Position numbers and translations under genes: made by a program
IMG/VR virus record: IMGVR_UViG_3300025073_000054
Span: 1 to 61,672 of that record
Source: a virus
Taxonomy: Duplodnaviria; Caudoviricetes
Reading direction: 5' to 3' (one strand)
Length of the DNA: 61,672 nucleotides
In this document: in pieces, positions 1 to 61,672 of the stretch
Position numbering within the stretch: the first letter of the stretch is position 1
Layout: each line of letters begins with the position of its first letter
Notes under the pieces: generated by a model
What the model was told of the DNA's origin: nothing
Seen by the model: only the letters and a program-made list of their open reading frames with translations
Database searches by the model: none

Positions 1-142
1 ATCGCCAACGTGCCTGACGACACGCCCATGGTGATCAGCGGACCCGACCACAGCCTGCCCTTCGCAGAGGCGGTGCTGGCCTACGCCACGACGTGCTGCG
101 ACGGGTCGCTCGACGAGCCCGACGACGGAGATGCGGTCGTGC
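1..142. repeat. Terminal direct repeat, left copy (circular assembly overlap)
   Basis: Identical to 61531-61672 except G127 vs T61657. Confidence 0.95.
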
Positions 143-167
143 CCGTCGTGCGGATCGTGTGGGCGCG

Positions 168-542
168 ATGAGCGCCCGCGTCCCCTGCCACGTCTGCGGC
201 GACCCTGTAGCCGTCCGCACCGACGGCTGCTTCCGCCAGCACAGCCGCTACCCCGCGGTATCGCGCTTCGCCACCTTCTGTGAGGGAACGAACCAGCGTG
301 CTGATGACGCTCGACTCGCGGCCCGCGGGAAGGTCTACATCGCCGCCGACGACGCGCGCCGGGCGAGGGCTCAGGCAGCGTCGGACATCGACCATGCCAG
401 GGCGAAGATCGAGCGGCTGGAGTCGCAGCTCCCGACGCTGGAGTCGCGCGCCGTCGACACCGCGCAGGCGCTGGCGGCGTTCGATCGCGAGCATCCCGCG
501 AGCGACGTGCGCCGGGTGCCGGTGGACGGGGGTGGGCGGTGA
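168..542 (+). CDS. Hypothetical protein, CxxC N-terminus plus coiled coil
   Basis: ATG overlaps the stop of the origin-spanning ORF (ATGA); MSARVPCHVCGD. Confidence 0.65.
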   Translation: MSARVPCHVCGDPVAVRTDGCFRQHSRYPAVSRFATFCEGTNQRADDARLAARGKVYIAADDARRARAQAASDIDHARAKIERLESQLPTLESRAVDTAQALAAFDREHPASDVRRVPVDGGGR

Positions 543-973
543 CCTCCCGCCCCGAGGAGTGGCCCCCGTGCGTCGACTGCGACGAACCGGGAGCACGCAG
601 CACGTCCCCCGGCGGGCGCTGCCGCGAGTGCGACATTGAGCACATCGTCGGCACCGGCAGTTGCCGTGAGTGCGGGGTGTTCGTCATGCGCGAGGAGATC
701 GCGGGGCCGCGCGCCGCGCAGCACAAGCCCGGGTGCAGCCTCGCGGACAGCGACGACTACGGCCCGATGCCCTCGCGTGACGACGTGTGGAAGGCCGCCT
801 ACGGCACGCTCGTTGACCTCGCCGATGACTACGACCGCGAGGCCGAACGCCTCGCCGCGGATGACCCGCGGGCCGACGTGGTGCGGACGATCGTCGCGGA
901 CCTCCGGCGGCGAGCGGCGTTCTACCTGCCGCGCATCGTGGAGCGTCGGCGCGCTGCGGGGTGCGAGTCGTGA
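539..973 (+). CDS. Hypothetical Zn-ribbon protein
   Basis: Three CxxC pairs; GTGA coupling to both neighbours. Confidence 0.65.
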   Translation: MTSRPEEWPPCVDCDEPGARSTSPGGRCRECDIEHIVGTGSCRECGVFVMREEIAGPRAAQHKPGCSLADSDDYGPMPSRDDVWKAAYGTLVDLADDYDREAERLAADDPRADVVRTIVADLRRRAAFYLPRIVERRRAAGCES

Positions 974-1953
974 GGCCCCCCGTCACCTGCGCCCGCCGCT
1001 GCGGCGCTACCGCCCCCGACGCGGAGACGGCGCTCTCGCTGCGGTGGGAGCACCTGCCGCCCGACTGGTGGGTGTGCGCGGAGTGCGAGGCGCGGGATGC
1101 TGCGGCGAGTGTCACGGCGCCCGATGCGGCGCGGGAGCGTGGGCGGTGAGGTGTACGTGGTGCCGCCGCGCTGCGGTCGCATGGAGCATCGGGACGGAGG
1201 ACTCGCCCGACTGCGGGCGCTCGCGGTGCGTCCGGGCGACCGATGACGTGTGGCGTGCGCGAGAGGTGCTGCGCGCCCGCCTGTCGCGCGGCGGGGTAGT
1301 GAGCGGCGAGGCCTACGCCGCGACACAGCGGGCAGCGCGAGCGGCCGAGCTCCGCGGCGAGCCCATCGACTGGACGCGGCCGGTTGAGGGGTGGCTGATC
1401 TTCGACGCGGTGACCCCGTGACCCAGCGCCGCCGACTCTCCCGCGCGCAGGTGGCCGCGACGCCGGAGCGACGCATCCCGTCGCGGGCGGAGATGGAGGT
1501 GCTGCGGTACTCGCAGGCCATCGTCGATGCTCAGGCACGCGAGGATGTCGAGGCAGAGCGCCGCGCCGTCGAGCGCACCGGGCGGGTGCTGGTGGCGTGG
1601 CTGATCGGACGGTGGAGGCGGTGATGGGCGACGACTGGACGATGGATGAGGTGCTGCGGACGCTGGCCGACTCGGCCGTGCGGCGCTTGGGCGAGGGCGT
1701 CGACTACCCGCAAGAGGGGCGGCGCCTGCGCTCCGCGGTGAAGTGGGCGCGCGATCACCTCGCCACGGTGCCCCGGCCCGTCGAGGGGTGCGTGGTCGGC
1801 GGGTGCACGGGCGTCGGGTCGTGGCGCTGGCCAACGCTCGACGGCGGCACGGTGCCTGTGTGCGAGCGGCACCACGACGCGGCGACGATGCTCGCTGAGC
1901 GCAAGGGTCTCGACGACGAAGAGGCGCTCTGGCGCGCGGCACGGGGAGGGTAG
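970..1953 (+). other. Run of small coupled hypothetical genes (970-1149, 1146-1421, 1418-1624, 1624-1953)
   Basis: Each start overlaps the previous stop (GTGA/TGATG); several CxxC motifs. Confidence 0.55.
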
Positions 1954-2046
1954 GGAGAGCCGCACGCCGCAGGACGCGGGGCGGTGGGCAGCGGGGCCGT
2001 CAGGGCGACGGTGCTGCGGGGAGGTGGGCGTAGGATGGAGGCGATG

Positions 2047-2448
2047 ATGGACTACGAAGAGCGAGCACGGATCGAGCGGGAGCGGGAGCGCAACATCCCC
2101 GCGGAGGTCGTGCGCGAGTGCGGGCGCAGCGCGCATCTGATGGCGGCAGCGCGCTGGTACATCCAGGGCGCTGACGATGCGTGGCTGCGGTGCTTCGATG
2201 GCCTGCGGGCCGACTGCGAGCGCCTTGCCGGAGAGTGCGAGCGTCGCGGCTTGGTGATGACGCTACCCGTGGCCGAATGGCCCGCGGCGCACGTCTACCC
2301 CGGCGATGCGATGACCCGTGAGCAGGCGGCGGCGCTACTCCACGCGGCCGATACGCAGCGGTTGCTGTTCGACGCCGTGTGTCGGCTCGTGATGTTCGAC
2401 CCGATCGTGGTGCGGGTCGTCAAAATAGACGAAGCCCCGCCGGGGTGA
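2047..2448 (+). CDS. Hypothetical protein
   Basis: GGAGG RBS at 2037-2041; 3' end runs into the terminator hairpin. Confidence 0.5.
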   Translation: MDYEERARIERERERNIPAEVVRECGRSAHLMAAARWYIQGADDAWLRCFDGLRADCERLAGECERRGLVMTLPVAEWPAAHVYPGDAMTREQAAALLHAADTQRLLFDAVCRLVMFDPIVVRVVKIDEAPPG

Positions 2449-2461
2449 GCGACGGGGCTTC
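2422..2461 (-). terminator. Intrinsic terminator, possibly bidirectional
   Basis: GAAGCCCCG...CGGGGCTTC stem followed by GTCTATTTT on the minus strand; convergence point of two operons. Confidence 0.75.
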
Positions 2462-2665
2462 GGTGCGCGGGCTCCGGCCGCGTCGGGTCGATCCGTGGTC
2501 GCTCGGGCACGCCCTGCGGTGACGGTCGACGATTTGGCAGAAGGGCGCGGTCACATGAGGTGCCTCCGAGGTGGCACGCGGGCGCATCGGTCCGCGCGGG
2601 CTCTCTCGCCGATCCGGTGCGCCGCTCCCGGTGGCATAGCGGCACGAGGGCCGTCTGTCGCGTAG
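2425..2665 (-). ncRNA. Candidate structured small RNA (~240 nt)
   Basis: TTGACG-17-TGTGAT promoter upstream, several hairpins, terminator downstream, no convincing ORF. Confidence 0.45.
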
Positions 2666-2670
2666 CCCGC

Positions 2671-2699
2671 ATCACACCGCGCTCGCGCCCGCGCGTCAA
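2671..2699 (-). promoter_or_regulatory. Sigma70-like promoter
   Basis: TTGACG (2699-2694), 17 bp, TGTGAT (2676-2671). Confidence 0.5.
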
Positions 2700-2760
2700 G
2701 AGAACGCCGGGGCAGTGCGGCCACCTCGCGGCGGCCCCGGCCCCGGAAGGCGTCAGCGTA

Positions 2761-2877
2761 TCACGGCCACCAGCCGCGGAAGGCCCACCCGAGCAGTGCG
2801 TCGCCGATGCGGCGCAGCAGCTCCACGGGGCCGTGCGAGAGCAGCACGTCGAGGGCGCGAGCGAGCGCCCGCCTCAC
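2761..2877 (-). CDS. 38-aa amphipathic peptide (not in ORF track)
   Basis: MRRALARALDVLLSHGPVELLRRIGDALLGWAFRGWWP; coupled to the upstream ORF. Confidence 0.45.
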   Translation of the reverse strand: MRRALARALDVLLSHGPVELLRRIGDALLGWAFRGWWP

Positions 2878-3035
2878 GCGGCCCCCGGGGCGTCGCACGG
2901 CGGCAACGGGCCGTCGCCCGGTGCCCCGTCGGGCGCACGCCAGTGCCCATCGGCGAGGCGCCTGCGGTGGCAGCGGGCGCAGGTGTGCGACCGCGGGCCG
3001 GTGGGGAGCCAGCGGTGGGCGTCGAGGGAGGTCAC
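2874..3035 (-). CDS. 53-aa hypothetical protein (not in ORF track)
   Basis: GTG overlaps the endolysin stop; H...CxxC...C motif. Confidence 0.45.
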   Translation of the reverse strand: MTSLDAHRWLPTGPRSHTCARCHRRRLADGHWRAPDGAPGDGPLPPCDAPGAA

Positions 3036-3817
3036 ACGGCCCCGCTGGGGATGCGGCTGGCGTCGTCGAAGTGCATCAGGTCCGCGGAAGACGCAGCCCC
3101 GAAGTCACAGCCGCCCCACCGCATTCCGCCCACGTCGCAGAGAGCGACCACGACCGCGCGGCGCAGGTCCATCAGCCCCTTCGCCGGGTTGCGGGTCAGA
3201 CGCGGGCGGGCGACCGGCTGGCCCACGACGAGCGGCACCCGGAGCGCCTGGTAGTCGGCCATCACCTGCGCTGGGATCGTGACCCCGGGCAGCGTGTCGG
3301 CCTCGCCCGCGTCGAGATCGTCGACCGCGGGGAAGTACGGCGCGAGGTACACCCGCACCGCCTCGGAGACGACGTGCCAGCGGTCCCACACGCTCGCGGT
3401 GCTCTCGCCAGCGCGGCGGGCGCTGAGGTCGCAGAGCACCCCAGCGGCGGCGCACGCCCGGCCGCAGGCGGCGATGAACGTCTTGCGGACCCCGGGCAGC
3501 TTCGCGCCGGCCGACTCGCCCCCGTAGACCAGCCCGCGGGCGGTGTGCGTGGCGCAGACGGCGTACCCGTTGCGCGAATAGTTGATGTCAATCGCGCGGC
3601 CCTTGCCGTGGTAGCCCGCGCCCTCGCGGTAGCCCCCGACGCCGCGCACGCCATGCCACGCGACGAACGTCGGTTGCTCCGACGCGGGGAGGGTCAGCAT
3701 CTCCTCGAGGTACACATCGCGGAGCGCGGCCTCGACGCGAGCGAGCTTCGCCCCGAAGGCACGGGAGACGCGCGGCGAGCGCCCGAGGAAGGGCGCCGCG
3801 ACGAGGTCGAGCGTCAC
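3032..3817 (-). CDS. Endolysin, M15-family Zn peptidase
   Basis: HGKGRAIDIN (H-x6-D) and WGG...DLMHFD motifs of M15 peptidases; end of late operon. Confidence 0.8.
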   Translation of the reverse strand: MTLDLVAAPFLGRSPRVSRAFGAKLARVEAALRDVYLEEMLTLPASEQPTFVAWHGVRGVGGYREGAGYHGKGRAIDINYSRNGYAVCATHTARGLVYGGESAGAKLPGVRKTFIAACGRACAAAGVLCDLSARRAGESTASVWDRWHVVSEAVRVYLAPYFPAVDDLDAGEADTLPGVTIPAQVMADYQALRVPLVVGQPVARPRLTRNPAKGLMDLRRAVVVALCDVGGMRWGGCDFGAASSADLMHFDDASRIPSGAV

Positions 3818-4443
3818 CGGAACGCCCCCGCTTCGATCAGCTCGGGGTGCGTCGCCCGCAGCCACGCGAGCACGTCCACGGCGATCGTGAGCGGCGGGCA
3901 GAGCCCAGAGGCCATCGTCGTCAGGTGCGACTCGAGCACGCCCCGACCCAGCGCCACCTCGTCGGCCGCGAGGTGGTAGGTCTCGCTCGACAGGGACGCC
4001 AGCGCCCCGTCGAGCGTCGGGAGCATCCCCGTCAGCAGGTAGCCGACGAAGAGCCCCACCGCGTAGGCATCGGCCTCGGCGCGGGCGCGCAGCTCGGGGG
4101 AGGCCACGTAGTCGATGGAGGTGCGGACGGCGCCGCCCTCGTCGAGCTGCTTGTCGTGCTGGAACTCGTGGCTGACCGTCATCGCGTACCGCAGCGGGTC
4201 GGCCACGGCGGCGGGGGAGAGGACGATCACCGTCCCGGCGGGCGTGGGCACGGTGACACTGACGCGGCTGGCGCGCACCTCGAGCTCCGCGGCGAGTCCA
4301 GCGAGGGCGGGCACGGCGCGGGCGAGCGCGGAGAGCATCGCGCGTGCGGCGACCGCGGGCGCATCGTCGGGTGTAACGACGAGGGCGCCGTGCTTGGCGG
4401 CGAGGTGGGCGCCGAGGGCTTCGGAGACGTCGAGGGTCAGCAT
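3814..4443 (-). CDS. Putative zincin metallopeptidase
   Basis: SHEFQH (HExxH) with downstream RAEADAY glutamate. Confidence 0.65.
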   Translation of the reverse strand: MLTLDVSEALGAHLAAKHGALVVTPDDAPAVAARAMLSALARAVPALAGLAAELEVRASRVSVTVPTPAGTVIVLSPAAVADPLRYAMTVSHEFQHDKQLDEGGAVRTSIDYVASPELRARAEADAYAVGLFVGYLLTGMLPTLDGALASLSSETYHLAADEVALGRGVLESHLTTMASGLCPPLTIAVDVLAWLRATHPELIEAGAFR

Positions 4444-4757
4444 GGGCGGAGGACTCCAGCGGTGAGGTAGCCGTGCCAGCCGCAGCCGTGCGGCGCGGCG
4501 TGGTGGATGGACGGGGAGAGCGAGAGCCCGACGCCGGTGCGCGGATCGCCCGCGGTGACGGTCCACGACGGGCCTCCCGCGCGCGGTCCGACCGGGAGGT
4601 GCGACTGCGACCCGCAGCCGGGGCACGCGAAGATGAAGCCCGCGGGCTCGCGCTCGCTGTTCACCAGCGGCTGCGCGTCGCCCGGCGTCGCCGGATCGTG
4701 GTCGGGGAGGTCTTCGACGATGCGTAGGGGCACCGTGCGTCGGAGGTCGATGGTCAC
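4437..4757 (-). CDS. DUF6527-like small Cys/His protein
   Basis: FACPGCG...W...LSLSPSI...CGWHGYLTAG pattern. Confidence 0.7.
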   Translation of the reverse strand: MTIDLRRTVPLRIVEDLPDHDPATPGDAQPLVNSEREPAGFIFACPGCGSQSHLPVGPRAGGPSWTVTAGDPRTGVGLSLSPSIHHAAPHGCGWHGYLTAGVLRPC

Positions 4758-5050
4758 CGGCTGACCTCGTCGTCGAGCGCGGACCAGTCCGTCGCGAGGA
4801 TGTCCGTCTGCGACGCGAGCCACGGGACCAGCTTGCAGTCGACGGTCTTCATCGCGATGAACGGGAGCCACGTCCCGATCGCCGCCGCGCCCTCACGGAG
4901 CGCGAACTCGCGATCGTTGTAGAGGTCGACGTAGCGGATCCACATCCCCTTGCCGTTCCACCCGGCGCGCTGGACGCGGATGCCCCGGCGCATGAAGGCG
5001 AGGGCGGTGCCGAAGTCGAAGCCGCGATCCGCGGCGATGCCAGCGCTCAC
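4754..5050 (-). CDS. tad2: Tad2/DUF2829-family anti-defence sponge protein
   Basis: FDFGTAL...RVQRAGWNGKGMW...PFIAMKTVD..LVPWLASQTDILATDW matches the DUF2829 consensus. Confidence 0.85.
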   Translation of the reverse strand: MSAGIAADRGFDFGTALAFMRRGIRVQRAGWNGKGMWIRYVDLYNDREFALREGAAAIGTWLPFIAMKTVDCKLVPWLASQTDILATDWSALDDEVSR

Positions 5051-5805
5051 AGCGCACCCCCTTCCGACGCATCCGCAGCGCCCGCATCGGTCACGGGGCC
5101 GCAGTACGCGCGCCCGCCGAGGACGGTGCAGACCCCGCCTACCTGCGAGCACAGGAGATTCCCCGCGACGTGCCAGCGCTGCGACGCGCTGCACACGTGG
5201 GGGCGGTCGTTGATGCAGGTCTGCGCCTCGGGCTGGCAGCCGCTCACGGGAGGGTTGCGCGGACACCCCGCGAGCAGCGCGCCCGCGAGGATCGCGGCGA
5301 CGATGCAGGTGAGCAGCCCGGGGAGGTCGACGCTCCCCCGCTGCCCGTCGTCACGCATCGGCGGCACGACGGTCTGGCGGGCGTGCGGGTCGAAGGGCGG
5401 CTCGCTCTTGCGCGGGTCGACGGTCACCGCGCCGATGACGCGGCGCTGCGCGTCGAAGGCCACGCCGTCCGCGGGCGTCGGGTGCGGCGGCTCGGGGGCG
5501 CGGGTGGCGTGGACGTCGAGCGCGCCCTGCTTCTCCGCAGGGAGGGCGATGCCCAGCGGCGGGAGCGAGGAGCGCGCGGCGGCGTACTCGCGCCACGCGA
5601 CGACGAGCTTGCGGAGGTGCGGCGAGACGGTGCGGATGGCGCGGACGATGAGCGCGCGGCCGGGGTGGGCCTTGGCGTAGGCGTCCCAATGCTCGGGGGT
5701 GTCCCACCACAGCCACCACGACAGGGCGGCGCCGACGATGGGCCAGACGATGAGGGCGAGGATCAACGGCCAGTAGGGCCGCGCGAGGTCGAGGGCGTGT
5801 TGCAT
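5047..5805 (-). CDS. Membrane protein with internal lipobox and Cys-rich tail (holin/spanin candidate)
   Basis: N-terminal TM, second hydrophobic helix ending LLAGC, six further Cys. Confidence 0.6.
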   Translation of the reverse strand: MQHALDLARPYWPLILALIVWPIVGAALSWWLWWDTPEHWDAYAKAHPGRALIVRAIRTVSPHLRKLVVAWREYAAARSSLPPLGIALPAEKQGALDVHATRAPEPPHPTPADGVAFDAQRRVIGAVTVDPRKSEPPFDPHARQTVVPPMRDDGQRGSVDLPGLLTCIVAAILAGALLAGCPRNPPVSGCQPEAQTCINDRPHVCSASQRWHVAGNLLCSQVGGVCTVLGGRAYCGPVTDAGAADASEGGAL

Positions 5806-5807
5806 GA

Positions 5808-6689
5808 CTAGGTTCCTTCAGTGAGCGAGAGCGGACCCGCGCCGATCTCTTCGGAGGCGGGGTAGGACATCCACAGTGATTCGGTGCGGCGCTGGCCGCG
5901 GGTGTGGCGGGCGCTCTTGAGGGGCACGTCGAAGTCGACGCGACGCCAGCCCGCGTAGATGTCGTTGTAGAGGTCGGAGGCGTACCCGCTGACGCACACC
6001 CGCGCGCCACGCTCGACCGCCCCGCGGCAGGCGGCGGCGAAGCGATGGTGATCCTCGGTGGACGCGTCGTGGCGGTAGCCCCCGCCACAAGCCATCAACT
6101 CGGGGAGATAGGGCGGGTCGACGTAAACCATCGCGCCCTTACGGCCCCACTTCTCGATGAATGCTGCGCCGTCGATGCAGTCGATCGCCACATTGAGCAT
6201 CGACCGCGCATAGAGGTGGAGCGAATCGAGTTTCGTGGTGGCGCCCGACGGCCCCCACCCGCCCGCGGCGGTGTCGTGGCTGAGGGTGCGGCCCCAATTG
6301 CCGGGTGTTCGGGCGATCCCCGCGAACGCCTGCCGCCCAAGGACCCACACGCGCCGCGCCTCTTCCAGCGGGTCTTCGGAACGCGCCAGTGCCGCCGTGA
6401 ACTCCGTCAGTGAGTAGGGCGTGAGAGAGCACGCGCGCACGAGGTCTTCGGGGCGGTCGCGCAGCACGCGGAAGAACGTCACGAGCCGATCGTCAATGTC
6501 GTTGACCGCACGCCGCTGGTAAGCGGCGGCAGGCACGCGGAAGAACACGCTGCCTGCGCCCATACACGCCTCGACGTAGGTGGTCGCGTGGGCGAAGTGC
6601 GGGACGATCTTCTGGGCATTGGTGCCCTTCCCGCCGTACCGCTGGATCGGCCCGCCGCGGAGCTTCGTGGTATCGAGAGCGGCGTTCAT
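5808..6689 (-). CDS. DNA adenine methyltransferase (Dam/D12 class)
   Basis: YGGK, YVEACMGAGSV (SAM binding), VNDID, YVDPPY catalytic motif. Confidence 0.93.
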   Translation of the reverse strand: MNAALDTTKLRGGPIQRYGGKGTNAQKIVPHFAHATTYVEACMGAGSVFFRVPAAAYQRRAVNDIDDRLVTFFRVLRDRPEDLVRACSLTPYSLTEFTAALARSEDPLEEARRVWVLGRQAFAGIARTPGNWGRTLSHDTAAGGWGPSGATTKLDSLHLYARSMLNVAIDCIDGAAFIEKWGRKGAMVYVDPPYLPELMACGGGYRHDASTEDHHRFAAACRGAVERGARVCVSGYASDLYNDIYAGWRRVDFDVPLKSARHTRGQRRTESLWMSYPASEEIGAGPLSLTEGT

Positions 6690-7279
6690 GGCGTGGCTCC
6701 GAGCGCGGCGGTGATGTGGTCGACGATGCGTGCGCGGTCGATGGGCTTCCGCATCGCGACCGCGCCCACCTTGTGAGCAGCCGTGTCGAGCGCGTCGGCC
6801 TCTGCCACGCCGCTCATGAGCACGTCACCCTTGCGGCCGATGGCCGCGAGGACGTCGGCGCCGAGCTCGTCGGGCAGCATCAGGTCGCAGAGCACCGCGC
6901 CGCAGTGGTGCAGCGACATGATCCCGCGGGCCTCCGCGCCGCTGCGCGCTTCGTACACCGGCAGCGACAGCGCCTCGCGGAGCATCGCGGCGAGGAGATG
7001 GCGGCAGCCGTCGTGGTCGTCGACGACGAGGATGGAGCGAGAGCGCGCGGCGACGGGGGCGGGCGCGGGCGGCGTGAGGCTGTGCCTGATGCGGTTGCCG
7101 AGCACATCGAGCGTCGGGCCGAAGAGCCGCAGGGTGACGCCGACGACGGCGCCGCCGATGAGCCCACCGACCCAGCCAGGGAGGTGGGAGAGGGACTCGA
7201 TCGCGTGGCCGCCGATGCCGGCCGCGGTGAGCTCCGCGAGGAGCACTGCCCACCAGGGAGAGGGAGCGTGGTCGCTCAC
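6686..7279 (-). CDS. Membrane-anchored response-regulator receiver (CheY-like) protein
   Basis: Two hydrophobic N-terminal segments, then ILVVDD, CDLMLP (phosphoacceptor D), LMSG, RKP. Confidence 0.85.
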   Translation of the reverse strand: MSDHAPSPWWAVLLAELTAAGIGGHAIESLSHLPGWVGGLIGGAVVGVTLRLFGPTLDVLGNRIRHSLTPPAPAPVAARSRSILVVDDHDGCRHLLAAMLREALSLPVYEARSGAEARGIMSLHHCGAVLCDLMLPDELGADVLAAIGRKGDVLMSGVAEADALDTAAHKVGAVAMRKPIDRARIVDHITAALGATP

Positions 7280-8271
7280 AGCCTCCGCACCCGTCGCATC
7301 GTCGAGACGCCGTTGATCGTGAGGGGCGTGGCGTTGCCGATGGCCTCGTGCTGCGCGACGCCAGCGGGAGCCCGCGACGCCAGCCAGGCGTAGGTGCACG
7401 TCGCCGCGCCGGGGCTGCCCGGGATCAGCGAGGCGTAGGCCCCGCTCATCGTCGCGAGCCCTGCGTCGCCAAGGAGCGTCGACCACGATTGCGCCCACGC
7501 GAGGGAGCCGTTGATCCACGGCACAGCCGCCAACTGGTAGTTGCCGAGGATGAAGTAGGCATCGCTCGCGGGGACGGTGTACGTGCCCGACGTCGCAATG
7601 GTCGCCGCCGCGCCGCCGTTCAGCGACCATGTGAAGCTCAGGTCATCGGCTGCGATGTCGAGGGCGATCGTGTTGCCGCCGGTCACCACCGCCTGCGTCC
7701 CGAGCTCGACCTTGGCGACCGCACCCGGGCCGGTGATCCCGGTGCGGAGGAAGTACAGGTAGCCGCTGCTGCCCGTCGCATTGACGCCGAGAATCCACCC
7801 GTTGCCCGAGCTCTGGTACGACGCGAGGATCTGCTCCGTCGCGGGCACGGAGTCCTGGTGGAAGCCCACGGCGATGCTCTGCCCACCCGCGAGCGTCGGC
7901 CCGACGGCGGTACCCGGCGACGCCGAGACGATGCCCGACACCGTGTAGGCCGCAGCCGCCGTCATCGGCCCGAGGGTGACGCCGAGGCGGTCGGCGCCGG
8001 CCACGCGCCACGTCCCAGCGACCGCGCTCCACAGGAGTGCGTCGTGGTCGGTGGCGAGGAAGGAGTCACCCGCCGCGGGAGACGCCGGAGCCGCGCCGAG
8101 GGTGCCCGCGCCGTAGGTGCCGCCAGCGCCCGCAGGCCCCGCAGGCCCCGCAGGCCCGGTGGCGCCCGTCGCCCCGGTAGCACCCGCGGCGCCCGTCGCT
8201 CCCGTCGGGCCAGCAGGCCCCACGCCCGGCGCTACGAGCGCGCCGCCGCCGTTCGGATCGATGCCGCTCAC
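7276..8271 (-). CDS. Tail fibre/receptor-binding protein: collagen-like repeat plus LamG-like domain
   Basis: (GxT/GPA)n repeat; beta-rich C-terminus with WSLNG...FILGN...WINGSL. Confidence 0.65.
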   Translation of the reverse strand: MSGIDPNGGGALVAPGVGPAGPTGATGAAGATGATGATGPAGPAGPAGAGGTYGAGTLGAAPASPAAGDSFLATDHDALLWSAVAGTWRVAGADRLGVTLGPMTAAAAYTVSGIVSASPGTAVGPTLAGGQSIAVGFHQDSVPATEQILASYQSSGNGWILGVNATGSSGYLYFLRTGITGPGAVAKVELGTQAVVTGGNTIALDIAADDLSFTWSLNGGAAATIATSGTYTVPASDAYFILGNYQLAAVPWINGSLAWAQSWSTLLGDAGLATMSGAYASLIPGSPGAATCTYAWLASRAPAGVAQHEAIGNATPLTINGVSTMRRVRRL

Positions 8272-8741
8272 GTCTCACCGCCCATCGTGAGCACGGTCAC
8301 GGCGCCGCGGTCGGTGGTGTCGACGTCCGTCATGCGGACGCGCATCCAGTGGTACCCGCGCACGTCCCAGAGCGGCGTGCCGCGCGTGGTGGTGCCGGTG
8401 GCCGTCGGGAGCGCGGCGAAGGCCTCGGGGTAGCCGTCGATGGCGCCCGTGGCGAAGCTCGATCCGTCGAGGATGTAGATGGGCACCCAGCTCGCCACGC
8501 TCGCGGCGGCGGTGTCAGGCGAGTCCATCGACCCGTCCACCGCGAAGACCGGCGCGCCGGTGATGCTCAAAGCGTTGCGCGCGTACTGGCACACCAGGCG
8601 CGCGTACTGGAGCGAGCCGAGCTTGATCGCCCCCGACGTGGCGTTGGCGGCATCCGAGGCGGCGGTCCCGACGACGGTAGCGAGCGAGGCGGTGAGCGAG
8701 TACGACGCGGCGCGCAGGCCGATGGTGGGGATCTTGGCCAT
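8268..8741 (-). CDS. Putative virion protein
   Basis: Beta-rich, lies between fibre genes, GGAG RBS. Confidence 0.6.
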   Translation of the reverse strand: MAKIPTIGLRAASYSLTASLATVVGTAASDAANATSGAIKLGSLQYARLVCQYARNALSITGAPVFAVDGSMDSPDTAAASVASWVPIYILDGSSFATGAIDGYPEAFAALPTATGTTTRGTPLWDVRGYHWMRVRMTDVDTTDRGAVTVLTMGGET

Positions 8742-8777
8742 GGGGGCTCCGGGGAGGGGAGGTCAGCAGGAGAGGGA

Positions 8778-8814
8778 GCGCACGGCGCGAGCGCCGGGGC
8801 TGCGCGCCGTGCGC
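8778..8814. terminator. Strong intergenic hairpin
   Basis: GCGCACGGCGCG / CGCGCCGTGCGC 12-bp stem; no clear U tract. Confidence 0.4.
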
Positions 8815-8824
8815 CGGTGGGAGA

Positions 8825-10240
8825 TCAGGTCAGGCCGGTGCCGCCGTGCGTGTGCGAGGCCCCGCGCAGGATCTTGTACGTACCCGCGTCGGTGGTCGGC
8901 GCGAGGCCGTAGACGGTGAGGACGGCGGGAGCGCCGGTGACGGCGGTGTTGCTCACGATGAGGCACGGGGCCTGGGTCGCGGTGATGAGCCACATCCCAG
9001 CGCACTCGTTGAGCGTCATCGTCTGGTTGTCCGTCGTGGTGACCACCTGCCCCGCGGTCGCGAAGCCGGTCCCGGCGAACGCCTCGGCGGTGGCGGTCGG
9101 AGCCGCGGCGGCGGTGGTGCCGCCGATGGCGCCGTAGGCCGGAGCCGCACCGACGCCGCCGCTCTTGAGCACCTGCCCCACGGCCACGTCGGGCAGCGGC
9201 GCCATGGTGGTCGCACTATCGGCCACGAGCAGATCGCCGGTGGCCTGCGTTGCGTGCGCGAGGTGCACGGGGTTGAGCTTGTCGGCCACGGTGCCGACGA
9301 GGACGTTCGACCCGACGGTCAGCGTGGAGCCGAGCAGCAGCGCGCCGCCGAACTTCACGAGCCCATCGGTCACCAGCAGCGCGTACGCGTTGGTGAACGT
9401 GGCGTTGGCGCCCGCGATGGGAGCGCCCTCGATGTTGACGGTGGCCGCGTGCGTGACGACGCTCGCGCCGACGAAGCCGTAGGTGGGCGCGGTGATGACC
9501 ACGCCCCGCTGAGCCGCGAGAGCGCCCGTGGCCCACTGCCGCGTCGCAGAGAGGTTGAGGTGGACGCTCGGTGCCTCGGTGCCCGCGGTGATGAGCAGGT
9601 CCGCGCCGGCGGTGACCGCGAGGGCCGCAGCGGGGGTGCCCGAAGCCGACGCGGTGGGGGCGACGATCGGGGCGGCGGTGAAGGTCTGCACCCCGCTGAC
9701 GGACTGCGCCGCCTCGAGGAGCGCCACGGTGCCCGACGCGATGGCCGGGAGCGTGTGCTGCTGCGCGGCGGTGGGTCCGACCGTCCCGGCGATCACCGCA
9801 CCGTCGAAGCGGGAGGCGCCGTCGTCCACCCACAGCGCGTAGCTGTTGGTGATGGTGGCGTTGGTGCCCGCGGTCGGCGCCGCGTCGATGTAGAACGTCG
9901 CGGCGTTGGTGATGGTGGACGCACCCGCGAAGGCGTAGGTGGGCGCGGCGACCTTGAACGCCCGCTGCGACGTGATGGCGCCGGTGGCCCAGGTCCGCGT
10001 GGCGCTGAGGTTGAGGTACACCGAGGGCGACTCAACCGTCGTGGTGATGGCGAGGTCGGCGGCGGCGGTCACGGTCAGCGGGACCGTGGGCGTACCCGAC
10101 GCGGACACGGCAGGTGCGATGGCTTGCGAGCCCTCATCGACGGTGGCGCCGGTGAAGGTCACGGTGCCCGTAAACGTGTTGGCTCCAGTGAAGGTGTTGT
10201 TGTCGTCGAGGCCTGCGGCGGTCACGAATGAGCTGGGCAT
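8825..10240 (-). CDS. Tail fibre protein with internal ~100-aa duplication
   Basis: NTFTG repeats, A/T/G-rich; LNLSATRxWATGA...APTY occurs twice. Confidence 0.75.
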   Translation of the reverse strand: MPSSFVTAAGLDDNNTFTGANTFTGTVTFTGATVDEGSQAIAPAVSASGTPTVPLTVTAAADLAITTTVESPSVYLNLSATRTWATGAITSQRAFKVAAPTYAFAGASTITNAATFYIDAAPTAGTNATITNSYALWVDDGASRFDGAVIAGTVGPTAAQQHTLPAIASGTVALLEAAQSVSGVQTFTAAPIVAPTASASGTPAAALAVTAGADLLITAGTEAPSVHLNLSATRQWATGALAAQRGVVITAPTYGFVGASVVTHAATVNIEGAPIAGANATFTNAYALLVTDGLVKFGGALLLGSTLTVGSNVLVGTVADKLNPVHLAHATQATGDLLVADSATTMAPLPDVAVGQVLKSGGVGAAPAYGAIGGTTAAAAPTATAEAFAGTGFATAGQVVTTTDNQTMTLNECAGMWLITATQAPCLIVSNTAVTGAPAVLTVYGLAPTTDAGTYKILRGASHTHGGTGLT

Positions 10241-10310
10241 GGCAGTGCTTTCTTGCGAGCCGTGCGGCGTCGCGATGGGGTGCGGTGGAGGCGGTGGAGG
10301 CGGTGGAGGG

Positions 10311-10853
10311 CTACGGGCGCTTGCCGGTCTTGGCGGTGGCGTGCACGGTCAGCGTGGGGCGGCGGATCGCGACGCCCGTGTCGTTGTAGAGGTAGAGCGA
10401 GCCGGTCGTCGGGTCGGCGTAGAGCCAGACGTTCGTGATGACCTGGATGGCCCATGACGTCGTGGATGCGGGGACGGGCGGCACGCCTGCGGAGACGGCA
10501 ACCGACGCCGCTCCGAGCGCGCCGGTCCCGGTGTACCCGCGGCGCATCACGAGGTCGTAGTCGAGGAGGTAGTCGTTGACGCCACCCGGCTCCTGATCCG
10601 AGCCCGACGGTACGCTCCACGCGACCGTCAGCATCCGGTCGCGGTAGTCCGTCGCACCGTCGATCTTCACCAGCGTGCCCGTGGCAAAGTCCGCGGTGTC
10701 GTACATCCATTCGACGATGACGACGCCGTCCCCGAGCGTGGTGTGCGTGTTGTTGGAGTTGGCGGTCACCAGCCCCGCGGCGCGCGTCTGAATGTCGTTC
10801 AGCTCCGCCGCGAGGATCTGTTGGTTGGCGACGTAGGTCTGGACAGCTTGCAT
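10311..10853 (-). CDS. Tail fibre-associated protein
   Basis: MQAVQTYVANQQILAAELNDIQ fibre-anchor-like N-terminus; follows baseplate gene. Confidence 0.6.
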   Translation of the reverse strand: MQAVQTYVANQQILAAELNDIQTRAAGLVTANSNNTHTTLGDGVVIVEWMYDTADFATGTLVKIDGATDYRDRMLTVAWSVPSGSDQEPGGVNDYLLDYDLVMRRGYTGTGALGAASVAVSAGVPPVPASTTSWAIQVITNVWLYADPTTGSLYLYNDTGVAIRRPTLTVHATAKTGKRP

Positions 10854-11455
10854 CAGAGCACCGTGTTGTTCGTGAGGGAGGCGGCGTCGTTGCAGTAGAA
10901 GCCGACCATCTGCTTCGACGTGAACACCGCCTTGGTGTGCGCGGGCTTCATCACATCGACCACGCTGGCGAGGGGCGCGATGGTGGGCGCGTCGTTGGGG
11001 TCGCGCGCGGTGTAGATCGTGAACGCGAACACCCTTGGCGGGTTGGCGTGCGAGTCGATGGCAGCCGTCTCGCGCATCGTCGGCGCGACGTCGTTGTTGA
11101 GCGGCGTGAGGGCGCTGATGATCGCATCGGGCGACCCGGAGAAGCGCGTGCGCCATCGGGCGAGAAGCGCGGCGCGGCGCTCTGTCGTCGTGAGACGGCC
11201 CGAGCTCACATGGAGCCCGAGCATCGTCTCCCATCCATCCAACAGGGCGGTGGCGTCGCGAGGAAACGCCTCCGCGAGCGAGTTGACGTTGGTGTCGCGG
11301 GAGTCGCTCAGCGCGGTCGCGAGCGCCACGGCGTCGGCCGCGTTGGTGCTGAGATCCGCCGCCGGGTACGCAGGCCCCATTAGGCGCAGGTGCATCCGTG
11401 CGATGTCCCCGATGGCGCCTTCCTTCGTGGGCAGAGGCTGGATGACGTTCGCCAT
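10853..11455 (-). CDS. Baseplate wedge protein (Mu gp48/DUF2313-like)
   Basis: EAFP..A..LLDGWETMLGL...ERRAAL...KPAHT motifs. Confidence 0.85.
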   Translation of the reverse strand: MANVIQPLPTKEGAIGDIARMHLRLMGPAYPAADLSTNAADAVALATALSDSRDTNVNSLAEAFPRDATALLDGWETMLGLHVSSGRLTTTERRAALLARWRTRFSGSPDAIISALTPLNNDVAPTMRETAAIDSHANPPRVFAFTIYTARDPNDAPTIAPLASVVDVMKPAHTKAVFTSKQMVGFYCNDAASLTNNTVL

Positions 11456-11500
11456 GAGGTGTCAGGCCGCGCGGAGGGCGCAGGAATGCCGTTGCTAGAG

Positions 11501-11533
11501 AGGGTGGATGTCCGAATGGTGGGAGCGCAAGAG
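11501..11533 (-). promoter_or_regulatory. Putative late promoter, copy 2
   Basis: CTC-TTGCGC, 18 bp containing ACCATTCGGACAT, CACCCT; same element at 33245-33257. Confidence 0.65.
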
Positions 11534-11539
11534 GGCGAC

Positions 11540-11566
11540 GACTGACCCCGGAACCCGGGGCCAGTC
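11540..11566 (-). terminator. Hairpin after the antirepressor-like gene
   Basis: GACTG-A-CCCCGG-AAC-CCGGGG-C-CAGTC. Confidence 0.45.
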
Positions 11567-11580
11567 CCGCGGCGGTCGGG

Positions 11581-12459
11581 TCAGTTGGTCGAGGGGGCGA
11601 GGGCGAAGCGCCCCTGGTTCGCGCGGAGGTTGGCGGCGTGCACGTCGATCGCGCCGTCGAGCCACATCGCAAGCTGACGCTGCGCCACATCGAGGAGCCG
11701 ACGCGGGAGCATCGACCACGCGGACCCCGGGCCGTGGTGCCCGAGGATGGAGCGGAGCTTGTTCTCGGCGCGGCGACGCTCGGAGCGTAGGGCGCGCTTC
11801 GTCTGCGCCCGCAGGGCGGCGACGCGGCGGAGGGGCGTCACGATCTCCGTCATGGCGACCACCGGGCCGACAACGCCCGTGGAGACGTCGGCGCGCAGGG
11901 CGGCGACCTCGGCGCTCATGGCGGCGACCTGCGCCACGAGCTGCGGCACGACCGCGAGCGAAGCAGCGATGGCGCGGGCCATCTCCGGGTCGAGCCCCAC
12001 CGGGGCGGGGGCGGACGGGCGCTGGCGGTCGATCACCGCGTCGAACACCCGCACCATGAGCTCGGTCAGCTCCCACGCGCGGGGCGTGTCGGACTGCGTT
12101 GCGACGAGAAGGGTCTGCTCGCGGGTGAGCCAGAACTCGTTGACGATGATCTCGCGCGTGCCGCCCGTCGGGGTTTGCGAGCGCCCCACCGTGGGGCGCA
12201 CGTCGAGAGCGCGGAGCTTGCCCTCCTTGACCATGCGCTTGATGAGCTCGCGCACCTTGCGAGGGCGCTCGAAGCCCAGCCACGCGGCGAGGTCGAGGTC
12301 ACGCACGCGCGGCTTGTGGTCGCTGCCCTCGGCGGACAGCGGGAGGTTGATGCCACCGGGGAGGTGGGCGATCCATCGGCCGGGGGCCACCGGCTCGACG
12401 TCGAGCGGGACCTCCTTGCCTTCGGGCTGCTGATCGTGGTTCTGATCGTGAGTCGTCAT
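11581..12459 (-). CDS. Phage antirepressor-like DNA-binding protein
   Basis: PRVRDLDLAAWLGFERPRKVRELI...EFWLTREQ.L......SDTPRA...MVRVF N-terminal domain plus coiled coil. Confidence 0.75.
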   Translation of the reverse strand: MTTHDQNHDQQPEGKEVPLDVEPVAPGRWIAHLPGGINLPLSAEGSDHKPRVRDLDLAAWLGFERPRKVRELIKRMVKEGKLRALDVRPTVGRSQTPTGGTREIIVNEFWLTREQTLLVATQSDTPRAWELTELMVRVFDAVIDRQRPSAPAPVGLDPEMARAIAASLAVVPQLVAQVAAMSAEVAALRADVSTGVVGPVVAMTEIVTPLRRVAALRAQTKRALRSERRRAENKLRSILGHHGPGSAWSMLPRRLLDVAQRQLAMWLDGAIDVHAANLRANQGRFALAPSTN

Positions 12460-12590
12460 GGGAGGGTCGTCCTGTGATGGCTGGCCCGTGCGACGTGTGA
12501 GCGTCGGCGGGCCGTTCTATGTGGGCCACGCGGCAACGGCCGCGCTTCGGTACGTCGCTCGACGGAATGCCGTGCGGGGTAGGTCTTGAG

Positions 12591-12926
12591 TCACGCCCGA
12601 GCGTGGGCGCGGATCACCGGCAGCAGGTCCACCGCGAGGGCGGCGACGTTGCGGGGGTCGCGCGACCACTCATCGAGCTCGCGCACGTCGCGGGTCTGCT
12701 CCGTCCGCCGGGGCGTCGCGAAGCGGAGCGCCGCGACGAGGGCGCGGTGAAACTTCGGGTCGGCGGCGCTGCGGGGCGCCATCGAGAGCGCGAGGCCGCA
12801 GACCGTGCGCCAGTGCTTGGGCATCGGAGCGGGGGCGCCCTTCTGCCACTGGCGGTCGATCTTGTGGACGAAGCGAGCGGTGCGCCGGTCGGCCGCAGTG
12901 GCCGTGGTCTTCGTGGTGGTCATCAC
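12591..12926 (-). CDS. Hypothetical protein
   Basis: Coupled to 12923-13126. Confidence 0.5.
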   Translation of the reverse strand: MMTTTKTTATAADRRTARFVHKIDRQWQKGAPAPMPKHWRTVCGLALSMAPRSAADPKFHRALVAALRFATPRRTEQTRDVRELDEWSRDPRNVAALAVDLLPVIRAHARA

Positions 12927-13126
12927 GCCACCGCCCGCAGGCTGGAGACGCCACAGGACACCGGGCCGGGGCGGTCGCTGTCGACCGAAGCGAGAAAGGC
13001 CGCGCGCTCGTCGTCGAGGGCAGCGTTGAAGACGGGGCAGGCCGCGAGCTCGGCCCAGCGGGCGCGCTCCTGGTGGGCGTCGAAGCTGAGGCGGCCGATG
13101 GTGAGGCAGGCGATGGTGGTGAGCAT
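12923..13126 (-). CDS. Hypothetical protein
   Basis: GGAGG RBS; downstream of the promoter at 13164-13192. Confidence 0.55.
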   Translation of the reverse strand: MLTTIACLTIGRLSFDAHQERARWAELAACPVFNAALDDERAAFLASVDSDRPGPVSCGVSSLRAVA

Positions 13127-13163
13127 GGTTCCCTCCGTCGGGGCTCCATGCCCCGGTGAAGAG

Positions 13164-13248
13164 AGCCTAGGTCAGTGTCTAGACACGGTCAAGACATCGC
13201 TTGTCGTTTCTTGCTCGCCTTGCGTAGTAGCTAGCTCATGGCTAGGCT
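13164..13248. promoter_or_regulatory. Divergent promoter pair with palindromic operator
   Basis: Minus: TTGACC-17-TAGGCT with GTGTCTAGACAC (13175-13186) in the spacer; plus: TTGCGT-17-TAGGCT (13220-13248). Confidence 0.75.
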
Positions 13249-13256
13249 CCGCCGTC

Positions 13257-13478
13257 ATGCCCGCGAAGAAGCCTGCTACGAAGTCCGCCAAGCCCGCCCG
13301 TGACCGAAGCGGAGCCCTGTACGTCTTGCTGGAGCCGGAGCAACTCGCGTCGCTCGACGGGTGGGCAGAGCGCCTCAACGAGGGCAACACGGGGCCGCAG
13401 TGGAACCGCACGGCGGTCGTGCGCGCCATCGTGGCGCGGGCGCTGACCGAGCGCGGCGCGAAGGGCGAAGCCCCGTAG
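13257..13478 (+). CDS. Ribbon-helix-helix regulator
   Basis: ALYVLLEPEQLASLD...NRTAVVRAIVARAL; likely leaderless. Confidence 0.75.
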   Translation: MPAKKPATKSAKPARDRSGALYVLLEPEQLASLDGWAERLNEGNTGPQWNRTAVVRAIVARALTERGAKGEAP

Positions 13479-13519
13479 CCGTTGACCGCCCCTCCCCCGG
13501 CGGGCGTAGCGTTGTGGGG

Positions 13520-14089
13520 ATGTTGATGCCCTACGACCCGCCGCCGGAGCCACAGCCGCCAGCCCCGCCCGCCGCGATGGGCGGCGCCGCGCCAAGCGGT
13601 AGACGCGTCGCGTTCCGGGTGTTCCTTGGCGTGGCACTGCTGTTCGCCGGGTGGTGCTTCCTAGGAACGCTCCTCACGTCCACAAGGCCCGACCCGGCCA
13701 CGACGACGCTCAGGCCGCTGGAGCACGTCGTCGCCTACAAGTCGCGGATCGGATTCCAGGTGTGCAGCCGCACGCCGCTCCGGCGATGCATCCTGGACTT
13801 CGTCTCGGATGCGAGCGGGACAGCGCGCACTGTCCGCATCGGCCCGATCGACGTGGATCCAGTCCCGAGCTGCGAAACCATCATGGACGATGCCAACGCG
13901 GCGTGCGCGGATGGCGGATTCGGACCCGGGATGCGCTGGGCTCGATGCGCGGCCCTGCACGGCTTCATCAGTCGAACGCTCGCGAGAACTCTCGATCCCC
14001 GCGACGATCCGCACGCTCACCCGCCGGGTGGGTTCATCCTGAACTGCGAAGAGGGCTATTTGAATGGCAGTTTTGACGACACGATGTAG
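13520..14089 (+). CDS. Single-pass membrane protein with Cys-containing exported domain (moron)
   Basis: Pro-rich N-terminus, TM VFLGVALLFAGWCFLGTLL; antisense to the tail operon. Confidence 0.6.
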   Translation: MLMPYDPPPEPQPPAPPAAMGGAAPSGRRVAFRVFLGVALLFAGWCFLGTLLTSTRPDPATTTLRPLEHVVAYKSRIGFQVCSRTPLRRCILDFVSDASGTARTVRIGPIDVDPVPSCETIMDDANAACADGGFGPGMRWARCAALHGFISRTLARTLDPRDDPHAHPPGGFILNCEEGYLNGSFDDTM

Positions 14090-14633
14090 CTCGCTCGCTC
14101 TGTTCGCTCTCGCCCTCGGTTGCTCCGCGGAGCCTGTACTCCTGCCCGACGCTGGCCCTTGTGGCGGGGCCTGCGGGGTCGGGACGTCGTGCGTGGCAGG
14201 AGCGTGCGTCGTGGACGACGCGGGCGCTCCCGACGCCGGAAGAACGGACAGCGGAGCAGTGGTCGATGCAGGCGAAGATAGGCCCACGGTGGACGCGGGC
14301 GAGCTCGACGCGGTGACGGTGGACGCTGGCGGGATGGATGTGGTCGACGGCGGGACCGACGCGCCCGACGTGGTCGATGTTCAGTGGCCCGCGCTCCCCG
14401 ATGGCTCCTACGCCTGGGACGTGGCGGCGTGTGAGCGGTGCAGGGTGGCGCATGGGGAATGCACCTGCACCAACGGCCGGGCGGTCTACACCTGCCTCGC
14501 GGAATACGCGGAGTGCGATGGTATGTTCGCCAACGGCTGCGAGGCGCACCTCACCGAAGACAGGGCGAACTGCGGGCGCTGCGGCAACGCCTGCGTCAGC
14601 GTTTTGGTGTGCAGGAACGGCCGCTGCCAGTGA
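14064..14633 (+). CDS. Myxobacterial-type Cys-rich lipoprotein (moron)
   Basis: Lipobox LALGC, repeated DAG, CDG..ANGCE..L..D..NCG.CGNAC module. Confidence 0.75.
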   Translation: MAVLTTRCSSLALFALALGCSAEPVLLPDAGPCGGACGVGTSCVAGACVVDDAGAPDAGRTDSGAVVDAGEDRPTVDAGELDAVTVDAGGMDVVDGGTDAPDVVDVQWPALPDGSYAWDVAACERCRVAHGECTCTNGRAVYTCLAEYAECDGMFANGCEAHLTEDRANCGRCGNACVSVLVCRNGRCQ

Positions 14634-16160
14634 CTACGGCGTCACCAGCAACGTCCCTAGAATGACGACGGTCTTGGCCGCAGGCGTCACGTCGGTGCCC
14701 GGGGTCGTCACCGTGCAGGAGAGAACGCCGGTCGCCACCGCAGGCGACTGCGCCCCGTTGATGACGTCGGCCGCGAGCCCGGTGCGGTAGAGCGTCGCAC
14801 GCGCTTCGACGTCTTCGGCGGGCCACCGCGAGGCGGGGGTGGTGTCCCCCGGCCCGAGAGCGTCGAAGTGCGTGAAGACGTCGTCGCGGATCGTCCCCCA
14901 GTTGGGCGGGCACGGGTAGATCGAGCCCGTCGGGAACCCCACCTCCTGCCCCGTGGCCTGCGTAAACGTGGTGTCGCCCGCCGCGAAGTTCGGCGTCCCG
15001 AGCGTCACGGCGCGGTAGCCGCCGCGCTCTGTGGGCGTTGCAGGCAAAACGAGCGCGCGCAGCCCTTCGAGGGCGGTGTAGTCGCCGGTCACCTTGATGG
15101 TGGTGTCGGTGCTGAGGATGATCGCGATGCCGCCCACCCACGGGAACGCGTTGGCTGCGGTCATGGCGCAAGAGAGCACCACGTTCTGCGTCACCTCGCT
15201 GATCGCCTCGACGGCCGCATTGGCCGCGACCATCGTCACCGGCCGGAGCATCGTGCCGTCGTCGGTTGCGACGCCTGCGACGGTACGGTCACCCTCGATG
15301 TAGTCGCGAATGCGAGTGAGCGCCGCGCCGGCCGTATGCGTGCCGCCGTCGTCGACAGGCACCACCCGCAGGTGCGTGAGGACGTCCCCCTGCGCGGGGC
15401 CGACCGCCACGACGGTCACGCATCCCGGCGTGTCGGGGGTGCCTGCGCCCGGGTACGACGCGGGAGGCGCGAGGAGCGGGTAGACGTAGGCTCTCGTGAT
15501 GGTGGTGCCGGTGTAGTCCTCAACCCATCCTTGCCAGTCGGCGCGGTTGCCCGACGCGGGGCGCTCCTGGCGTCGGGCGATGATGCGCGCGGCCCACGAG
15601 GAGATGTCTTCTAGGTCCGTCCCGGGGGTCGCGACCGACGCCACAGTGCCGGTGCTGTTGAGCCCGGTGGGTGCGGAGACGAAGGTCAGTGTGTTGCCGA
15701 CGGTGCGGGTCGGGTCGGCGCCGATGTCCGCCGCGGTGACGGTGATGGTGCCGGTGCCCGCCGCGATCGTGACGCTGCTGTCCTCGACGGTGTACAGCGT
15801 GCCGTCGCTGTAGGCCATGCGGTACGTGACGCCCGTGGGGAACGTGTACGTCGCATCGACGCCGCTCGACACGGTGACGGTGTGCCGCGCCCTCAGCCCA
15901 GAGCGCCGAGGCACGCCGTCCACCTCGCCGTGACGCGCGAGCGCTTCGGGCGATGCCTGGTCAGGGAGGATGTCCCGCGACACGCTCTCGGCCTGCGCTT
16001 CGAGTCCTTCGAGGATCACCGCGAGCGCCGCCGCCTGGAGGTAGGCATCGGAGCCCGGGGCGATGAGCAGCGGGCGCTGGCCCGCGGAGATGTACTCCGC
16101 GCTCCACGTCGCGAGAATGCTGTCCCTGATGGTGGCGCGCGATCGTCCGGTGAAAGCCAT
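14634..16160 (-). CDS. Baseplate J-like protein (Mu gp47)
   Basis: ILPDQA...L.RHG...G..R; GTDLE...RII...PASGN.AD...W motifs. Confidence 0.9.
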   Translation of the reverse strand: MAFTGRSRATIRDSILATWSAEYISAGQRPLLIAPGSDAYLQAAALAVILEGLEAQAESVSRDILPDQASPEALARHGEVDGVPRRSGLRARHTVTVSSGVDATYTFPTGVTYRMAYSDGTLYTVEDSSVTIAAGTGTITVTAADIGADPTRTVGNTLTFVSAPTGLNSTGTVASVATPGTDLEDISSWAARIIARRQERPASGNRADWQGWVEDYTGTTITRAYVYPLLAPPASYPGAGTPDTPGCVTVVAVGPAQGDVLTHLRVVPVDDGGTHTAGAALTRIRDYIEGDRTVAGVATDDGTMLRPVTMVAANAAVEAISEVTQNVVLSCAMTAANAFPWVGGIAIILSTDTTIKVTGDYTALEGLRALVLPATPTERGGYRAVTLGTPNFAAGDTTFTQATGQEVGFPTGSIYPCPPNWGTIRDDVFTHFDALGPGDTTPASRWPAEDVEARATLYRTGLAADVINGAQSPAVATGVLSCTVTTPGTDVTPAAKTVVILGTLLVTP

Positions 16161-16171
16161 GGGGCGTCCTG

Positions 16172-16555
16172 TCAGGCGCTGCGGGTGAGCGCGCCGGTGG
16201 TCTGTCGAGCAGCGAGGCGGACGTCGTAGAAGTCGACGGTGTAGGTGACGTGCCCGCGGGCAGCGGACACCTTCGCGCTCACCTTGAGGTCGCGAATGGT
16301 CCCGGCCCTCACGAGGAAGTCGAGGCCCGCCTTGATGGCGGTCTCCGTGTCGGCGGGCGCCGAGGTGCGGAGCTTGTCGATGCGCTGCCAATCGACGCCC
16401 AGCTCCGGCATCGCGGGCGCGCTCCCGATCTGTGTGCGGAGGGCGATGAGCACCTGCTCGAGCGCCGGGGAGGTGGCCTTGGTCCACGTCGCCCGCGCGT
16501 CGAGCGTCGGCGCGCCGTCGACCCCGAGAGCGCGGGTGATGGCATACGCGGTCAC
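16172..16555 (-). CDS. Baseplate wedge protein (gp46/gpW-like)
   Basis: QVLIALRTQIGS....PELGVDW motif; position. Confidence 0.75.
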   Translation of the reverse strand: MTAYAITRALGVDGAPTLDARATWTKATSPALEQVLIALRTQIGSAPAMPELGVDWQRIDKLRTSAPADTETAIKAGLDFLVRAGTIRDLKVSAKVSAARGHVTYTVDFYDVRLAARQTTGALTRSA

Positions 16556-16818
16556 GTCACACCGCCGGGGATGGCGACGGGCGCCGCGGGGATGCCCACG
16601 CCGAAGGCGTCGATGGGGGCGGTGGCGGTCACGCTGGCGTTCGTCTGGATCTCGGCCACGACGCCCGAGGCGATGCCGTAGCAGAGCGCCTTGATGGCGT
16701 TCTCCTGATCGGTCGTCAGTGAGGCGGAGAAGCCGGTGTTGGTGCCGCCGATGATGGCGTTGTAGATGCGAAGCGCGAGACCACTTGTGCAGCCCGCGTC
16801 GCCTGCGTTGAGCGCCAT
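16552..16818 (-). CDS. Hypothetical baseplate-region protein
   Basis: Coupled ORF; AxGVVAEIQTNA motif. Confidence 0.6.
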   Translation of the reverse strand: MALNAGDAGCTSGLALRIYNAIIGGTNTGFSASLTTDQENAIKALCYGIASGVVAEIQTNASVTATAPIDAFGVGIPAAPVAIPGGVT

Positions 16819-16822
16819 GGTG

Positions 16823-17395
16823 TCAGCCCTTGAAGCGCGCGGAGCCCGCGGCGGTGGAGATGGTGTCCGTGGCGGAGGTGATGGTCCCGGTCACCGGGTA
16901 AGGCCCTGCCGTCAGCGCGAAGGCGTGCGTGTGCCCGGTGGTGACGTCGCCCACCACGGCGACCTTCTTCGTCCCGGCGTTGACCACGACGTCGCCGGTC
17001 CCGTGCGCGGTGATGTTGATCGCCCCGTTGTTGGCGCTGGTGATGTCGATGGCCCCCGACGCGCGGATGTGCACCACGGTCCCGGCGTTCGTCGCGTTGA
17101 CGCCGTGAAGCTTCGTCTCCCCCGCGGCGAGCGGCTGCACCGTGGCGCCCTTGTCGATCAGGAAGAGCGCGATGAGCTCATCCCCTCGACGCACCGCGAG
17201 CGCCTCGGTCGTGGCCGTGAGGGCGGGCGACGCCATGAGCCCCGCGGGCTGCGCTACCTCGACGCCGTCGAAGCGCTCCGCCGTGGCGTCGGCGCCCTCG
17301 CTCCCGACGCCGGCCACCTGCGCGGTGAGGACGCGGCGCGTGGTCGATGTGGTGAGCGAGAGCACCTTGAAGGCGTCGATGGGATCTTCGTCCAC
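16823..17395 (-). CDS. Baseplate spike (Mu gp45/gpV-like)
   Basis: QPAGLMASP, GETKLH, C-terminal HTH metal-binding apex motif. Confidence 0.85.
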   Translation of the reverse strand: MDEDPIDAFKVLSLTTSTTRRVLTAQVAGVGSEGADATAERFDGVEVAQPAGLMASPALTATTEALAVRRGDELIALFLIDKGATVQPLAAGETKLHGVNATNAGTVVHIRASGAIDITSANNGAINITAHGTGDVVVNAGTKKVAVVGDVTTGHTHAFALTAGPYPVTGTITSATDTISTAAGSARFKG

Positions 17396-17398
17396 GGG

Positions 17399-18670
17399 TC
17401 ACTCCTGGGGGATCACGGAGATGGAGTCCTTCGGCACGAGCACCATCGTCGTCGTCGTGCCCGTCGCGCGTCCGCCCTCGAAGGTGACGCTGGTGATGAG
17501 CATCGACTCGTCCAGCGGAGCGCCATCGGGCGAGGTGCACAGGTCGTCACGCACGCGCGCCATGGTGTTCAGCGCGTACAGGCGATCGACCCCGGAGACG
17601 GTCTGCCCGTGGCCCTGGACGGTGAGCTCGTAGCGGCGAAAGCTGGCCATCGCCTCCGCGATGACGCGCTCCCCCTCCTTCGCGCTCGCGGCGAGGGTGC
17701 GAGAGCGGGTGCTCTTGATGTGCCGCACCTGCGCGGGCATCGGGTCAGCGAGGAAGCCGCGGTTGACCGCCGTCGTCTCGACGCCGACGTTGAAGGTCTG
17801 CGAGCGGCTGCGGTTGGAGACGAGGTCGCCGCGCGTCGAGCCCGTGTAGACGTTCACCTCGGAGGGGACTTCCTTGATGGAGAAGTTCTCGGCGCCCTTC
17901 AGGATGTTGCCCGTGGCGACGCCGTTCTCGATGCGCCGGCCGAAGGTGAAGACGTCCGCCGTGCTGAACGCCGGGACGTCGACCACGACCGCGAGCCCAC
18001 CAGCCGCCGAGGGGGCGACCCACATGAGGAAGCCGACGCGACGGCACATCTCCTCAGCGAGCGCCCACGCCTTCTCCCCGGCGCGCGGGTGGCTCTGGTC
18101 GATGGGCTGCGCGCGACGCCTCGCATGGGCCGTGTGGACGCCGCGCGAGGGGCTGTGCGGCCGGGTGGTGTGCGTGGCGTGCGGGCGCGAGGGGCGACCG
18201 AGCGAGGCGCGGTTGGTGCCCGACTGCACCAGGCGCGCAGCAGCGGCATCGGTGACGAGGACGGACACGCCCAGCGGTGTGAAGAGGGCGGTGAGCGCGT
18301 CGGACAGCGCGAGGCCCTTCAAGCGCACAGTCGGGTCCGCGTCCCACGTCATCGCCATCCCGCCGAGGTCGCGGCCGCTGATGACCATCGTGGCCCCGCC
18401 CTTGTCGTCGGGGGCTGCGGTGCGAAGCGTCTCGATGCGCCCGGTGATCTGCGCCGCGCCGTCGACGGAGAGGGTGACGTTCTCCCCTAGCTTCACCTCG
18501 CGACGCAGCACCTCCCAGGACGCCTCACGCACGCCCAATGCGGAGCGCCACATGGAGATGGTCCATGGGTTGCCCGCGCGCATCATGTCGAGCGTGATGG
18601 TGTAGCGGTCGAAGACGTCGACATCGCTGCCCGATGAGAGCGTGACGGCGACGGTGTGCGGCGTGGCCAT
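17399..18670 (-). CDS. Baseplate hub (Mu gp44/gpP-like)
   Basis: V.L.VDG...ITGRI...ISGRD; GEKAW; TV.GH motifs; position. Confidence 0.85.
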   Translation of the reverse strand: MATPHTVAVTLSSGSDVDVFDRYTITLDMMRAGNPWTISMWRSALGVREASWEVLRREVKLGENVTLSVDGAAQITGRIETLRTAAPDDKGGATMVISGRDLGGMAMTWDADPTVRLKGLALSDALTALFTPLGVSVLVTDAAAARLVQSGTNRASLGRPSRPHATHTTRPHSPSRGVHTAHARRRAQPIDQSHPRAGEKAWALAEEMCRRVGFLMWVAPSAAGGLAVVVDVPAFSTADVFTFGRRIENGVATGNILKGAENFSIKEVPSEVNVYTGSTRGDLVSNRSRSQTFNVGVETTAVNRGFLADPMPAQVRHIKSTRSRTLAASAKEGERVIAEAMASFRRYELTVQGHGQTVSGVDRLYALNTMARVRDDLCTSPDGAPLDESMLITSVTFEGGRATGTTTTMVLVPKDSISVIPQE

Positions 18671-18674
18671 CGGC

Positions 18675-19580
18675 TCAGGGCTTCGGGAGGATGGTCAGCA
18701 CGGTTCCGCCGAGGATGAAGAGCGGGTCAGAGACTGAGTTCGCCGCGTTCAGCAGCGTGGTCAACGAGGCGTCCCCGTAGACGCTCTGCGCCACCTCCCA
18801 GAGCGCCATCGTGCGCGGCACGGTGTAGAGCCGCGAGAGCGAGAGCGTCGGGGAGTAGCGGTTGCGGAGGTCGTAGATCGACGCGCGCAGGTCGAGCAAC
18901 GCCACCGTGGCCGCGTTGGCGCTGGCGGTGGCGAAGAGGGGGAGCACGAGGTTCGCGACGACGGGCGCGAGCATCGTGCGGAAGCACTCGGCCACGGCGC
19001 TGTGAGGGAGCGCGGCAGCCTCGAGCGCGGCGGTCTGCTCTGCGATCACGTCCGCGGTCGACGTCCACGCGCCGGCCGTGGCGCTCACCAGCGTCATCGC
19101 GGCGTCCGTGTCCGTTGCCTTCGTGACGAGCGTTGCCGGGGTGTTCGCGGGCGTCGCGCTCCACGGCGTCGTCAGCAGCGAGGCGCTCCCGTTATGCTCG
19201 GTGAACGTCACCTTGAGGTCGACGCCCGCTCGGTTGTCGGGGGACAACTCGCCCGTCCATCCGGTGATGGCGGCTGTGAAGGTGTCGTACCCCGGGAGCG
19301 TGAGGGCGCCAATGGGGGTGTCCTCGAAGAGCTGCACCATCGTCTCCCGCAGCGCGCGGAAGAGCGGGCCGTAGCGCGCGACCAACGCCGGGGTGTCGAC
19401 GCATGGGATGGTGAAGCTGCCCTTGTAGGGCTTCTGTCCGCACGGCTCCATGTCGGCCCCGCGGCGCAGGTAGGCCGTGTGCTCGGCGAAGTCGTGGCCG
19501 CCCTCGACGGAGAGCGCCGACACAGGGAAGGAGAGCGCCTCGTAGGTGGCTTCGGCGAGGGTGTCGAGGGGCTGAGTCAT
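18675..19580 (-). CDS. Mu gpN-like DNA circularisation/tail protein with C-terminal LysM
   Basis: L.EATY....FPV...GG....EH...R.GA..E..G; LWEVAQSVYGD...AN...DP. Confidence 0.85.
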   Translation of the reverse strand: MTQPLDTLAEATYEALSFPVSALSVEGGHDFAEHTAYLRRGADMEPCGQKPYKGSFTIPCVDTPALVARYGPLFRALRETMVQLFEDTPIGALTLPGYDTFTAAITGWTGELSPDNRAGVDLKVTFTEHNGSASLLTTPWSATPANTPATLVTKATDTDAAMTLVSATAGAWTSTADVIAEQTAALEAAALPHSAVAECFRTMLAPVVANLVLPLFATASANAATVALLDLRASIYDLRNRYSPTLSLSRLYTVPRTMALWEVAQSVYGDASLTTLLNAANSVSDPLFILGGTVLTILPKP

Positions 19581-21670
19581 CGCATCACCCGGGGCGCGCC
19601 CGCGGGGGGCGTAGAGGACGCAGCGTGCGCGGCGTCGTGCGGCGACACGGTGGCGGTGACCGGCGCGCTCCCGATGCGCTCCACGGCGCTGATGAGCTCA
19701 CGGAAGAGGGGGATGATCGCGGCTCCGCTGAAGAACGTCTCGGCCACCGTCGCGGCCACGCCGCGCGAGGCGCGCTCTCCGGTGGAGAGCCGGTTGCCCT
19801 GCGCGTCGACACCCGAGCCCGCGGCCTTGGCGTCGCCGTAGAACCCGAGGCCCATACCCGCGCCCGCAGCCAGCCCGGCGAGCGCCGCAGGGCCGCCGCC
19901 CATGGAGGCGAGCGCCCACCCGCCGAGGCTCTTGGCGCCCGCGCCGAGGGCTGCGGTGGCGGCGCTACCGCCGAGCATGGCGGTGATGGGGTTCGCCGTC
20001 GCGAAGCTGGTCAGCGCGTCGCTGGCGCGGGTGAAGAGCCCCGGGCGTCGAGCGTCGGCCCCCGCGGCCTCCTGCTCTCGCATGAGGCGGGTACGATCCT
20101 CGGTCGCGCGGGTGGCGCGCATGGTCGCTTCCTGCTCCGGCGTGAGGGACGCGCGCTTGAGCCGCTCGACGGCGTCGTACTCGCGCATCGGGACACCGCC
20201 GACGTTCGTCATGCTCATGTACGACGCGATCGCGTCCACATCGGGGATGTTCATCAACTGCCGCGCGCCGCCGAGTCCGTTGGCTCCCATCGCGTTGCGG
20301 AGCGCGCCCGCATCGTTGTTGAACATCGTCCCGAAGAAGCGCGCCGCGTTGGAGGGCGTGTCGCGCACGTCCGCGTTCATCGCGTACTCCCCCGCCGCGT
20401 TCTTCGTGAACGCAGCCGCGAAGGCCGCTTGCTGCTCTGGGGTGCCGGTGCGGGCCGTCTCTGCGAGCGCGAGCCCGAGGCGGTTCTGACGAGGCGCGTT
20501 GGAGAGCGCGGTGCGGACGGTGTTCGTGCGGTTGGCGCTGACGCCCACGGTGCGCCCACCCGCAGCCTGCGACTGGAGTTGGGCGAAGAAGTCTTGCGCG
20601 ATCTCCGCGGTGATGCGGTCGCGATCGGCCGGCGCCGCGTTGGCGGTGCCGCTGCTGATCGCCTGCAAGAGCCCGGGGAGGCCCTGCGTCACCATCTGAT
20701 CCGTCTCGACGGAGCCCTCCAGCGCGGTCCCCACGGCGCCGCGGAGGATGCGCTGACGCATCGCCGGGTCGGCCACGCGGCGGCGCAGGATGGCGCCCAT
20801 GTTCACGATGCCCGTGACGTTCGTCGGGTCGATGGCGCCCGCGAGTTCCACGTCACCCAGGGTCGCCTCGATGCCCGCGCGCCGCGCCTGCCGGGTGTCC
20901 CCGCCGAGGGCGTTGGCGGCGGTCTGCGCGCTCGCGATGGCCGCGATGGCCATCTCCGGGGAGACGCCCGTACGGACCTCGCGCAACCGCGCCTGGATCA
21001 TCGCGTTGTCGGCCGCGTTCTCCGACTGCGACGTCCCGCGCTGGACCAGCGCCGTGTTGATGGCGGAGGTGCGCTCCGCCGCGGTCTGCCGCGCCGCCTG
21101 CGTCCGGTCGTGGGCGCCGGTGAGGGCTTGCGTGGCAGTGTTCGCCACCTGTCCGCCGACCTCGCGGCCCGTCGCGCGGCGCTCGCGGGTGAGGCTGTCG
21201 ATCTCCCGTTGCGCGGCACGCTCGCGAGCCACGCGGGCGGCGGCGAGGCGCTTGTGGATGTTGTCGCGCTCGGTCGCGAAGGCGGCGTCCGCGCGAACGC
21301 GCTTGCGTCCCTCGGCGACCTCGCGGCGCGTCTCGGCGGCGGCGCGCGTCTCCCTCGCCCGGGCGAGTTGCGCGTGGATGCTGTCGCGCTGTGCTGCGAA
21401 GGCCGCGTCCGCCTGCACGACCTTGCGCGCCTCGGCCTTCTCCTTCGCGGCGGTGTCCTTCGTAGCCTTCTCCCGCGCGCGGGCGAGGCGTAGGGAGATG
21501 CTCTCGTGCTCGCGCGCGAAGGTCTGGTCGATGCTGACGCGCTCGCGCCCGCCGCGCCGGGCCTGCGAGGTCATCACCGCCTGCGCCCGCTGCGTGATGC
21601 CCGGGATCTCGCCCATGGCGCGGCGGATCGCGGAGGTGTCCGCGTCGATGATGAGAGTGGCGCGTCCCAT
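19577..21670 (-). CDS. Tape measure protein
   Basis: 697 aa, Ala-rich helical; follows the tail chaperone. Confidence 0.8.
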   Translation of the reverse strand: MGRATLIIDADTSAIRRAMGEIPGITQRAQAVMTSQARRGGRERVSIDQTFAREHESISLRLARAREKATKDTAAKEKAEARKVVQADAAFAAQRDSIHAQLARARETRAAAETRREVAEGRKRVRADAAFATERDNIHKRLAAARVARERAAQREIDSLTRERRATGREVGGQVANTATQALTGAHDRTQAARQTAAERTSAINTALVQRGTSQSENAADNAMIQARLREVRTGVSPEMAIAAIASAQTAANALGGDTRQARRAGIEATLGDVELAGAIDPTNVTGIVNMGAILRRRVADPAMRQRILRGAVGTALEGSVETDQMVTQGLPGLLQAISSGTANAAPADRDRITAEIAQDFFAQLQSQAAGGRTVGVSANRTNTVRTALSNAPRQNRLGLALAETARTGTPEQQAAFAAAFTKNAAGEYAMNADVRDTPSNAARFFGTMFNNDAGALRNAMGANGLGGARQLMNIPDVDAIASYMSMTNVGGVPMREYDAVERLKRASLTPEQEATMRATRATEDRTRLMREQEAAGADARRPGLFTRASDALTSFATANPITAMLGGSAATAALGAGAKSLGGWALASMGGGPAALAGLAAGAGMGLGFYGDAKAAGSGVDAQGNRLSTGERASRGVAATVAETFFSGAAIIPLFRELISAVERIGSAPVTATVSPHDAAHAASSTPPAGAPRVMR

Positions 21671-21673
21671 GGC

Positions 21674-21868
21674 TCAGCCGTGGCCGATCATCAGAAGGGC
21701 ACGCCACATCGCCGCGCACGCGAGCCGCAGGGCGACCCAACGGCGGACGGAGACGCGGCCCGAGGGGAGGCCGTTGATCGTGACCCCGAAGGACGGCGGG
21801 CGAGCAACGAGACGCGCGAGCACAAGGGCTAGCCTCCCGAAGGCTGCGATGATGCGGAGGGTGCTCAT
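21674..21868 (-). CDS. Small hypothetical protein
   Basis: Fills the gap between chaperone and tape measure. Confidence 0.4.
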   Translation of the reverse strand: MSTLRIIAAFGRLALVLARLVARPPSFGVTINGLPSGRVSVRRWVALRLACAAMWRALLMIGHG

Positions 21869-21901
21869 GGGGTCAGGCGTCGAGGCCGAGCACGCGACGC
21901 A

Positions 21902-22537
21902 TCAGAGGGTCGCGGCTGGCTCGGTCGAGGGCGACGAGGGCGAGGAGCTGGAGCTCGTCAGCCTCTCGCGCTGGCACGCCAAGGAGTGCAGGGCACTTCT
22001 CAGCGTAGAGGAATCGAAGGACATGAGCCGGGAGGGCGGGGTCATCCCTTTTCCCAGCGCGGACAGGACCGCCTCGACTTCCTCCAGGCTCTTCGCCTGG
22101 CCGAGCGGGTTGCGGCTCGCGAGCCAGTCCGCGTAGGCCTCGAAGAGCTGGTTGAGCTCCGTGGCGTCGAGCAGTTCCCGCAGTGCGTCCGCGTCCTTGC
22201 AGATGAGCTCATGCGGCGGGGCGGGCTCGCAGAGCGCTGCGGCGAGGAGCTGCACCTTCGTCTCGAGGCCGAGCTCCGCGGCGCCGTCGGGCGTGCCGTA
22301 GAGATACTCCTCGCTCATGCCGCACTTCGGCCCCGTCAAGAACCGCAGCGCGTCGGCGACGGCCTTGACGCGCACGCTCTCCGGCACCGCCCGCAGCGCG
22401 AGCGGGATGCCGTCGAGGCGAGCGCCCGTGCCGTCGAAGAGGTCGAGGATGTGGACGGCGACGCCCTTGTCCCCGAGCGCCTTCGCGAGCGGGGTGCGGG
22501 TGTCCTTCACGAACCCGTCGAGGCCGTCGTTGCTCAT
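21902..22537 (-). CDS. Tail assembly chaperone (G); -1 frameshift product GT ends at 21873
   Basis: Between tube and TMP; slippery G GGA AAA at 22055-22049; -1 frame open for 58 codons. Confidence 0.8.
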   Translation of the reverse strand: MSNDGLDGFVKDTRTPLAKALGDKGVAVHILDLFDGTGARLDGIPLALRAVPESVRVKAVADALRFLTGPKCGMSEEYLYGTPDGAAELGLETKVQLLAAALCEPAPPHELICKDADALRELLDATELNQLFEAYADWLASRNPLGQAKSLEEVEAVLSALGKGMTPPSRLMSFDSSTLRSALHSLACQRERLTSSSSSPSSPSTEPAATL

Positions 22538-22905
22538 CAGACGATGTTCACGAGGCGGCCGTTGAAGGTCATCGACTGCACGTTGGCCTTGTCGACGCCG
22601 CTGCTCATCTTGCAGTCGGAGATGTCGCCGACGCAGTTGTAGGTCTTGCCCGCGAGCTTGAAGCCGAGCGGCACCTCGGTCTGCGCCACGGTGAGCGCGG
22701 GCCAGTCGATCTCGAGCCCCGCCTGGGGGATGCCGCCGGAGACGGTGACCGAGACGCCCACGGCGCCGGGGGAGTGCCCTGCGTCACCGAGCAGCAGGGT
22801 CTTGACGCGGCTGTTGCCGCTCTTGATGTCGAGCTCGACGGAGTCCGACTGAAGCACGGGCACCCCGCGCACGATCACGAAGCCAGGTCCTGAGTAGACG
22901 GCCAT
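22537..22905 (-). CDS. Tail tube protein
   Basis: 122 aa, beta-rich, directly after sheath. Confidence 0.75.
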   Translation of the reverse strand: MAVYSGPGFVIVRGVPVLQSDSVELDIKSGNSRVKTLLLGDAGHSPGAVGVSVTVSGGIPQAGLEIDWPALTVAQTEVPLGFKLAGKTYNCVGDISDCKMSSGVDKANVQSMTFNGRLVNIV

Positions 22906-22931
22906 TGCAGTGTTCCTTGTGGGTCAGTCGA

Positions 22932-24524
22932 TCAGGAGAGCTGGCGGACGTCGCCGCCGAGAACGTGGAGGCCCGGCATGGGCTCACACGGGATCTCGCA
23001 GTCCACGCGGCCGGGGGTGGCCGACGCGGTGACCGTGAGCAGGGCGAGGTTCGCCGTGACGTCCTTGATGATCGCCTGCTCCTCGTAGCCAGTGAGGATG
23101 CGGGCGATCTCCGAGCGGATCAGCGCCGGCGACGTGACGTTCGGAGCGCGCGGCGGGAGTCCGCCGCTGGAGTCGCTGGTGAGCTTGAAGCCCGCGTAAA
23201 GGGACGCGAGCTCACTGTTGAGCCCGTCGGCGACGTGGTCGCAGATGGTGACGTTGCTGGTGTCGAGCACCGCGTAGTTCGGCACGCCCGACGCCAGCGA
23301 CCGCGAGGTGATGCAGCGCGCGACGGTGACGAAGCCCGGGCGGTTGGCGCTCGGAGCCAGCGGCGTCAGGCCGTTGTTCAGCGCGCCCTCGATCTCCGTC
23401 GCGGTCGGCTGATCCGCGACGGTGTTCTGCGCGGTGACACTGACGAGCTCGAGCCCGTCGAGGTTGGCGGCGGGGTCCGTGGCCTCTCCGACGAGGCGCC
23501 CGCCCGCGGCGCTGTCACCGATGAGGCGAGCGGCGCCGACCTGCGCGGCGACCACCCACGGCGGGATGCGGCTGTTGTAGTGCCACACGATCTGGAGGCG
23601 CGACTTGTTGCGGCCGGTCGCGAGCGTCACGGCGGTGGCGTAGGCCGCGACCGTCGCCACGATGCCCTGCTGCCGCTTCTGCGAGGTCACCAGCGCGAGG
23701 CTGTCGAGGTGCGCGGCGAGCAGGTCGATGTTCGTGGCGTCCGTGCAGGCCGCGATGATGCGGTCGTACTTCGTGCTCGCGATGGCCTCGATGGCCGCGG
23801 TCCAGTCGTCCTGCGTCGCGCCGCTCGCGAAGCAGTACTCCCCGGAGACCTGCGAGCCACCCGAGAGCGTGGCGGTGGTGCCCGCGCCGCTCGACGTGCT
23901 CGTGGTAGTGATCACCGTCTCGGTGCCCGAGGAGCTGACGAACGAGAACGCGCAGGTGAGCGCGTTGCCGCGAGGGCCGTCGTGCTTGGCCGTGAGGGTC
24001 AGCACCCCAGCGAGGAACTGCGCGGTGAAGGGCAGCGTATCGAGGTCGTTGATGGCCTCGGCGCACGCGGTCGCGATCACCGTCGGGGTGTCGCCCGAAG
24101 CGACGCTCACGTCCGTGGAGAGCCCGCAGGCGCGGATGCGGATGGTGAACGCGGCGCTGGCGTTCGTCGCGAATGTGTTGACCAGCGAGGCGGCGGTGCC
24201 CGAGGCCTCGGCTACGCCTTCGAGGTAGACGGTCGCGTCGGGGTACTGCGCGAACACGGCCTCGGCCATGTTGTGCAGCTCCGACCCGCGGCCCGCGTAG
24301 GTGCCTGCGTCGTCGGCGCTGGCGCAGAACGTCGGTGTCGCGTCGGCCATGGTGCCCGCGGCGACGGCCAGCGTCGGAGCGGCGCCCGCGATGGCGGTCC
24401 CGATGCGGTTGCCCTGGAGGAGGATGGTCTTCGGGGCGTCGCCCGACGAGGTGCCCGCTCCGCCGAGGATGACGGCGAGGTAGATGCCCGGCGTCTTGCG
24501 CGAGGCGGCGAGTCCGGTGGTCAC
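22932..24524 (-). CDS. Contractile tail sheath (Mu gpL-like)
   Basis: TPGIY, GRGSELH.M, LTAKH.G.RGN, L.NGLTPL, RCIT motifs. Confidence 0.93.
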   Translation of the reverse strand: MTTGLAASRKTPGIYLAVILGGAGTSSGDAPKTILLQGNRIGTAIAGAAPTLAVAAGTMADATPTFCASADDAGTYAGRGSELHNMAEAVFAQYPDATVYLEGVAEASGTAASLVNTFATNASAAFTIRIRACGLSTDVSVASGDTPTVIATACAEAINDLDTLPFTAQFLAGVLTLTAKHDGPRGNALTCAFSFVSSSGTETVITTTSTSSGAGTTATLSGGSQVSGEYCFASGATQDDWTAAIEAIASTKYDRIIAACTDATNIDLLAAHLDSLALVTSQKRQQGIVATVAAYATAVTLATGRNKSRLQIVWHYNSRIPPWVVAAQVGAARLIGDSAAGGRLVGEATDPAANLDGLELVSVTAQNTVADQPTATEIEGALNNGLTPLAPSANRPGFVTVARCITSRSLASGVPNYAVLDTSNVTICDHVADGLNSELASLYAGFKLTSDSSGGLPPRAPNVTSPALIRSEIARILTGYEEQAIIKDVTANLALLTVTASATPGRVDCEIPCEPMPGLHVLGGDVRQLS

Positions 24525-24781
24525 TGGTCAATCCCCTTCGAGGTGGCGTGCTTGGCGGAGGGAGCGAGCGGAGCGATGGCGGGCGGCACGACGAGCGCGA
24601 GCTCGCCGCGGCGCAGATGGCGCTGGTAGTCGGGGTGGTTGGCGACCACCTCGCCCTCGGGGAGTGCCTCGCGGGTCTTGCGGTGGCGGCCCGCGTAGCG
24701 GCCGGGGACGGGGCGGCCGGCGTCGTCGAGGTAGGGCGCGAGGAGGTCGCCCACCGCCCGGATGTGAAGGGGGTGTTTCAT
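24521..24781 (-). CDS. Small pre-sheath protein (DUF2635-like)
   Basis: LPEGEVV.....Y.RHLRRGEL; conserved Mu-like position. Confidence 0.65.
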   Translation of the reverse strand: MKHPLHIRAVGDLLAPYLDDAGRPVPGRYAGRHRKTREALPEGEVVANHPDYQRHLRRGELALVVPPAIAPLAPSAKHATSKGIDQ

Positions 24782-24807
24782 GGGGTGTCCTGTGCGGTGG
24801 GGAGGGG

Positions 24808-25428
24808 TCAGAACTCTTCGATCAGGGAGACGATCGGGTTCGGCGCGGCGTCCTCGGTGCCGGTGAGGTTCACGTCGCCTGCGATGGCGGTGAGGTCTTG
24901 GCCGTCGCCCGCCTGCGCGGTGGTCAGCGCGAGCGCAGGGAGCGGGCGGCGCGTCTCGAAGCGCACGCTGTAGACGTAGAGAGCGCCGCGCTTGATGAGC
25001 ACCGGGCGGCCGTAGTCGGCGACGCGGACGCGGCGGTCACGAAAGGCGCCGTCGAACACCAGCCCGTTGCAGAGCTCAAGCACGCGCTCGATCAGCGGGA
25101 GGAAGCCGGGGGTGAGCGGCGAGGAGCCCTGGACGGCTTCGTCGACTGCGCGCGGCTCTTCCAAGCACACGAGCACAGTCCACGACTCCAGCCCCGCATC
25201 TTCCACGCCCTCGATCGCATCGACGGTGCGCGTCGAGGCGCCGCCGTCGAAGCGGAGGAAGGCGCTGGGATACTGCGCGCAGGCGTCGACGATGCCCGCC
25301 TCGCTCACCTCGCCCGCGTAGCGGCCGACGAGGGCAAAGGGGAGGAGCGCCGTAGGCGTGCCCGTGTGCTGCCCCGCCGCGAGCGCTGCGTAGAGCGCCG
25401 TGTCGATGGTCGAGAGCGTGGCGGTCAT
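24808..25428 (-). CDS. Tail terminator (Mu gp37-like)
   Basis: Position; YAGE......PSAF motif. Confidence 0.65.
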   Translation of the reverse strand: MTATLSTIDTALYAALAAGQHTGTPTALLPFALVGRYAGEVSEAGIVDACAQYPSAFLRFDGGASTRTVDAIEGVEDAGLESWTVLVCLEEPRAVDEAVQGSSPLTPGFLPLIERVLELCNGLVFDGAFRDRRVRVADYGRPVLIKRGALYVYSVRFETRRPLPALALTTAQAGDGQDLTAIAGDVNLTGTEDAAPNPIVSLIEEF

Positions 25429-25431
25429 GGG

Positions 25432-25797
25432 TCAGCGGGAGGCGCGTTCGCCTGCGCGGTGGAGGGCGACGGCCAGCTCCGCGTCGATGCCCGAGGCGCG
25501 GCGCTCCGCAGCCTTGGCGAGGAAGCGGCGAGGACGAATGAGCGAGGTGCCATCCTTGATGAAGGAGGCGTAGCGGGTGTCTGCGACGATGGGCACCGTG
25601 ACGTGGTTCGCGGTCGTGGTGACGGGTCCGCCGACCATCGTCCGCTCTTCCAAGAGCCCGGTGCGGTTCTCGTAGTCGTGATTCGCGCGAGCCTCGGCGG
25701 CAACCATCTCGCCCGCGCGCTCCATGCCCGCCGCGAGCTCTTCGGTGAGGGCCGCGTCGAGCTCGGAGAGCCACGCATCGACGCCCACGAAGCGCAT
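25432..25797 (-). CDS. Neck/tail completion protein (HK97 gp10-like)
   Basis: NRTGLL...YASFIKDGT..IRPRRFL. Confidence 0.75.
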   Translation of the reverse strand: MRFVGVDAWLSELDAALTEELAAGMERAGEMVAAEARANHDYENRTGLLEERTMVGGPVTTTANHVTVPIVADTRYASFIKDGTSLIRPRRFLAKAAERRASGIDAELAVALHRAGERASR

Positions 25798-26282
25798 CAG
25801 AAGTCGGAGGCGTCGCGACGGTCGGCGGCGCGGCTGTAGGGGTTCGTGTACGCGCCCGACGAGTCGGTGAGGTTGTTGTTCACGGCACGGGGGACGGGGC
25901 GCACGGCGGCGCTCCCGGGGGCTCGCGCATCGGCGTCGCGGTTCAGTTGCTTGATGAAGGCACGGGCCTGTGCGCCCTTGAGCGCGTAGCCGTTCTCCGC
26001 GTCGTAGGACGAATGCCGCGAGGCCGCGACGTCGTTGCAGAGGTCGACCACGCATCCGACGAGCGCCGGGTCGAGGGTATCGGTGGTCGTGTAGACGCCA
26101 TCGGGGAAGGCCGCGCGGGTCATCGCGCGGAAGTAGCTGTTGGCCTCGGCCAGGCAGAGCGTGAGGAAGGCGGTGTCCGCGGGCGCGCCGCCGCCGTTCT
26201 TCGCGTACAGGCGGTTGTACGCCTGCGTCGAGAGGCGCGCGGTCACGTCGGCCGCGACGGCGATGACGGTCTGCTCGCTCAT
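25797..26282 (-). CDS. Head-tail adaptor (Mu gp36-like)
   Basis: Position after capsid; helical, 161 aa. Confidence 0.65.
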   Translation of the reverse strand: MSEQTVIAVAADVTARLSTQAYNRLYAKNGGGAPADTAFLTLCLAEANSYFRAMTRAAFPDGVYTTTDTLDPALVGCVVDLCNDVAASRHSSYDAENGYALKGAQARAFIKQLNRDADARAPGSAAVRPVPRAVNNNLTDSSGAYTNPYSRAADRRDASDF

Positions 26283-26611
26283 GGTGCGCGGTGCCAGTGC
26301 TCGCCTTCGGAGAGCTGTGCTGCGATGGAGGCGGGGATCTCGTCGCCGGGGGCGTAGATGCGCCCCCCGTGGATGGGGGTGAGGGCGACGAGGCGGAGGA
26401 GCGCCGCCGGTGGGGCCGCAGGGGGCTCCACAGGCGGCGCAGGGGGCGGGAGAGGGGCAGCTTGATGCAGGAGCGCCCCGAGGCCGCAGGGGCCTTCGAT
26501 GGCGTCGAGCATGGCAGCGGCGGAAGGCGACGCCGCGACCGGCTGCGGGGCCGCAGGCGGAGGCTGCGGGGCCTCCGGTCGGCGGTACGCATCGCGGTCG
26601 CGGCGGGCCAT
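26279..26611 (-). CDS. Hypothetical Pro-rich head-region protein
   Basis: Coupled ORF; IHGGRIYAPGDEI motif. Confidence 0.55.
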   Translation of the reverse strand: MARRDRDAYRRPEAPQPPPAAPQPVAASPSAAAMLDAIEGPCGLGALLHQAAPLPPPAPPVEPPAAPPAALLRLVALTPIHGGRIYAPGDEIPASIAAQLSEGEHWHRAP

Positions 26612-27645
26612 CAGCTCACCACCGTGGTGTACAAATAACCGGCCGACGAGCCCGCGACGAGCTTCTCATCGAGCGCCTCGGTCACCTTCACGAACTGGCC
26701 ACCGCGGACGCCCGGGAGGGGCGCGTCGATGACCTGGGTCTCGCGCTGCATGAACTGGAACTGCTTGGCGAAGACGCCGGTCTCGCGCGGCGAGGGGTCG
26801 TCGGTGACGCGGATGAGCGCGCACGACTTGCCCCACACGTAGCCGCGGACGCTCGCGGCGCCCTCGCGGTTGCTGTTGTACTTCATGCGGCCCACGTAGA
26901 CGGCGTCGAGCTCGAAGAGCGCGGCGACGAGGTCGGTGGTCACGCGGTCGGGCGTCGCACCGGAGACGGTGGCGGCGCGCGAGAGGATCAGTTCCTTCAG
27001 CTTCGGGTGGTTCTTGAGCTTCATCCACGCCTGCGCGCCGATGACCATCACGTTGGGCCGCTCGTCGACCGTCTCGAGGGCGTCGTCGATCTTCTGGACG
27101 GGGTCCGAGGTGGACGTGTCCCAGCGGTCCGCGCCCGCGAGGGCGGCGGTGTTGGAGCCGTAGCTACCCGACGCGAAGAGCAGCGCGGCGACGCGGCGCT
27201 CCTTGGCGATGTCGAGGCGCGAGGTCACGACCTTGACCGCGTGCATCTGCGGGTCGATGGGGGCGTCGGCGGACTCGATCTCCTTGTTGGAGACGAAGTC
27301 CATCAGGCCATAGTCGACGGTCGAGAAGTTGTCGGTGCTGATCTTGTAGCGGACGCGTCCGGGCATCGCCTCGGCGCCGGTGAGGGCCGCGCTCTGCTCC
27401 TCGAAGAAGGTGTCCGCGTCGTACTTGAAGAACTTGTCCGACGGCTTCATCACCCGCTGGATCGGGCACACCTTGTCCGCGATCGACTCGCGGTTCTGGA
27501 TGGCGCACGCGAAGTCCGAGAGGGCGCGGTCGATGTGCACGCTCGACGGCGAGAAGCTGAGCTCCTGCACCACGGCCTGCGCGCTGGCGAGGCTCATGCC
27601 CCGCTCCTGGAGCAGCTCGAGCTGCATGGATTCGATGTCGTTCAT
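26611..27645 (-). CDS. Major capsid protein
   Basis: HID..LS......N...IADKV.P; ERRVA; W....SDP; PN.MVIG...W..LKNHP. Confidence 0.92.
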   Translation of the reverse strand: MNDIESMQLELLQERGMSLASAQAVVQELSFSPSSVHIDRALSDFACAIQNRESIADKVCPIQRVMKPSDKFFKYDADTFFEEQSAALTGAEAMPGRVRYKISTDNFSTVDYGLMDFVSNKEIESADAPIDPQMHAVKVVTSRLDIAKERRVAALLFASGSYGSNTAALAGADRWDTSTSDPVQKIDDALETVDERPNVMVIGAQAWMKLKNHPKLKELILSRAATVSGATPDRVTTDLVAALFELDAVYVGRMKYNSNREGAASVRGYVWGKSCALIRVTDDPSPRETGVFAKQFQFMQRETQVIDAPLPGVRGGQFVKVTEALDEKLVAGSSAGYLYTTVVS

Positions 27646-27650
27646 GGGGT

Positions 27651-28058
27651 TCAGCCGCCCTGCTTGATGAAGGGGTTGATGGTGCAGAGCACGCGGTCGC
27701 CAGAGACGGCGGACTCGAGGGCCTGGCCGATGACGGCGACGTTGACGCCGGCACCCGCGGTCTCGGTGATGACACCGCCGTCGGTGCCGCCCGAGGTCAC
27801 GAAGTCACCGCGGGTGATGGTGCCCGCAGCGACCAGCGGGTACGCGCCGCTGATGAGCACGTCGACGGTGTCGCCCGAGGCGCACGCGGAGCCGTCGGGG
27901 CGGAAGATGACGCCGAGGAGCGACGCGGTGGGATCGGCACCGCCGGGGAGGCGGACCTTGCTGTCAGCGGCGCCGACGCGGCAGATCATGCCGTCGGTGA
28001 AGATCGCCTCGGACTCGAGGGGGATCGGCGGCCCGGGGAAGCGAGAGGAGAGGCCCAT
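27651..28058 (-). CDS. Capsid cement/decoration protein (DUF2190-like)
   Basis: GDTVDV..SG....AAGTITRGD.VTS...G; IGQALESA..GD. Confidence 0.8.
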   Translation of the reverse strand: MGLSSRFPGPPIPLESEAIFTDGMICRVGAADSKVRLPGGADPTASLLGVIFRPDGSACASGDTVDVLISGAYPLVAAGTITRGDFVTSGGTDGGVITETAGAGVNVAVIGQALESAVSGDRVLCTINPFIKQGG

Positions 28059-28060
28059 GG

Positions 28061-29740
28061 TCAGTTACCCTTCCCGGCGCGCAGTTCACGCGACGCCTGC
28101 TTGAGCGCCGACTCCAGGGTCAGCGACTTGTCGGCGGCCATCAGCTCCTTGGCGCGGTCGGAGGCGGCGTCGTTGTGACGGGCCGCGCGACCGGAGACGA
28201 TGGCGGGCGCCTTCTCGCCACCGAGGGCGGTGGCGCGCGACATGAGCGCGATGGACGCGGCGGTCACCGCGGGCTTCGGGTACGCCTTCGAGAATGCGGC
28301 GAAGTCGTTGCGGGCGAAGCTCTCCAGCGCGGCGCGGCTCTTGGCCATCACCGGGTCGCTGCACAGGGCCTCGATGTGCTCCACGACCTCGCGGCTGTGG
28401 CGCTCCGTCTCGACGCTCTTGAGCGCCTCGTTCTCGGCTGACAGGACGGCCACCTTGGCGGCGTCGCTGTGCAGTGCGGTGATCTTCGCGGCGACGGCCT
28501 GCGCGTCGGACGCGAGCGGCAGACCCAGCGAGCGCCGGACCTCCGTGGACTCTTCTGCACGCGCGGCAACGTGCTGCGCGGCGGCCTCTTCGGTCGGAGC
28601 GGCGAAGCCGAGCCGAGCCGCGAGGGCCATCATGGTGGTGCTCATGCGGGTTTCCTTTGCGGCCCTCGAGCCGCGGGACATCGCCCCGGAATGGGGCGAA
28701 TCGTTGGAGCCGCCGGGCGACGTGCCCGGGGCCGAAGGGGTGCCAGTGGGCGGTGCGCGGACGGGCGCTGGAGCGAGCTCGGCGGCGACGTACCAGCGAT
28801 GCGTGCCCATCTCCTCCATGCCGTCGAACACGATCCCGTAGGCGTTGCCGTTGACCTCAGCGACGACGCCGGTGGACTGCCCGGCCATGTGGGGCGTGCC
28901 CTTCACGCGCACGCGGTCGCCGATGGCGTAGGAAACGGGGTCGTCGCCGGGGAGGGCAGCGAGCGCAGCGCGGATGGCCGCGAGCACCTCATCCGCACCG
29001 GTGAGCGCCGGAAGGCGCATCGCGCTGCGGAGCGAAGCGACGATGTCGTCAGCGTCGATGCCGCTCGCGTCGTCGGGCGCGGCGAGGAGCGCGGCCAGCT
29101 TCGCGAGCTCGGCGGAGACCGCGGCTTCGTCAGCGAGCGCCGGGAGACCGAGGACGGTACGGAGCATCTCCACCACGTCGTCGCGATCGTCGAGGTCGCC
29201 GTACCAGGCGCCAGCGGCGAGCGTGAGGCTCGCGGCGATGCGCGGGAGGTCGACCAGCGCGGGGTTGTTTGTGAGGCTGAAGCTCCACAAAAAACTACCC
29301 ACATCCGCGCCGGTCTCTTCATCGACCCCGCCTTGCACGATGGTGATGCTCCCGAAGGCGATCTCTCCACAGTCGACGGAGGCGCGCGTCGCCTCGTTGA
29401 CCCAACGGAAGCGCGCCTCCAGCGTCGCGCACGACGATCCACCGCGCTGCATCGCACCGACGCGCATCTCCACGATCCATGCGTGCGCCTTGCGGGCATC
29501 GGGGTGCGCGGTCGCGTCGGTGTCGGCGTGGTAGAGCACCACCGGGATCTCGCGGCCCCAGCGGAGGAAGTTGGCGACGCATGAGGCGAAGTCGGCGCTG
29601 GTGAGCTCAACGCCGGCGCCGCGGCCGCGGAGCTTCGTGGCGTAGGCCAGCACGTTCCATGGGCTGGTCGCCTGCGATGCCGCAAGGGGCATGGCGAGGC
29701 CGGTCACCCGCGCGCCTGCGGTGATGGGAGGGGAGGTCAT
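28061..29740 (-). CDS. Mu-like prohead protease with C-terminal scaffold (internal start 28645)
   Basis: YH, AHAWI, RW, SLTNNPAL motifs; AAGGAAACCCGC-ATG internal RBS. Confidence 0.85.
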   Translation of the reverse strand: MTSPPITAGARVTGLAMPLAASQATSPWNVLAYATKLRGRGAGVELTSADFASCVANFLRWGREIPVVLYHADTDATAHPDARKAHAWIVEMRVGAMQRGGSSCATLEARFRWVNEATRASVDCGEIAFGSITIVQGGVDEETGADVGSFLWSFSLTNNPALVDLPRIAASLTLAAGAWYGDLDDRDDVVEMLRTVLGLPALADEAAVSAELAKLAALLAAPDDASGIDADDIVASLRSAMRLPALTGADEVLAAIRAALAALPGDDPVSYAIGDRVRVKGTPHMAGQSTGVVAEVNGNAYGIVFDGMEEMGTHRWYVAAELAPAPVRAPPTGTPSAPGTSPGGSNDSPHSGAMSRGSRAAKETRMSTTMMALAARLGFAAPTEEAAAQHVAARAEESTEVRRSLGLPLASDAQAVAAKITALHSDAAKVAVLSAENEALKSVETERHSREVVEHIEALCSDPVMAKSRAALESFARNDFAAFSKAYPKPAVTAASIALMSRATALGGEKAPAIVSGRAARHNDAASDRAKELMAADKSLTLESALKQASRELRAGKGN

Positions 29741-29751
29741 CAGTGGGGCTC

Positions 29752-31116
29752 TCAGGCGGCTTCGTCAGTGTCGTCGGCGGGCTTGGCGCCGGGCTTCGGC
29801 GGTGCGCCGTCGGCTTCGGGCTTCGCAGGCACTTTGCCGCCAACAACCTCTTCGCCGTCCTTCGGGTCGGGGATGCTCTCGACGTCGCGCAACCACTTCG
29901 CCGGGACCGCGAGGCCGTGCCTCATGTAGAGGTCGAGCCGCTCCGCACGCGCCTTCGCGTCCTCGGGAGGATCGACGTTCAGCGCGAGGAAGGGGACCGG
30001 CGCGCGGTCGCCCAGGTTCATCCTCACGAGCGGCGTCAGCAGGTCGCGACGGATGACGTCGGCGAGGCCCTCCGCGTCGCTGCGGAGGAGCTGGAACATC
30101 GCGCGCAGGTGCACCTCCCCGAGCGAGCGGGCGCCCTTGTCGCCGGGGTCGCTGGTGAGCGTGCCGCCGAGGATGACCTTGGACATCTCCCCGTTGCAGA
30201 GCTTCACCAGCTCGCCGTGCACGCCGCTGTCGGGCGCTGCGATGACGGACAGGTCCGTCGTGTCGGGGATCACCGTGGTGACCGTCGAGCTCATCGCGTC
30301 GAGCGCAGCGGCGAGGATCTCGACGTCCTCGTCGTTCGCTCGCGGCTCCTTCAGCGGGTCGCGCCCCGTGGCGTACTTCCCCACGCGCAGCCCGCGGCCC
30401 GACCACTCCGCGAAGGCGATCCAGTCGCGGACGGACCAGCGCTTGAAGGCGCTGTACCAAACGATCGCACGCCCGAGACCCTCGCGCGTCGGGTACGTGC
30501 CGAAGGCGCGCGGGGTGTGCAGGATGAGCTTCCCGCGGGGGAAGGCCGCGGCGTCGTCGCAGGGGATGCCGGGGAAGCGCGCGAATCGGGTGTCCCCGCT
30601 CTGCGCGTCGTAGAGGTAGAGGCGCCAGTCGCGCTCGTTGCTCCATGCGAGCCGGCGCGCGTGGATCGGGTAGAGGTGCCGCGGGTAGAGGTAGCGCCCT
30701 TCGCGGGCGTACACCGCCTCGACGCCCGCACGGCCGTGGTAGGTGGCGCTTGCGAGTTGCTGGAGCGCGCCGCGGAAGGAGAGACCCAGCGAGCCCGCAG
30801 GGACTTCGACGGCGTCGAGCGCGTCCTGGCAGAGCCGCAGGGCCTTCGCCCCGTCGCGCTTCGAGGCGGTCGCCGGGAGGCGGAGTTCGTACTCCGCGCC
30901 GCTGACCGCCTGCTCGCGCTTCGCAAGGTCGCCATGCAGGTGCGGGTCGCCCTGGCGGACTTCGTCGAGGAGGTCGGCCCATCCCGCCATCTTGCCGGTG
31001 TCGGCCTCGCGCTGTACCGCTGTGATGGCCTGCGGCGTGAGGCCTGCGCCCAAGCGCCGCTGGTAGCGGTCCTGCGGCGAGGCGCTGGCGACGCGGCGGG
31101 TGGTGTCGGCGGGCAT
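29752..31116 (-). CDS. Portal protein (Mu gp29/DUF935)
   Basis: DPHL....KR..AV; DW..FAE..G...RVGKY; SK.ILGGTLT...G.RSLGEVH. Confidence 0.93.
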   Translation of the reverse strand: MPADTTRRVASASPQDRYQRRLGAGLTPQAITAVQREADTGKMAGWADLLDEVRQGDPHLHGDLAKREQAVSGAEYELRLPATASKRDGAKALRLCQDALDAVEVPAGSLGLSFRGALQQLASATYHGRAGVEAVYAREGRYLYPRHLYPIHARRLAWSNERDWRLYLYDAQSGDTRFARFPGIPCDDAAAFPRGKLILHTPRAFGTYPTREGLGRAIVWYSAFKRWSVRDWIAFAEWSGRGLRVGKYATGRDPLKEPRANDEDVEILAAALDAMSSTVTTVIPDTTDLSVIAAPDSGVHGELVKLCNGEMSKVILGGTLTSDPGDKGARSLGEVHLRAMFQLLRSDAEGLADVIRRDLLTPLVRMNLGDRAPVPFLALNVDPPEDAKARAERLDLYMRHGLAVPAKWLRDVESIPDPKDGEEVVGGKVPAKPEADGAPPKPGAKPADDTDEAA

Positions 31117-31126
31117 CGGGGGGAGG

Positions 31127-32632
31127 TCAGAAGCCCCAGGTGGGGGCGCGGGAGCGGACGGACACCTTCGTCGCGGCGGGCGGCGGAGGCTCGTAGAGCG
31201 AGAGCAGCCATGCATCGCAGGCATCGGGGCTGCGGTTGCCCGGGAGGCGCTTGCGGAGGTCGTCTTTGGACTCGACCTGAATCCGACCGCGCGCATCGGT
31301 GCGGTACTTCGGCGCCACCATCTCCGCTTGGAGCTTGGCGTCGTCGGGCACTGCGCCGCCTTCGCGGAGCCAGTCGCGACCCGCGAAGTGAAGCTCCGCG
31401 CGCAGGTTGATGAACTCGTTGACGGAGCTTGACGCGACGGAGGTGTTGACCGCGATGGCCTTCACCGTGTCGTTGCGAGCGAGCGCATCGAACACCGAGA
31501 CGCCGATGCCGTTCGCATCGACGTTGACCTGCGGGCGCTCATCCGGTCGGACGATGCCCGAGGCCGCGAGCGCCTGGAGAAACTGCGCCGCCGTCTCCGG
31601 GCCGTCGCCCGGGGGGAGGCGGATCAGCGGGTAGACGTAGTGGCCGCGGCGGGGCGCTGCGACCGTCTCATCGTCGCCGAAGCGCGCGACGTCGAGACCG
31701 ATGACCAGCGGGCCGGAAGGCTCCGTCTCGACGTGCCGCGCGACCGCGTCCAACACCAGCCCGAGGCCGATGACGGCATCGCTCGCGGTCGCCGGGAAGC
31801 GCCCGAGGACGCGCACCGCGTAGATGGGCGAGGTGCGCCAGTCCGGCCCCCAATCGACCCGCTTCTCTTCGACCCAGGAGCGAGTCGCGAGGCCTGGGAT
31901 CGGGGGCTCGACGTCGGCGGCCTCTTCGCTGCTGATGGACAGCGCGCGGTAGAGGTGCCGCTTCGTGTGGTGCGACTCGAAGAACGTCCCCGACTGCTGT
32001 GTCGGGTTGGAGGCGAGGAATATCTTGGCGCCCTGGCCGCCGGCACGGTTGCCCTCCAGCGCCTCGAAGACCTTGCCGGGTACGCCGGAGGCTTCGTCGA
32101 CAAGGTAGAGCAGGTGCGCGCCCGAGGTGCCCGCAGCCTTCTCCGGGTCCTTCGTGGAGAACCCGAACATCTCGCGACCATCGGGCCAGCGGACGCCGGT
32201 ATCGGGCGAGAGCGCGGGCTCGGGGAGGTCGTAGCCGCGATCGCGCGCCCTACGCCAGAGCGCGGTCACCTCGCGCCACAGGGTGCGGATGACCTGGCGG
32301 AAGCTCGAGCTCGTCATCGCGACCCGCGCGCCCGGTCGGGCTACGGGGTCGCTCGGGAACCACCACGCGAGGATCGCGAAGGAGGTCGTCTTGCCGGTCT
32401 TGTGGCCGCTGGTGACGGTCACCCGGCCGTGCGTGAGGATCGACCGAAGGAGCTCGGCTTGCTTCGGCCAGATCGTGAGGCCGAACACCTCTTGCGCGTA
32501 GACCACCGGGTCGGCGAGCGCCGCAGCGGAGGGAGTCGGGCGGCTAGTGCGCTGTGCCTGCGCCGTCGCCCGCGACTCCAGCCGCTTCTGCGCCAGCGTC
32601 GCGACCCGAGAGCACTGCGAGGACACGCTCAT
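31127..32632 (-). CDS. terL: Terminase large subunit (start uncertain)
   Basis: SGHKTGKT Walker A, LVDEASG Walker B, SNP, GLDVARFGDD nuclease, SPDACDA. Confidence 0.93.
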   Translation of the reverse strand: MSVSSQCSRVATLAQKRLESRATAQAQRTSRPTPSAAALADPVVYAQEVFGLTIWPKQAELLRSILTHGRVTVTSGHKTGKTTSFAILAWWFPSDPVARPGARVAMTSSSFRQVIRTLWREVTALWRRARDRGYDLPEPALSPDTGVRWPDGREMFGFSTKDPEKAAGTSGAHLLYLVDEASGVPGKVFEALEGNRAGGQGAKIFLASNPTQQSGTFFESHHTKRHLYRALSISSEEAADVEPPIPGLATRSWVEEKRVDWGPDWRTSPIYAVRVLGRFPATASDAVIGLGLVLDAVARHVETEPSGPLVIGLDVARFGDDETVAAPRRGHYVYPLIRLPPGDGPETAAQFLQALAASGIVRPDERPQVNVDANGIGVSVFDALARNDTVKAIAVNTSVASSSVNEFINLRAELHFAGRDWLREGGAVPDDAKLQAEMVAPKYRTDARGRIQVESKDDLRKRLPGNRSPDACDAWLLSLYEPPPPAATKVSVRSRAPTWGF

Positions 32633-33032
32633 ATTCGTCGGGCGAGAGGCCCGCTTCCAGCTTCCCGAGCATCGCGTCGAGTTCGGCGTTGACCGCGCTC
32701 TCGATCGTCAGCTTGTCGCGGCGGCCCCATCGGTCGGAGGCGCTGCGTTCGAGGTACCACCGGGCGCTCTCGGCGTTCTCGATCGCATCGACACGCACGA
32801 TGGTGACCATCGAGGCCTCAGCCTTCGCCCGTGCGCGCGTTACGGCCTGACGAAACTGGCGGTAGCTCTCATCCGCAGGGTCTTCCGACTCGCCGCGGCT
32901 CATCCATCGGTAGTAGACGCGACCCGCGATGCCAGCGCACTCCGCCGCGACCTCGGGGTAGTTGCCCGCCTCGACGTCAGCGACGATGGCGGCTTGCACT
33001 TCGGGGGTGAGCTTCGACGGCCGCCCCATCAC
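32544..33032 (-). CDS. terS: Terminase small subunit
   Basis: GRPSKLTPE...G.....AA..AGI....Y.W...G; WYLER...WGR; upstream of terL. Confidence 0.8.
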   Translation of the reverse strand: MMGRPSKLTPEVQAAIVADVEAGNYPEVAAECAGIAGRVYYRWMSRGESEDPADESYRQFRQAVTRARAKAEASMVTIVRVDAIENAESARWYLERSASDRWGRRDKLTIESAVNAELDAMLGKLEAGLSPDEYERVLAVLSGRDAGAEAAGVAGDGAGTAH

Positions 33033-33220
33033 GCCGCCACCGGCCAGAGCACCGCCTTCGCGGCGCGCGTCGCCCCGCTGCCGATGGCGACGGGTACGGT
33101 GGTCACGCGGGGCATCGTGGGGTCGTGCTGGCGTGCGGACCAGCGATCGTACAGACGAAGGGTGTGGCGAGGCGTAAAGCCGAGCAGTCGCGCTACCTGC
33201 GCGATCGTCAGCGGACGCAA
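33029..33220 (-). CDS. Small HTH-like protein
   Basis: LTIAQVARLLGFTPRHT; TTG start just downstream of the late promoter. Confidence 0.55.
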   Translation of the reverse strand: MRPLTIAQVARLLGFTPRHTLRLYDRWSARQHDPTMPRVTTVPVAIGSGATRAAKAVLWPVAA

Positions 33221-33237
33221 CTCGGCCACCGAAAACG

Positions 33238-33270
33238 ACCCTGAATGTCCGAATGGTCGGGCGTCAAGAG
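33238..33270 (-). promoter_or_regulatory. Putative main late promoter, copy 1
   Basis: CTC-TTGACG, 18 bp containing ACCATTCGGACAT, CAGGGT. Confidence 0.65.
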
Positions 33271-33525
33271 CCCTGCGAAAGATTCCCCCGCGGGCCTCGC
33301 CGCCGTGGCCGGAGGGCGTCGCAGGGAGGGCGCGGTCGCAGTGCCCGGGCGAGCCGCCCTCAGAGCGGCGAAGCTCTGGCGAGCGCGCGAGAGTCAGACG
33401 GGCATGGCCTGCGACCACGGTCAAGAGCATTCGGCGGCGCGCGAATCCATCGGGCTATGCGCTGGTGGGTAGGTGTCGCAGGGTGTGCGCAGTTTGACAG
33501 CGCGCGTCAGGTGCGGGGTGGCGGG

Positions 33526-33822
33526 TCACTCAAGCACCCACACTGCCCTCGGCCTCATCCATGCGGGCATTGCCGCAAGATCCGCGTACCCCTCGCTAGT
33601 TGGGTCGAGCAGGTCAAGTAGGTCGACGCTCGGCGCGATGTCGACGGCGGGCGCGGGACGAGACATCCCAAGAGCTATCGCCCTCTGCATCGCCGCGTCG
33701 TGGTGCCTACCCCGTACGGCACGGCGTCGAGCGTTGACGGAGCGGGGCACCAGCGGGCCGAAGATGCAGCGCTGAACGAGAGCAATGAGGTACTGCGACT
33801 GGTCGCGGGTCAGGGTGCTCAT
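33526..33822 (-). CDS. Hypothetical protein
   Basis: ATGA-coupled to the upstream ORF. Confidence 0.5.
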   Translation of the reverse strand: MSTLTRDQSQYLIALVQRCIFGPLVPRSVNARRRAVRGRHHDAAMQRAIALGMSRPAPAVDIAPSVDLLDLLDPTSEGYADLAAMPAWMRPRAVWVLE

Positions 33823-34064
33823 GCGCTCATCCTATCCTGACCCGCTCGCAGCCACGTCCCGCAGCGCCCCGCGAAGCCGTCGCCCGCGTCGTCGTAGGTG
33901 TAGCGGTCGACGGCGGCGAGTTCCTCCGCCGGGCGCGCGAGAGCCTCTAGTTCGCTGTCGAGGTCATCCCACGTCTGATCGCCCACCTCGATCCGGTCGG
34001 GCGGGTCGCCGCGATGGAACGTCCGATAGGCCTCCGCGAACTCTTCTGCTGTCACCGCGTGCAT
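33819..34064 (-). CDS. Hypothetical acidic protein
   Basis: MHAVTAEEFAEAY...; likely true start at the TGATG junction. Confidence 0.5.
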   Translation of the reverse strand: MHAVTAEEFAEAYRTFHRGDPPDRIEVGDQTWDDLDSELEALARPAEELAAVDRYTYDDAGDGFAGRCGTWLRAGQDRMSA

Positions 34065-34159
34065 CACCGCCACACCCGACCGAACGCGCTGCACACCATC
34101 GCCAGCGCCGCGAGGCACCCCCCACGGATGCCGCTCCACGAACATCACCATCTCATGCA

Positions 34160-34951
34160 TCACGCCGCCCGCTCCTCCCCGCCCGCCCCCTGCCACGCCT
34201 CGCACGCCGCGCCCAGCGCCTCGACGCCCCACGCGGACAGCGCCGCGTCGGACGCAGCCTCCCGCGACGTGGCCGTGGTCAGCGCCTCCCTCGCCCGCAT
34301 CCCGTCGACCGTCATGGCGCACCCCGGCGACGGCCCCTCGCGCTGGTAGGTCGCCGCCGCCTTCGTGCGCGTGGCCGTCGCCCGGTCGAGCGCATCCCGC
34401 AGCGCCATCGGGGCGTGCTGCCCCGCGTAGAGCCGTGCGAGCGTCGCGAGGTCGCCGACGTGGGCGCGGTCGATCAGCCAGCGAAGCGCCGGCCGGTGCC
34501 GCGGGGCCGCTGCGTCGATGCGCTGCGACACCAGGCGCGCTCGAGCGCCGTCCCCTCGGTCGATGGCGCGCTCCGTCGCCGTCGTCTCGCACAGCCCCCC
34601 GCTGCTGTCGCGGCCGTTGTCGACGGAGCGCAGGTCGCCCGAGAGCATCTGCGCGGGCCGCATCGCCCGCAGCATCGCGGAGAACGCGCTCTCTGACGGC
34701 GCTTCTCCTGACGCGTCGGGCGCTTCGGGCACCACCCGCATCTCGACCCGCGAGGGGCGCCCGTCGTCGGGTCTGTCCTCGGGGACGTGGTGCACCGCGC
34801 AGGGCACCCCCAGGAGCGCCATCATGTCCCGGCACCGCAGGCAGTCCGCAGCGCTCTCCGACGGCGGCGGGGCGTGCCGCCCACAGGCGACCCCCAGCCG
34901 CAGGCACACGTCGCACTCGTCATCGCCCGTCGTCTCTCGCTCCGTCGTCAT
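34160..34951 (-). CDS. Hypothetical protein with two CxxC...CxxH repeats
   Basis: CDVC...C.RH and CLRC...C.VH; coupled ORF. Confidence 0.6.
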   Translation of the reverse strand: MTTERETTGDDECDVCLRLGVACGRHAPPPSESAADCLRCRDMMALLGVPCAVHHVPEDRPDDGRPSRVEMRVVPEAPDASGEAPSESAFSAMLRAMRPAQMLSGDLRSVDNGRDSSGGLCETTATERAIDRGDGARARLVSQRIDAAAPRHRPALRWLIDRAHVGDLATLARLYAGQHAPMALRDALDRATATRTKAAATYQREGPSPGCAMTVDGMRAREALTTATSREAASDAALSAWGVEALGAACEAWQGAGGEERAA

Positions 34952-35983
34952 CGCCCCTCGCCTTCCGTCGCAAACACGGCCCCGTGCCTCGCCTCGATCA
35001 GCGCGCCGAGGCGCTCGATCTCCGCGTCCATCGCGCGCAGCTTCGCGCGCTCCACCTCAAGCTCCGCCCTCTCGGCCGCCCGCTTCGCCTCCGCCACCCG
35101 TCGCAGCCGTCGCCGCTGGCGGGCCGTCCCTGTGTCGCGCGTCATCGCCCCTCGCTCCCTTCGCCCGTCACCGCACCACACGCCCGCGCCAACCGCGGGT
35201 CGTCGCTCGTCTGGTGCGCTGGCACCGCCTCCGTGTCCGCCAGCCAGAAGCACCGCCCGCACCTCGAGCACTGGCGCCACTGCCTCGCCGCCGCCCCGAT
35301 CGACCGCGCCCCGAGTCCCGCGTCGCTCGCGTCGCCCTTCGCGCCGTCCCGCGCCAGCCGTGCGATCGACGCGTGCGCCTTCGCCAGCCGCGGCTCTACG
35401 TCGTCGAGCGTCTCGCGCGCTTCGTCGAGCCGCGCCCGCAGCACCGCCACCACGGCCAGCGCCTCGCGCTCGCGGTACTGCGCCCCGCGGGCTACCGCCG
35501 CCAGCCGCTCGACCTCCGCCGTCGGGACGCCAGCCTGCGCCCGCAGGGCCTGCGCCACGCCCACCAGCACCTCCCCGGACGGCAGCGGGTCGCCCCGACG
35601 TGCCCGCGCGTCAAGGGCATCGCAGACCGCGTGGAGGTCGCGGAGAGCGCTCTCGGCCAGGTCGACGTGGAAGGCGACGGTGTCGCGCTCTGCGTCGAGG
35701 GCGCGCGTCAGCCGCCCCACCTCGTCGGCGCCAGCCCGCGGCGCCGCCATCGTCGCCGCGTCCCCTCGCTCCGACCACGGGGCGTCGGCCAGCGCCCGCA
35801 TCCTGTCGGCCACCGGCACACCGGGGACCGCTGCGGCACGTCGCTCGTCTTGCTCGCTCACTTGCGGCGCCCCGCAATGGCCGCGAGCACTGCGGTAAGC
35901 ACGTCCCCCGCGAAGCCCGCGAGGACCAGCAGAAACACCAGCGTCCACCACGGATGCCGGTCCACGTACATCATCAGCGTCAT
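34948..35983 (-). other. Coupled hypothetical genes (34948-35145, 35142-35861, 35858-35983)
   Basis: Overlapping start/stop codons; the last is a 41-aa single-TM peptide. Confidence 0.55.
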
Positions 35984-36663
35984 CGTCGCCCTCCGTCCGT
36001 CGTCAGCCGCAGCTCCACGCCGCCCACCGTCACCACCGCGCTCCCGCGAGCGAGCGCCGCGCAGAGCGCCGACGCCTCCCCCGGGGTCAGCCGCATCGCC
36101 ACCACGTCGGCGCGCTCGCCTGCGACCACCGAGGCGCGACCGTCGACGTGCACGATCGTCACCCGCGCCCCGTAGGGTCCAGCGACCTGCGACTCCCGCC
36201 ACGTCGCCCGCGTCTCGGCGGGGCCGTCGTCGATCCCCAGCGCCTCCGCAGCGGCATCCCGCGGGGCCTTGCAGGCGCTGGCGAGGTTGTCGGTATCCAC
36301 CCGCCGCGGCGAGACGCGCGTCACGCACACCCGCACCGGGAGCGGCGGGAGAGTGCGACCCGCGAGCCCCCGCAGCACGGCGGCGCGGAGGGCCTTCGCC
36401 CGCGACGACTTCGCCCCAAGGCTGTGGCCGCGGGCGTTCGCCTCCGACGCCAGCCGCAGCCCCGGCAGCTCCACAACCACGACCCCCGCAGCCGCGTCCA
36501 GCGCCCCCGGGAGCGCCTCCGGCGTCGTCGGACGGGCGCTGCCACGTCCCGGGCGCTTCGCGGGCGCTGGCGGGGCGACGGGCGCCCGCGGCGGGGGGTT
36601 GAGCGCCCGCAGGCTTGCCGGAGCGAGGGCCAGCGCTGCGGCGTGCGTCAGGCGGCGGGTCAC
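35980..36663 (-). CDS. RusA-like Holliday junction resolvase
   Basis: SEAN; TRVSPRRVDTDNL..ACK..RD..A..LGIDD catalytic pattern. Confidence 0.75.
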   Translation of the reverse strand: MTRRLTHAAALALAPASLRALNPPPRAPVAPPAPAKRPGRGSARPTTPEALPGALDAAAGVVVVELPGLRLASEANARGHSLGAKSSRAKALRAAVLRGLAGRTLPPLPVRVCVTRVSPRRVDTDNLASACKAPRDAAAEALGIDDGPAETRATWRESQVAGPYGARVTIVHVDGRASVVAGERADVVAMRLTPGEASALCAALARGSAVVTVGGVELRLTTDGGRR

Positions 36664-37133
36664 GCGCGGACCTCTGCCCACGTCATCCCGTCGGACAGTA
36701 GCGCCAGATCTCCGAGCGCCTCCGCGATGGCCTTTGCGTCCGCGCGAGCCCTGCCACGATGCCGCTGCCCCTGCCCTCGCAGGATGCCCGCGAGGCCTGC
36801 GAATGCCCGGCGCGGCGAGCCCATGGCGTCCTCGTCGGCGGGGGTGATCCCGAGCTCCGCGTAGAGCCGCCGCATCTGCGCGTATCCGCGCCGCACCGCC
36901 GCGAGGCGATCGGCGGCGAAGGCACCGGCCATGCTCACCTTGCACGCCGGGCAGTAGAGCCCGCGCGGGAAGGTGTCGTTGTTCCACCCAGCTTCGTGCG
37001 CGGCATACGTCAACGACACCGCCGCCTCTGCCTCGGTGCCGCCCGCTCGCTCCATTCGCTCGGTGCAGCCGCTCCCGTCGCACGTCGCGATGGCAACCCA
37101 CCCGCCGCGCATCCCCCGCATGGAGTAGCTCAC
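36660..37133 (-). CDS. Hypothetical Zn-finger protein
   Basis: CDGSGC...GW...YCPAC. Confidence 0.55.
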   Translation of the reverse strand: MSYSMRGMRGGWVAIATCDGSGCTERMERAGGTEAEAAVSLTYAAHEAGWNNDTFPRGLYCPACKVSMAGAFAADRLAAVRRGYAQMRRLYAELGITPADEDAMGSPRRAFAGLAGILRGQGQRHRGRARADAKAIAEALGDLALLSDGMTWAEVRA

Positions 37134-37564
37134 CGAGCGCTCCCTTCCGCGGACAGGACGAGGGCTGCGCGGCCCTCGTCGGTGATCGCGTACCACGGCG
37201 CGTCGTCGGCCGTGGTGAACCCGTCGCCGTCGACCTCGGCGCACACGCCGCCGCAGACCGCGAGGCCCCGGCGCACGAGGCTCGCGATGGTCGGTCCGCG
37301 CGCGACCATGCCGCGGATCTCCACAACGCCCGCACGGTGCATCGCCGATTCCCCGTCCGTGAACTCTCGCAGGCGCGCGAGGGTCCGCGCTTGTCCCGCG
37401 GACAGCGGCTCGCTGCGGCGTCGCAGGTCGCGAAGCGCGACGGCCACGCGATGCAGGTCACGCCAGACGCGCGCCTCCGGGGAGTCGGCGTCGTAGTCGA
37501 AGGGGCACCGGTCGCAGTCGGCGAGGATGCGGGCAAGGTCGGCGCTGGTGACGTGATCGTTCAT
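37130..37564 (-). CDS. Hypothetical protein, winged-helix-like C-terminus
   Basis: AGGAG RBS; TIASLVRRGL...YAITDEGRAAL. Confidence 0.55.
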   Translation of the reverse strand: MNDHVTSADLARILADCDRCPFDYDADSPEARVWRDLHRVAVALRDLRRRSEPLSAGQARTLARLREFTDGESAMHRAGVVEIRGMVARGPTIASLVRRGLAVCGGVCAEVDGDGFTTADDAPWYAITDEGRAALVLSAEGSAR

Positions 37565-37584
37565 ATGACTCTCCTGTTGGTTCC

Positions 37585-39168
37585 TCACGCCGCACCCCGC
37601 CGGGCGTCGTCGCCGTCCGTCCACTGCGGCCCCAGGTCGAGGCTCCCGCTCTCCCCGCGGTACACCGGCGCGCCGCCCACGTCGGGGAGCCCGTCGCCCG
37701 CGCCGTAGCGGTCGAGCACGTCGTCGTCAGCGGGCACCGGGCCGGGGCTGCGGGTGCGGGTCATGCTGGCGCGGGGGTCGATGCGGTCGTCGGCGTCGGG
37801 GGCGTCCACGTCCTCGAAGCGCGTCGACTCCACGACGAACCGCAGCCGCACCGTGTCGCAGGGGCCGTTGCGCTGCTTCGCGACGATGACCTCCGCGATG
37901 CCTCGGTCCTTCGTCTCGCGGTCGTAGACCTCATCCCGGTAGACGAACATCACAATGTCCGCGTCCTGCTCGACGGCCCCCGACTCGCGCAGGTCGGAGA
38001 GCATCGGGCGCTTATCCTTCCGCGCCTCCAAGCTGCGGGAGAGCTGCGAGAGCGCGACCACTGGGATGCTGAGTTCCTTCGCCAGCGACTTCAGCCCGCG
38101 CGACACCTCGGCCACCTCACGCTCGCGGTTGTCGCTGCGCTGCTCGGGCAACACGAGCTGGAGGTAGTCGACCACCAGCATCAGCAGCGGCGACCGCGCG
38201 TGCTCGCGCTTGGCCTCGGCGCGGATCGTCGAGAGCTTCGCGGAGGGCACGTCGAACACGAAGAAGGGCAGCCCGTGCAGCCGGTTGGTGGCCGCGGTCA
38301 CGGCGGTGAGTTCGTCTTGCGTCATCGGTGCGAGGTCGGGGCGCAGGATCTTCTGGTTGTTGATCCGCGCCTCGCTCGCGACCGCGCGCCCGTAGAGTTC
38401 GGACTCCGGCATCTCCAGCGAGACGAACATCACCCGCCGCGCGGCGCCTTCCGCCGTGTCGCGCTCATCCTTCGCGGCGGCGACCACGGCGCCCATTGCG
38501 AGCGAGGTCTTCCCCATCGCGGGCCGCGCGCCGACGATCACGAGTTGCCCCGCCGAGGCGCCGCCCGTGAGGGCGTCGAGCGATCGCGAGCCGAGGGTCA
38601 CGCTCGACCCGGCGCCATCGCCGGCGCGGGAGAGGCGCTCCATCACGCCCTCGACGCCCTTCGCGGCGGACACCATCCGCGACGCAGCGCTCCCGGCGAG
38701 CTCCACGACGATCTTCGCGGCGACGCGCTGGAGGTCGTCGAGGGGCGACCCTGCGGCGCCTCGGGCCGCGAGCTCGGAAGCCAGGCGCGAGGCGCGGCGG
38801 GTCTGCGCCGACGTGCGGACGATCCCGATATGCGCCTCGAGGTGCGCCATCGGACACCAGTAGTCGCGGAACTCCTCCAGTGCCGCGGTCACGCCCTGGT
38901 TGCCGCCTGCGGTGTTGAAGCAGTTCATCGCCATCAGCTCGGCCCGGATGGTCGTAGGGTCGATCGCGCGGCCTGCCCGGTGGAGGCGGGCCATCGCGTC
39001 GAAGATCACGCCGAGGTCGGGCCGCACGAAGTCGGCCGGCGTCAGGCACCCGTCGACCACCGCCATGGCCTCGGTCTCGTAGACCAGGATCGCGCCAAGC
39101 ACCTCACGCTCGGCGGCGGCGGCGAAGGCGTCGGGTTCCATCTCGGCGGGTCGTTCAGCGCGACGCAT
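37585..39168 (-). CDS. dnaB: Replicative DNA helicase
   Basis: GARPAMGKT, SLEM, VDYLQL, LSQLSR, SDLRESGAVEQDAD, AKQRNGP. Confidence 0.97.
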   Translation of the reverse strand: MRRAERPAEMEPDAFAAAAEREVLGAILVYETEAMAVVDGCLTPADFVRPDLGVIFDAMARLHRAGRAIDPTTIRAELMAMNCFNTAGGNQGVTAALEEFRDYWCPMAHLEAHIGIVRTSAQTRRASRLASELAARGAAGSPLDDLQRVAAKIVVELAGSAASRMVSAAKGVEGVMERLSRAGDGAGSSVTLGSRSLDALTGGASAGQLVIVGARPAMGKTSLAMGAVVAAAKDERDTAEGAARRVMFVSLEMPESELYGRAVASEARINNQKILRPDLAPMTQDELTAVTAATNRLHGLPFFVFDVPSAKLSTIRAEAKREHARSPLLMLVVDYLQLVLPEQRSDNREREVAEVSRGLKSLAKELSIPVVALSQLSRSLEARKDKRPMLSDLRESGAVEQDADIVMFVYRDEVYDRETKDRGIAEVIVAKQRNGPCDTVRLRFVVESTRFEDVDAPDADDRIDPRASMTRTRSPGPVPADDDVLDRYGAGDGLPDVGGAPVYRGESGSLDLGPQWTDGDDARRGAA

Positions 39169-40174
39169 GGGCGGCTCCCTGGGGGTCGTTGTCGGGGAAG
39201 GACTTCGCGGCGGCGAGAGCACGGACTTCGGCGAGGGCGGCGCGCACGTCCTCGCGGCTCGCGGGGTTCACCACGGGGACGCCGATCACGCGCTGGACAG
39301 GCAGCGAAGGCTGCCTCGGTGGGGTGATGTCGATGACACCCGATGCGAGAGGCGACGGCGCCTCGGAGTCGCTGCGGCCGAGCCAGCCCAGAAGGAACGC
39401 GCGCCCGTCGCGCTTGGGCTTCGTCTGCCCTGCGTTCCACGTTGCGGCGCGGAGAACCTGGCCGAGCACGTTGACGCCGGGGAAGGCGTTAGGCGCAGTC
39501 ACGCGGGTTGCGAAGTCGGCCACGCGCTTCGTGCACGGCGGCTTGAGCAGTGGGTCCGTCATGATCGCATCGAACACCGCTCGCGCCCTCGGGTCGGCGG
39601 GCGGGGCCTCGTCAACGGGTGCCTTCGGCTGGAGAACCCTGGGCGCTGGCCGGGGCGGCGGAACGTCGACCCCGGCTCTCTCCGGGTTCTTCTCTTCTGG
39701 TGACGGAGATGGTGACGGAGCCGGAGGAGGGCGATCGTCTTGCGAGTTTGCGACTCCCACTTGCGATCCGTCGCTGCGATCCGTTTGCGATCCGTTTGCG
39801 ATGCTTTGCGATCGACCACCCCACCGCGCTTCGTTGCCCTTGCGACCGGCCTCGCTTCGCTTGCGACCGATCTCCTCACGTCGGGCGGCGCGCTGCTCTT
39901 CGGTCCAGTTCCAGTCATGGAAGTCGTGGACGCGCCATCCGACACCGGGCTCTACGTCCCACAAGCGAGCCGACACCAGCCGCTCGATGAGCTGGTCAAC
40001 GACGCGCTGGGGCTTCGACGTGAAGCCGCGCACGGCGCCGGTGCGGATCACCCCGCCGAGTCCGTACTTGTTGCAGTAGATGACCGAGCGCATCCACAGG
40101 TCGGTGGCGTCCTCGCCCGCCTCAACCATCTTCGGGTGCGAGAGCACCCCATCATCAAAGGTGGACTTCGTCAC
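39155..40174 (-). CDS. Replication initiator protein
   Basis: DD....HPK...G..A..LW...LV...LW.....W.VHDFHDWN N-domain; PSPSPSP linker; internal iterons; upstream of dnaB. Confidence 0.8.
   Translation of the reverse strand: MTKSTFDDGVLSHPKMVEAGEDATDLWMRSVIYCNKYGLGGVIRTGAVRGFTSKPQRVVDQLIERLVSARLWDVEPGVGWRVHDFHDWNWTEEQRAARREEIGRKRSEAGRKGNEARWGGRSQSIANGSQTDRSDGSQVGVANSQDDRPPPAPSPSPSPEEKNPERAGVDVPPPRPAPRVLQPKAPVDEAPPADPRARAVFDAIMTDPLLKPPCTKRVADFATRVTAPNAFPGVNVLGQVLRAATWNAGQTKPKRDGRAFLLGWLGRSDSEAPSPLASGVIDITPPRQPSLPVQRVIGVPVVNPASREDVRAALAEVRALAAAKSFPDNDPQGAAHASR
39740..39866. repeat. Iteron cluster, probable replication origin
   Basis: Eight TTGCGA plus one CTGCGA, including tandem TTTGCGATCCG units. 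Confidence 0.75.
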
Positions 40175-41010
40175 CCCGCGCCTCCCACTTCCCGAATGAA
40201 AGCCAACAGCGCCGCCGAGGGGCGGAACCACTCACCGTCGGGGCGCACCCGGTCGGCAGCAAAGAGCGTGTGTAGCGACCGCTCCACCGCGAGCCCGCCG
40301 ACCATCCGGCCGATGATCTTCAGCGGGTGCGCGTGCGCGGTCTGGAGCGTCGAGAGGCGGCCGACAGGGTTGGCGCTGTATCCGATCTTTACCGGCCCGC
40401 CCTGTGTCGACTGGATGAAGTAGACCCAAGACGTGGGCGCCCGCTCCTGCACCTCGACGATGGACTTGCAGCCCATGCACTGCCCGCATCCGGTGGTCGT
40501 GTCGCCCAGGTGCACGATCACGCCGCCAGGGTGGCACTTCCAGACCAAGATGGCGCCGGACTCTCCGGCGATAGGCAGCACGACCGGGTCGCCATGGAAC
40601 CCGAGCTCATCGCCGAATGACGCGACAACCCCGTCCATTGCGAACTCACGAACATTGCGGAGCCAGTGAAAGCACCGCAGGCGCGAGTCAGACGGATCGG
40701 TTTTGATCGTCGCGAGATGGGCGTTATGCCCACCGTCGGTGTCGTATGAGATCAAACCGCCGAAGTAGTCTCCGGCGGCAGAGTAGAGGTTGGCGCTGAA
40801 TTCCCCATCGATATCTCGAACCGCCGGAGCGCCATCGACCAAGCGAACGGCGAACTCTAGCCGCATCGGTGGCTCTGCCGCGACGAACACATCATCGTCG
40901 CCGATGAGATGATCGCCAAGGCCCTCGTCATCGTCCACAGGGCCGATGTCATCGGGAAGCGAAGGGAAAGCCGCGTCGACCCAGGCGAGATTCTCTTCGA
41001 GAGTGTTCAC
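40171..41010 (-). CDS. GIY-YIG (T5orf172/MUG113-like) domain protein
   Basis: VYFIQ...VKIGYS..P..RL..LQT...E..LH..F...GEWF; lower GC than flanks. Confidence 0.85.
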   Translation of the reverse strand: MNTLEENLAWVDAAFPSLPDDIGPVDDDEGLGDHLIGDDDVFVAAEPPMRLEFAVRLVDGAPAVRDIDGEFSANLYSAAGDYFGGLISYDTDGGHNAHLATIKTDPSDSRLRCFHWLRNVREFAMDGVVASFGDELGFHGDPVVLPIAGESGAILVWKCHPGGVIVHLGDTTTGCGQCMGCKSIVEVQERAPTSWVYFIQSTQGGPVKIGYSANPVGRLSTLQTAHAHPLKIIGRMVGGLAVERSLHTLFAADRVRPDGEWFRPSAALLAFIREVGGAG

Positions 41011-41110
41011 GGGCGCCTCCGATTCCGCGCGGCGCACGATGCGCTATCGCCGGTAGCCGGAGGATGCCCTATCCCATCATTGTTAGCAAGTTCGCTATGT
41101 CGACAATCGA

Positions 41111-41350
41111 CTAACGACCCTGCTTTTCGTACTCCGCGCGCAGGCCGCACCGCTCGATCTGTCGCAGCACCGTGGCCGTTGCTTCGATCCCGAGCGCACG
41201 CCCCGCAGCCGACGCGTTCCAGTCGTGCGCTACCAGCGTCGAGCGCAGAAGCTCCCGCTCGGCTGCGAGCTTCGCAGCATCGCCCGTCTGCGAGAGCTTG
41301 GACTTCGTGCGCTTCGTCGCCTTCGTGGTCGCCATCGTGCGCGTCAGCAT
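41111..41350 (-). CDS. Fis-like HTH protein
   Basis: ERELLRSTL..HDWNASAAGRALGI....V.R.I.R.GL; GGAGG RBS. Confidence 0.75.
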   Translation of the reverse strand: MLTRTMATTKATKRTKSKLSQTGDAAKLAAERELLRSTLVAHDWNASAAGRALGIEATATVLRQIERCGLRAEYEKQGR

Positions 41351-41539
41351 AGCGCCTCCCTGTGTCCATCGTCACCGCCCCCGTAGCTCTCGCCCTCGCT
41401 GCCCCGTCCCTCGCCCCCTGCCGCTGCCCCGCTGCCAGGCGCTCCGCCGCCGCAGGCGTCCCCGCGAGCGCGAGGCAGCGGGCGGCGACCACCTGCCACG
41501 GGCGCGGCTGCTGGCGCGCTGGGGTGCACCGGGGGGCGG

Positions 41540-42878
41540 TCATGCGGGCCTCACAGCGGCCACGCGCACCCGCCGCACCGGGACGCCCGCGAGCATCCTG
41601 GGGATCAGCGTGGTGCCCACCTTCGCGCGCTGCGGGAGGTAGACGACAAGCTCCCCATCGCCCGCCCCGACCGTGACGCCGGGGATGGTCTTCACGAGGT
41701 GCGCTTGCAGGCGCGCGGCGAGCTCGTCGTTGCTGAGGTAGACGCTCACGCCGCCCTCCGCGCTGCGTCCCGCCGTGCGAGCTCGAGCGCCCGCAGCCAC
41801 CACCACACGCCGTCGCCCGCGGTGTCGTCGCGCCAGTAGCCGACGCGCACGGGGGTCCACCCCGCCGCGAGCAGCTCGGCGCTCTCCCCCACGGAAGGGA
41901 GCCGCAGCGGGCAACGCACGACGCGCTCCACAGCGGGCGTCACGGCGCACCCCGCAGGCGCCAGCGACCCTGCGCCCCGCGCTCGACGAGGCCCGAGCGC
42001 TGCATCCGGTGCACCGCCGCATCGGGCGCCACCCCGAGGGCGCGTGCGACGTCGCGGGTGGCGTGCACGAGCCCGTCGGCGAACACATCCGCGACACCGG
42101 GGCGAGGCCCACGCGTAGGCCGCACGGGCGCCACCACGGGACGCGGCTGCGGGGCGGTGTGCCACGGCCAGCGCCCGAGGGTGGCAGCGTCGCGGGGGTG
42201 CGAGACCACCGGGGGCGGGACGTCGCGCCAATCGTCGGGGAGGGCGGAGGTCATCGCTCGCCCCGCAGTCGAGCCGCGAGCCCGTCGAGCGCTGCGTCAG
42301 CGGTCGCGCCCGTCGCTGCGGCGCACTCCTCGACGCCCTCGCCCGTCGTCGTGTAGACGCACGCCGCGGCGACGTACTCCCCCGAGTCGCAGCGGGTGAC
42401 GCGCACCGATCGCTTGCCGCGACCGGGGAGCCGGAGCGCGAGGGCCGCGGCGGTGTCCCACAGGGCGGCGCTCACGTCGTCACTCGGCACGCTGCGGCGA
42501 TGTCCACCGCGCTGGCGTCGAGCGCACGGCAGAGGGCCGCGGCGTCGCGCTCGGACAGCGACGGAGGGAGAGCCGCGAGGGCGGCGGCCACAAGGCGCTG
42601 GTGACGCGCGAGGGCGTCGGCGCAGGCGGCGACGCGGGGGCAGCGGAGGATGGTGATCATCGGTCCCACCGCCCCGGCACGCGACGCCACCCGAGGCGCA
42701 GAGCGCGGAGCTTCCAGCGGTACGCCTCGTTCTCCGCCACCCACCGCGCGTGGTCGGCTTCGTAGATGCGCTGCGCCACGTCGTGGGGGTCGCGCACCGG
42801 GGCGTTGACGACGCCCGCGCGGTAGCCGAGCCAGAGCCCGACGAGACCGACGATGAAGGTGGCGAGGATGGTGATCAC
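41540..42878 (-). other. Cluster of small coupled hypothetical genes (41540-41749, 41746-41943, 41940-42254, 42251-42490, 42472-42660, 42657-42878)
   Basis: Overlapping start/stop codons; one TM peptide, one wHTH-like. Confidence 0.5.
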
Positions 42879-43564
42879 CGGGCACCGCCCACGACGCGCA
42901 GGCTTGCCGCGTCAGCGCTCTGCCACCGGCCTTGGGAGACGCGAACCACGCTGCTGGTGACAAGGAGCCTGGAGAGCGCCGTGGTGATGCGCACGCCCAT
43001 GGCCCTCGCTACCTCACTGGTCCTCCACTCGCGGCCATCGCTCAGAAGTTCAGCGACGGCGCGGGAGGAGCGGCTCTTCGCTCGCCGTGGCAGGTGATCA
43101 ACAGAGCCCAGGCTCTTCCAGTTGGCGCCGGTGAGCGCCGAGTGGATGCACCCCACGCTTACGCCGAACCGATCTGCGATCTCTGCGTAGCTCTCGCCGC
43201 GTGTGCGGAACTCGCGAGCGGAGAGCACGTCGCTGGCCGACAAGACGGCCCACGGCACGCTCTCGCCTTTCATCTGCCTGCCTTTCGCTACCTTGTCCGC
43301 CGTGTTCTCTGCGCTGGTCGCCAGGAAGAGGTGCGCGGGGTTCACGCACGGGGGGTTGTCGCAGTGGTGGCAGACACAGAGGCCTTTCGGGACGGGGCCG
43401 CGGGCGAGTTCCCAAGCCACTCGCGATGCGATGCGGTAACGACCGTCGATCCTGAACCTTCCGTATCCCTTGGTACTGCGGCCCGCAGTCCAGTTCATGC
43501 AACCCGCCTCGTCGGCGGGGGCGGCGTAGCCCCAGAACTTCTCGGCCATGGATTCGTTGTTCAT
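42875..43564 (-). CDS. HNH endonuclease with C-terminal HTH domains
   Basis: CxxW...GYG...ASRVAW...VCHHCDNPPCVNPAHL...T..EN..D...KGR. Confidence 0.92.
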   Translation of the reverse strand: MNNESMAEKFWGYAAPADEAGCMNWTAGRSTKGYGRFRIDGRYRIASRVAWELARGPVPKGLCVCHHCDNPPCVNPAHLFLATSAENTADKVAKGRQMKGESVPWAVLSASDVLSAREFRTRGESYAEIADRFGVSVGCIHSALTGANWKSLGSVDHLPRRAKSRSSRAVAELLSDGREWRTSEVARAMGVRITTALSRLLVTSSVVRVSQGRWQSADAASLRVVGGAR

Positions 43565-44058
43565 CGCGAGCCTCCGGTGCGCCGCAGTTCCGCGCGGGCG
43601 TTGGCGCAGGTCGCGAGCGCCGCCGACGTCTCCGCGTTGGTGGCGTGGCAGCGCGCCTCGATCTCCTCGATCTCCGCCAGCGTCAGTTTGCGGTCGCGCC
43701 ACGCTTCGTTGACCGATCGCGCGAGGTCGCCCACGCGGGCCTGGACGTCGAGCGCGATCTCTCGCAGGTCACCCGTGACGACGGTCCCGGCCGCGGCTTC
43801 GATGGCAGCCGCGAGGTTGCGGAAGATGGCAGGCGCGAGCTTCGGCCCGAGCATCGCGATCTGGTGCAGCTTCGGGCGGCGCTCCGAGAGCGGGTTGCAC
43901 CACTCGCTGATGTGCTGCTTCGGCTCGTCGACCCTCGCTCCGACCGTGGCATAACTCACGGAGGCATCGGTCAACTTCATCGCCCGCAGCGTGCTGTGCA
44001 GCGTCTCCGCGCAGAGCACGTCGGCGGCGGCCTCGGGGTCTGGTGACGAAGACCTCAC
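43561..44058 (-). CDS. CII-like phage regulatory protein
   Basis: HTH-like ISEWCNP...; C-terminal GDL......AWRD.KLT.AE motif; downstream of cro. Confidence 0.6.
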   Translation of the reverse strand: MRSSSPDPEAAADVLCAETLHSTLRAMKLTDASVSYATVGARVDEPKQHISEWCNPLSERRPKLHQIAMLGPKLAPAIFRNLAAAIEAAAGTVVTGDLREIALDVQARVGDLARSVNEAWRDRKLTLAEIEEIEARCHATNAETSAALATCANARAELRRTGGSR

Positions 44059-44774
44059 AGCGTCACCGTGACGGCGCTGTCCGCCGTCGCGACAGTGCTC
44101 CCGTGACCCTCACCGCCCTTGACTGCCTGCTGCTCGCCGCCCTCGACTGCCTCGCTGCGGAGGTCGCCGCGGAAGCGCGCCGCGATACCGCGGGTGATGT
44201 GGGCGCAGTAGCCGAGAGCTTTGCGGGCGTCGGTGGACGTGTGCGCCCCTGCGGCGCTCTCGGTGTCCAGCGCGTCAGCCTCCAGCGCAGCGACGACCTC
44301 CGACCGCAGCACGTAGCGCGCGAGGTCGACGCCATCGCCCGCCACACGGTGCGCGGCCTCGCGGTGGAGCTGCGCGGCAGCGGCGAGCGCCCGACCGACG
44401 TGGTGCCCGTGGCGGCTGACGTCGGGAGCGACGCCCTCGGCCGCAGCGATCACGGCAGCGCGGAGGTCGGCGAGGTCGCGGGCGCAGGCGTCGGCCTCGG
44501 CGGTGAGGGCCGCACACCGACGCTGCGCCACGCTGAGCTCGCTGGTCCGCTGGTCGCGCTCCTGGGCGGTGGCGAGCGCGAGCCCGCGGTACTGGTCGCG
44601 CTCGCGGGTGAGGTCGGCGATGCCGCGCTCCAGGCGGGCCACGTCGGCGGCGAGGTCGGCGCGCTGCGGGGCCGTGGTCGACGGGGCCACGCGGACGGTG
44701 GTGTCGTCGGTCATCGCGACGCACACGCCGTCGGCGAGGTCGATGCGGGTGAAGGAGCCGAGGAGGGTGGCCAC
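44055..44774 (-). CDS. Hypothetical coiled-coil protein
   Basis: Heptad-rich ORF coupled to its neighbour. Confidence 0.55.
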   Translation of the reverse strand: MATLLGSFTRIDLADGVCVAMTDDTTVRVAPSTTAPQRADLAADVARLERGIADLTRERDQYRGLALATAQERDQRTSELSVAQRRCAALTAEADACARDLADLRAAVIAAAEGVAPDVSRHGHHVGRALAAAAQLHREAAHRVAGDGVDLARYVLRSEVVAALEADALDTESAAGAHTSTDARKALGYCAHITRGIAARFRGDLRSEAVEGGEQQAVKGGEGHGSTVATADSAVTVTL

Positions 44775-44777
44775 GCG

Positions 44778-44951
44778 CTACGCTCCAGCCGCCGACGCCG
44801 TAGCGCCCGCCGCGAGCGAGCCGACGCCCGCGATGATGGCGCCCACGAGGCTCGCGACGGTGAAGCCGCCGAGGATGAGGAGCGCGGCGCCGACGAAGAA
44901 CGCGGCCAGCGCCGCAGCGTGGCGAGGGTGCGCGCGGAGGAGGGGGAGCAT
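44778..44951 (-). CDS. 57-aa membrane protein (not in ORF track)
   Basis: MLPLLRAHPRHAAALAAFFVGAALLILGGFTVASLVGAIIAG...; AGGAG RBS. Confidence 0.55.
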   Translation of the reverse strand: MLPLLRAHPRHAAALAAFFVGAALLILGGFTVASLVGAIIAGVGSLAAGATASAAGA

Positions 44952-45496
44952 CAGGCGGCTCCTGCGAGGGCCACGGGGGCGGGGCTCAGGAGCGGGTTCT
45001 GCCAGCGCGATTCGTCACGCACGGGACGGGGAGCGAGGCGACGCCACGCGCTGCGCTTGGTGCACTTGGCGCAGGATTCCTCGCGGCCGTGGCCGTGGTG
45101 CTTGCGGTACCACGCCTCCGACGCGGCCCTCTTCTCGACCGCTGCGGCGGCGAGTTCCTCGGGGCTGCGACGGGGCGCCGACTTGCGAGCGCGCGGCTTC
45201 GCCGTGAAGAGCATCGACCCGCGGTTGGCAGCCGGGAGCGACTCCAGAAACGCCGTGATGGAGCCGTCGTCGTGAAACCACTCGCGACCCCGCGAGGGCT
45301 CGACCAGGGCGGCGAAGCGACGATGCAGCGAGCGCTCCACAGAGCCGCTGCCCCGCATCGTCGCCACGAGCTCGATGTCCTCGCCGATCGCGCTCCGCAG
45401 CACGCACATACGGACGTGCACGTCGGCGGTCACGCCGATCTTGAAGAGCCCGGAGACGAGCCCGCGCACGACGTAGACGGTATCGGGGCGGCGCAT
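44951..45496 (-). CDS. GIY-YIG (T5orf172-like) protein
   Basis: VYVV...FKIG.T.....R...L...E..LH.RF...GREWF. Confidence 0.85.
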   Translation of the reverse strand: MRRPDTVYVVRGLVSGLFKIGVTADVHVRMCVLRSAIGEDIELVATMRGSGSVERSLHRRFAALVEPSRGREWFHDDGSITAFLESLPAANRGSMLFTAKPRARKSAPRRSPEELAAAAVEKRAASEAWYRKHHGHGREESCAKCTKRSAWRRLAPRPVRDESRWQNPLLSPAPVALAGAA

Positions 45497-45789
45497 CACG
45501 CTGCCTCGCGGTGTGCAAGAGCGGCCTTCGCGCGAGACACGGCGCGGCGCACGGTGTTCGTGCTGGGCGGATCGCCCTCGCCACGAACGAGGTACTTCAC
45601 CGAGCAGCCCAGCACGTCGGCCAGCGCAAGCGCCGTGTCGGCCGAGATGCGCTTGGCGCGCGATCCGTCCTCGATCATCGCGACGTGCGCAGGGCTCTTG
45701 AGCCCAGCGAGCCTGCCGAGCTCCACCGGGTCGAGGTCTATGAGGGCGCGCAGCGCGGCGACCCTCGATCCAACAGTGTCGTGGTCCAT
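45496..45789 (-). CDS. Cro-like XRE HTH regulator
   Basis: TVGSRV..LR......ELGRLAGL...HVAMIEDG...LADVLGCSV.YL..G.G. Confidence 0.85.
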   Translation of the reverse strand: MDHDTVGSRVAALRALIDLDPVELGRLAGLKSPAHVAMIEDGSRAKRISADTALALADVLGCSVKYLVRGEGDPPSTNTVRRAVSRAKAALAHREAA

Positions 45790-45791
45790 GG

Positions 45792-45838
45792 GTCACAGAT
45801 GTAACGAACGCCCCGACCGAAGTCAATACATCTGTGAC
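45792..45838 (-). promoter_or_regulatory. Early promoter/operator (PR-like)
   Basis: 12-bp inverted repeat GTCACAGATGTA/TACATCTGTGAC overlapping TTGACT-17-TACATC. Confidence 0.85.
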
Positions 45839-45895
45839 GAAAGCGAGCGAGCCGCCGTGAACACAGCCATGTCGCCCGCTGCTAGCGTCGGTTTC

Positions 45896-46360
45896 GTGAC
45901 ATCCGGAACGACGTTCGCCCAGCGCCTGGGGCGGGTTCTCAAAGATCGCGGCTGGACGCCCTACGACTGGTCGAAGCGCGCGGGGCTCTCAAACAGCCAC
46001 GTCCAGAACATGATCGATCGCAACGCAGCGCAGGCCACGACGAAGACGGTCCACAAACTCGCCGTCGCCGCCGGGGTGAGCGAGTCATGGCTAGCGCGCG
46101 GGGATGGCTCGATGGAGCCGACAGCGCCGAGTGGGCTTGTCAGCGTGGATGTTGACGACCCGAAGATGAAGCATCGCGATGGCTTCGACGGGAACCTCCG
46201 CGCCGCGAAGAAGCTCCGCCGCCATGATGACTACGTGTGGGAGGCGCTGGCCGAAAGCGACCCGCTCGTGGTGGTACCTCTCACGCCCTCGCTCTTGGCT
46301 GACCTCGCGGACGTGCTCGCGAAGTACATCCCCGCGCCCGAACCGACGAAGCGAAAGTGA
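45896..46360 (+). CDS. CI-like XRE repressor lacking a S24 peptidase domain
   Basis: TFAQRL...L......WSKRAGLS.SHV.....LA.AAGVSESWL.RG.G; divergent from cro; alternative start 45869. Confidence 0.85.
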   Translation: MTSGTTFAQRLGRVLKDRGWTPYDWSKRAGLSNSHVQNMIDRNAAQATTKTVHKLAVAAGVSESWLARGDGSMEPTAPSGLVSVDVDDPKMKHRDGFDGNLRAAKKLRRHDDYVWEALAESDPLVVVPLTPSLLADLADVLAKYIPAPEPTKRK

Positions 46361-46487
46361 CGTTTCCCGTCACACGCTGATCGCCCTGTGTTTGCGGTCA
46401 GTCCCGGAGAGCTCTACGAGTTTCGGGCACTCGTGGCGCGCGATGGGTCCATTGACCAGCCATCGTAGCGGGACGCACCTTGCGACG

Positions 46488-46994
46488 ATGATCCTTGCCG
46501 ACGCAGTGGGCGAGCCCGCGTTACTGGAGCTTCAGTACGCACCGCGTTCTGTAGATGCGCGGCTCATCGACGCGCTCGCTGACGAGGCCCGCTCCGGAGG
46601 CGACGAGCTTGATGACATCGCCCGCGGGCTAAAGGTGGAGGTTCGCACGGAGACGCTGCCGCACGGCGTGTACGGCCTCCGGGTGAAGCTGCCAAAGCCG
46701 CGACCCTCCGACGGTCTCGTGGGCTGGGTTCTCGTGACGGTGCTCAAGCCAGCGCTGCGGCGCCTGGTCGTGGGTCACGAGCTCGCGCATTGGATCGCGC
46801 GAAGCTCAGGGCTCGCGCACACGCACACTGACGTGTGGCTGATCGCGCTCGCGCTCCTGATGCCGACGGATGCAGTGCGAGCGATGCGCGATGCGCCCGT
46901 TGCGGAGGTGGCCGCTGCGTTCGGGGTGCCGTGGTGGGCGGCGGATGTGAGACTCAAAATATTGAGCCGTGACGACGGGTTAGCTGCTGCGTAG
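46488..46994 (+). CDS. ImmA/IrrE-family metallopeptidase (anti-repressor protease)
   Basis: RRLVVGHELAH (HExxH), LLMP, VAAAFGVP...RL; directly after the repressor. Confidence 0.85.
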   Translation: MILADAVGEPALLELQYAPRSVDARLIDALADEARSGGDELDDIARGLKVEVRTETLPHGVYGLRVKLPKPRPSDGLVGWVLVTVLKPALRRLVVGHELAHWIARSSGLAHTHTDVWLIALALLMPTDAVRAMRDAPVAEVAAAFGVPWWAADVRLKILSRDDGLAAA

Positions 46995-47000
46995 CTTTTT

Positions 47001-47047
47001 TCGTCACGAATGTATTGACTCCCGACCGAGCGGGCAATACAACTGTG
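47001..47047 (+). promoter_or_regulatory. Early promoter/operator (PL-like)
   Basis: TCGTCACGAATGTA-TTGACT-17-TACAACTGTG; same architecture as 45792-45840. Confidence 0.85.
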
Positions 47048-47087
47048 TTCCAGCGGAGCCGATGGAGGCGCCGCGAAGGAGCGCACG

Positions 47088-48418
47088 ATGTCCACCGCTT
47101 CCCTCGACGAGACCCTGACCCCCGGCTGCCGCGCCCTCGGCATCCACTCCCCCGCTCACCTCTCCATCGCGCTCCTCACGAGCCGCGCCCTCTCCTGCAC
47201 CGCCCGCAGCGTCGTCCGCGCGATGCACGACGCCCGCCGCCTGGGTGACGTCGCCGCGGCGAAGCGCGCCAGCGACGCGGCGGTTGCCGTGGCCGACGGG
47301 CTCATCGAGGTGGCGTCGTGAGCGCGGCCCTCTCCGTCGGCGACCGCACCGCCCAGGAATACGGCTACGCCGACGAGGCCGCGCTCGACGCCGCCATCGC
47401 CGCCGCCGAAGCCGCGAAGGCGAGCGACGCCCGCTTCGACGCGCTCGTGCGCCGCGACCTCGCCGACTCGTGCCGCGCCCTGCGGTGGCGCTGCGCGGCG
47501 ACCCTGTGCGCCACGGCGACCCCGAGCGAGTGGTTCGATATGTCGCTCGACATCGGCGTGATTGCCGTCGGAGAGCGGAACCGCGCCCGCCGCAACGTCG
47601 TCGAGCAGGCCGCGGGCGCGATGGCGCGCAGCCGCCCCGACCTCGCGGCGCAGCACCTCGCCGACTTCTGCGGGCTCGACGTCGAGGCATGGGCGGCGCG
47701 GGTGCTCGCGGAGACGTCGACCATCGAGGTGCAGTCGTGAACGGCCTCCGCGCCACCTACGACCGCGAGGCTGCGGCCGAGTGGGAGAACCTCCTTGAGA
47801 TGGCGCCGCGCCCCGGTCGCCGGGTGTCCCTCGCCGTCGTGCGCCGCCTCGGTCGGGCTGCGGGCATCGACGCCGCGAGCATCGCCCTGGTGGCCGCTGC
47901 GGTCGGAGCGGTGCAGTGATGCCCCGCCTCGACGCTGCCCGCCCCGTGCTCTCCGCCGCCGAGCTTCGGGCGCAGGCCCGCAGCTACGAGCGCAAGGCCC
48001 TCGACGCCTACGACGCGGGGCGCCTGGACGATGGCGACCGCTACACCCGCCGTGCGCTGCTGGCCCGCAAGGCGAGCGGCCCCGCGTCGCTGCGGGCGAT
48101 CGGGGTGCGGTCGTGACCCCCACGCATCGGCCACGCGCCGTGACGGCCCCGCCGTCGTCGGGCGTCCCCACGGTGCGCCAGCCCGGTCCGTGCCAGCAGC
48201 GGGCGCTGGTCGACGCGCTCCACCGCCGGGACGCTGCCACACGCGACGTGCTCGCGCTGGAGGCGACGCTCGATGGTGCCGCGAGGTGGCACGCACGCGC
48301 CACCTACGAGCGCGAGCGAGCGGCGCGCCTCGCGGCGACGTGCCGCGACTGCGGCAACGCGGCGCTCGCGGGTGAGCCGCGCTGCATGACCTGCGAGCTC
48401 GCGGCGGTCCAGGGGTGA
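47088..48418 (+). other. Early small hypothetical genes (47088-47321, 47318-47740, 47737-47919, 47919-48116, 48113-48418)
   Basis: AAGGAG RBS at the first gene; all translationally coupled. Confidence 0.6.
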
Positions 48419-48524
48419 CCGCCCCAGCGAACCCGCGGGACTGCGCTCGCTCCCCTCAGCGCACCCGGCCCGTGGAGTCACTTGGACGGTCAGCCGATGA
48501 CGCTTTGAACGAAGGGATTGCTCA

Positions 48525-50123
48525 ATGAACACGACTCCTCAGCAAACGAACCTCGCCCGTGTGACCGCTGCCACGTCTGGCGCGCTCGCTGTGACCGAGA
48601 ACCCCGCCAACACCGCGGCGCTTGTCGCGAGCCTTGTGCTCAATGGCGACATCAGCGGGCTCGACCCGTCGCAGAAGGCCGTCTACTACGTCCAGCGCTG
48701 CCGCCAACTCGGGCTCGACCCCGCGAGCAAGCCCTTTCAGGTGCTCAAGCTGAACGGGAAGGAGATCCTCTACACCGACAAGGGCGCGGCAGATCAGCTC
48801 GCGAAGCTGCACCACGTCACCCGGCGCATCACGGACGGCCCGCGCGTCCACAAGATCGGCTCGCGCGAGATGCTCTACTGCGTCTGCGAGGCTTCGACGC
48901 CCGATGGTCGCAGTGAGATGGACGTCGCGACGCTGCCCATTGGTGACCTCGACAACGCGCTGATGAAGCTGGTCACGAAGGCCAAGCGGCGCGCGACGCT
49001 CGCGATCCTCGGGCTCGGGTGCCTCGACGAAAGCGAACTCTCGACCATCCCCGACCGCGTGATCGGTGAGCGGGTCGACGTCGACCTCGCGCTGGCGGGC
49101 ATCGAGGAGCCCAAGCGCCTGAGCGCGGGTGTCACCCGTCGCGTCAACGTCCACCACGACGCGGGCGGCGAGAGCCTCGGGGAGCACAACCAGCGCATCG
49201 CCGACGCGGAGCGCGCCATCGCCAACGGCGAGGCTAGTGACGACGTGGATGACGAGTTCCCAGCGATCGACGCCACCAGCCTCGACGGCCTCGCGGCGTG
49301 GTACGCGGGCCTCGGGCTGCGCGCTGAGGACACCGAACGCGCCGACGCCGCAGTGGGCCTCGCGTGCGACTACGCGATCGAGCGGGGCTACCGCCTCGCG
49401 AGCCCCGAACTTCACAGCGTGCTCGCGGGTCGGCTGCACCCGACGCTGCGAGCGATCCACGACGCGCTCGCGAAGCAGCACACGCCCGCCGCGGTGGTCG
49501 CGGCCTATCAGGAGCACGCGGGCGCGGTCGACCAGATCGAGCGCGAGGACGGCCGCAAGGCGTGCGTCACCGTGGGCGCCCGCTACTTCGGCGAGCGCCA
49601 CTCCCCCGCGCTCTCGGCGCAGGCCCGCGGCCCCGCCTTCCGCGCCGCCCTCTCCCCGCAGCCACCGACGCCCACCGGCACCGATGCGCCCACCGCCAGC
49701 GCGCCCGCGTCGGCGGACGGCGGCAGCGTCGCCCCGTCGCAGAGCGCCGGCGCGCAGGCGAGCGCGAGCCCCCGCCTGGTGCTCGACCCCGAGGAGACGG
49801 AGGCGCGCTACCTCCGCGACGATGCCATCGGTGCCGAGGCGTGGGCCTCGCACCTGGCCGCGTGCGTCGGAGTCTTCGCGATGGCAGGCGCCCACACGAA
49901 GCGCGTCGAGGCGTTCCGCGCCGCGGGTGTGCTCGCCGCCCGCCGCGGAGCGACGCTCGACGCCATTGAGGCGCGCGAGGGGGCGGGCGCTGACCGTGCG
50001 CGGGAGTGCCTCGACGGCTACCGCACGCGGCAGGTGGTGCCGATCGGCACCAGCGTCCGCGCCCGCTCGCACCGCGAGCAGGTGGCCGCCAACGCCTCGC
50101 TCAAGACGGCGGTGGGCCAGTGA
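48525..50123 (+). CDS. RecT/Bet-like single-strand annealing protein with long C-terminal extension
   Basis: C.QLGLDP..KPF...LNGK..LY; MK..TKAKRRATL...GLG.LDESE. Confidence 0.75.
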   Translation: MNTTPQQTNLARVTAATSGALAVTENPANTAALVASLVLNGDISGLDPSQKAVYYVQRCRQLGLDPASKPFQVLKLNGKEILYTDKGAADQLAKLHHVTRRITDGPRVHKIGSREMLYCVCEASTPDGRSEMDVATLPIGDLDNALMKLVTKAKRRATLAILGLGCLDESELSTIPDRVIGERVDVDLALAGIEEPKRLSAGVTRRVNVHHDAGGESLGEHNQRIADAERAIANGEASDDVDDEFPAIDATSLDGLAAWYAGLGLRAEDTERADAAVGLACDYAIERGYRLASPELHSVLAGRLHPTLRAIHDALAKQHTPAAVVAAYQEHAGAVDQIEREDGRKACVTVGARYFGERHSPALSAQARGPAFRAALSPQPPTPTGTDAPTASAPASADGGSVAPSQSAGAQASASPRLVLDPEETEARYLRDDAIGAEAWASHLAACVGVFAMAGAHTKRVEAFRAAGVLAARRGATLDAIEAREGAGADRARECLDGYRTRQVVPIGTSVRARSHREQVAANASLKTAVGQ

Positions 50124-50731
50124 GCGCGCTCGACCGCGCCCTGACCCTCGCCCGCATCTCCCTCGCGTTCGGCCGCGTCGAGCGGGCCACGCTCCACGAG
50201 GACGGGGCGCGCGTCGAGACGGACACCGATCACACGGTCATGCTGGGCCTCGTCGCGTGCGAACTCGCCCCGGCGCACCTCGACAGGACGAAGGTCGCCG
50301 CGTTCGCTCTCGTCCACGACCTCGCGGAGGTCTACGCGGGCGACACCCAGACGCTCATCATCACCCCCGCGGGCATGGCCGAGAAGCGCGACCGCGAGGA
50401 CATCGCGAGAGCGCGCCTCGTCGGTGAACTTGGTGACGGGTCGTGGATCGCCGGGATGCTTGCGACCTACGAGCAGCAGCGCGAGCCCGAGGCGCGCTTC
50501 GTGCGGTTGATCGACAAGGTGCTCCCGAAGCTCACGCACGCCTTCAACCGCTGCGCGGCGGCAGAGCGTCTCACCGACCGGGCGGGCTTCGACGCGGCGC
50601 ATGCGCGGCAGTTCGCGAAGATGAGCGAGGAGTACCCCGAGTTCCCGGAGGCGCTCGACCTCCTGCGGGCGTCGATGCTGCACGCCGAAGCGCTGTGGCC
50701 CGAGGCGCAACGCACAGGCACCGACGGCTGA
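50120..50731 (+). CDS. HD-domain phosphohydrolase (YfbR/5'-deoxynucleotidase-like)
   Basis: ETDTDHT, ALVHDLAEVYAGD, EARFV..IDK. Confidence 0.88.
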   Translation: MSALDRALTLARISLAFGRVERATLHEDGARVETDTDHTVMLGLVACELAPAHLDRTKVAAFALVHDLAEVYAGDTQTLIITPAGMAEKRDREDIARARLVGELGDGSWIAGMLATYEQQREPEARFVRLIDKVLPKLTHAFNRCAAAERLTDRAGFDAAHARQFAKMSEEYPEFPEALDLLRASMLHAEALWPEAQRTGTDG

Positions 50732-50838
50732 CCAGCGACGGCGGGGCATCGGCCTCGCCCGCTCGCTCGACGCCCTCGCGGGGGCGCGGAGGGAGCGGAC
50801 GACGCTTCGGGCAACGGCAGCGGGAGAGGGAGACGACG

Positions 50839-51231
50839 ATGGCACTCAAGGTGTTCGAAGTGGAGATCACGGTCACCAAGACCGTGCGCGCGACGGGGAC
50901 GATCTACGTGCTCGCGGAGAGCGCGGCGCAGATCAACAAGCTGGATACGGAGGAGTTCGAGAACCACGCCGACCGCGAGGATGAGGACGTCGACGACGTT
51001 GACCTGATCGTCACCGAAGCGAAGAGCACACCGCCCCGCGATGCGTCGCTCATCGTTCGCGACGGCGAGCTCGACGATGCCGACGAGGACGACTACGAGG
51101 AAGCCGAGGGCGAGCAACCCATCATCGACGACCGCACCCTCCCGCTCGCGCTGCCCCGCGTGGTCGCTGGCAAGGTCGTGGTCGAGCGCGTCACTGCGGT
51201 CCCCTTCTACCCGTCGCGCGAGGTGCGCTGA
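50839..51231 (+). CDS. Acidic hypothetical protein
   Basis: GGAG RBS; D/E-rich. Confidence 0.65.
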   Translation: MALKVFEVEITVTKTVRATGTIYVLAESAAQINKLDTEEFENHADREDEDVDDVDLIVTEAKSTPPRDASLIVRDGELDDADEDDYEEAEGEQPIIDDRTLPLALPRVVAGKVVVERVTAVPFYPSREVR

Positions 51232-51452
51232 TGGACGGCAGCATGGCGACGGACGGAGCGCAGTACGCGGAGGGCGCGTTCTCGCAGGTGGTGTGCCGCG
51301 GGGGCGTGTGGTGGCACTGGCGGCGCATCCCTGTGCTCGGGGGGTTCGTCGAGGCGACGGGCCACGACCCGGTGCCGACGCGGCGCACGGTGGACATCGA
51401 CGCCACGCGGGCGCGCATCGCGAGCACGCTGCGACGGACGGTGTCGCAGTGA
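51231..51452 (+). CDS. Hypothetical protein
   Basis: TGATG-coupled. Confidence 0.5.
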   Translation: MDGSMATDGAQYAEGAFSQVVCRGGVWWHWRRIPVLGGFVEATGHDPVPTRRTVDIDATRARIASTLRRTVSQ

Positions 51453-52108
51453 GCGCCGCTGATGGCGCCCCGGCGCTGGCGGTCGAGAGCGAGGAGCCGG
51501 AGACGCGGCGGCACCTCCCGGTGGTGAAGGTGCCTCACTCGCGTCGTGGTCACACGGAGTCGATGCGGCGCTACAGCAAGCACGAGTCTGCGCGGCGGGC
51601 GGCGCAGTACCCGGAGCAACCGGGCATCGACTACCAGCGCCCTGCGACGCGCGCGGACTGCCTCCCGGGCGGCGCCAACGCGCAGCGTCCGTGCCCTTTC
51701 GTGTCGTGCGGTCACCACCTCGCGGTGGAGGTCAACGAGGGCAACGGCAACATCAAGATCAACTTTCCCGGGGCGGACCGCGACCCCGACTTCGACGCGA
51801 TGCCGCACACCTGCGCGCTCGACGTGGCCGACGAAGGGGGCACCGCATACGACTTCGACGGGGTGACCCTCGAAGCCCTCGGGGAAGTGCTCGGCATCAC
51901 GAGGCAGCGCTGTCAGCAGTTGGAGGATGCGGTGTTTGCGAAGCTGCGCGCGGTGCACCCCGAGGCGTTCGCGAGGATGCTGGACCTGATCGGCGTCGAG
52001 AGCCCCGACATGATCGCGGCCATCGCCTCGGAGCGAGCGCTCCGCGAGGTTGACCCTGTGATCGCGCTCCATGAGATGACCCTCACGTCGAGTGGTGGTG
52101 AGCGATGA
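51449..52108 (+). CDS. Cys/His Zn-binding plus sigma70 region-4-like HTH protein
   Basis: RP.TRADC...RPCPFVSC.HHL...TCALDVA; TLEALGEVLGITRQRCQQLE. Confidence 0.8.
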   Translation: MSAADGAPALAVESEEPETRRHLPVVKVPHSRRGHTESMRRYSKHESARRAAQYPEQPGIDYQRPATRADCLPGGANAQRPCPFVSCGHHLAVEVNEGNGNIKINFPGADRDPDFDAMPHTCALDVADEGGTAYDFDGVTLEALGEVLGITRQRCQQLEDAVFAKLRAVHPEAFARMLDLIGVESPDMIAAIASERALREVDPVIALHEMTLTSSGGER

Positions 52109-52299
52109 CCCCTCGCGCCAAGAGCCAACCGACGCACTACAAGGTGGTCTGCATCTCGCTCTACAACGACGACATCGCCCGCCTCGACGCGGCGGTGCGC
52201 GAACTCAAGCGCCGCGGCCACACGAAGGCCAGCCGCTCCTCAGTGCTGCGCGCCGCGATGCTGCAAGTGGACCTCGCGGAGGTGCCCCGTGGCGTCTGA
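52105..52299 (+). CDS. Ribbon-helix-helix protein
   Basis: YKVVCISLY..D..RLD..V.ELKRRG..KASRSSVLR. Confidence 0.75.
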   Translation: MTPRAKSQPTHYKVVCISLYNDDIARLDAAVRELKRRGHTKASRSSVLRAAMLQVDLAEVPRGV

Positions 52300-52398
52300 T
52301 CGTCGCATCGAAGATCCGCGCACGCGGCGCTGGTACGCCGTCGCCATCGTCGCAGGGCACCGCCGCTGGGTGGCGTGCGATCCCCCGGGCGGTGCGCT

Positions 52399-52860
52399 GT
52401 GAGGCCCGCGCTGGTGTCCCCTCGCGTCGAGGGCGTGCGCCTCGCTCCCTCGTGGGCTGCGGTGGAGCGCGTGCTGTGGCTCGCGGCGCTGGACCGCTGC
52501 CTCCGCTCGACGCCCGACGACACGGCCCGCGTGCGGATCGCCACGGCGTCGATGCGCGCGGCCATCGGGCGCGACGGGCCGCGGGCCTACGGGGAGTGCG
52601 TGCTCGACGACGCACGGGAACTGCGGTGGCTCCACGCCCTGCGCGACCACCTGCGCCCGCACGGCATCCAGGGGCTCGCGGTGCTGGTGTGGTGCGCGGT
52701 GCTCGTGTGGACGGACGCGGCGAGGGCGCCGTGGTCGCGGCTCGCTGACGCGGCGGAGAGGGTGGCGCGGGCGATGCCCGAGAGTGCGACGGGACGCGCG
52801 GCAGAGGAGCTGCGGGCTGTGATGGAGGCGGAGTGGAAGGCGATGGAGGGCGGACGATGA
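52399..52860 (+). CDS. Hypothetical protein
   Basis: Coupled to the ASCH gene. Confidence 0.5.
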   Translation: MRPALVSPRVEGVRLAPSWAAVERVLWLAALDRCLRSTPDDTARVRIATASMRAAIGRDGPRAYGECVLDDARELRWLHALRDHLRPHGIQGLAVLVWCAVLVWTDAARAPWSRLADAAERVARAMPESATGRAAEELRAVMEAEWKAMEGGR

Positions 52861-53567
52861 CGACGGAGAGGCCGATTCTGTTCAACGGCACGATGGTGCG
52901 CGCGATCCTCAGTGGAGCGAAGACCGTCACGCGGCGGCCCGTCGTGCCGATGGCAGGTAGGCAGCGCCAATGGCTGACGCCTACTCTGCTGACGCAGAGC
53001 CCGTGGCTGACGATGTGCCGCCTGAGCGAAGAGGACGGCGGTGACCTCGGCGCGCAGATGGAGCACCCGAAGGGCGGTCCGCTCGGATGGGTGCGCTGCC
53101 CGCTCGGCGCCCCCGGGGACCGCCTGTGGGTGCGGGAGACGTGGTGCCCCGGCGACTACTGGACGAGCGGCGTCGTGCACGATCCGCCCGAGGACATCCG
53201 CTACGCCGCGGACAACAGCGCGATCAGCTACGCCACGGGGAAGCCGCTGCATATCGACACCTCCGACTGGTCGGACCCGAAGCGGTGGCGCCCGTCCATC
53301 CATATGCCGCGGTGGGCCTCGCGGCTCTCGCTCGATGTGGTGAGCGTGGGCGTCGAGCGAGTGCACGACATCACCGAGGACGATGCGCGGCGCGAGGGCA
53401 TCGAGCCCGTCAACGGCGGCTGGGGACTCGCCGGGGAGTCGTGGTCGTGCGGGTCGGCGCGGGGCGCGTTCCAGACGCTGTGGGATCTCATCGGCGGTGA
53501 CGGGGCGTGGCGAGCGAACCCGTGGGTGTGGCGGGTGGAGTTCGCGCGGGTGGAGGGCGGACGATGA
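52857..53567 (+). CDS. ASCH/PUA-like phage protein
   Basis: ERPILF...MVRAIL.G.KT.TRR; PGDRLWVRETW; WRPSIHMPRWASR; NPWVW. Confidence 0.85.
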   Translation: MTTERPILFNGTMVRAILSGAKTVTRRPVVPMAGRQRQWLTPTLLTQSPWLTMCRLSEEDGGDLGAQMEHPKGGPLGWVRCPLGAPGDRLWVRETWCPGDYWTSGVVHDPPEDIRYAADNSAISYATGKPLHIDTSDWSDPKRWRPSIHMPRWASRLSLDVVSVGVERVHDITEDDARREGIEPVNGGWGLAGESWSCGSARGAFQTLWDLIGGDGAWRANPWVWRVEFARVEGGR

Positions 53568-54296
53568 CGACGCTAGGACTGACGCAGCACGACGTATTCG
53601 CGGCGACCGCCGAGGCTGAGAGGCACCGGCGCGAGGTCGATGCAGCCGTCGCCGCCGAGCGCGCCCGGTGCGCTGCGGTGTGCCGCGAGGTGGCGGAGAA
53701 CTACAGCATCGACGACGTGGCCTCCCGCGCCGCCGCTGCGCTGGAGTGCGCCGAGGCGATCGAGCGCGGGGCGGTGACGCCGTGACCACCCTCCTACTCC
53801 GCGCGCTCCTCGCCGCGCTCGACCCGCTGCACGCTGCCCACGTCGCCACGGAGCGCGCGGGCTGGCGGCGCACGTCGGCGGTGCTGCGGGTGCTCTGGGT
53901 GCGCGGCTCGACGCTCGCGGCGGACGTGGGCGGGTACGGAGGGGCGCCGTGGTGACCCCCCGCATCCTCGACGCCCTGCGCGACGCCGTCACCAGCGTGC
54001 TCGTCGCGCGAGGGGAGGCGGCGGATGGGCTCTACGTCGACCGCGACCAGTGGGGCGTGTCCATCGGTGTCACGGTCTGCGGCTGCGGCGTCGAGTGGAT
54101 CTACGAGACGTCCATGGACCGCGCCGAGGCGGTGGGCCTCGCGTGGGCTGCGGTCGTGCGGGAGCTACAGCACGAGGTCGACGCCGCAGCGCACGTCGCC
54201 GCCGCGACCCGTCGCCCCGAGCGCAAGGCCGCGGCGGTGGAGCGGCTGCGACGGGCACGCGCTGCGCTGGCTGCGGCGCGGGAGGCGGGGGAGTGA
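53564..54296 (+). other. Small coupled hypothetical genes (53564-53785, 53782-53955, 53952-54296)
   Basis: Overlapping start/stop codons. Confidence 0.5.
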
Positions 54297-54716
54297 GCGC
54301 CGCCCGCCAGCTCCCGGCGCGTGTGCTCCCGCTCACGCAATGGGTGTCCGTGGCCGACGTGATGGCCTCCCTGGGACTCCCGAAGCGCACGGCCTACGAC
54401 CATCTGCGCCGCGCCGCTGGACGCGCCCATGGTGCGCGCGGCACGCTCCGCGTCCCTGTCGCCGTCTGGGAGTCCTACGCCTTTACCGCCTTCGGAGGTG
54501 CCTCGTGTCGAGTCGAGTCTACAAGCGCGGCAAGTCGCCGTATTGGCAAGTCGAGTGGTACGACGTCAGCGGTCAACGACACCAGCGAAGCAGCCAATGC
54601 ACCGACCGGGCGGCGGCTCTCGCTCGTCTCCGGGAGTGGGAGCGATCGTCCGCCGATCCGGCCCGTGCAGCCGCGACGGAAGCGACGCTGCGAGACGCCC
54701 TCGACGCCCTGATTGA
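54293..54716 (+). CDS. Putative excisionase (winged HTH)
   Basis: VSVADVMASLGLPKRTAYD...LRVP; overlaps the int start. Confidence 0.6.
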
Positions 54717-55761
54717 CCTGCGCGCCGAGGAAGCGAAGGCGGGCCGCAAGAGCCATGCGACCGTCGCGTTCTACGTGAAGAAGGCCGGTCACCCGGTGCG
54801 GGTCTTCGGGACCGACGCGCGGATGTCCGATGTGACCGGCCGGTCCATCGACAAGTACATCGCGCGCCGTCGAGGAGAGGACGCCTCCGACTCGACGATC
54901 CACAAGGAGCTCGTGCTCCTGCGATCGGCCTGCGCGCTCGCGGCCCGTCGAGGGCTCTGGCCGCACGACGTCGGCCGCGTCTTCCCCCGCGGATTCTCCC
55001 CGGCCTACGTCCCCCGCACCCGGTGGCTACCGCCCGACGAGGTGAGCGCGCTCCTGCCGCATCTGCCGGTCGACCGGGCCGCCATCGTCGCCTGGATTCT
55101 CGCGACGGGCGCCGAGTGGGCTGCGGTCCAGGGGGCGATGGCGGAGGACCATGACCTGGTCGCGTGGGCGGTGCGGGTCCGCGGCACCAAGCGCTTGGCC
55201 CGCGACCGGGTGGTCCCGCTGTCCTTCGCGTGGCAGCGGGAGCTGGTCGCGTGGGCGCTCGAGCACGCCCGGTCGGCCGGCGCGCGGATGCACCGCCCCT
55301 GGGGCAACGTCCGCCGCGACCTCCACCGCGCGTGCGACCTCGCCCAGATCGACCCGTGCTCCCCGCACGACCTGCGGCGCACCTTCGCCCACTGGCTGCG
55401 GTCGGAGGGCGGCTCCCCCTCGACGGTCGGCGCGGCGCTCGGCCACCGGGACGGGCGCATGGCGGAGCGGGTGTACGCCAAGCTGGGGCCGGAGGAGCTG
55501 CGGTCCGCAGTGTCCCGGGAGTGTCACAACAGTGTCCGGGATTCTGCGAAACCGACCGCACCGCTCGCACTCCCTGCATTGCGAGATCGGCGGAAAAGAG
55601 CGGGAAACGCGGTGCCCAGAGACGGAGTCGAACCGCCGACACGGGGATTTTCAATCCCCTCTTCGGGCATCGTCATTCGCTTGCCAGCAAGCCCTTTCGT
55701 GAAGGCCGCAGCAGGCGACGTCACGACAGTGTCCGGTCCCCGCCTGCGCGTCGCCCGATGA
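54505..55761 (+). CDS. int: Tyrosine integrase
   Basis: YKRG..YW arm domain, RGTK, HDLRRT, LGH, ERVY; GGAGGT RBS; box I reads TGAE. Confidence 0.92.
   Translation: MSSRVYKRGKSPYWQVEWYDVSGQRHQRSSQCTDRAAALARLREWERSSADPARAAATEATLRDALDALIDLRAEEAKAGRKSHATVAFYVKKAGHPVRVFGTDARMSDVTGRSIDKYIARRRGEDASDSTIHKELVLLRSACALAARRGLWPHDVGRVFPRGFSPAYVPRTRWLPPDEVSALLPHLPVDRAAIVAWILATGAEWAAVQGAMAEDHDLVAWAVRVRGTKRLARDRVVPLSFAWQRELVAWALEHARSAGARMHRPWGNVRRDLHRACDLAQIDPCSPHDLRRTFAHWLRSEGGSPSTVGAALGHRDGRMAERVYAKLGPEELRSAVSRECHNSVRDSAKPTAPLALPALRDRRKRAGNAVPRDGVEPPTRGFSIPSSGIVIRLPASPFVKAAAGDVTTVSGPRLRVAR
55523..55736 (+). repeat. Putative Int arm-type sites flanking the attP core
   Basis: GTCACRACAGTGTCCGG at 55523-55539 and 55720-55736; extra CAGTGTCC at 55508. 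Confidence 0.7.
55611..55660 (-). other. attP core: 3' half of tRNA-Phe(GAA)
   Basis: Reverse complement AGGGGA-TTGAAAA-TCCCC-GTGTC-GGCGG-TTCGACT-CCGTC-TCTGGGCACC gives anticodon arm, T arm and acceptor strand. Confidence 0.9.
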
Positions 55762-55896
55762 CGCGCCGCAGCGGGTAGCCTGCGGTCGCATCCTGTAAGC
55801 CCCGCTTACAGGTCCACGTAAGCCAACGGCCGCCACGCGAAACCGCTGCGGCCGCAGGGGTTCGCGCGAAATCGACCGCGCACCCTGACGGAAGTA

Positions 55897-55925
55897 TTGA
55901 CCATCCGATATATCGGACGTAGGTA
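55897..55925 (+). promoter_or_regulatory. Promoter with palindromic operator in the spacer
   Basis: TTGACC-17-TAGGTA; TCCGATATATCGGA at 55904-55917. Confidence 0.7.
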
Positions 55926-55973
55926 TTGGAAGCCGGGAGCGAGGGAGCTACCGGCGCAGGAGCTACGACGACC

Positions 55974-56213
55974 ATGACGACCACCACGACCCGCTCTTTC
56001 CGCATCACCAACCGCTCGACGGGCGCTGACTTCGGCACCTACACCAGCGACGCCGCGGGCGACGTGGCACCACTGGAGGCGCTCGCGTCGATGCACCGCG
56101 ACGCCGGGTACGACGTCGCGATCGACGAGACGGGCACCGAGTTCGTGTTCGCGTCGGAGAGCGCCGCGCGCCTCTGCGGTGGTCTCGACGTCTGGCGCGT
56201 GCAGGAGGTCTGA
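55974..56213 (+). CDS. Hypothetical protein
   Basis: First gene after the promoter; F.I.N..TG.DFG.Y...AL..M.RDAGY. Confidence 0.65.
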   Translation: MTTTTTRSFRITNRSTGADFGTYTSDAAGDVAPLEALASMHRDAGYDVAIDETGTEFVFASESAARLCGGLDVWRVQEV

Positions 56214-56316
56214 CCCACGCCCCGCAGCGCCCACGGGCGCACGCCACCGCCCCGCACCCTCACGGGCCGGGGCTTGAGGCGTTGAGGGGCACGGACGCCC
56301 CGCAGGAGCACACGCC

Positions 56317-56577
56317 ATGCACACCATCACCGCCGCCAATCTCGCCGATGCCCTCACTCTCTGCCCTGCCGCCGATCAGGCGCGCGAGCTCGTCCCCGGC
56401 TGCATCACTTGGGGGATCACATACGCGGGCGGCCAGCGCGGCCAGATGACCGAGTGGCCCTCGGGCCGCGGCGCCATCGCCCTCGGCGCGGACAGCCAGT
56501 GGGGCGACTGGAATGGCGACGTGCTGACGACCGAGGACGGCGCCCGCTACGACCGCAGCGGCGTCGAGGCCGTCTGA
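56317..56577 (+). CDS. Hypothetical protein
   Basis: AGGAG RBS. Confidence 0.65.
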   Translation: MHTITAANLADALTLCPAADQARELVPGCITWGITYAGGQRGQMTEWPSGRGAIALGADSQWGDWNGDVLTTEDGARYDRSGVEAV

Positions 56578-56828
56578 TGCCCCGCCCCACCCCCAGCCTC
56601 GCCAGCTCCATCGCCGCCCTCTCCCACGCCGCGTCCGCCGGCCAGCCCGCCTGGGTCACCCCCGACGCCTGGCAGGCGCTCTCGCTCGCGGTGGCGCTCC
56701 TCACCCGCGACGCCCACGCGCTCCTCGCCCGCGGAACGGTGGTCGCCGCAGCCGGGGAGCTGCGCGTGGGGCTCGACACGCTGTACCGGTGGCGCACAGG
56801 CGGCTGGCTGTCGGGGGGTGGGCGGTAG
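56577..56828 (+). CDS. HTH protein, probable autoregulator
   Basis: GTVVAAAGELRVGLDTLYRW. Confidence 0.65.
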   Translation: MPRPTPSLASSIAALSHAASAGQPAWVTPDAWQALSLAVALLTRDAHALLARGTVVAAAGELRVGLDTLYRWRTGGWLSGGGR

Positions 56829-56831
56829 GGC

Positions 56832-59800
56832 TCAGCGGTAGAGCGCTGGGTCGACGGGCTTCGGGACGCTGATCGTCACCCGCCCGGTCTTGCCGTCGCG
56901 ATGGAGCAACGTGTGCGCCGACCACTGCGCCGCGCGCATGGCGTCGGCGATGGCCTGGATCACCGGCACATCCTCGCGGATCGTGACCGGCTTGCGAGGC
57001 GAGGATCGCAGCGCGTCGACCACCTCCATGACGCGCGTCGTGATGCGGTTCGTGTAGTCGACCACAGGCTCACGGAGCAGATCCGCGGGCGTGGGGATGT
57101 CAGGCGGCGTGGGGACGCGCTTCGTGGCGTTCCGCTGGTCGCAGGATGCGAGAGAGTGGCCGTCGTCGAGGGCGCCGCAGCGGCGGCATCGGTCGTGGTC
57201 GTCATAGCTCATGATCGGGGCTCCTTCGTGGTCGCGCGTGCCGCGCAGTCGGGGTCATGGGACGGGCGCTCGCCTTCGAGCCACTCGCCCGCGCACTCCC
57301 GGCACTGCCAGCCGGGCGCGAGGACGCTGGTGCCGAGGACGATGATGGGCCGGGTGATGCGGCGGAGGATGCTCACGGCGCGCGCTCCGCCATCCACTGC
57401 ATCGCCGCGTCGATGGCGTCGGGGAGCGGGGATCTCACGTGTGCCTCGACGTCACAAACCACTCGATGGCGCCGGGGTCGATGCCCTCGCGGCTCACCAT
57501 CGGGTGCGCCTTGCACCACTCGACGCCGGAACCGCACTCCTGCCAGCCGCCCTCGCCGCCGCAGTCGTGGCAGCGGTCGCCACCGGGCTGGCTCCAGTCG
57601 GGGTCGTCGTCAAAGACGAAGCCATCGCCGCTGCACGTCGGGCAGCCAAGGTGCACGACGCTCGACCCGCACCGGGCGCACTGCGCGTCCCACTCCTGGC
57701 CGTCGTCGGGTGGACGGCGCGCGATCATGCTGTCGACGCTCACCGCCCGCACCTCCCCCGCGCCGGGGCGCAGGTGGTCGCGGCGAGGCGTCGAGCTAGC
57801 GCAGCACGCACCTCCGCGGCCGTGGGGACGGCGCCGTAGAGCGCGAGCGCGGCGACGGTGGACGCGCTCAGAGCGATCGTCCGCGTGCCCGTCGAGGCGC
57901 TCACCGCCCCTCCCCCGCCGCGTCGAGCGCGGGTGTGGGCCAGACGCAGGGGCGACCGCTGGCGTCGAGCGCCCACCATCGCGATGGCTGCCGTCCGCCG
58001 ACGACGTAGCTGGAGACGTCGTCTTGGCGCAGCCCGTGCGCGAGCCGCGCATCGATGCGGTCGTTCCAGTTCGTCCGCCACAGTCCGCCCGCCGCAGCGT
58101 GCGCCGCGATCTCCGCGTCCGTCGGCGCCACCGTGCGTCCCTCGATCGTCGCCCGCTGCGCGTCGAGCTCCGCGAGGGCCCCACGCCAGTTGCCGTGGTT
58201 GCACCGCGACGTCAGTCGCGCATCGTCGCGCTCCGCAATGAGCACAGCGGCCTCAGCCCGCAGCCGCGCGACCTCCGCCTCGGCGGCCTCGGCGCGGGTG
58301 CGATGGGTCGCCGCGTCGTCGAGCGCGTGCGTGAGGTGCGACTGCGCGGTGGTGAGTTCGTCGCGGAGTTCGTCGAGGAGCCCGACGGCGCGACGCAGCT
58401 CTGCCGCGAGCACGCGCGGCGGGGCGAGGTCGTCGCTCATCGCCCCTCCGCAGCCGCGATGGCGACGTCGAGCGCGGTGCGAGTGACTCGCTCTTGCTCG
58501 TAGGCCGAGAGCAGCGCGCCCGCGTCGATCGACGCGAGGGGACCGGGGAGCGCGTCGAGTTTCGTGAGGTACTCCCGCACCACCCGCGCCTCGACGTAGC
58601 CGCCGGGGGCGCCGCGCAGGAGGGCGTCGGTCGCGGCCTTGGCGGATGCGTGCGCCTCACACGCGGCCTGCGATGCGGCGAGGGCGGGCGACTGCGGCGC
58701 CCCTGCGACGAAGACCATGAGCGCGTCGAACAGGTCGGGCGGGGCCACCGGGACGGCCGCGGCGGACCGTGCCGTCTCGCACTCCCGCTCCGCCCGCACC
58801 GCCGCCCGCAGCCCGTCGAGGGCGCTGCGGGCGGTGTCGCGCTCTGCCCGCGCCTCCGACAGCAGCGCGTGCGGGCTCTTGCCGTCCGCCCATTGGAGGG
58901 ACAGCACGAACTCCCGCCCGCCCATCGTCCCGCGCCACTCGGCGCAGTTGGGCGCGTCGGCTGCGGTCGACACGATCGCCTCGATGCACAGGGCCATCGC
59001 ATCCTCGAAGGTGGGCGCACGCGCAAGCATCCGGCCCTGCCGCTCGGTCACCTCGCCGAGAGCGACGGCGATCTCCCGCGCCTCGTCTCGCTCCCGCTCC
59101 GCCGTCGCCAGCGCGTCGGCGAGGGAGAGGACGTCGCGGGCGAGGTCGTGCACCATCGACGTGTCCATGAGCGTCCCGCCGTGAGGGCCGGGGGCGAGGG
59201 AGAGTAGCTCCCGCACGCGGTCGAGGGGGATCACAGCGCGGGCGGGCTCTCGCGCGTGCTGCGACGACGCGCCGTGCAACGGGCACCCATCGTCGTCGAG
59301 CGTCCGCTCTCCGTCCGCACCGGCACCCTCGTAGCGGGGGCCGCACGCGCAGTCGCCGCACACGGGGCACCACCGCGCGGAGGAGCCGGTGCATCCGGCG
59401 TCGAGGGGGATCACTCGCCACCTCCCGTCACGCTGGCCATCGCCTTGGCGACCATCTCGACGAACTGAGCCCGCACCTCGGGGGTGTTCTCATCGAAGGT
59501 CGCGGGCATCGTCGCGCCGATGGCCGCGAACTGCGGTCCGAGGAGCGCCTTCATCGACGGGTAGATGACGCGGGCGAAGTCCTCCGCGGTCGGAGGGAGA
59601 GCGCCGAGGGCGACCAACAGGCGGCGGTCCATCACTCGCCTCCCGTGGGCGCGGCGATGGCTGCGATGGGAAGAGTCCCCGCGCCGATGGCTCCAGCGAG
59701 GTCGACCGCCGTCTCGTAGTGCGCGATGGCGGTATCGCTCCCAGCGTCGAACGCGCTGGCCCACAGCGCCATCTCGTCGCGACACAGGGCACGGGCACGC

Positions 59801-61168
59801 TCCCGCTCCGCCGCCACCGCAGCCGCCACGTCGGCGGCGTGCTGCACGGCGAGGGCGCGGAGCTCATCGCCAAGCCGCCGCGTCTGGTCGCAGCCCGCCT
59901 CGTAGTCGCCCGTCAGGTCCGCGACCTTCGCCCGCAGCTCGTTCACCTCGCCGCGTAGTAGGGCGGCCTGCCCCTGGAGCGCGTCGATGATCTGCTCTGC
60001 ATCGTCGAAGGCGACCATGAGACACCGCACGTCGCGCGCATCAAGGTCGCTGGTGCTGTAGCCGCCCGCAAGCGACGCCACGACGCGCTCCAGCGCGGGC
60101 GTGCGGTCGCCGTCGTCGCAGCCCTCCGGCGGCGCGGCGTCGTACATCGCGCGCACCCGTCGCAGGTTGTCGCGAGCATCGGGCGCCTCGATCGCCGCCA
60201 CGTCGAGCGCGGGGAGCGGCTGCGCGGCGAGGGCTGCGACCGTCGCGAGCGCCCGCTTCACCGCAACGAACGCCGCCGCGTTGGCATCGCGCGTCGGGCC
60301 GTCCATCCCGCGGCAGACCACGACGCTGTGCCACGTCCCATCGGGCTTCTGGTGCGCCCGCGCGTCGTCGTGGATGACCACGGCGAGTTCCTGCGGCGCC
60401 GCGTCGATCAGGCGACCGTCGCGGATCTCCGCCACCTCCAGGGTGCCGGGGGTCATCGCGGCGAGCAGGCTGCGCGCTTCGTCCGCGCCCATGAGGTCGC
60501 CGATCGCCGCCACGTCGATCGCCGCGAGGGCGTCGTCGGGGGCGGTCACGCGGGCCTCGCGAGCGCGTCACCCGTCGCGACGGTGACGTCCGTCCAGTCG
60601 ATTATGGGCAGCCCCGTGCTGCCGTCGATCAACGCCACCGCGTGATCGTGAGCGATCGTGAGCCCGTGGAGCACACCGTCACGGCGGGCACGCTCCGCCG
60701 CCTCCGCACGCGTCGCCTCCCCCGGCGCGAGGATCTCCCGTGCGGGCAGCGCCCTCGCCCCGGCGTAGGCCGCGACCGCAATGCGCGGGTCGGCAGCGCC
60801 GCAGAGCCCATCGCCGTTCGGCACCCACGGCGCTCCGACCATGTGACTCCGCGCGAGGGACACCTCCCTCACCTCGCCCGACTCCAGCACCACCCGCCAC
60901 GTCTCGGGGGCGGTCACTGCGCTGCCTCGCTGTCGTCGCTCTCGACCATCGGGCCGCGCCTGCCGCGCCCGACGGCGACGACGAGCTCCGTCCGCGTGGT
61001 CACCAGGAAGACGGTCCACTGGTCGTCATCCTCAGCCCGCGCCCACACGTCGAAGTGGTCGCTCCACCCGTCGTCCGCGTGCGCGTCGACGTACTGCTCC
61101 ACAGCCGCGCTGATACCCGTCGCCTCGATCACCTGCGGGTCGTCCCTGTCCACCACGTATCGCGCCAT
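56832..61168 (-). other. Leftward accessory operon of coupled hypothetical genes (56832-57212, 57209-57397, 57435-57743, 57740-57904, 57901-58440, 58437-59414, 59411-59635, 59632-60549, 60546-60917, 60914-61168)
   Basis: Mostly start/stop overlaps; 57435-57743 has DnaJ-type CxxCxGxG repeats; several coiled coils. Confidence 0.6.
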
Positions 61169-61215
61169 CGCTCACCTCCGCCGCCCCGTCGTGGGGCTAC
61201 TGGCGAGATACGTAC

Positions 61216-61253
61216 ACCAATCTGGTATCAACGGGCAACCTTTGTGGTATCAA
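61216..61253. promoter_or_regulatory. Divergent control region with repeated operator-like boxes
   Basis: TGGTATCAA at 61223-61231 and 61245-61253; AT-rich. Confidence 0.6.
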
Positions 61254-61261
61254 TCGGAGCC

Positions 61262-61504
61262 ATGACTGGTTCATCGCCCCCCAAGGTCCGCCGCCGACGT
61301 GCGAAAACACCCCGGATGGCCCGCCCCAAGATCCCCGACCGCGCGGAGTTCACCGCCCGCGTGCCCGCTGCGTTGCTCGCGAAGGTCGACGCTGCGGTGC
61401 GCGGACGCATGGAGGTTGCCCCGTCGTTCACCCGCACCGATGCGTTGGTGGAGGCGCTCGCGGCGTGGATCGCAGCCGAGTCCGCGAAGGGCAGTGAGCG
61501 ATGA
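61262..61504 (+). CDS. Ribbon-helix-helix regulator (alternative start 61316)
   Basis: FTARVPAALLAKVD.....TRTDALVEALAAW. Confidence 0.75.
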   Translation: MTGSSPPKVRRRRAKTPRMARPKIPDRAEFTARVPAALLAKVDAAVRGRMEVAPSFTRTDALVEALAAWIAAESAKGSER

Positions 61505-61672
61505 CCACCGTCGGAGATCTGCGCCGCGCCATCGCCAACGTGCCTGACGACACGCCCATGGTGATCAGCGGACCCGACCACAGCCTGCCCTTCGCAGAGG
61601 CGGTGCTGGCCTACGCCACGACGTGCTGCGACGGGTCGCTCGACGAGCCCGACGACTGAGATGCGGTCGTGC
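61501..61672 (+). CDS. Origin-spanning hypothetical gene (continues to position 171 on circularisation)
   Basis: MTTVGDLRRAIANVPDDTPMVI...; intact with the left-copy allele (GGA). Confidence 0.65.
61531..61672. repeat. Terminal direct repeat, right copy
   Basis: Matches 1-142 with one mismatch. Confidence 0.95.

Follow-up and report, generated by a model that had tools for sequence, protein, structure and literature searches.

Tuning of the lysis time to the condition of the host is known for few systems, namely the lysis inhibition of phages T4 and N4 and the S107/S105 ratio of lambda. To our knowledge, none of these systems uses two-component chemistry. In the phage 21 pinholin S21 68, the second transmembrane domain carries a glycine zipper, and the addition of positive charges at the N-terminus converts the protein into an antagonist, as described in the part of the work cited here (PMC9025707). 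[quoted passage not shown] CheY-like genes have been reported just downstream of the tail fibers in the Alteromonas phages V22 (gp30), A5 (gp11) and P24, in a module described there as common to unrelated phages (PMC10579305, PMC7289586), and in bacteria the LytSR two-component control of the holin-like Cid/Lrg proteins was described as a phosphorelay that includes acetyl phosphate (PMC4830213).

The window analyzed here, that is, the full 61,672-nt stretch of the virus record IMGVR_UViG_3300025073_000054 (Caudoviricetes), contained on its minus strand an ORF (6686-7279, 197 aa) whose product begins with two hydrophobic helices and continues through a Pro/Ala linker into a receiver (REC) domain. 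This protein is called hairpin-REC below (Table 1). The first-pass annotation of this DNA had quoted two hydrophobic stretches and described a Pro/Ala linker; both stretches were present in the translation, and the linker was found as TPPAPAPVAA. We tentatively favor, with a little less than even confidence, the reading that hairpin-REC serves the lysis module as a holin or as an antiholin-type regulator of one, and is a small protein of the inner membrane in which REC has taken the place of the cytoplasmic C-terminal tail.

Table 1. Features of the hairpin-REC region, from the upstream tail-fiber-like gene to the terminator-like site (positions in the window).
Feature	Position	Strand	Evidence
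Tail-fiber-like gene, collagen-like repeats	7276..8271	-	PHROG tail-fiber families, E 7e-6 to 3e-3; collagen repeat match
N-terminal helical hairpin, codons 1-67	7079..7279	-	AF2 helices, family statistics, hydropathy, stand-alone relatives
Pro/Ala-rich linker, codons 68-79, TPPAPAPVAARS	7043..7078	-	Translation; unstructured in AF2; length varies among relatives
REC domain, codons 80-197; D87, D88, phospho-acceptor D132, S156, K178-P179	6689..7042	-	Pfam, AF2, Foldseek, conservation
D12-class Dam DNA adenine methyltransferase	5808..6689	-	Pfam MethyltransfD12, E 2.9e-19; phrog_56, E 1e-47; TIGR00571
252-aa TM/lipobox membrane protein	5047..5805	-	Hydropathy, alignment, synteny
Tad2-like (Thoeris anti-defense 2-like) accessory gene	4754..5050	-	Pfam PF11195, E 1.1e-20
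DUF6527 accessory gene	4437..4757	-	Pfam PF20137, E 6.8e-11; in window and L006
209-aa conserved module protein, HEFQH motif	3814..4443	-	phrog_13834, E 2.3e-5
261-aa LAS/M15-like zinc peptidase, last large module gene	3032..3817	-	Pfam M15_4 sub-threshold, invariant residues, AF2 fold
Conserved 45-aa small ORF downstream of peptidase	2761..2898	-	71% identity over 35 aa to the module-ending 41-aa ORF of L023, E 3e-12
Terminator-like hairpin, 13-bp stem and T-run	2430..2462	-	Consensus scan; pattern match only

The gene starts with a GTG at 7279 that shares bases with the stop codon of the preceding gene (GTGA), and the TGA at its end likewise runs into the ATG of the gene that follows. This start was supported by the homologues, which begin with M/V-S-D-H. 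A single start codon was found, with no second in-frame Met/Val/Leu start within the first codons and hence no dual-start motif; such a motif is not universal among holins. The GC3 of the gene was 0.91, similar to that of the backbone. A recent acquisition, considered because of a low GC3, was rejected, since the low value had come from an over-long ORF.

The receiver was analyzed by profile, by structure and by conservation. The Pfam match (PF00072, residues 83-189) reached 48.3 bits, the cut-off being 30.2 (E 1.3e-12), and 49.9 bits (E 1.6e-14) in the search within its own record. AlphaFold2 (AF2) modeled a complete (beta-alpha)5 REC in which five strands alternate in order with five helices (pLDDT 73-95). 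Foldseek matched this model to at least 404 receiver chains of the PDB (E<=1e-3), with TM-scores (target) of 0.73-0.79 for single-domain receivers. D132, S156 and K178 were each present in 44/44 full-length relatives, including those with only a distantly similar REC, and D87 and D88 were Asp in 43 of them, with one Glu and one Ala, respectively. With P179 also in place, the earlier description of a complete receiver with all of its catalytic residues was confirmed. The dN/dS of REC was 0.16-0.46, apart from one value of 0.65 between two near-identical loci (dS 0.03). NCBIfam gave generic receiver matches far below the cut-offs only, and PADLOC gave no match for REC. In the record, which is about 77% complete, hairpin-REC was the sole REC and no HATPase_c or HisKA was found, in agreement with the first-pass annotation, which had seen no histidine kinase in the genome. 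A role of His32 as an HPt/DHp residue was considered and rejected: no HisKA match was obtained, His32 lies in the turn of the hairpin, and it was found in only 32/44 sequences once the more distant REC-fused members were included.

The N-terminus was modeled as a helical hairpin with low to moderate confidence (pLDDT 44-76), helix 1 spanning about residues 8-29 and helix 2 about residues 35-67. The turn reads SHLPGW and contains an invariant Pro34, helix 1 carries a conserved Glu16, and helix 2 has a small-xxx-small motif (G39/G43/G47) followed by a basic juxtamembrane stretch. Among 68 sequences of the hairpin family, P34 was found in 68/68, position 16 was Glu in 63 and Asp in one, and the small-xxx-small-xxx-small pattern of helix 2 was present in 63. 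The N-terminus in this family is acidic and free of K/R, with none ahead of R51 in 62/68, and the C-terminal side of helix 2 is charged, with a mean of 4.8 K+R within 25 residues from R51. The classic transmembrane (TM) threshold for Kyte-Doolittle hydropathy is 1.6 with a 19-residue window; the maxima of the window protein were 1.22 for helix 1 and 1.52 for helix 2, and 1.47 and 1.77, respectively, with 17 residues. Across 71 sequences, helix 1 had a median of 1.19 (19-residue) and reached 1.6 in 4/71 (19-residue) or 6/71 (17-residue), and helix 2 reached it in 66/71 (17-residue), with values of up to 2.36 in relatives. Of the membrane anchor proposed earlier, helix 2 is TM-like in most of the family (17-residue window), helix 1 is weakly hydrophobic, and the TM character of the window protein is marginal.

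These values also bear on the reading in which the N-terminus stays out of the membrane, as a helical hairpin that is soluble or peripheral and serves, for example, in dimerization or docking, on an otherwise ordinary cytoplasmic receiver. The two maxima of the window protein below 1.6 (19-residue window), the conserved Glu in helix 1 and the low pLDDT of the hairpin agree with it. Nevertheless, we consider it very improbable in view of the hydropathy of helix 2 among the relatives and of the charge asymmetry around this helix, which together with a Gly/Ala-rich composition is typical of membrane helices; the weak matches of the hairpin family at E<=1 were also mostly, although not exclusively, membrane peptides or TM regions. 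The ESM Atlas gave no usable match for residues 1-78 and scores of at most 0.79 for the stand-alone member P0049.

A profile of residues 1-78 was searched against 1.84 billion representatives (threshold E<=1e-3) and retrieved 29 cluster representatives: 23 without REC (50-118 aa), five with REC (about 190 aa) and one with a lipobox-bearing domain. About 19 of the 23 short proteins combined a basic juxtamembrane stretch with a Pro-rich/acidic tail, and four looked truncated or recombinant. As judged from these sequence comparisons, the hairpin was shown to be an independent protein family, whose members are mostly stand-alone proteins of holin-like size (50-118 aa). Since 23/29 representatives have no REC, the receiver is an addition to a small protein of membrane type, and the core of the protein is the hairpin, which has conserved motifs of its own. 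Viral-contig scans with alignments of the stand-alone hairpins gave no match with one alignment (A5) and only the REC-fused locus L023 with another (A6), while a third alignment (A4) proved too divergent. P0067, when compared with the 252-aa protein, showed low-complexity and short C-terminal similarity only (E 0.007 and 0.16) and is not taken here as an argument for a fusion.

The composition of this family weighs against the hairpin being an anchor only, in a membrane-tethered single-domain response regulator that would act as a phosphate sink or decoy beside the histidine kinases of the host and rewire its two-component signaling late in the infection. Such a function would fit the complete, strictly conserved phospho-acceptor site of a phage without a kinase, the few other phage REC proteins in BFVD and the CheY-like genes after the tail fibers of V22, A5 and P24, for which the cited passages proposed auxiliary signaling (PMC10579305, PMC7289586). 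We regard it as quite unlikely, because most members of the hairpin family lack REC and because the hairpin is retained in natural REC-less and REC-truncated forms, carries motifs (Glu16, Pro34, Gly zipper) that exceed the needs of an anchor, and is in fixed linkage to a module with a membrane protein and a peptidase, which is described below. The proposal of the first-pass annotation that a phosphate sink rewires host motility or development was weakened on these grounds, and also by the lack of support for its myxobacterial premise (see below).

The surroundings of hairpin-REC were compared in 11 loci with context (the window, L004-L011, L023 and L033), which represent nine distinct contexts, L008-L010 being near-identical. 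Hairpin-REC sat after tail-fiber genes and before a TM/lipobox protein in 11/11 loci, followed, where the contig reaches, by a protein of about 210-220 aa and by a LAS-like peptidase or a PG-binding protein. In every locus with context, hairpin-REC thus opened a conserved module that lies at the end of what looks like the late operon, and in the window the adjoining upstream gene was tail-fiber-like, so that hairpin-REC is indeed the first gene after the tail fibers, as had been noted. The module was seen in at least three different tail backgrounds and moves as a unit, since L023 and L033 keep the same module with tail genes unlike those of the window.

The 252-aa protein of the module has one TM segment near its N-terminus (residues 14-32) and, beyond a basic loop, another at 161-179 that ends in a lipobox (LLAGC), and its C-terminal domain is Cys-rich; the hydropathy of the TM segments was 2.15 and 2.34, and a G-C pair and six Cys were conserved in the alignment. 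It belonged to no Pfam, PHROG, NCBIfam or PADLOC family, and a viral-contig scan with it found only the contig of L004 again. Its TM segments are much stronger than those of the hairpin, and it could itself be the holin. The 209-aa protein had a weak HExxH-type match (E 1.3e-3, below the cut-off) and positional homologues of 203-236 aa in L004, L006, L007, L023, L030, L031 and L033. PADLOC found nothing for the module genes that lack an assignment.

The LAS/M15-like peptidase at the end of the module is the probable endolysin. Its match to Pfam M15_4 reached 20.6 bits against a cut-off of 25 (E 6.9e-4), and H70, D77, D246 and H249 were invariant in 30/30 sequences, forming H-x6-D and D-x2-H patterns that we take to be the metal/catalytic motifs of the LAS/M15 Hedgehog/DD-peptidase fold. 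The AF2 model had a pLDDT of 95.3. The best 12 of 24 VIA matches were all of the LAS fold, with weak but consistent Z values of 3.4-4.7, and comprised VanX/VanY-type M15 enzymes, the phage endolysins LysB4 and Ply500, and Hedgehog. The best Foldseek E was 0.42, PDB sequence searches gave nothing significant, and the assignment to LAS/M15 is of moderate strength. The peptidase had no N-terminal hydrophobic segment, that is, no signal-anchor-release (SAR) domain. A 133-aa signal-peptide protein follows it in L004, L023 and L030 and is absent from the window, and in L007 the peptidase slot is occupied by a PG_binding_1 protein.

A further locus, L030, has the same downstream module without REC. 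The slot at the head of its module holds an ORF of 72 aa that has a weak and a strong hydrophobic helix and a basic/Pro tail, and in which no homology to the hairpin was detectable (hmmsearch E 0.058; hhalign probability 10%). The exchange of one small membrane protein for a non-orthologous one is the pattern to be expected of a holin slot. The counterpart of the 252-aa protein in this locus is split into a 90-aa TM protein and a 101-aa lipoprotein.

No holin family was matched by any of the ORFs scanned (103 with Pfam, 38 with PHROGs), nor by the window protein at E<=0.01, and 21 stand-alone members of the hairpin family had no match to the Pfam and PHROGs holin families even at E<=1; the earlier remark that no canonical holin is recognizable was therefore correct. 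Since holin families are many and unrelated, this result lowers the probability that hairpin-REC is a member of a known holin family, but not that it works like a holin. No further small membrane ORF was found in the module besides hairpin-REC. The holin position assigned in the first-pass annotation was thus favored by the stand-alone family, the place at the head of the module, the replacement in L030 and the conservation of REC, but not by family matches or by the presence of a methylase and anti-defense-type genes in the cassette. Similarly, the cassette said to run from this gene to an M15 endolysin was recovered in its head position and as a conserved module, but it is interrupted by the Dam, Tad2-like and DUF6527 genes, and its M15 match is sub-threshold.

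Two to five genes lie between hairpin-REC and the peptidase, among them the methylase, Tad2-like and DUF6527 genes, and this stretch is therefore also a hot spot of accessory genes. A REC gene at this place also need not mean lysis, since the TM-less CheY-like gene after the tail fibers of Alteromonas phages was read as auxiliary in the cited passages (PMC10579305). The Dam gene, directly downstream of hairpin-REC, had a GC3 of 0.85 versus about 0.91-0.95 in its neighbors; its slot is variable, with no Dam gene in L004, L006, L007 and L023 and a different N6_N4 methylase in L008. The Tad2-like gene was found, among the loci compared, in the window and L006 only. The start of hairpin-REC overlaps or abuts the upstream tail-fiber gene in 6/9 distinct contexts, and a gap of 139-217 nt that could hold a promoter is present in the other three. 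The overlapping or abutting starts, the backbone-like GC3 and the terminator-like site point to late co-expression, and this site would end a late/lysis transcript, as far as its pattern can tell. In positions 2000-13500, no sigma-70-like promoter was found against 0.4 expected, with a consensus that may not fit a high-GC host. Metatranscriptomes (four libraries from three studies) contained contigs 85-95% like parts of REC (6693-7052, 6785-7051 and 6995-7219) and like other module genes, although DNA may be present in these libraries and the contigs show neither level nor strand.

The same stretch could be read as a moron or lysogenic-conversion slot, in which a REC-regulated membrane protein would have a non-lytic job, such as a block of superinfection or DNA entry or a change of the envelope from the prophage. 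The phage looks temperate (integrase, CII-like protein and HTH repressor-like gene), the stretch contains many accessory inserts (methylases, Tad2-like, DUF6527 and a second REC), the upstream gaps leave room for a promoter, and the hairpin diverges fast, with a dN/dS between types of 0.8-1.07, as is often the case in host-interaction proteins. On the other hand, the starts joined to a late tail-fiber gene, the backbone-like GC3 and the linkage to the TM/lipobox protein and peptidase, kept despite differing tail genes, argue against a non-lytic job, and no exclusion family was matched. We consider this reading unlikely.

Searches in cultured phages by megablast of positions 4500-9000 and by tblastn of the protein gave nothing at E<=1e-5, and when REC alone was the tblastn query (E<=1), the 50,697 cultured-phage records yielded 12 weak matches, none of them informative. 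A profile search of genome contigs retrieved unrelated receivers only, which were discarded: L002 was the C-terminal REC of a hybrid kinase beside recA and alaS, and L003 was a REC-only match. As to the host, the portal protein had matches of only 29-40% identity, in 11 of 401 sampled Myxococcota genomes, and the hairpin profile had three marginal matches (E about 6e-4) in these 401 genomes and none in 401 Alphaproteobacteria genomes; no tRNA gene was found in the window. The myxobacterial host assumed in the first-pass annotation was thus left unsupported.

If hairpin-REC is a holin or holin regulator, as we favor, helix 2, and perhaps helix 1 dynamically, would cross the inner membrane and leave REC on the cytoplasmic side. 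The hairpin may oligomerize and thereby make or control a membrane lesion that gives the peptidase access to the wall. As no kinase was found in the phage record, D132 would be phosphorylated by a host histidine kinase or by acetyl phosphate. This may alter the self-association of REC and advance or delay triggering, and the timing of lysis would thereby be coupled to the signaling or energy state of the host. That phosphorylation of REC gates the activity of the hairpin is something we only infer. A more specific proposal, possible but in our opinion doubtful, is that in these phages the holin, or its built-in antiholin function, is a response regulator in its own right with the hairpin as its output domain, which would have arisen by fusion of REC onto an older stand-alone holin family and in which host kinases or acetyl phosphate would set the lysis clock without transcription.

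Phrase searches of the open-access literature, which do not prove absence, found no membrane-anchored or transmembrane response regulators and nothing relevant on phage-encoded response regulators or kinases; no CheY-type fusion to a holin or antiholin was found in this literature either. Among the described systems, hairpin-REC resembles the class II holins and the pinholin S21 68 in having two helices, of which the first is weakly hydrophobic and preceded by an N-terminus that lacks positive charge and the second is of the glycine-zipper type, and in a charged C-terminus that would be cytoplasmic. It differs from S21 68 in having no sequence family match, a 118-aa receiver instead of a short tail and a lysin that is not adjacent, and the peptidase of the window lacks the N-terminal signal-anchor that a pinholin would need, unlike a pinholin/SAR-endolysin system. 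The mycobacteriophage proteins LysF1a and LysA2a are also two-TM-domain, holin-like lysis regulators, but without a receiver domain. The N4 proteins gp63 and gp62 would share with hairpin-REC the combination of a lysis-timing membrane protein and cytoplasmic parts proposed to receive a signal; however, the 'Receiver domain' in the cited passages is a short conserved region and not a CheY-like fold, and the signal is thought there to be superinfection and not phosphorylation. The genes of V22, A5 and P24 likewise encode a phage receiver without a DNA-binding output after the tail-fiber genes, and V22 gp30 was among the BFVD fold matches, whereas tblastn with the REC of the window did not reach these genes. 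As they are described in the cited passages, their products differ in size (about 147-149 aa), in an N-terminal REC and in having no hydrophobic hairpin, and were classed as auxiliary without experiment.

If the favored reading is true, there would be a direct link between bacterial phospho-signaling, or acetyl-phosphate levels, and the lysis decision, and a membrane hairpin would join the list of response-regulator output domains; the virus may read the signaling or energy state of its host when timing the burst of the cell. The stand-alone, REC-fused and REC-truncated hairpins, together with the non-homologous replacement in the same slot, provide a natural series for clean experiments. Such a link would also differ from that of LytSR and Cid/Lrg, in which, as described in the cited part, a bacterial regulator controls the transcription of separate holin-like genes, whereas here the membrane protein of a phage carries the receiver within its own chain.

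The gene for hairpin-REC (an N-terminal helical hairpin, a linker and a receiver, REC) shares nucleotides with both neighbours: its GTG start at 7279 lies in a GTGA overlap with the stop codon of the gene before it, and its own TGA (6686-6688) overlaps with the ATG of the gene that follows. A longer ORF, 6686-7630, was rejected as an over-extension because 28/28 aligned homologues begin at M/V-S-D-H. In the 197-aa product, a short acidic head leads into a pair of hydrophobic helices (residues 8-29 and 35-67 in the AF2 prediction), followed by a Pro/Ala linker and a complete receiver. The GC3 of the gene was 0.91, like that of its neighbours, and that of the Dam gene 0.85.

The evidence for the identity of the receiver is strong: Pfam PF00072 was matched at 48.3 bits (cut-off 30.2), a (beta-alpha)5 fold was predicted by AF2, and at least 404 PDB receiver chains were matched at E<=1e-3 in a structural search. 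A word-indexed search returned 41 clusters, 38 of them with PF00072, all metagenomic and mostly of 191-201 aa. No HATPase_c, HisKA or second REC was detected in the record, which is about 77% complete. The first-pass annotation had described two hydrophobic segments, a Pro/Ala linker and a complete receiver in a genome with no histidine kinase; the Pfam match, the predicted fold, the PDB receiver matches and the absence of HATPase_c/HisKA from the searched record therefore bear out this descriptive part. The samples searched yielded nothing in favour of its myxobacterial premise; the exact sequence was present in groundwater and soil metagenome runs, which may be its source.

The record (61,672 bp, 72% G+C, classed as linear) carries a Mu-like portal and protease, sheath and baseplate genes, a DnaB helicase and an integrase. 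Amid the baseplate and tail-fibre genes, a 292-aa ORF (11581-12459, minus strand) showed a weak match to the anti-repressor Ant (phrog_63, E 1.4e-6). The early region encodes two T5orf172/MUG113-domain proteins (40171-41037 and 44951-45499) and an HNH endonuclease with a sigma-70 region-4-like helix-turn-helix (42875-43564), all on the minus strand.

Conservation was analysed in a set of 44 full-length hairpin-REC sequences, to which a profile search and the related loci L023 and L033 contributed distant members. D132, S156, K178 and P179 were each present in 44/44, D87 was D in 43 and E in one, and D88 was D in 43 and A in one. At the site corresponding to the aromatic switch residue, Ala (37/44) or Pro (7/44) was present. 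Pairwise dN/dS of the REC among eight loci was 0.16-0.46, with the single exception of 0.65 between two near-identical loci (dS 0.03). The receiver thus appears to be under selection for phospho-chemistry. Among the relatives, hairpin types (at least four) and two subtypes of REC (…GCRHLL…KGDVLMSG and …GTRHLL…PGDVLTSG) occurred in independent combinations, which indicates recombination within the gene, near the linker.

The main new result is that the hairpin forms a separate protein family, most members of which lack REC. A short-protein search with residues 1-78 retrieved REC-less forms of 61-101 aa, and a profile of these residues, built from nine sequences and run against 1.84 billion cluster representatives, gave 29 matches at E<=1e-3. 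Twenty-three lacked the REC (50-118 aa), five carried it (about 190 aa), and in one, P0067, the hairpin ran on into a lipobox-bearing domain. In about 19 of these 23, the two helices lead into a basic stretch and from there into a tail that is Pro-rich and acidic; the other four appear truncated or recombinant. No Pfam or PHROG family matched the hairpin even at E<=1. Since most members lack it, the REC was added later, onto a small protein of membrane type, and the hairpin is, as a domain, the output of this response regulator. The reading as a phosphate sink that is tethered to the membrane and acts on host signalling is favoured by the TM-less CheY-like genes after the tail fibres of Alteromonas phages, which were called auxiliary genes; the REC-less majority speaks against it, and it was considered quite improbable.

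Several REC-less or REC-truncated hairpin proteins (P0036, P0040, P0044, P0046 and P0048) end in a common tail (…RETYARG…GQ). In L006 (~3238) and L011 (~1226), the DNA directly before the start of hairpin-REC encodes this tail as well, in a different frame. This suggests partial tandem duplications or recombination at this place; a search of 13 sources showed no further copy of the hairpin.

Among 68 family sequences, Glu16 of helix 1 was E in 63 and D in one, Pro34 of the turn was invariant (68/68), and a small-xxx-small-xxx-small motif (G39/G43/G47) occurred in helix 2 of 63. Lys and Arg were absent ahead of R51 in 62/68, with a mean Lys+Arg of 4.8 over the next 25 residues; by the positive-inside rule, this charge pattern would put the C-terminal side, and hence the REC, in the cytoplasm. 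The Kyte-Doolittle values of helix 2 support a membrane helix (median 1.77 over 17 residues, >=1.6 in 66/71 sequences; median 1.55 over 19 residues, >=1.6 in 30/71). Helix 1 was weak over 19 residues (median 1.19, >=1.6 in 4/71). That the hairpin is not membrane-inserted at all was regarded as very improbable.

Genes around hairpin-REC in the window, in order of transcription (calls from a codon-bias script; gene ends approximate)
Feature	Coordinates	Strand	Remarks
Tail-fibre-like gene	7276-8271	minus	directly upstream of hairpin-REC
hairpin-REC	6686-7279	minus	second in order, after the tail-fibre-like gene
D12 Dam methylase	5808-6689	minus	directly after hairpin-REC
252-aa protein	5047-5805	minus	two strong TM segments (lipobox LLAGC at the end of the second), then a Cys-rich domain
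Tad2-like (Thoeris anti-defence 2-like) gene	4754-5050	minus	Pfam E 1.1e-20
DUF6527 gene	4437-4757	minus	next to the Tad2-like gene
209-aa HEFQH protein	3814-4443	minus	between the DUF6527 gene and the peptidase
261-aa peptidase	3032-3817	minus	last enzyme of the module
45-aa conserved ORF		minus	after the peptidase
Terminator-like hairpin	2462-2430	minus	end of the gene order

In the related loci, where genes were called with the same script and have equally approximate ends, the backbone of this module was kept and the inserts varied. All loci with context were REC-fused, except L030, which has a non-homologous head ORF. L004 and L007 carry hairpin-REC, a 241-aa TM/lipobox protein and a 222-aa protein, followed by the peptidase (L004) or a PG_binding_1 protein in its slot (L007), and in L023 and L033 the tail genes differ and the module headed by hairpin-REC is unchanged. 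The start of hairpin-REC overlaps or abuts the tail-fibre gene in six of nine distinct contexts, with a gap of 139-217 nt in the other three; late co-expression with the module is likely. The Tad2-like and DUF6527 pair lies between the TM/lipobox and 209-aa proteins in the window and L006 (4571-5187), and not in L004, L007 or L023. The junction right after hairpin-REC is an insertion hot spot: empty in L004, L006, L007 and L023, it holds the D12 Dam methylase in the window and L012 (201-1070), an unrelated N6_N4 methylase in L008-L010 (486 aa in L008, 1765-3225; same N-terminus in L009) and a 174-aa gene of no assigned family in L005 (11113-11637). In L011 (1135-2668), the first REC is cut off after helix 3 with the hairpin kept; next come a single-TM protein of 112 aa and a second, different REC protein (180 aa) with a helical N-terminus and no hairpin. 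The HEFQH protein, conserved in the module at 203-236 aa, showed a weak, sub-threshold likeness to HExxH-type enzymes.

This accumulation of accessory genes, the apparently temperate nature of the phage and the fast divergence of the hairpin between types (dN/dS 0.8-1.07, versus 0.24-0.5 within types) speak for a membrane function outside lysis, for instance in superinfection exclusion or lysogenic conversion, which was nevertheless judged unlikely.

The evidence on the M15 endolysin said to end the cassette pointed both ways. Its Pfam M15_4 match was below threshold and PDB sequence searches gave no match; H70, D77, D246 and H249, which we take to be the LAS metal and catalytic residues, were invariant in 30/30 homologues. 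With the confident AF2 model (pLDDT 95.3), the top 12 of 24 matches in an all-against-representatives structural search were all LAS-fold at weak Z (3.4-4.7), namely VanX/VanY-type M15 enzymes, the phage endolysins LysB4 and Ply500, and Hedgehog; the best Foldseek E was 0.42. After the peptidase, L004 (12797-13195), L023 (8819-9220) and L030 (5765-6166) encode a 132-133-aa signal-peptide protein that is absent from the window. It has a hydrophobic segment at its N-terminus, shows the conserved motif (F/W)(L/A)ESR and could be a second, exported wall enzyme. This protein and the PG-binding protein of L007 fit a cell-wall module.

The lipobox of the 252-aa protein is internal, after TM segment 2, and its C-terminal domain has six conserved Cys. 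L030 (3735-4309) encodes the counterpart as two products, a TM protein of 90 aa and a lipoprotein of 101 aa that bears a signal peptide itself, so that the 252-aa form may be either a gene fusion or an internally processed protein. Two-part spanins of phages of diderm hosts pair a TM protein with a lipoprotein, and the L030 pair resembles them, the match being atypical. A REC-less ORF of 72 aa heads the module of L030; it has one weak hydrophobic helix, one strong one and a basic/Pro tail, and no relation to the hairpin family was detectable (E 0.058; hhalign probability 10%). The same slot is thus held by unrelated two-helix membrane ORFs, the pattern expected of holins, which are replaced non-orthologously.

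The observation of the first-pass annotation was real, and better founded than could then be known. Its interpretation was partly supported: the REC-less family, the module linkage and the L030 head ORF lent independent support to the claim of a holin or antiholin position. Phrase searches of an open-access library found no description of such an arrangement, in which a phage lysis module contains a receiver joined to a hairpin family of holin type.

Given the observed architecture, conservation and module linkage, a role in lysis timing is tentatively preferred, at somewhat less than an even chance; beside the three alternatives above, a small share of the probability was given to no reading. 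Helix 2 would cross the inner membrane, and helix 1 would also span it or switch location. The hairpin would oligomerise via its Gly-zipper face and make or control a lesion freeing the signal-less peptidase. D132 may be phosphorylated by a host kinase or acetyl phosphate, and the phosphorylated REC would change its self-association, shifting the triggering time; this gating is suggested by the conserved active site.

In its uncharged N-terminus, weak first helix and zipper in the second helix, the hairpin resembles pinholin S21 68 as described in PMC9025707; the system differs from that of a pinholin because the enzyme of the window has no signal-anchor. Phage N4 gp63 and gp62 are described in PMC12642591 as lysis-timing membrane proteins with cytoplasmic regulatory regions. 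The N4 'Receiver' region is not a CheY fold, and the two proteins provide a precedent for a cytoplasmic regulatory region.
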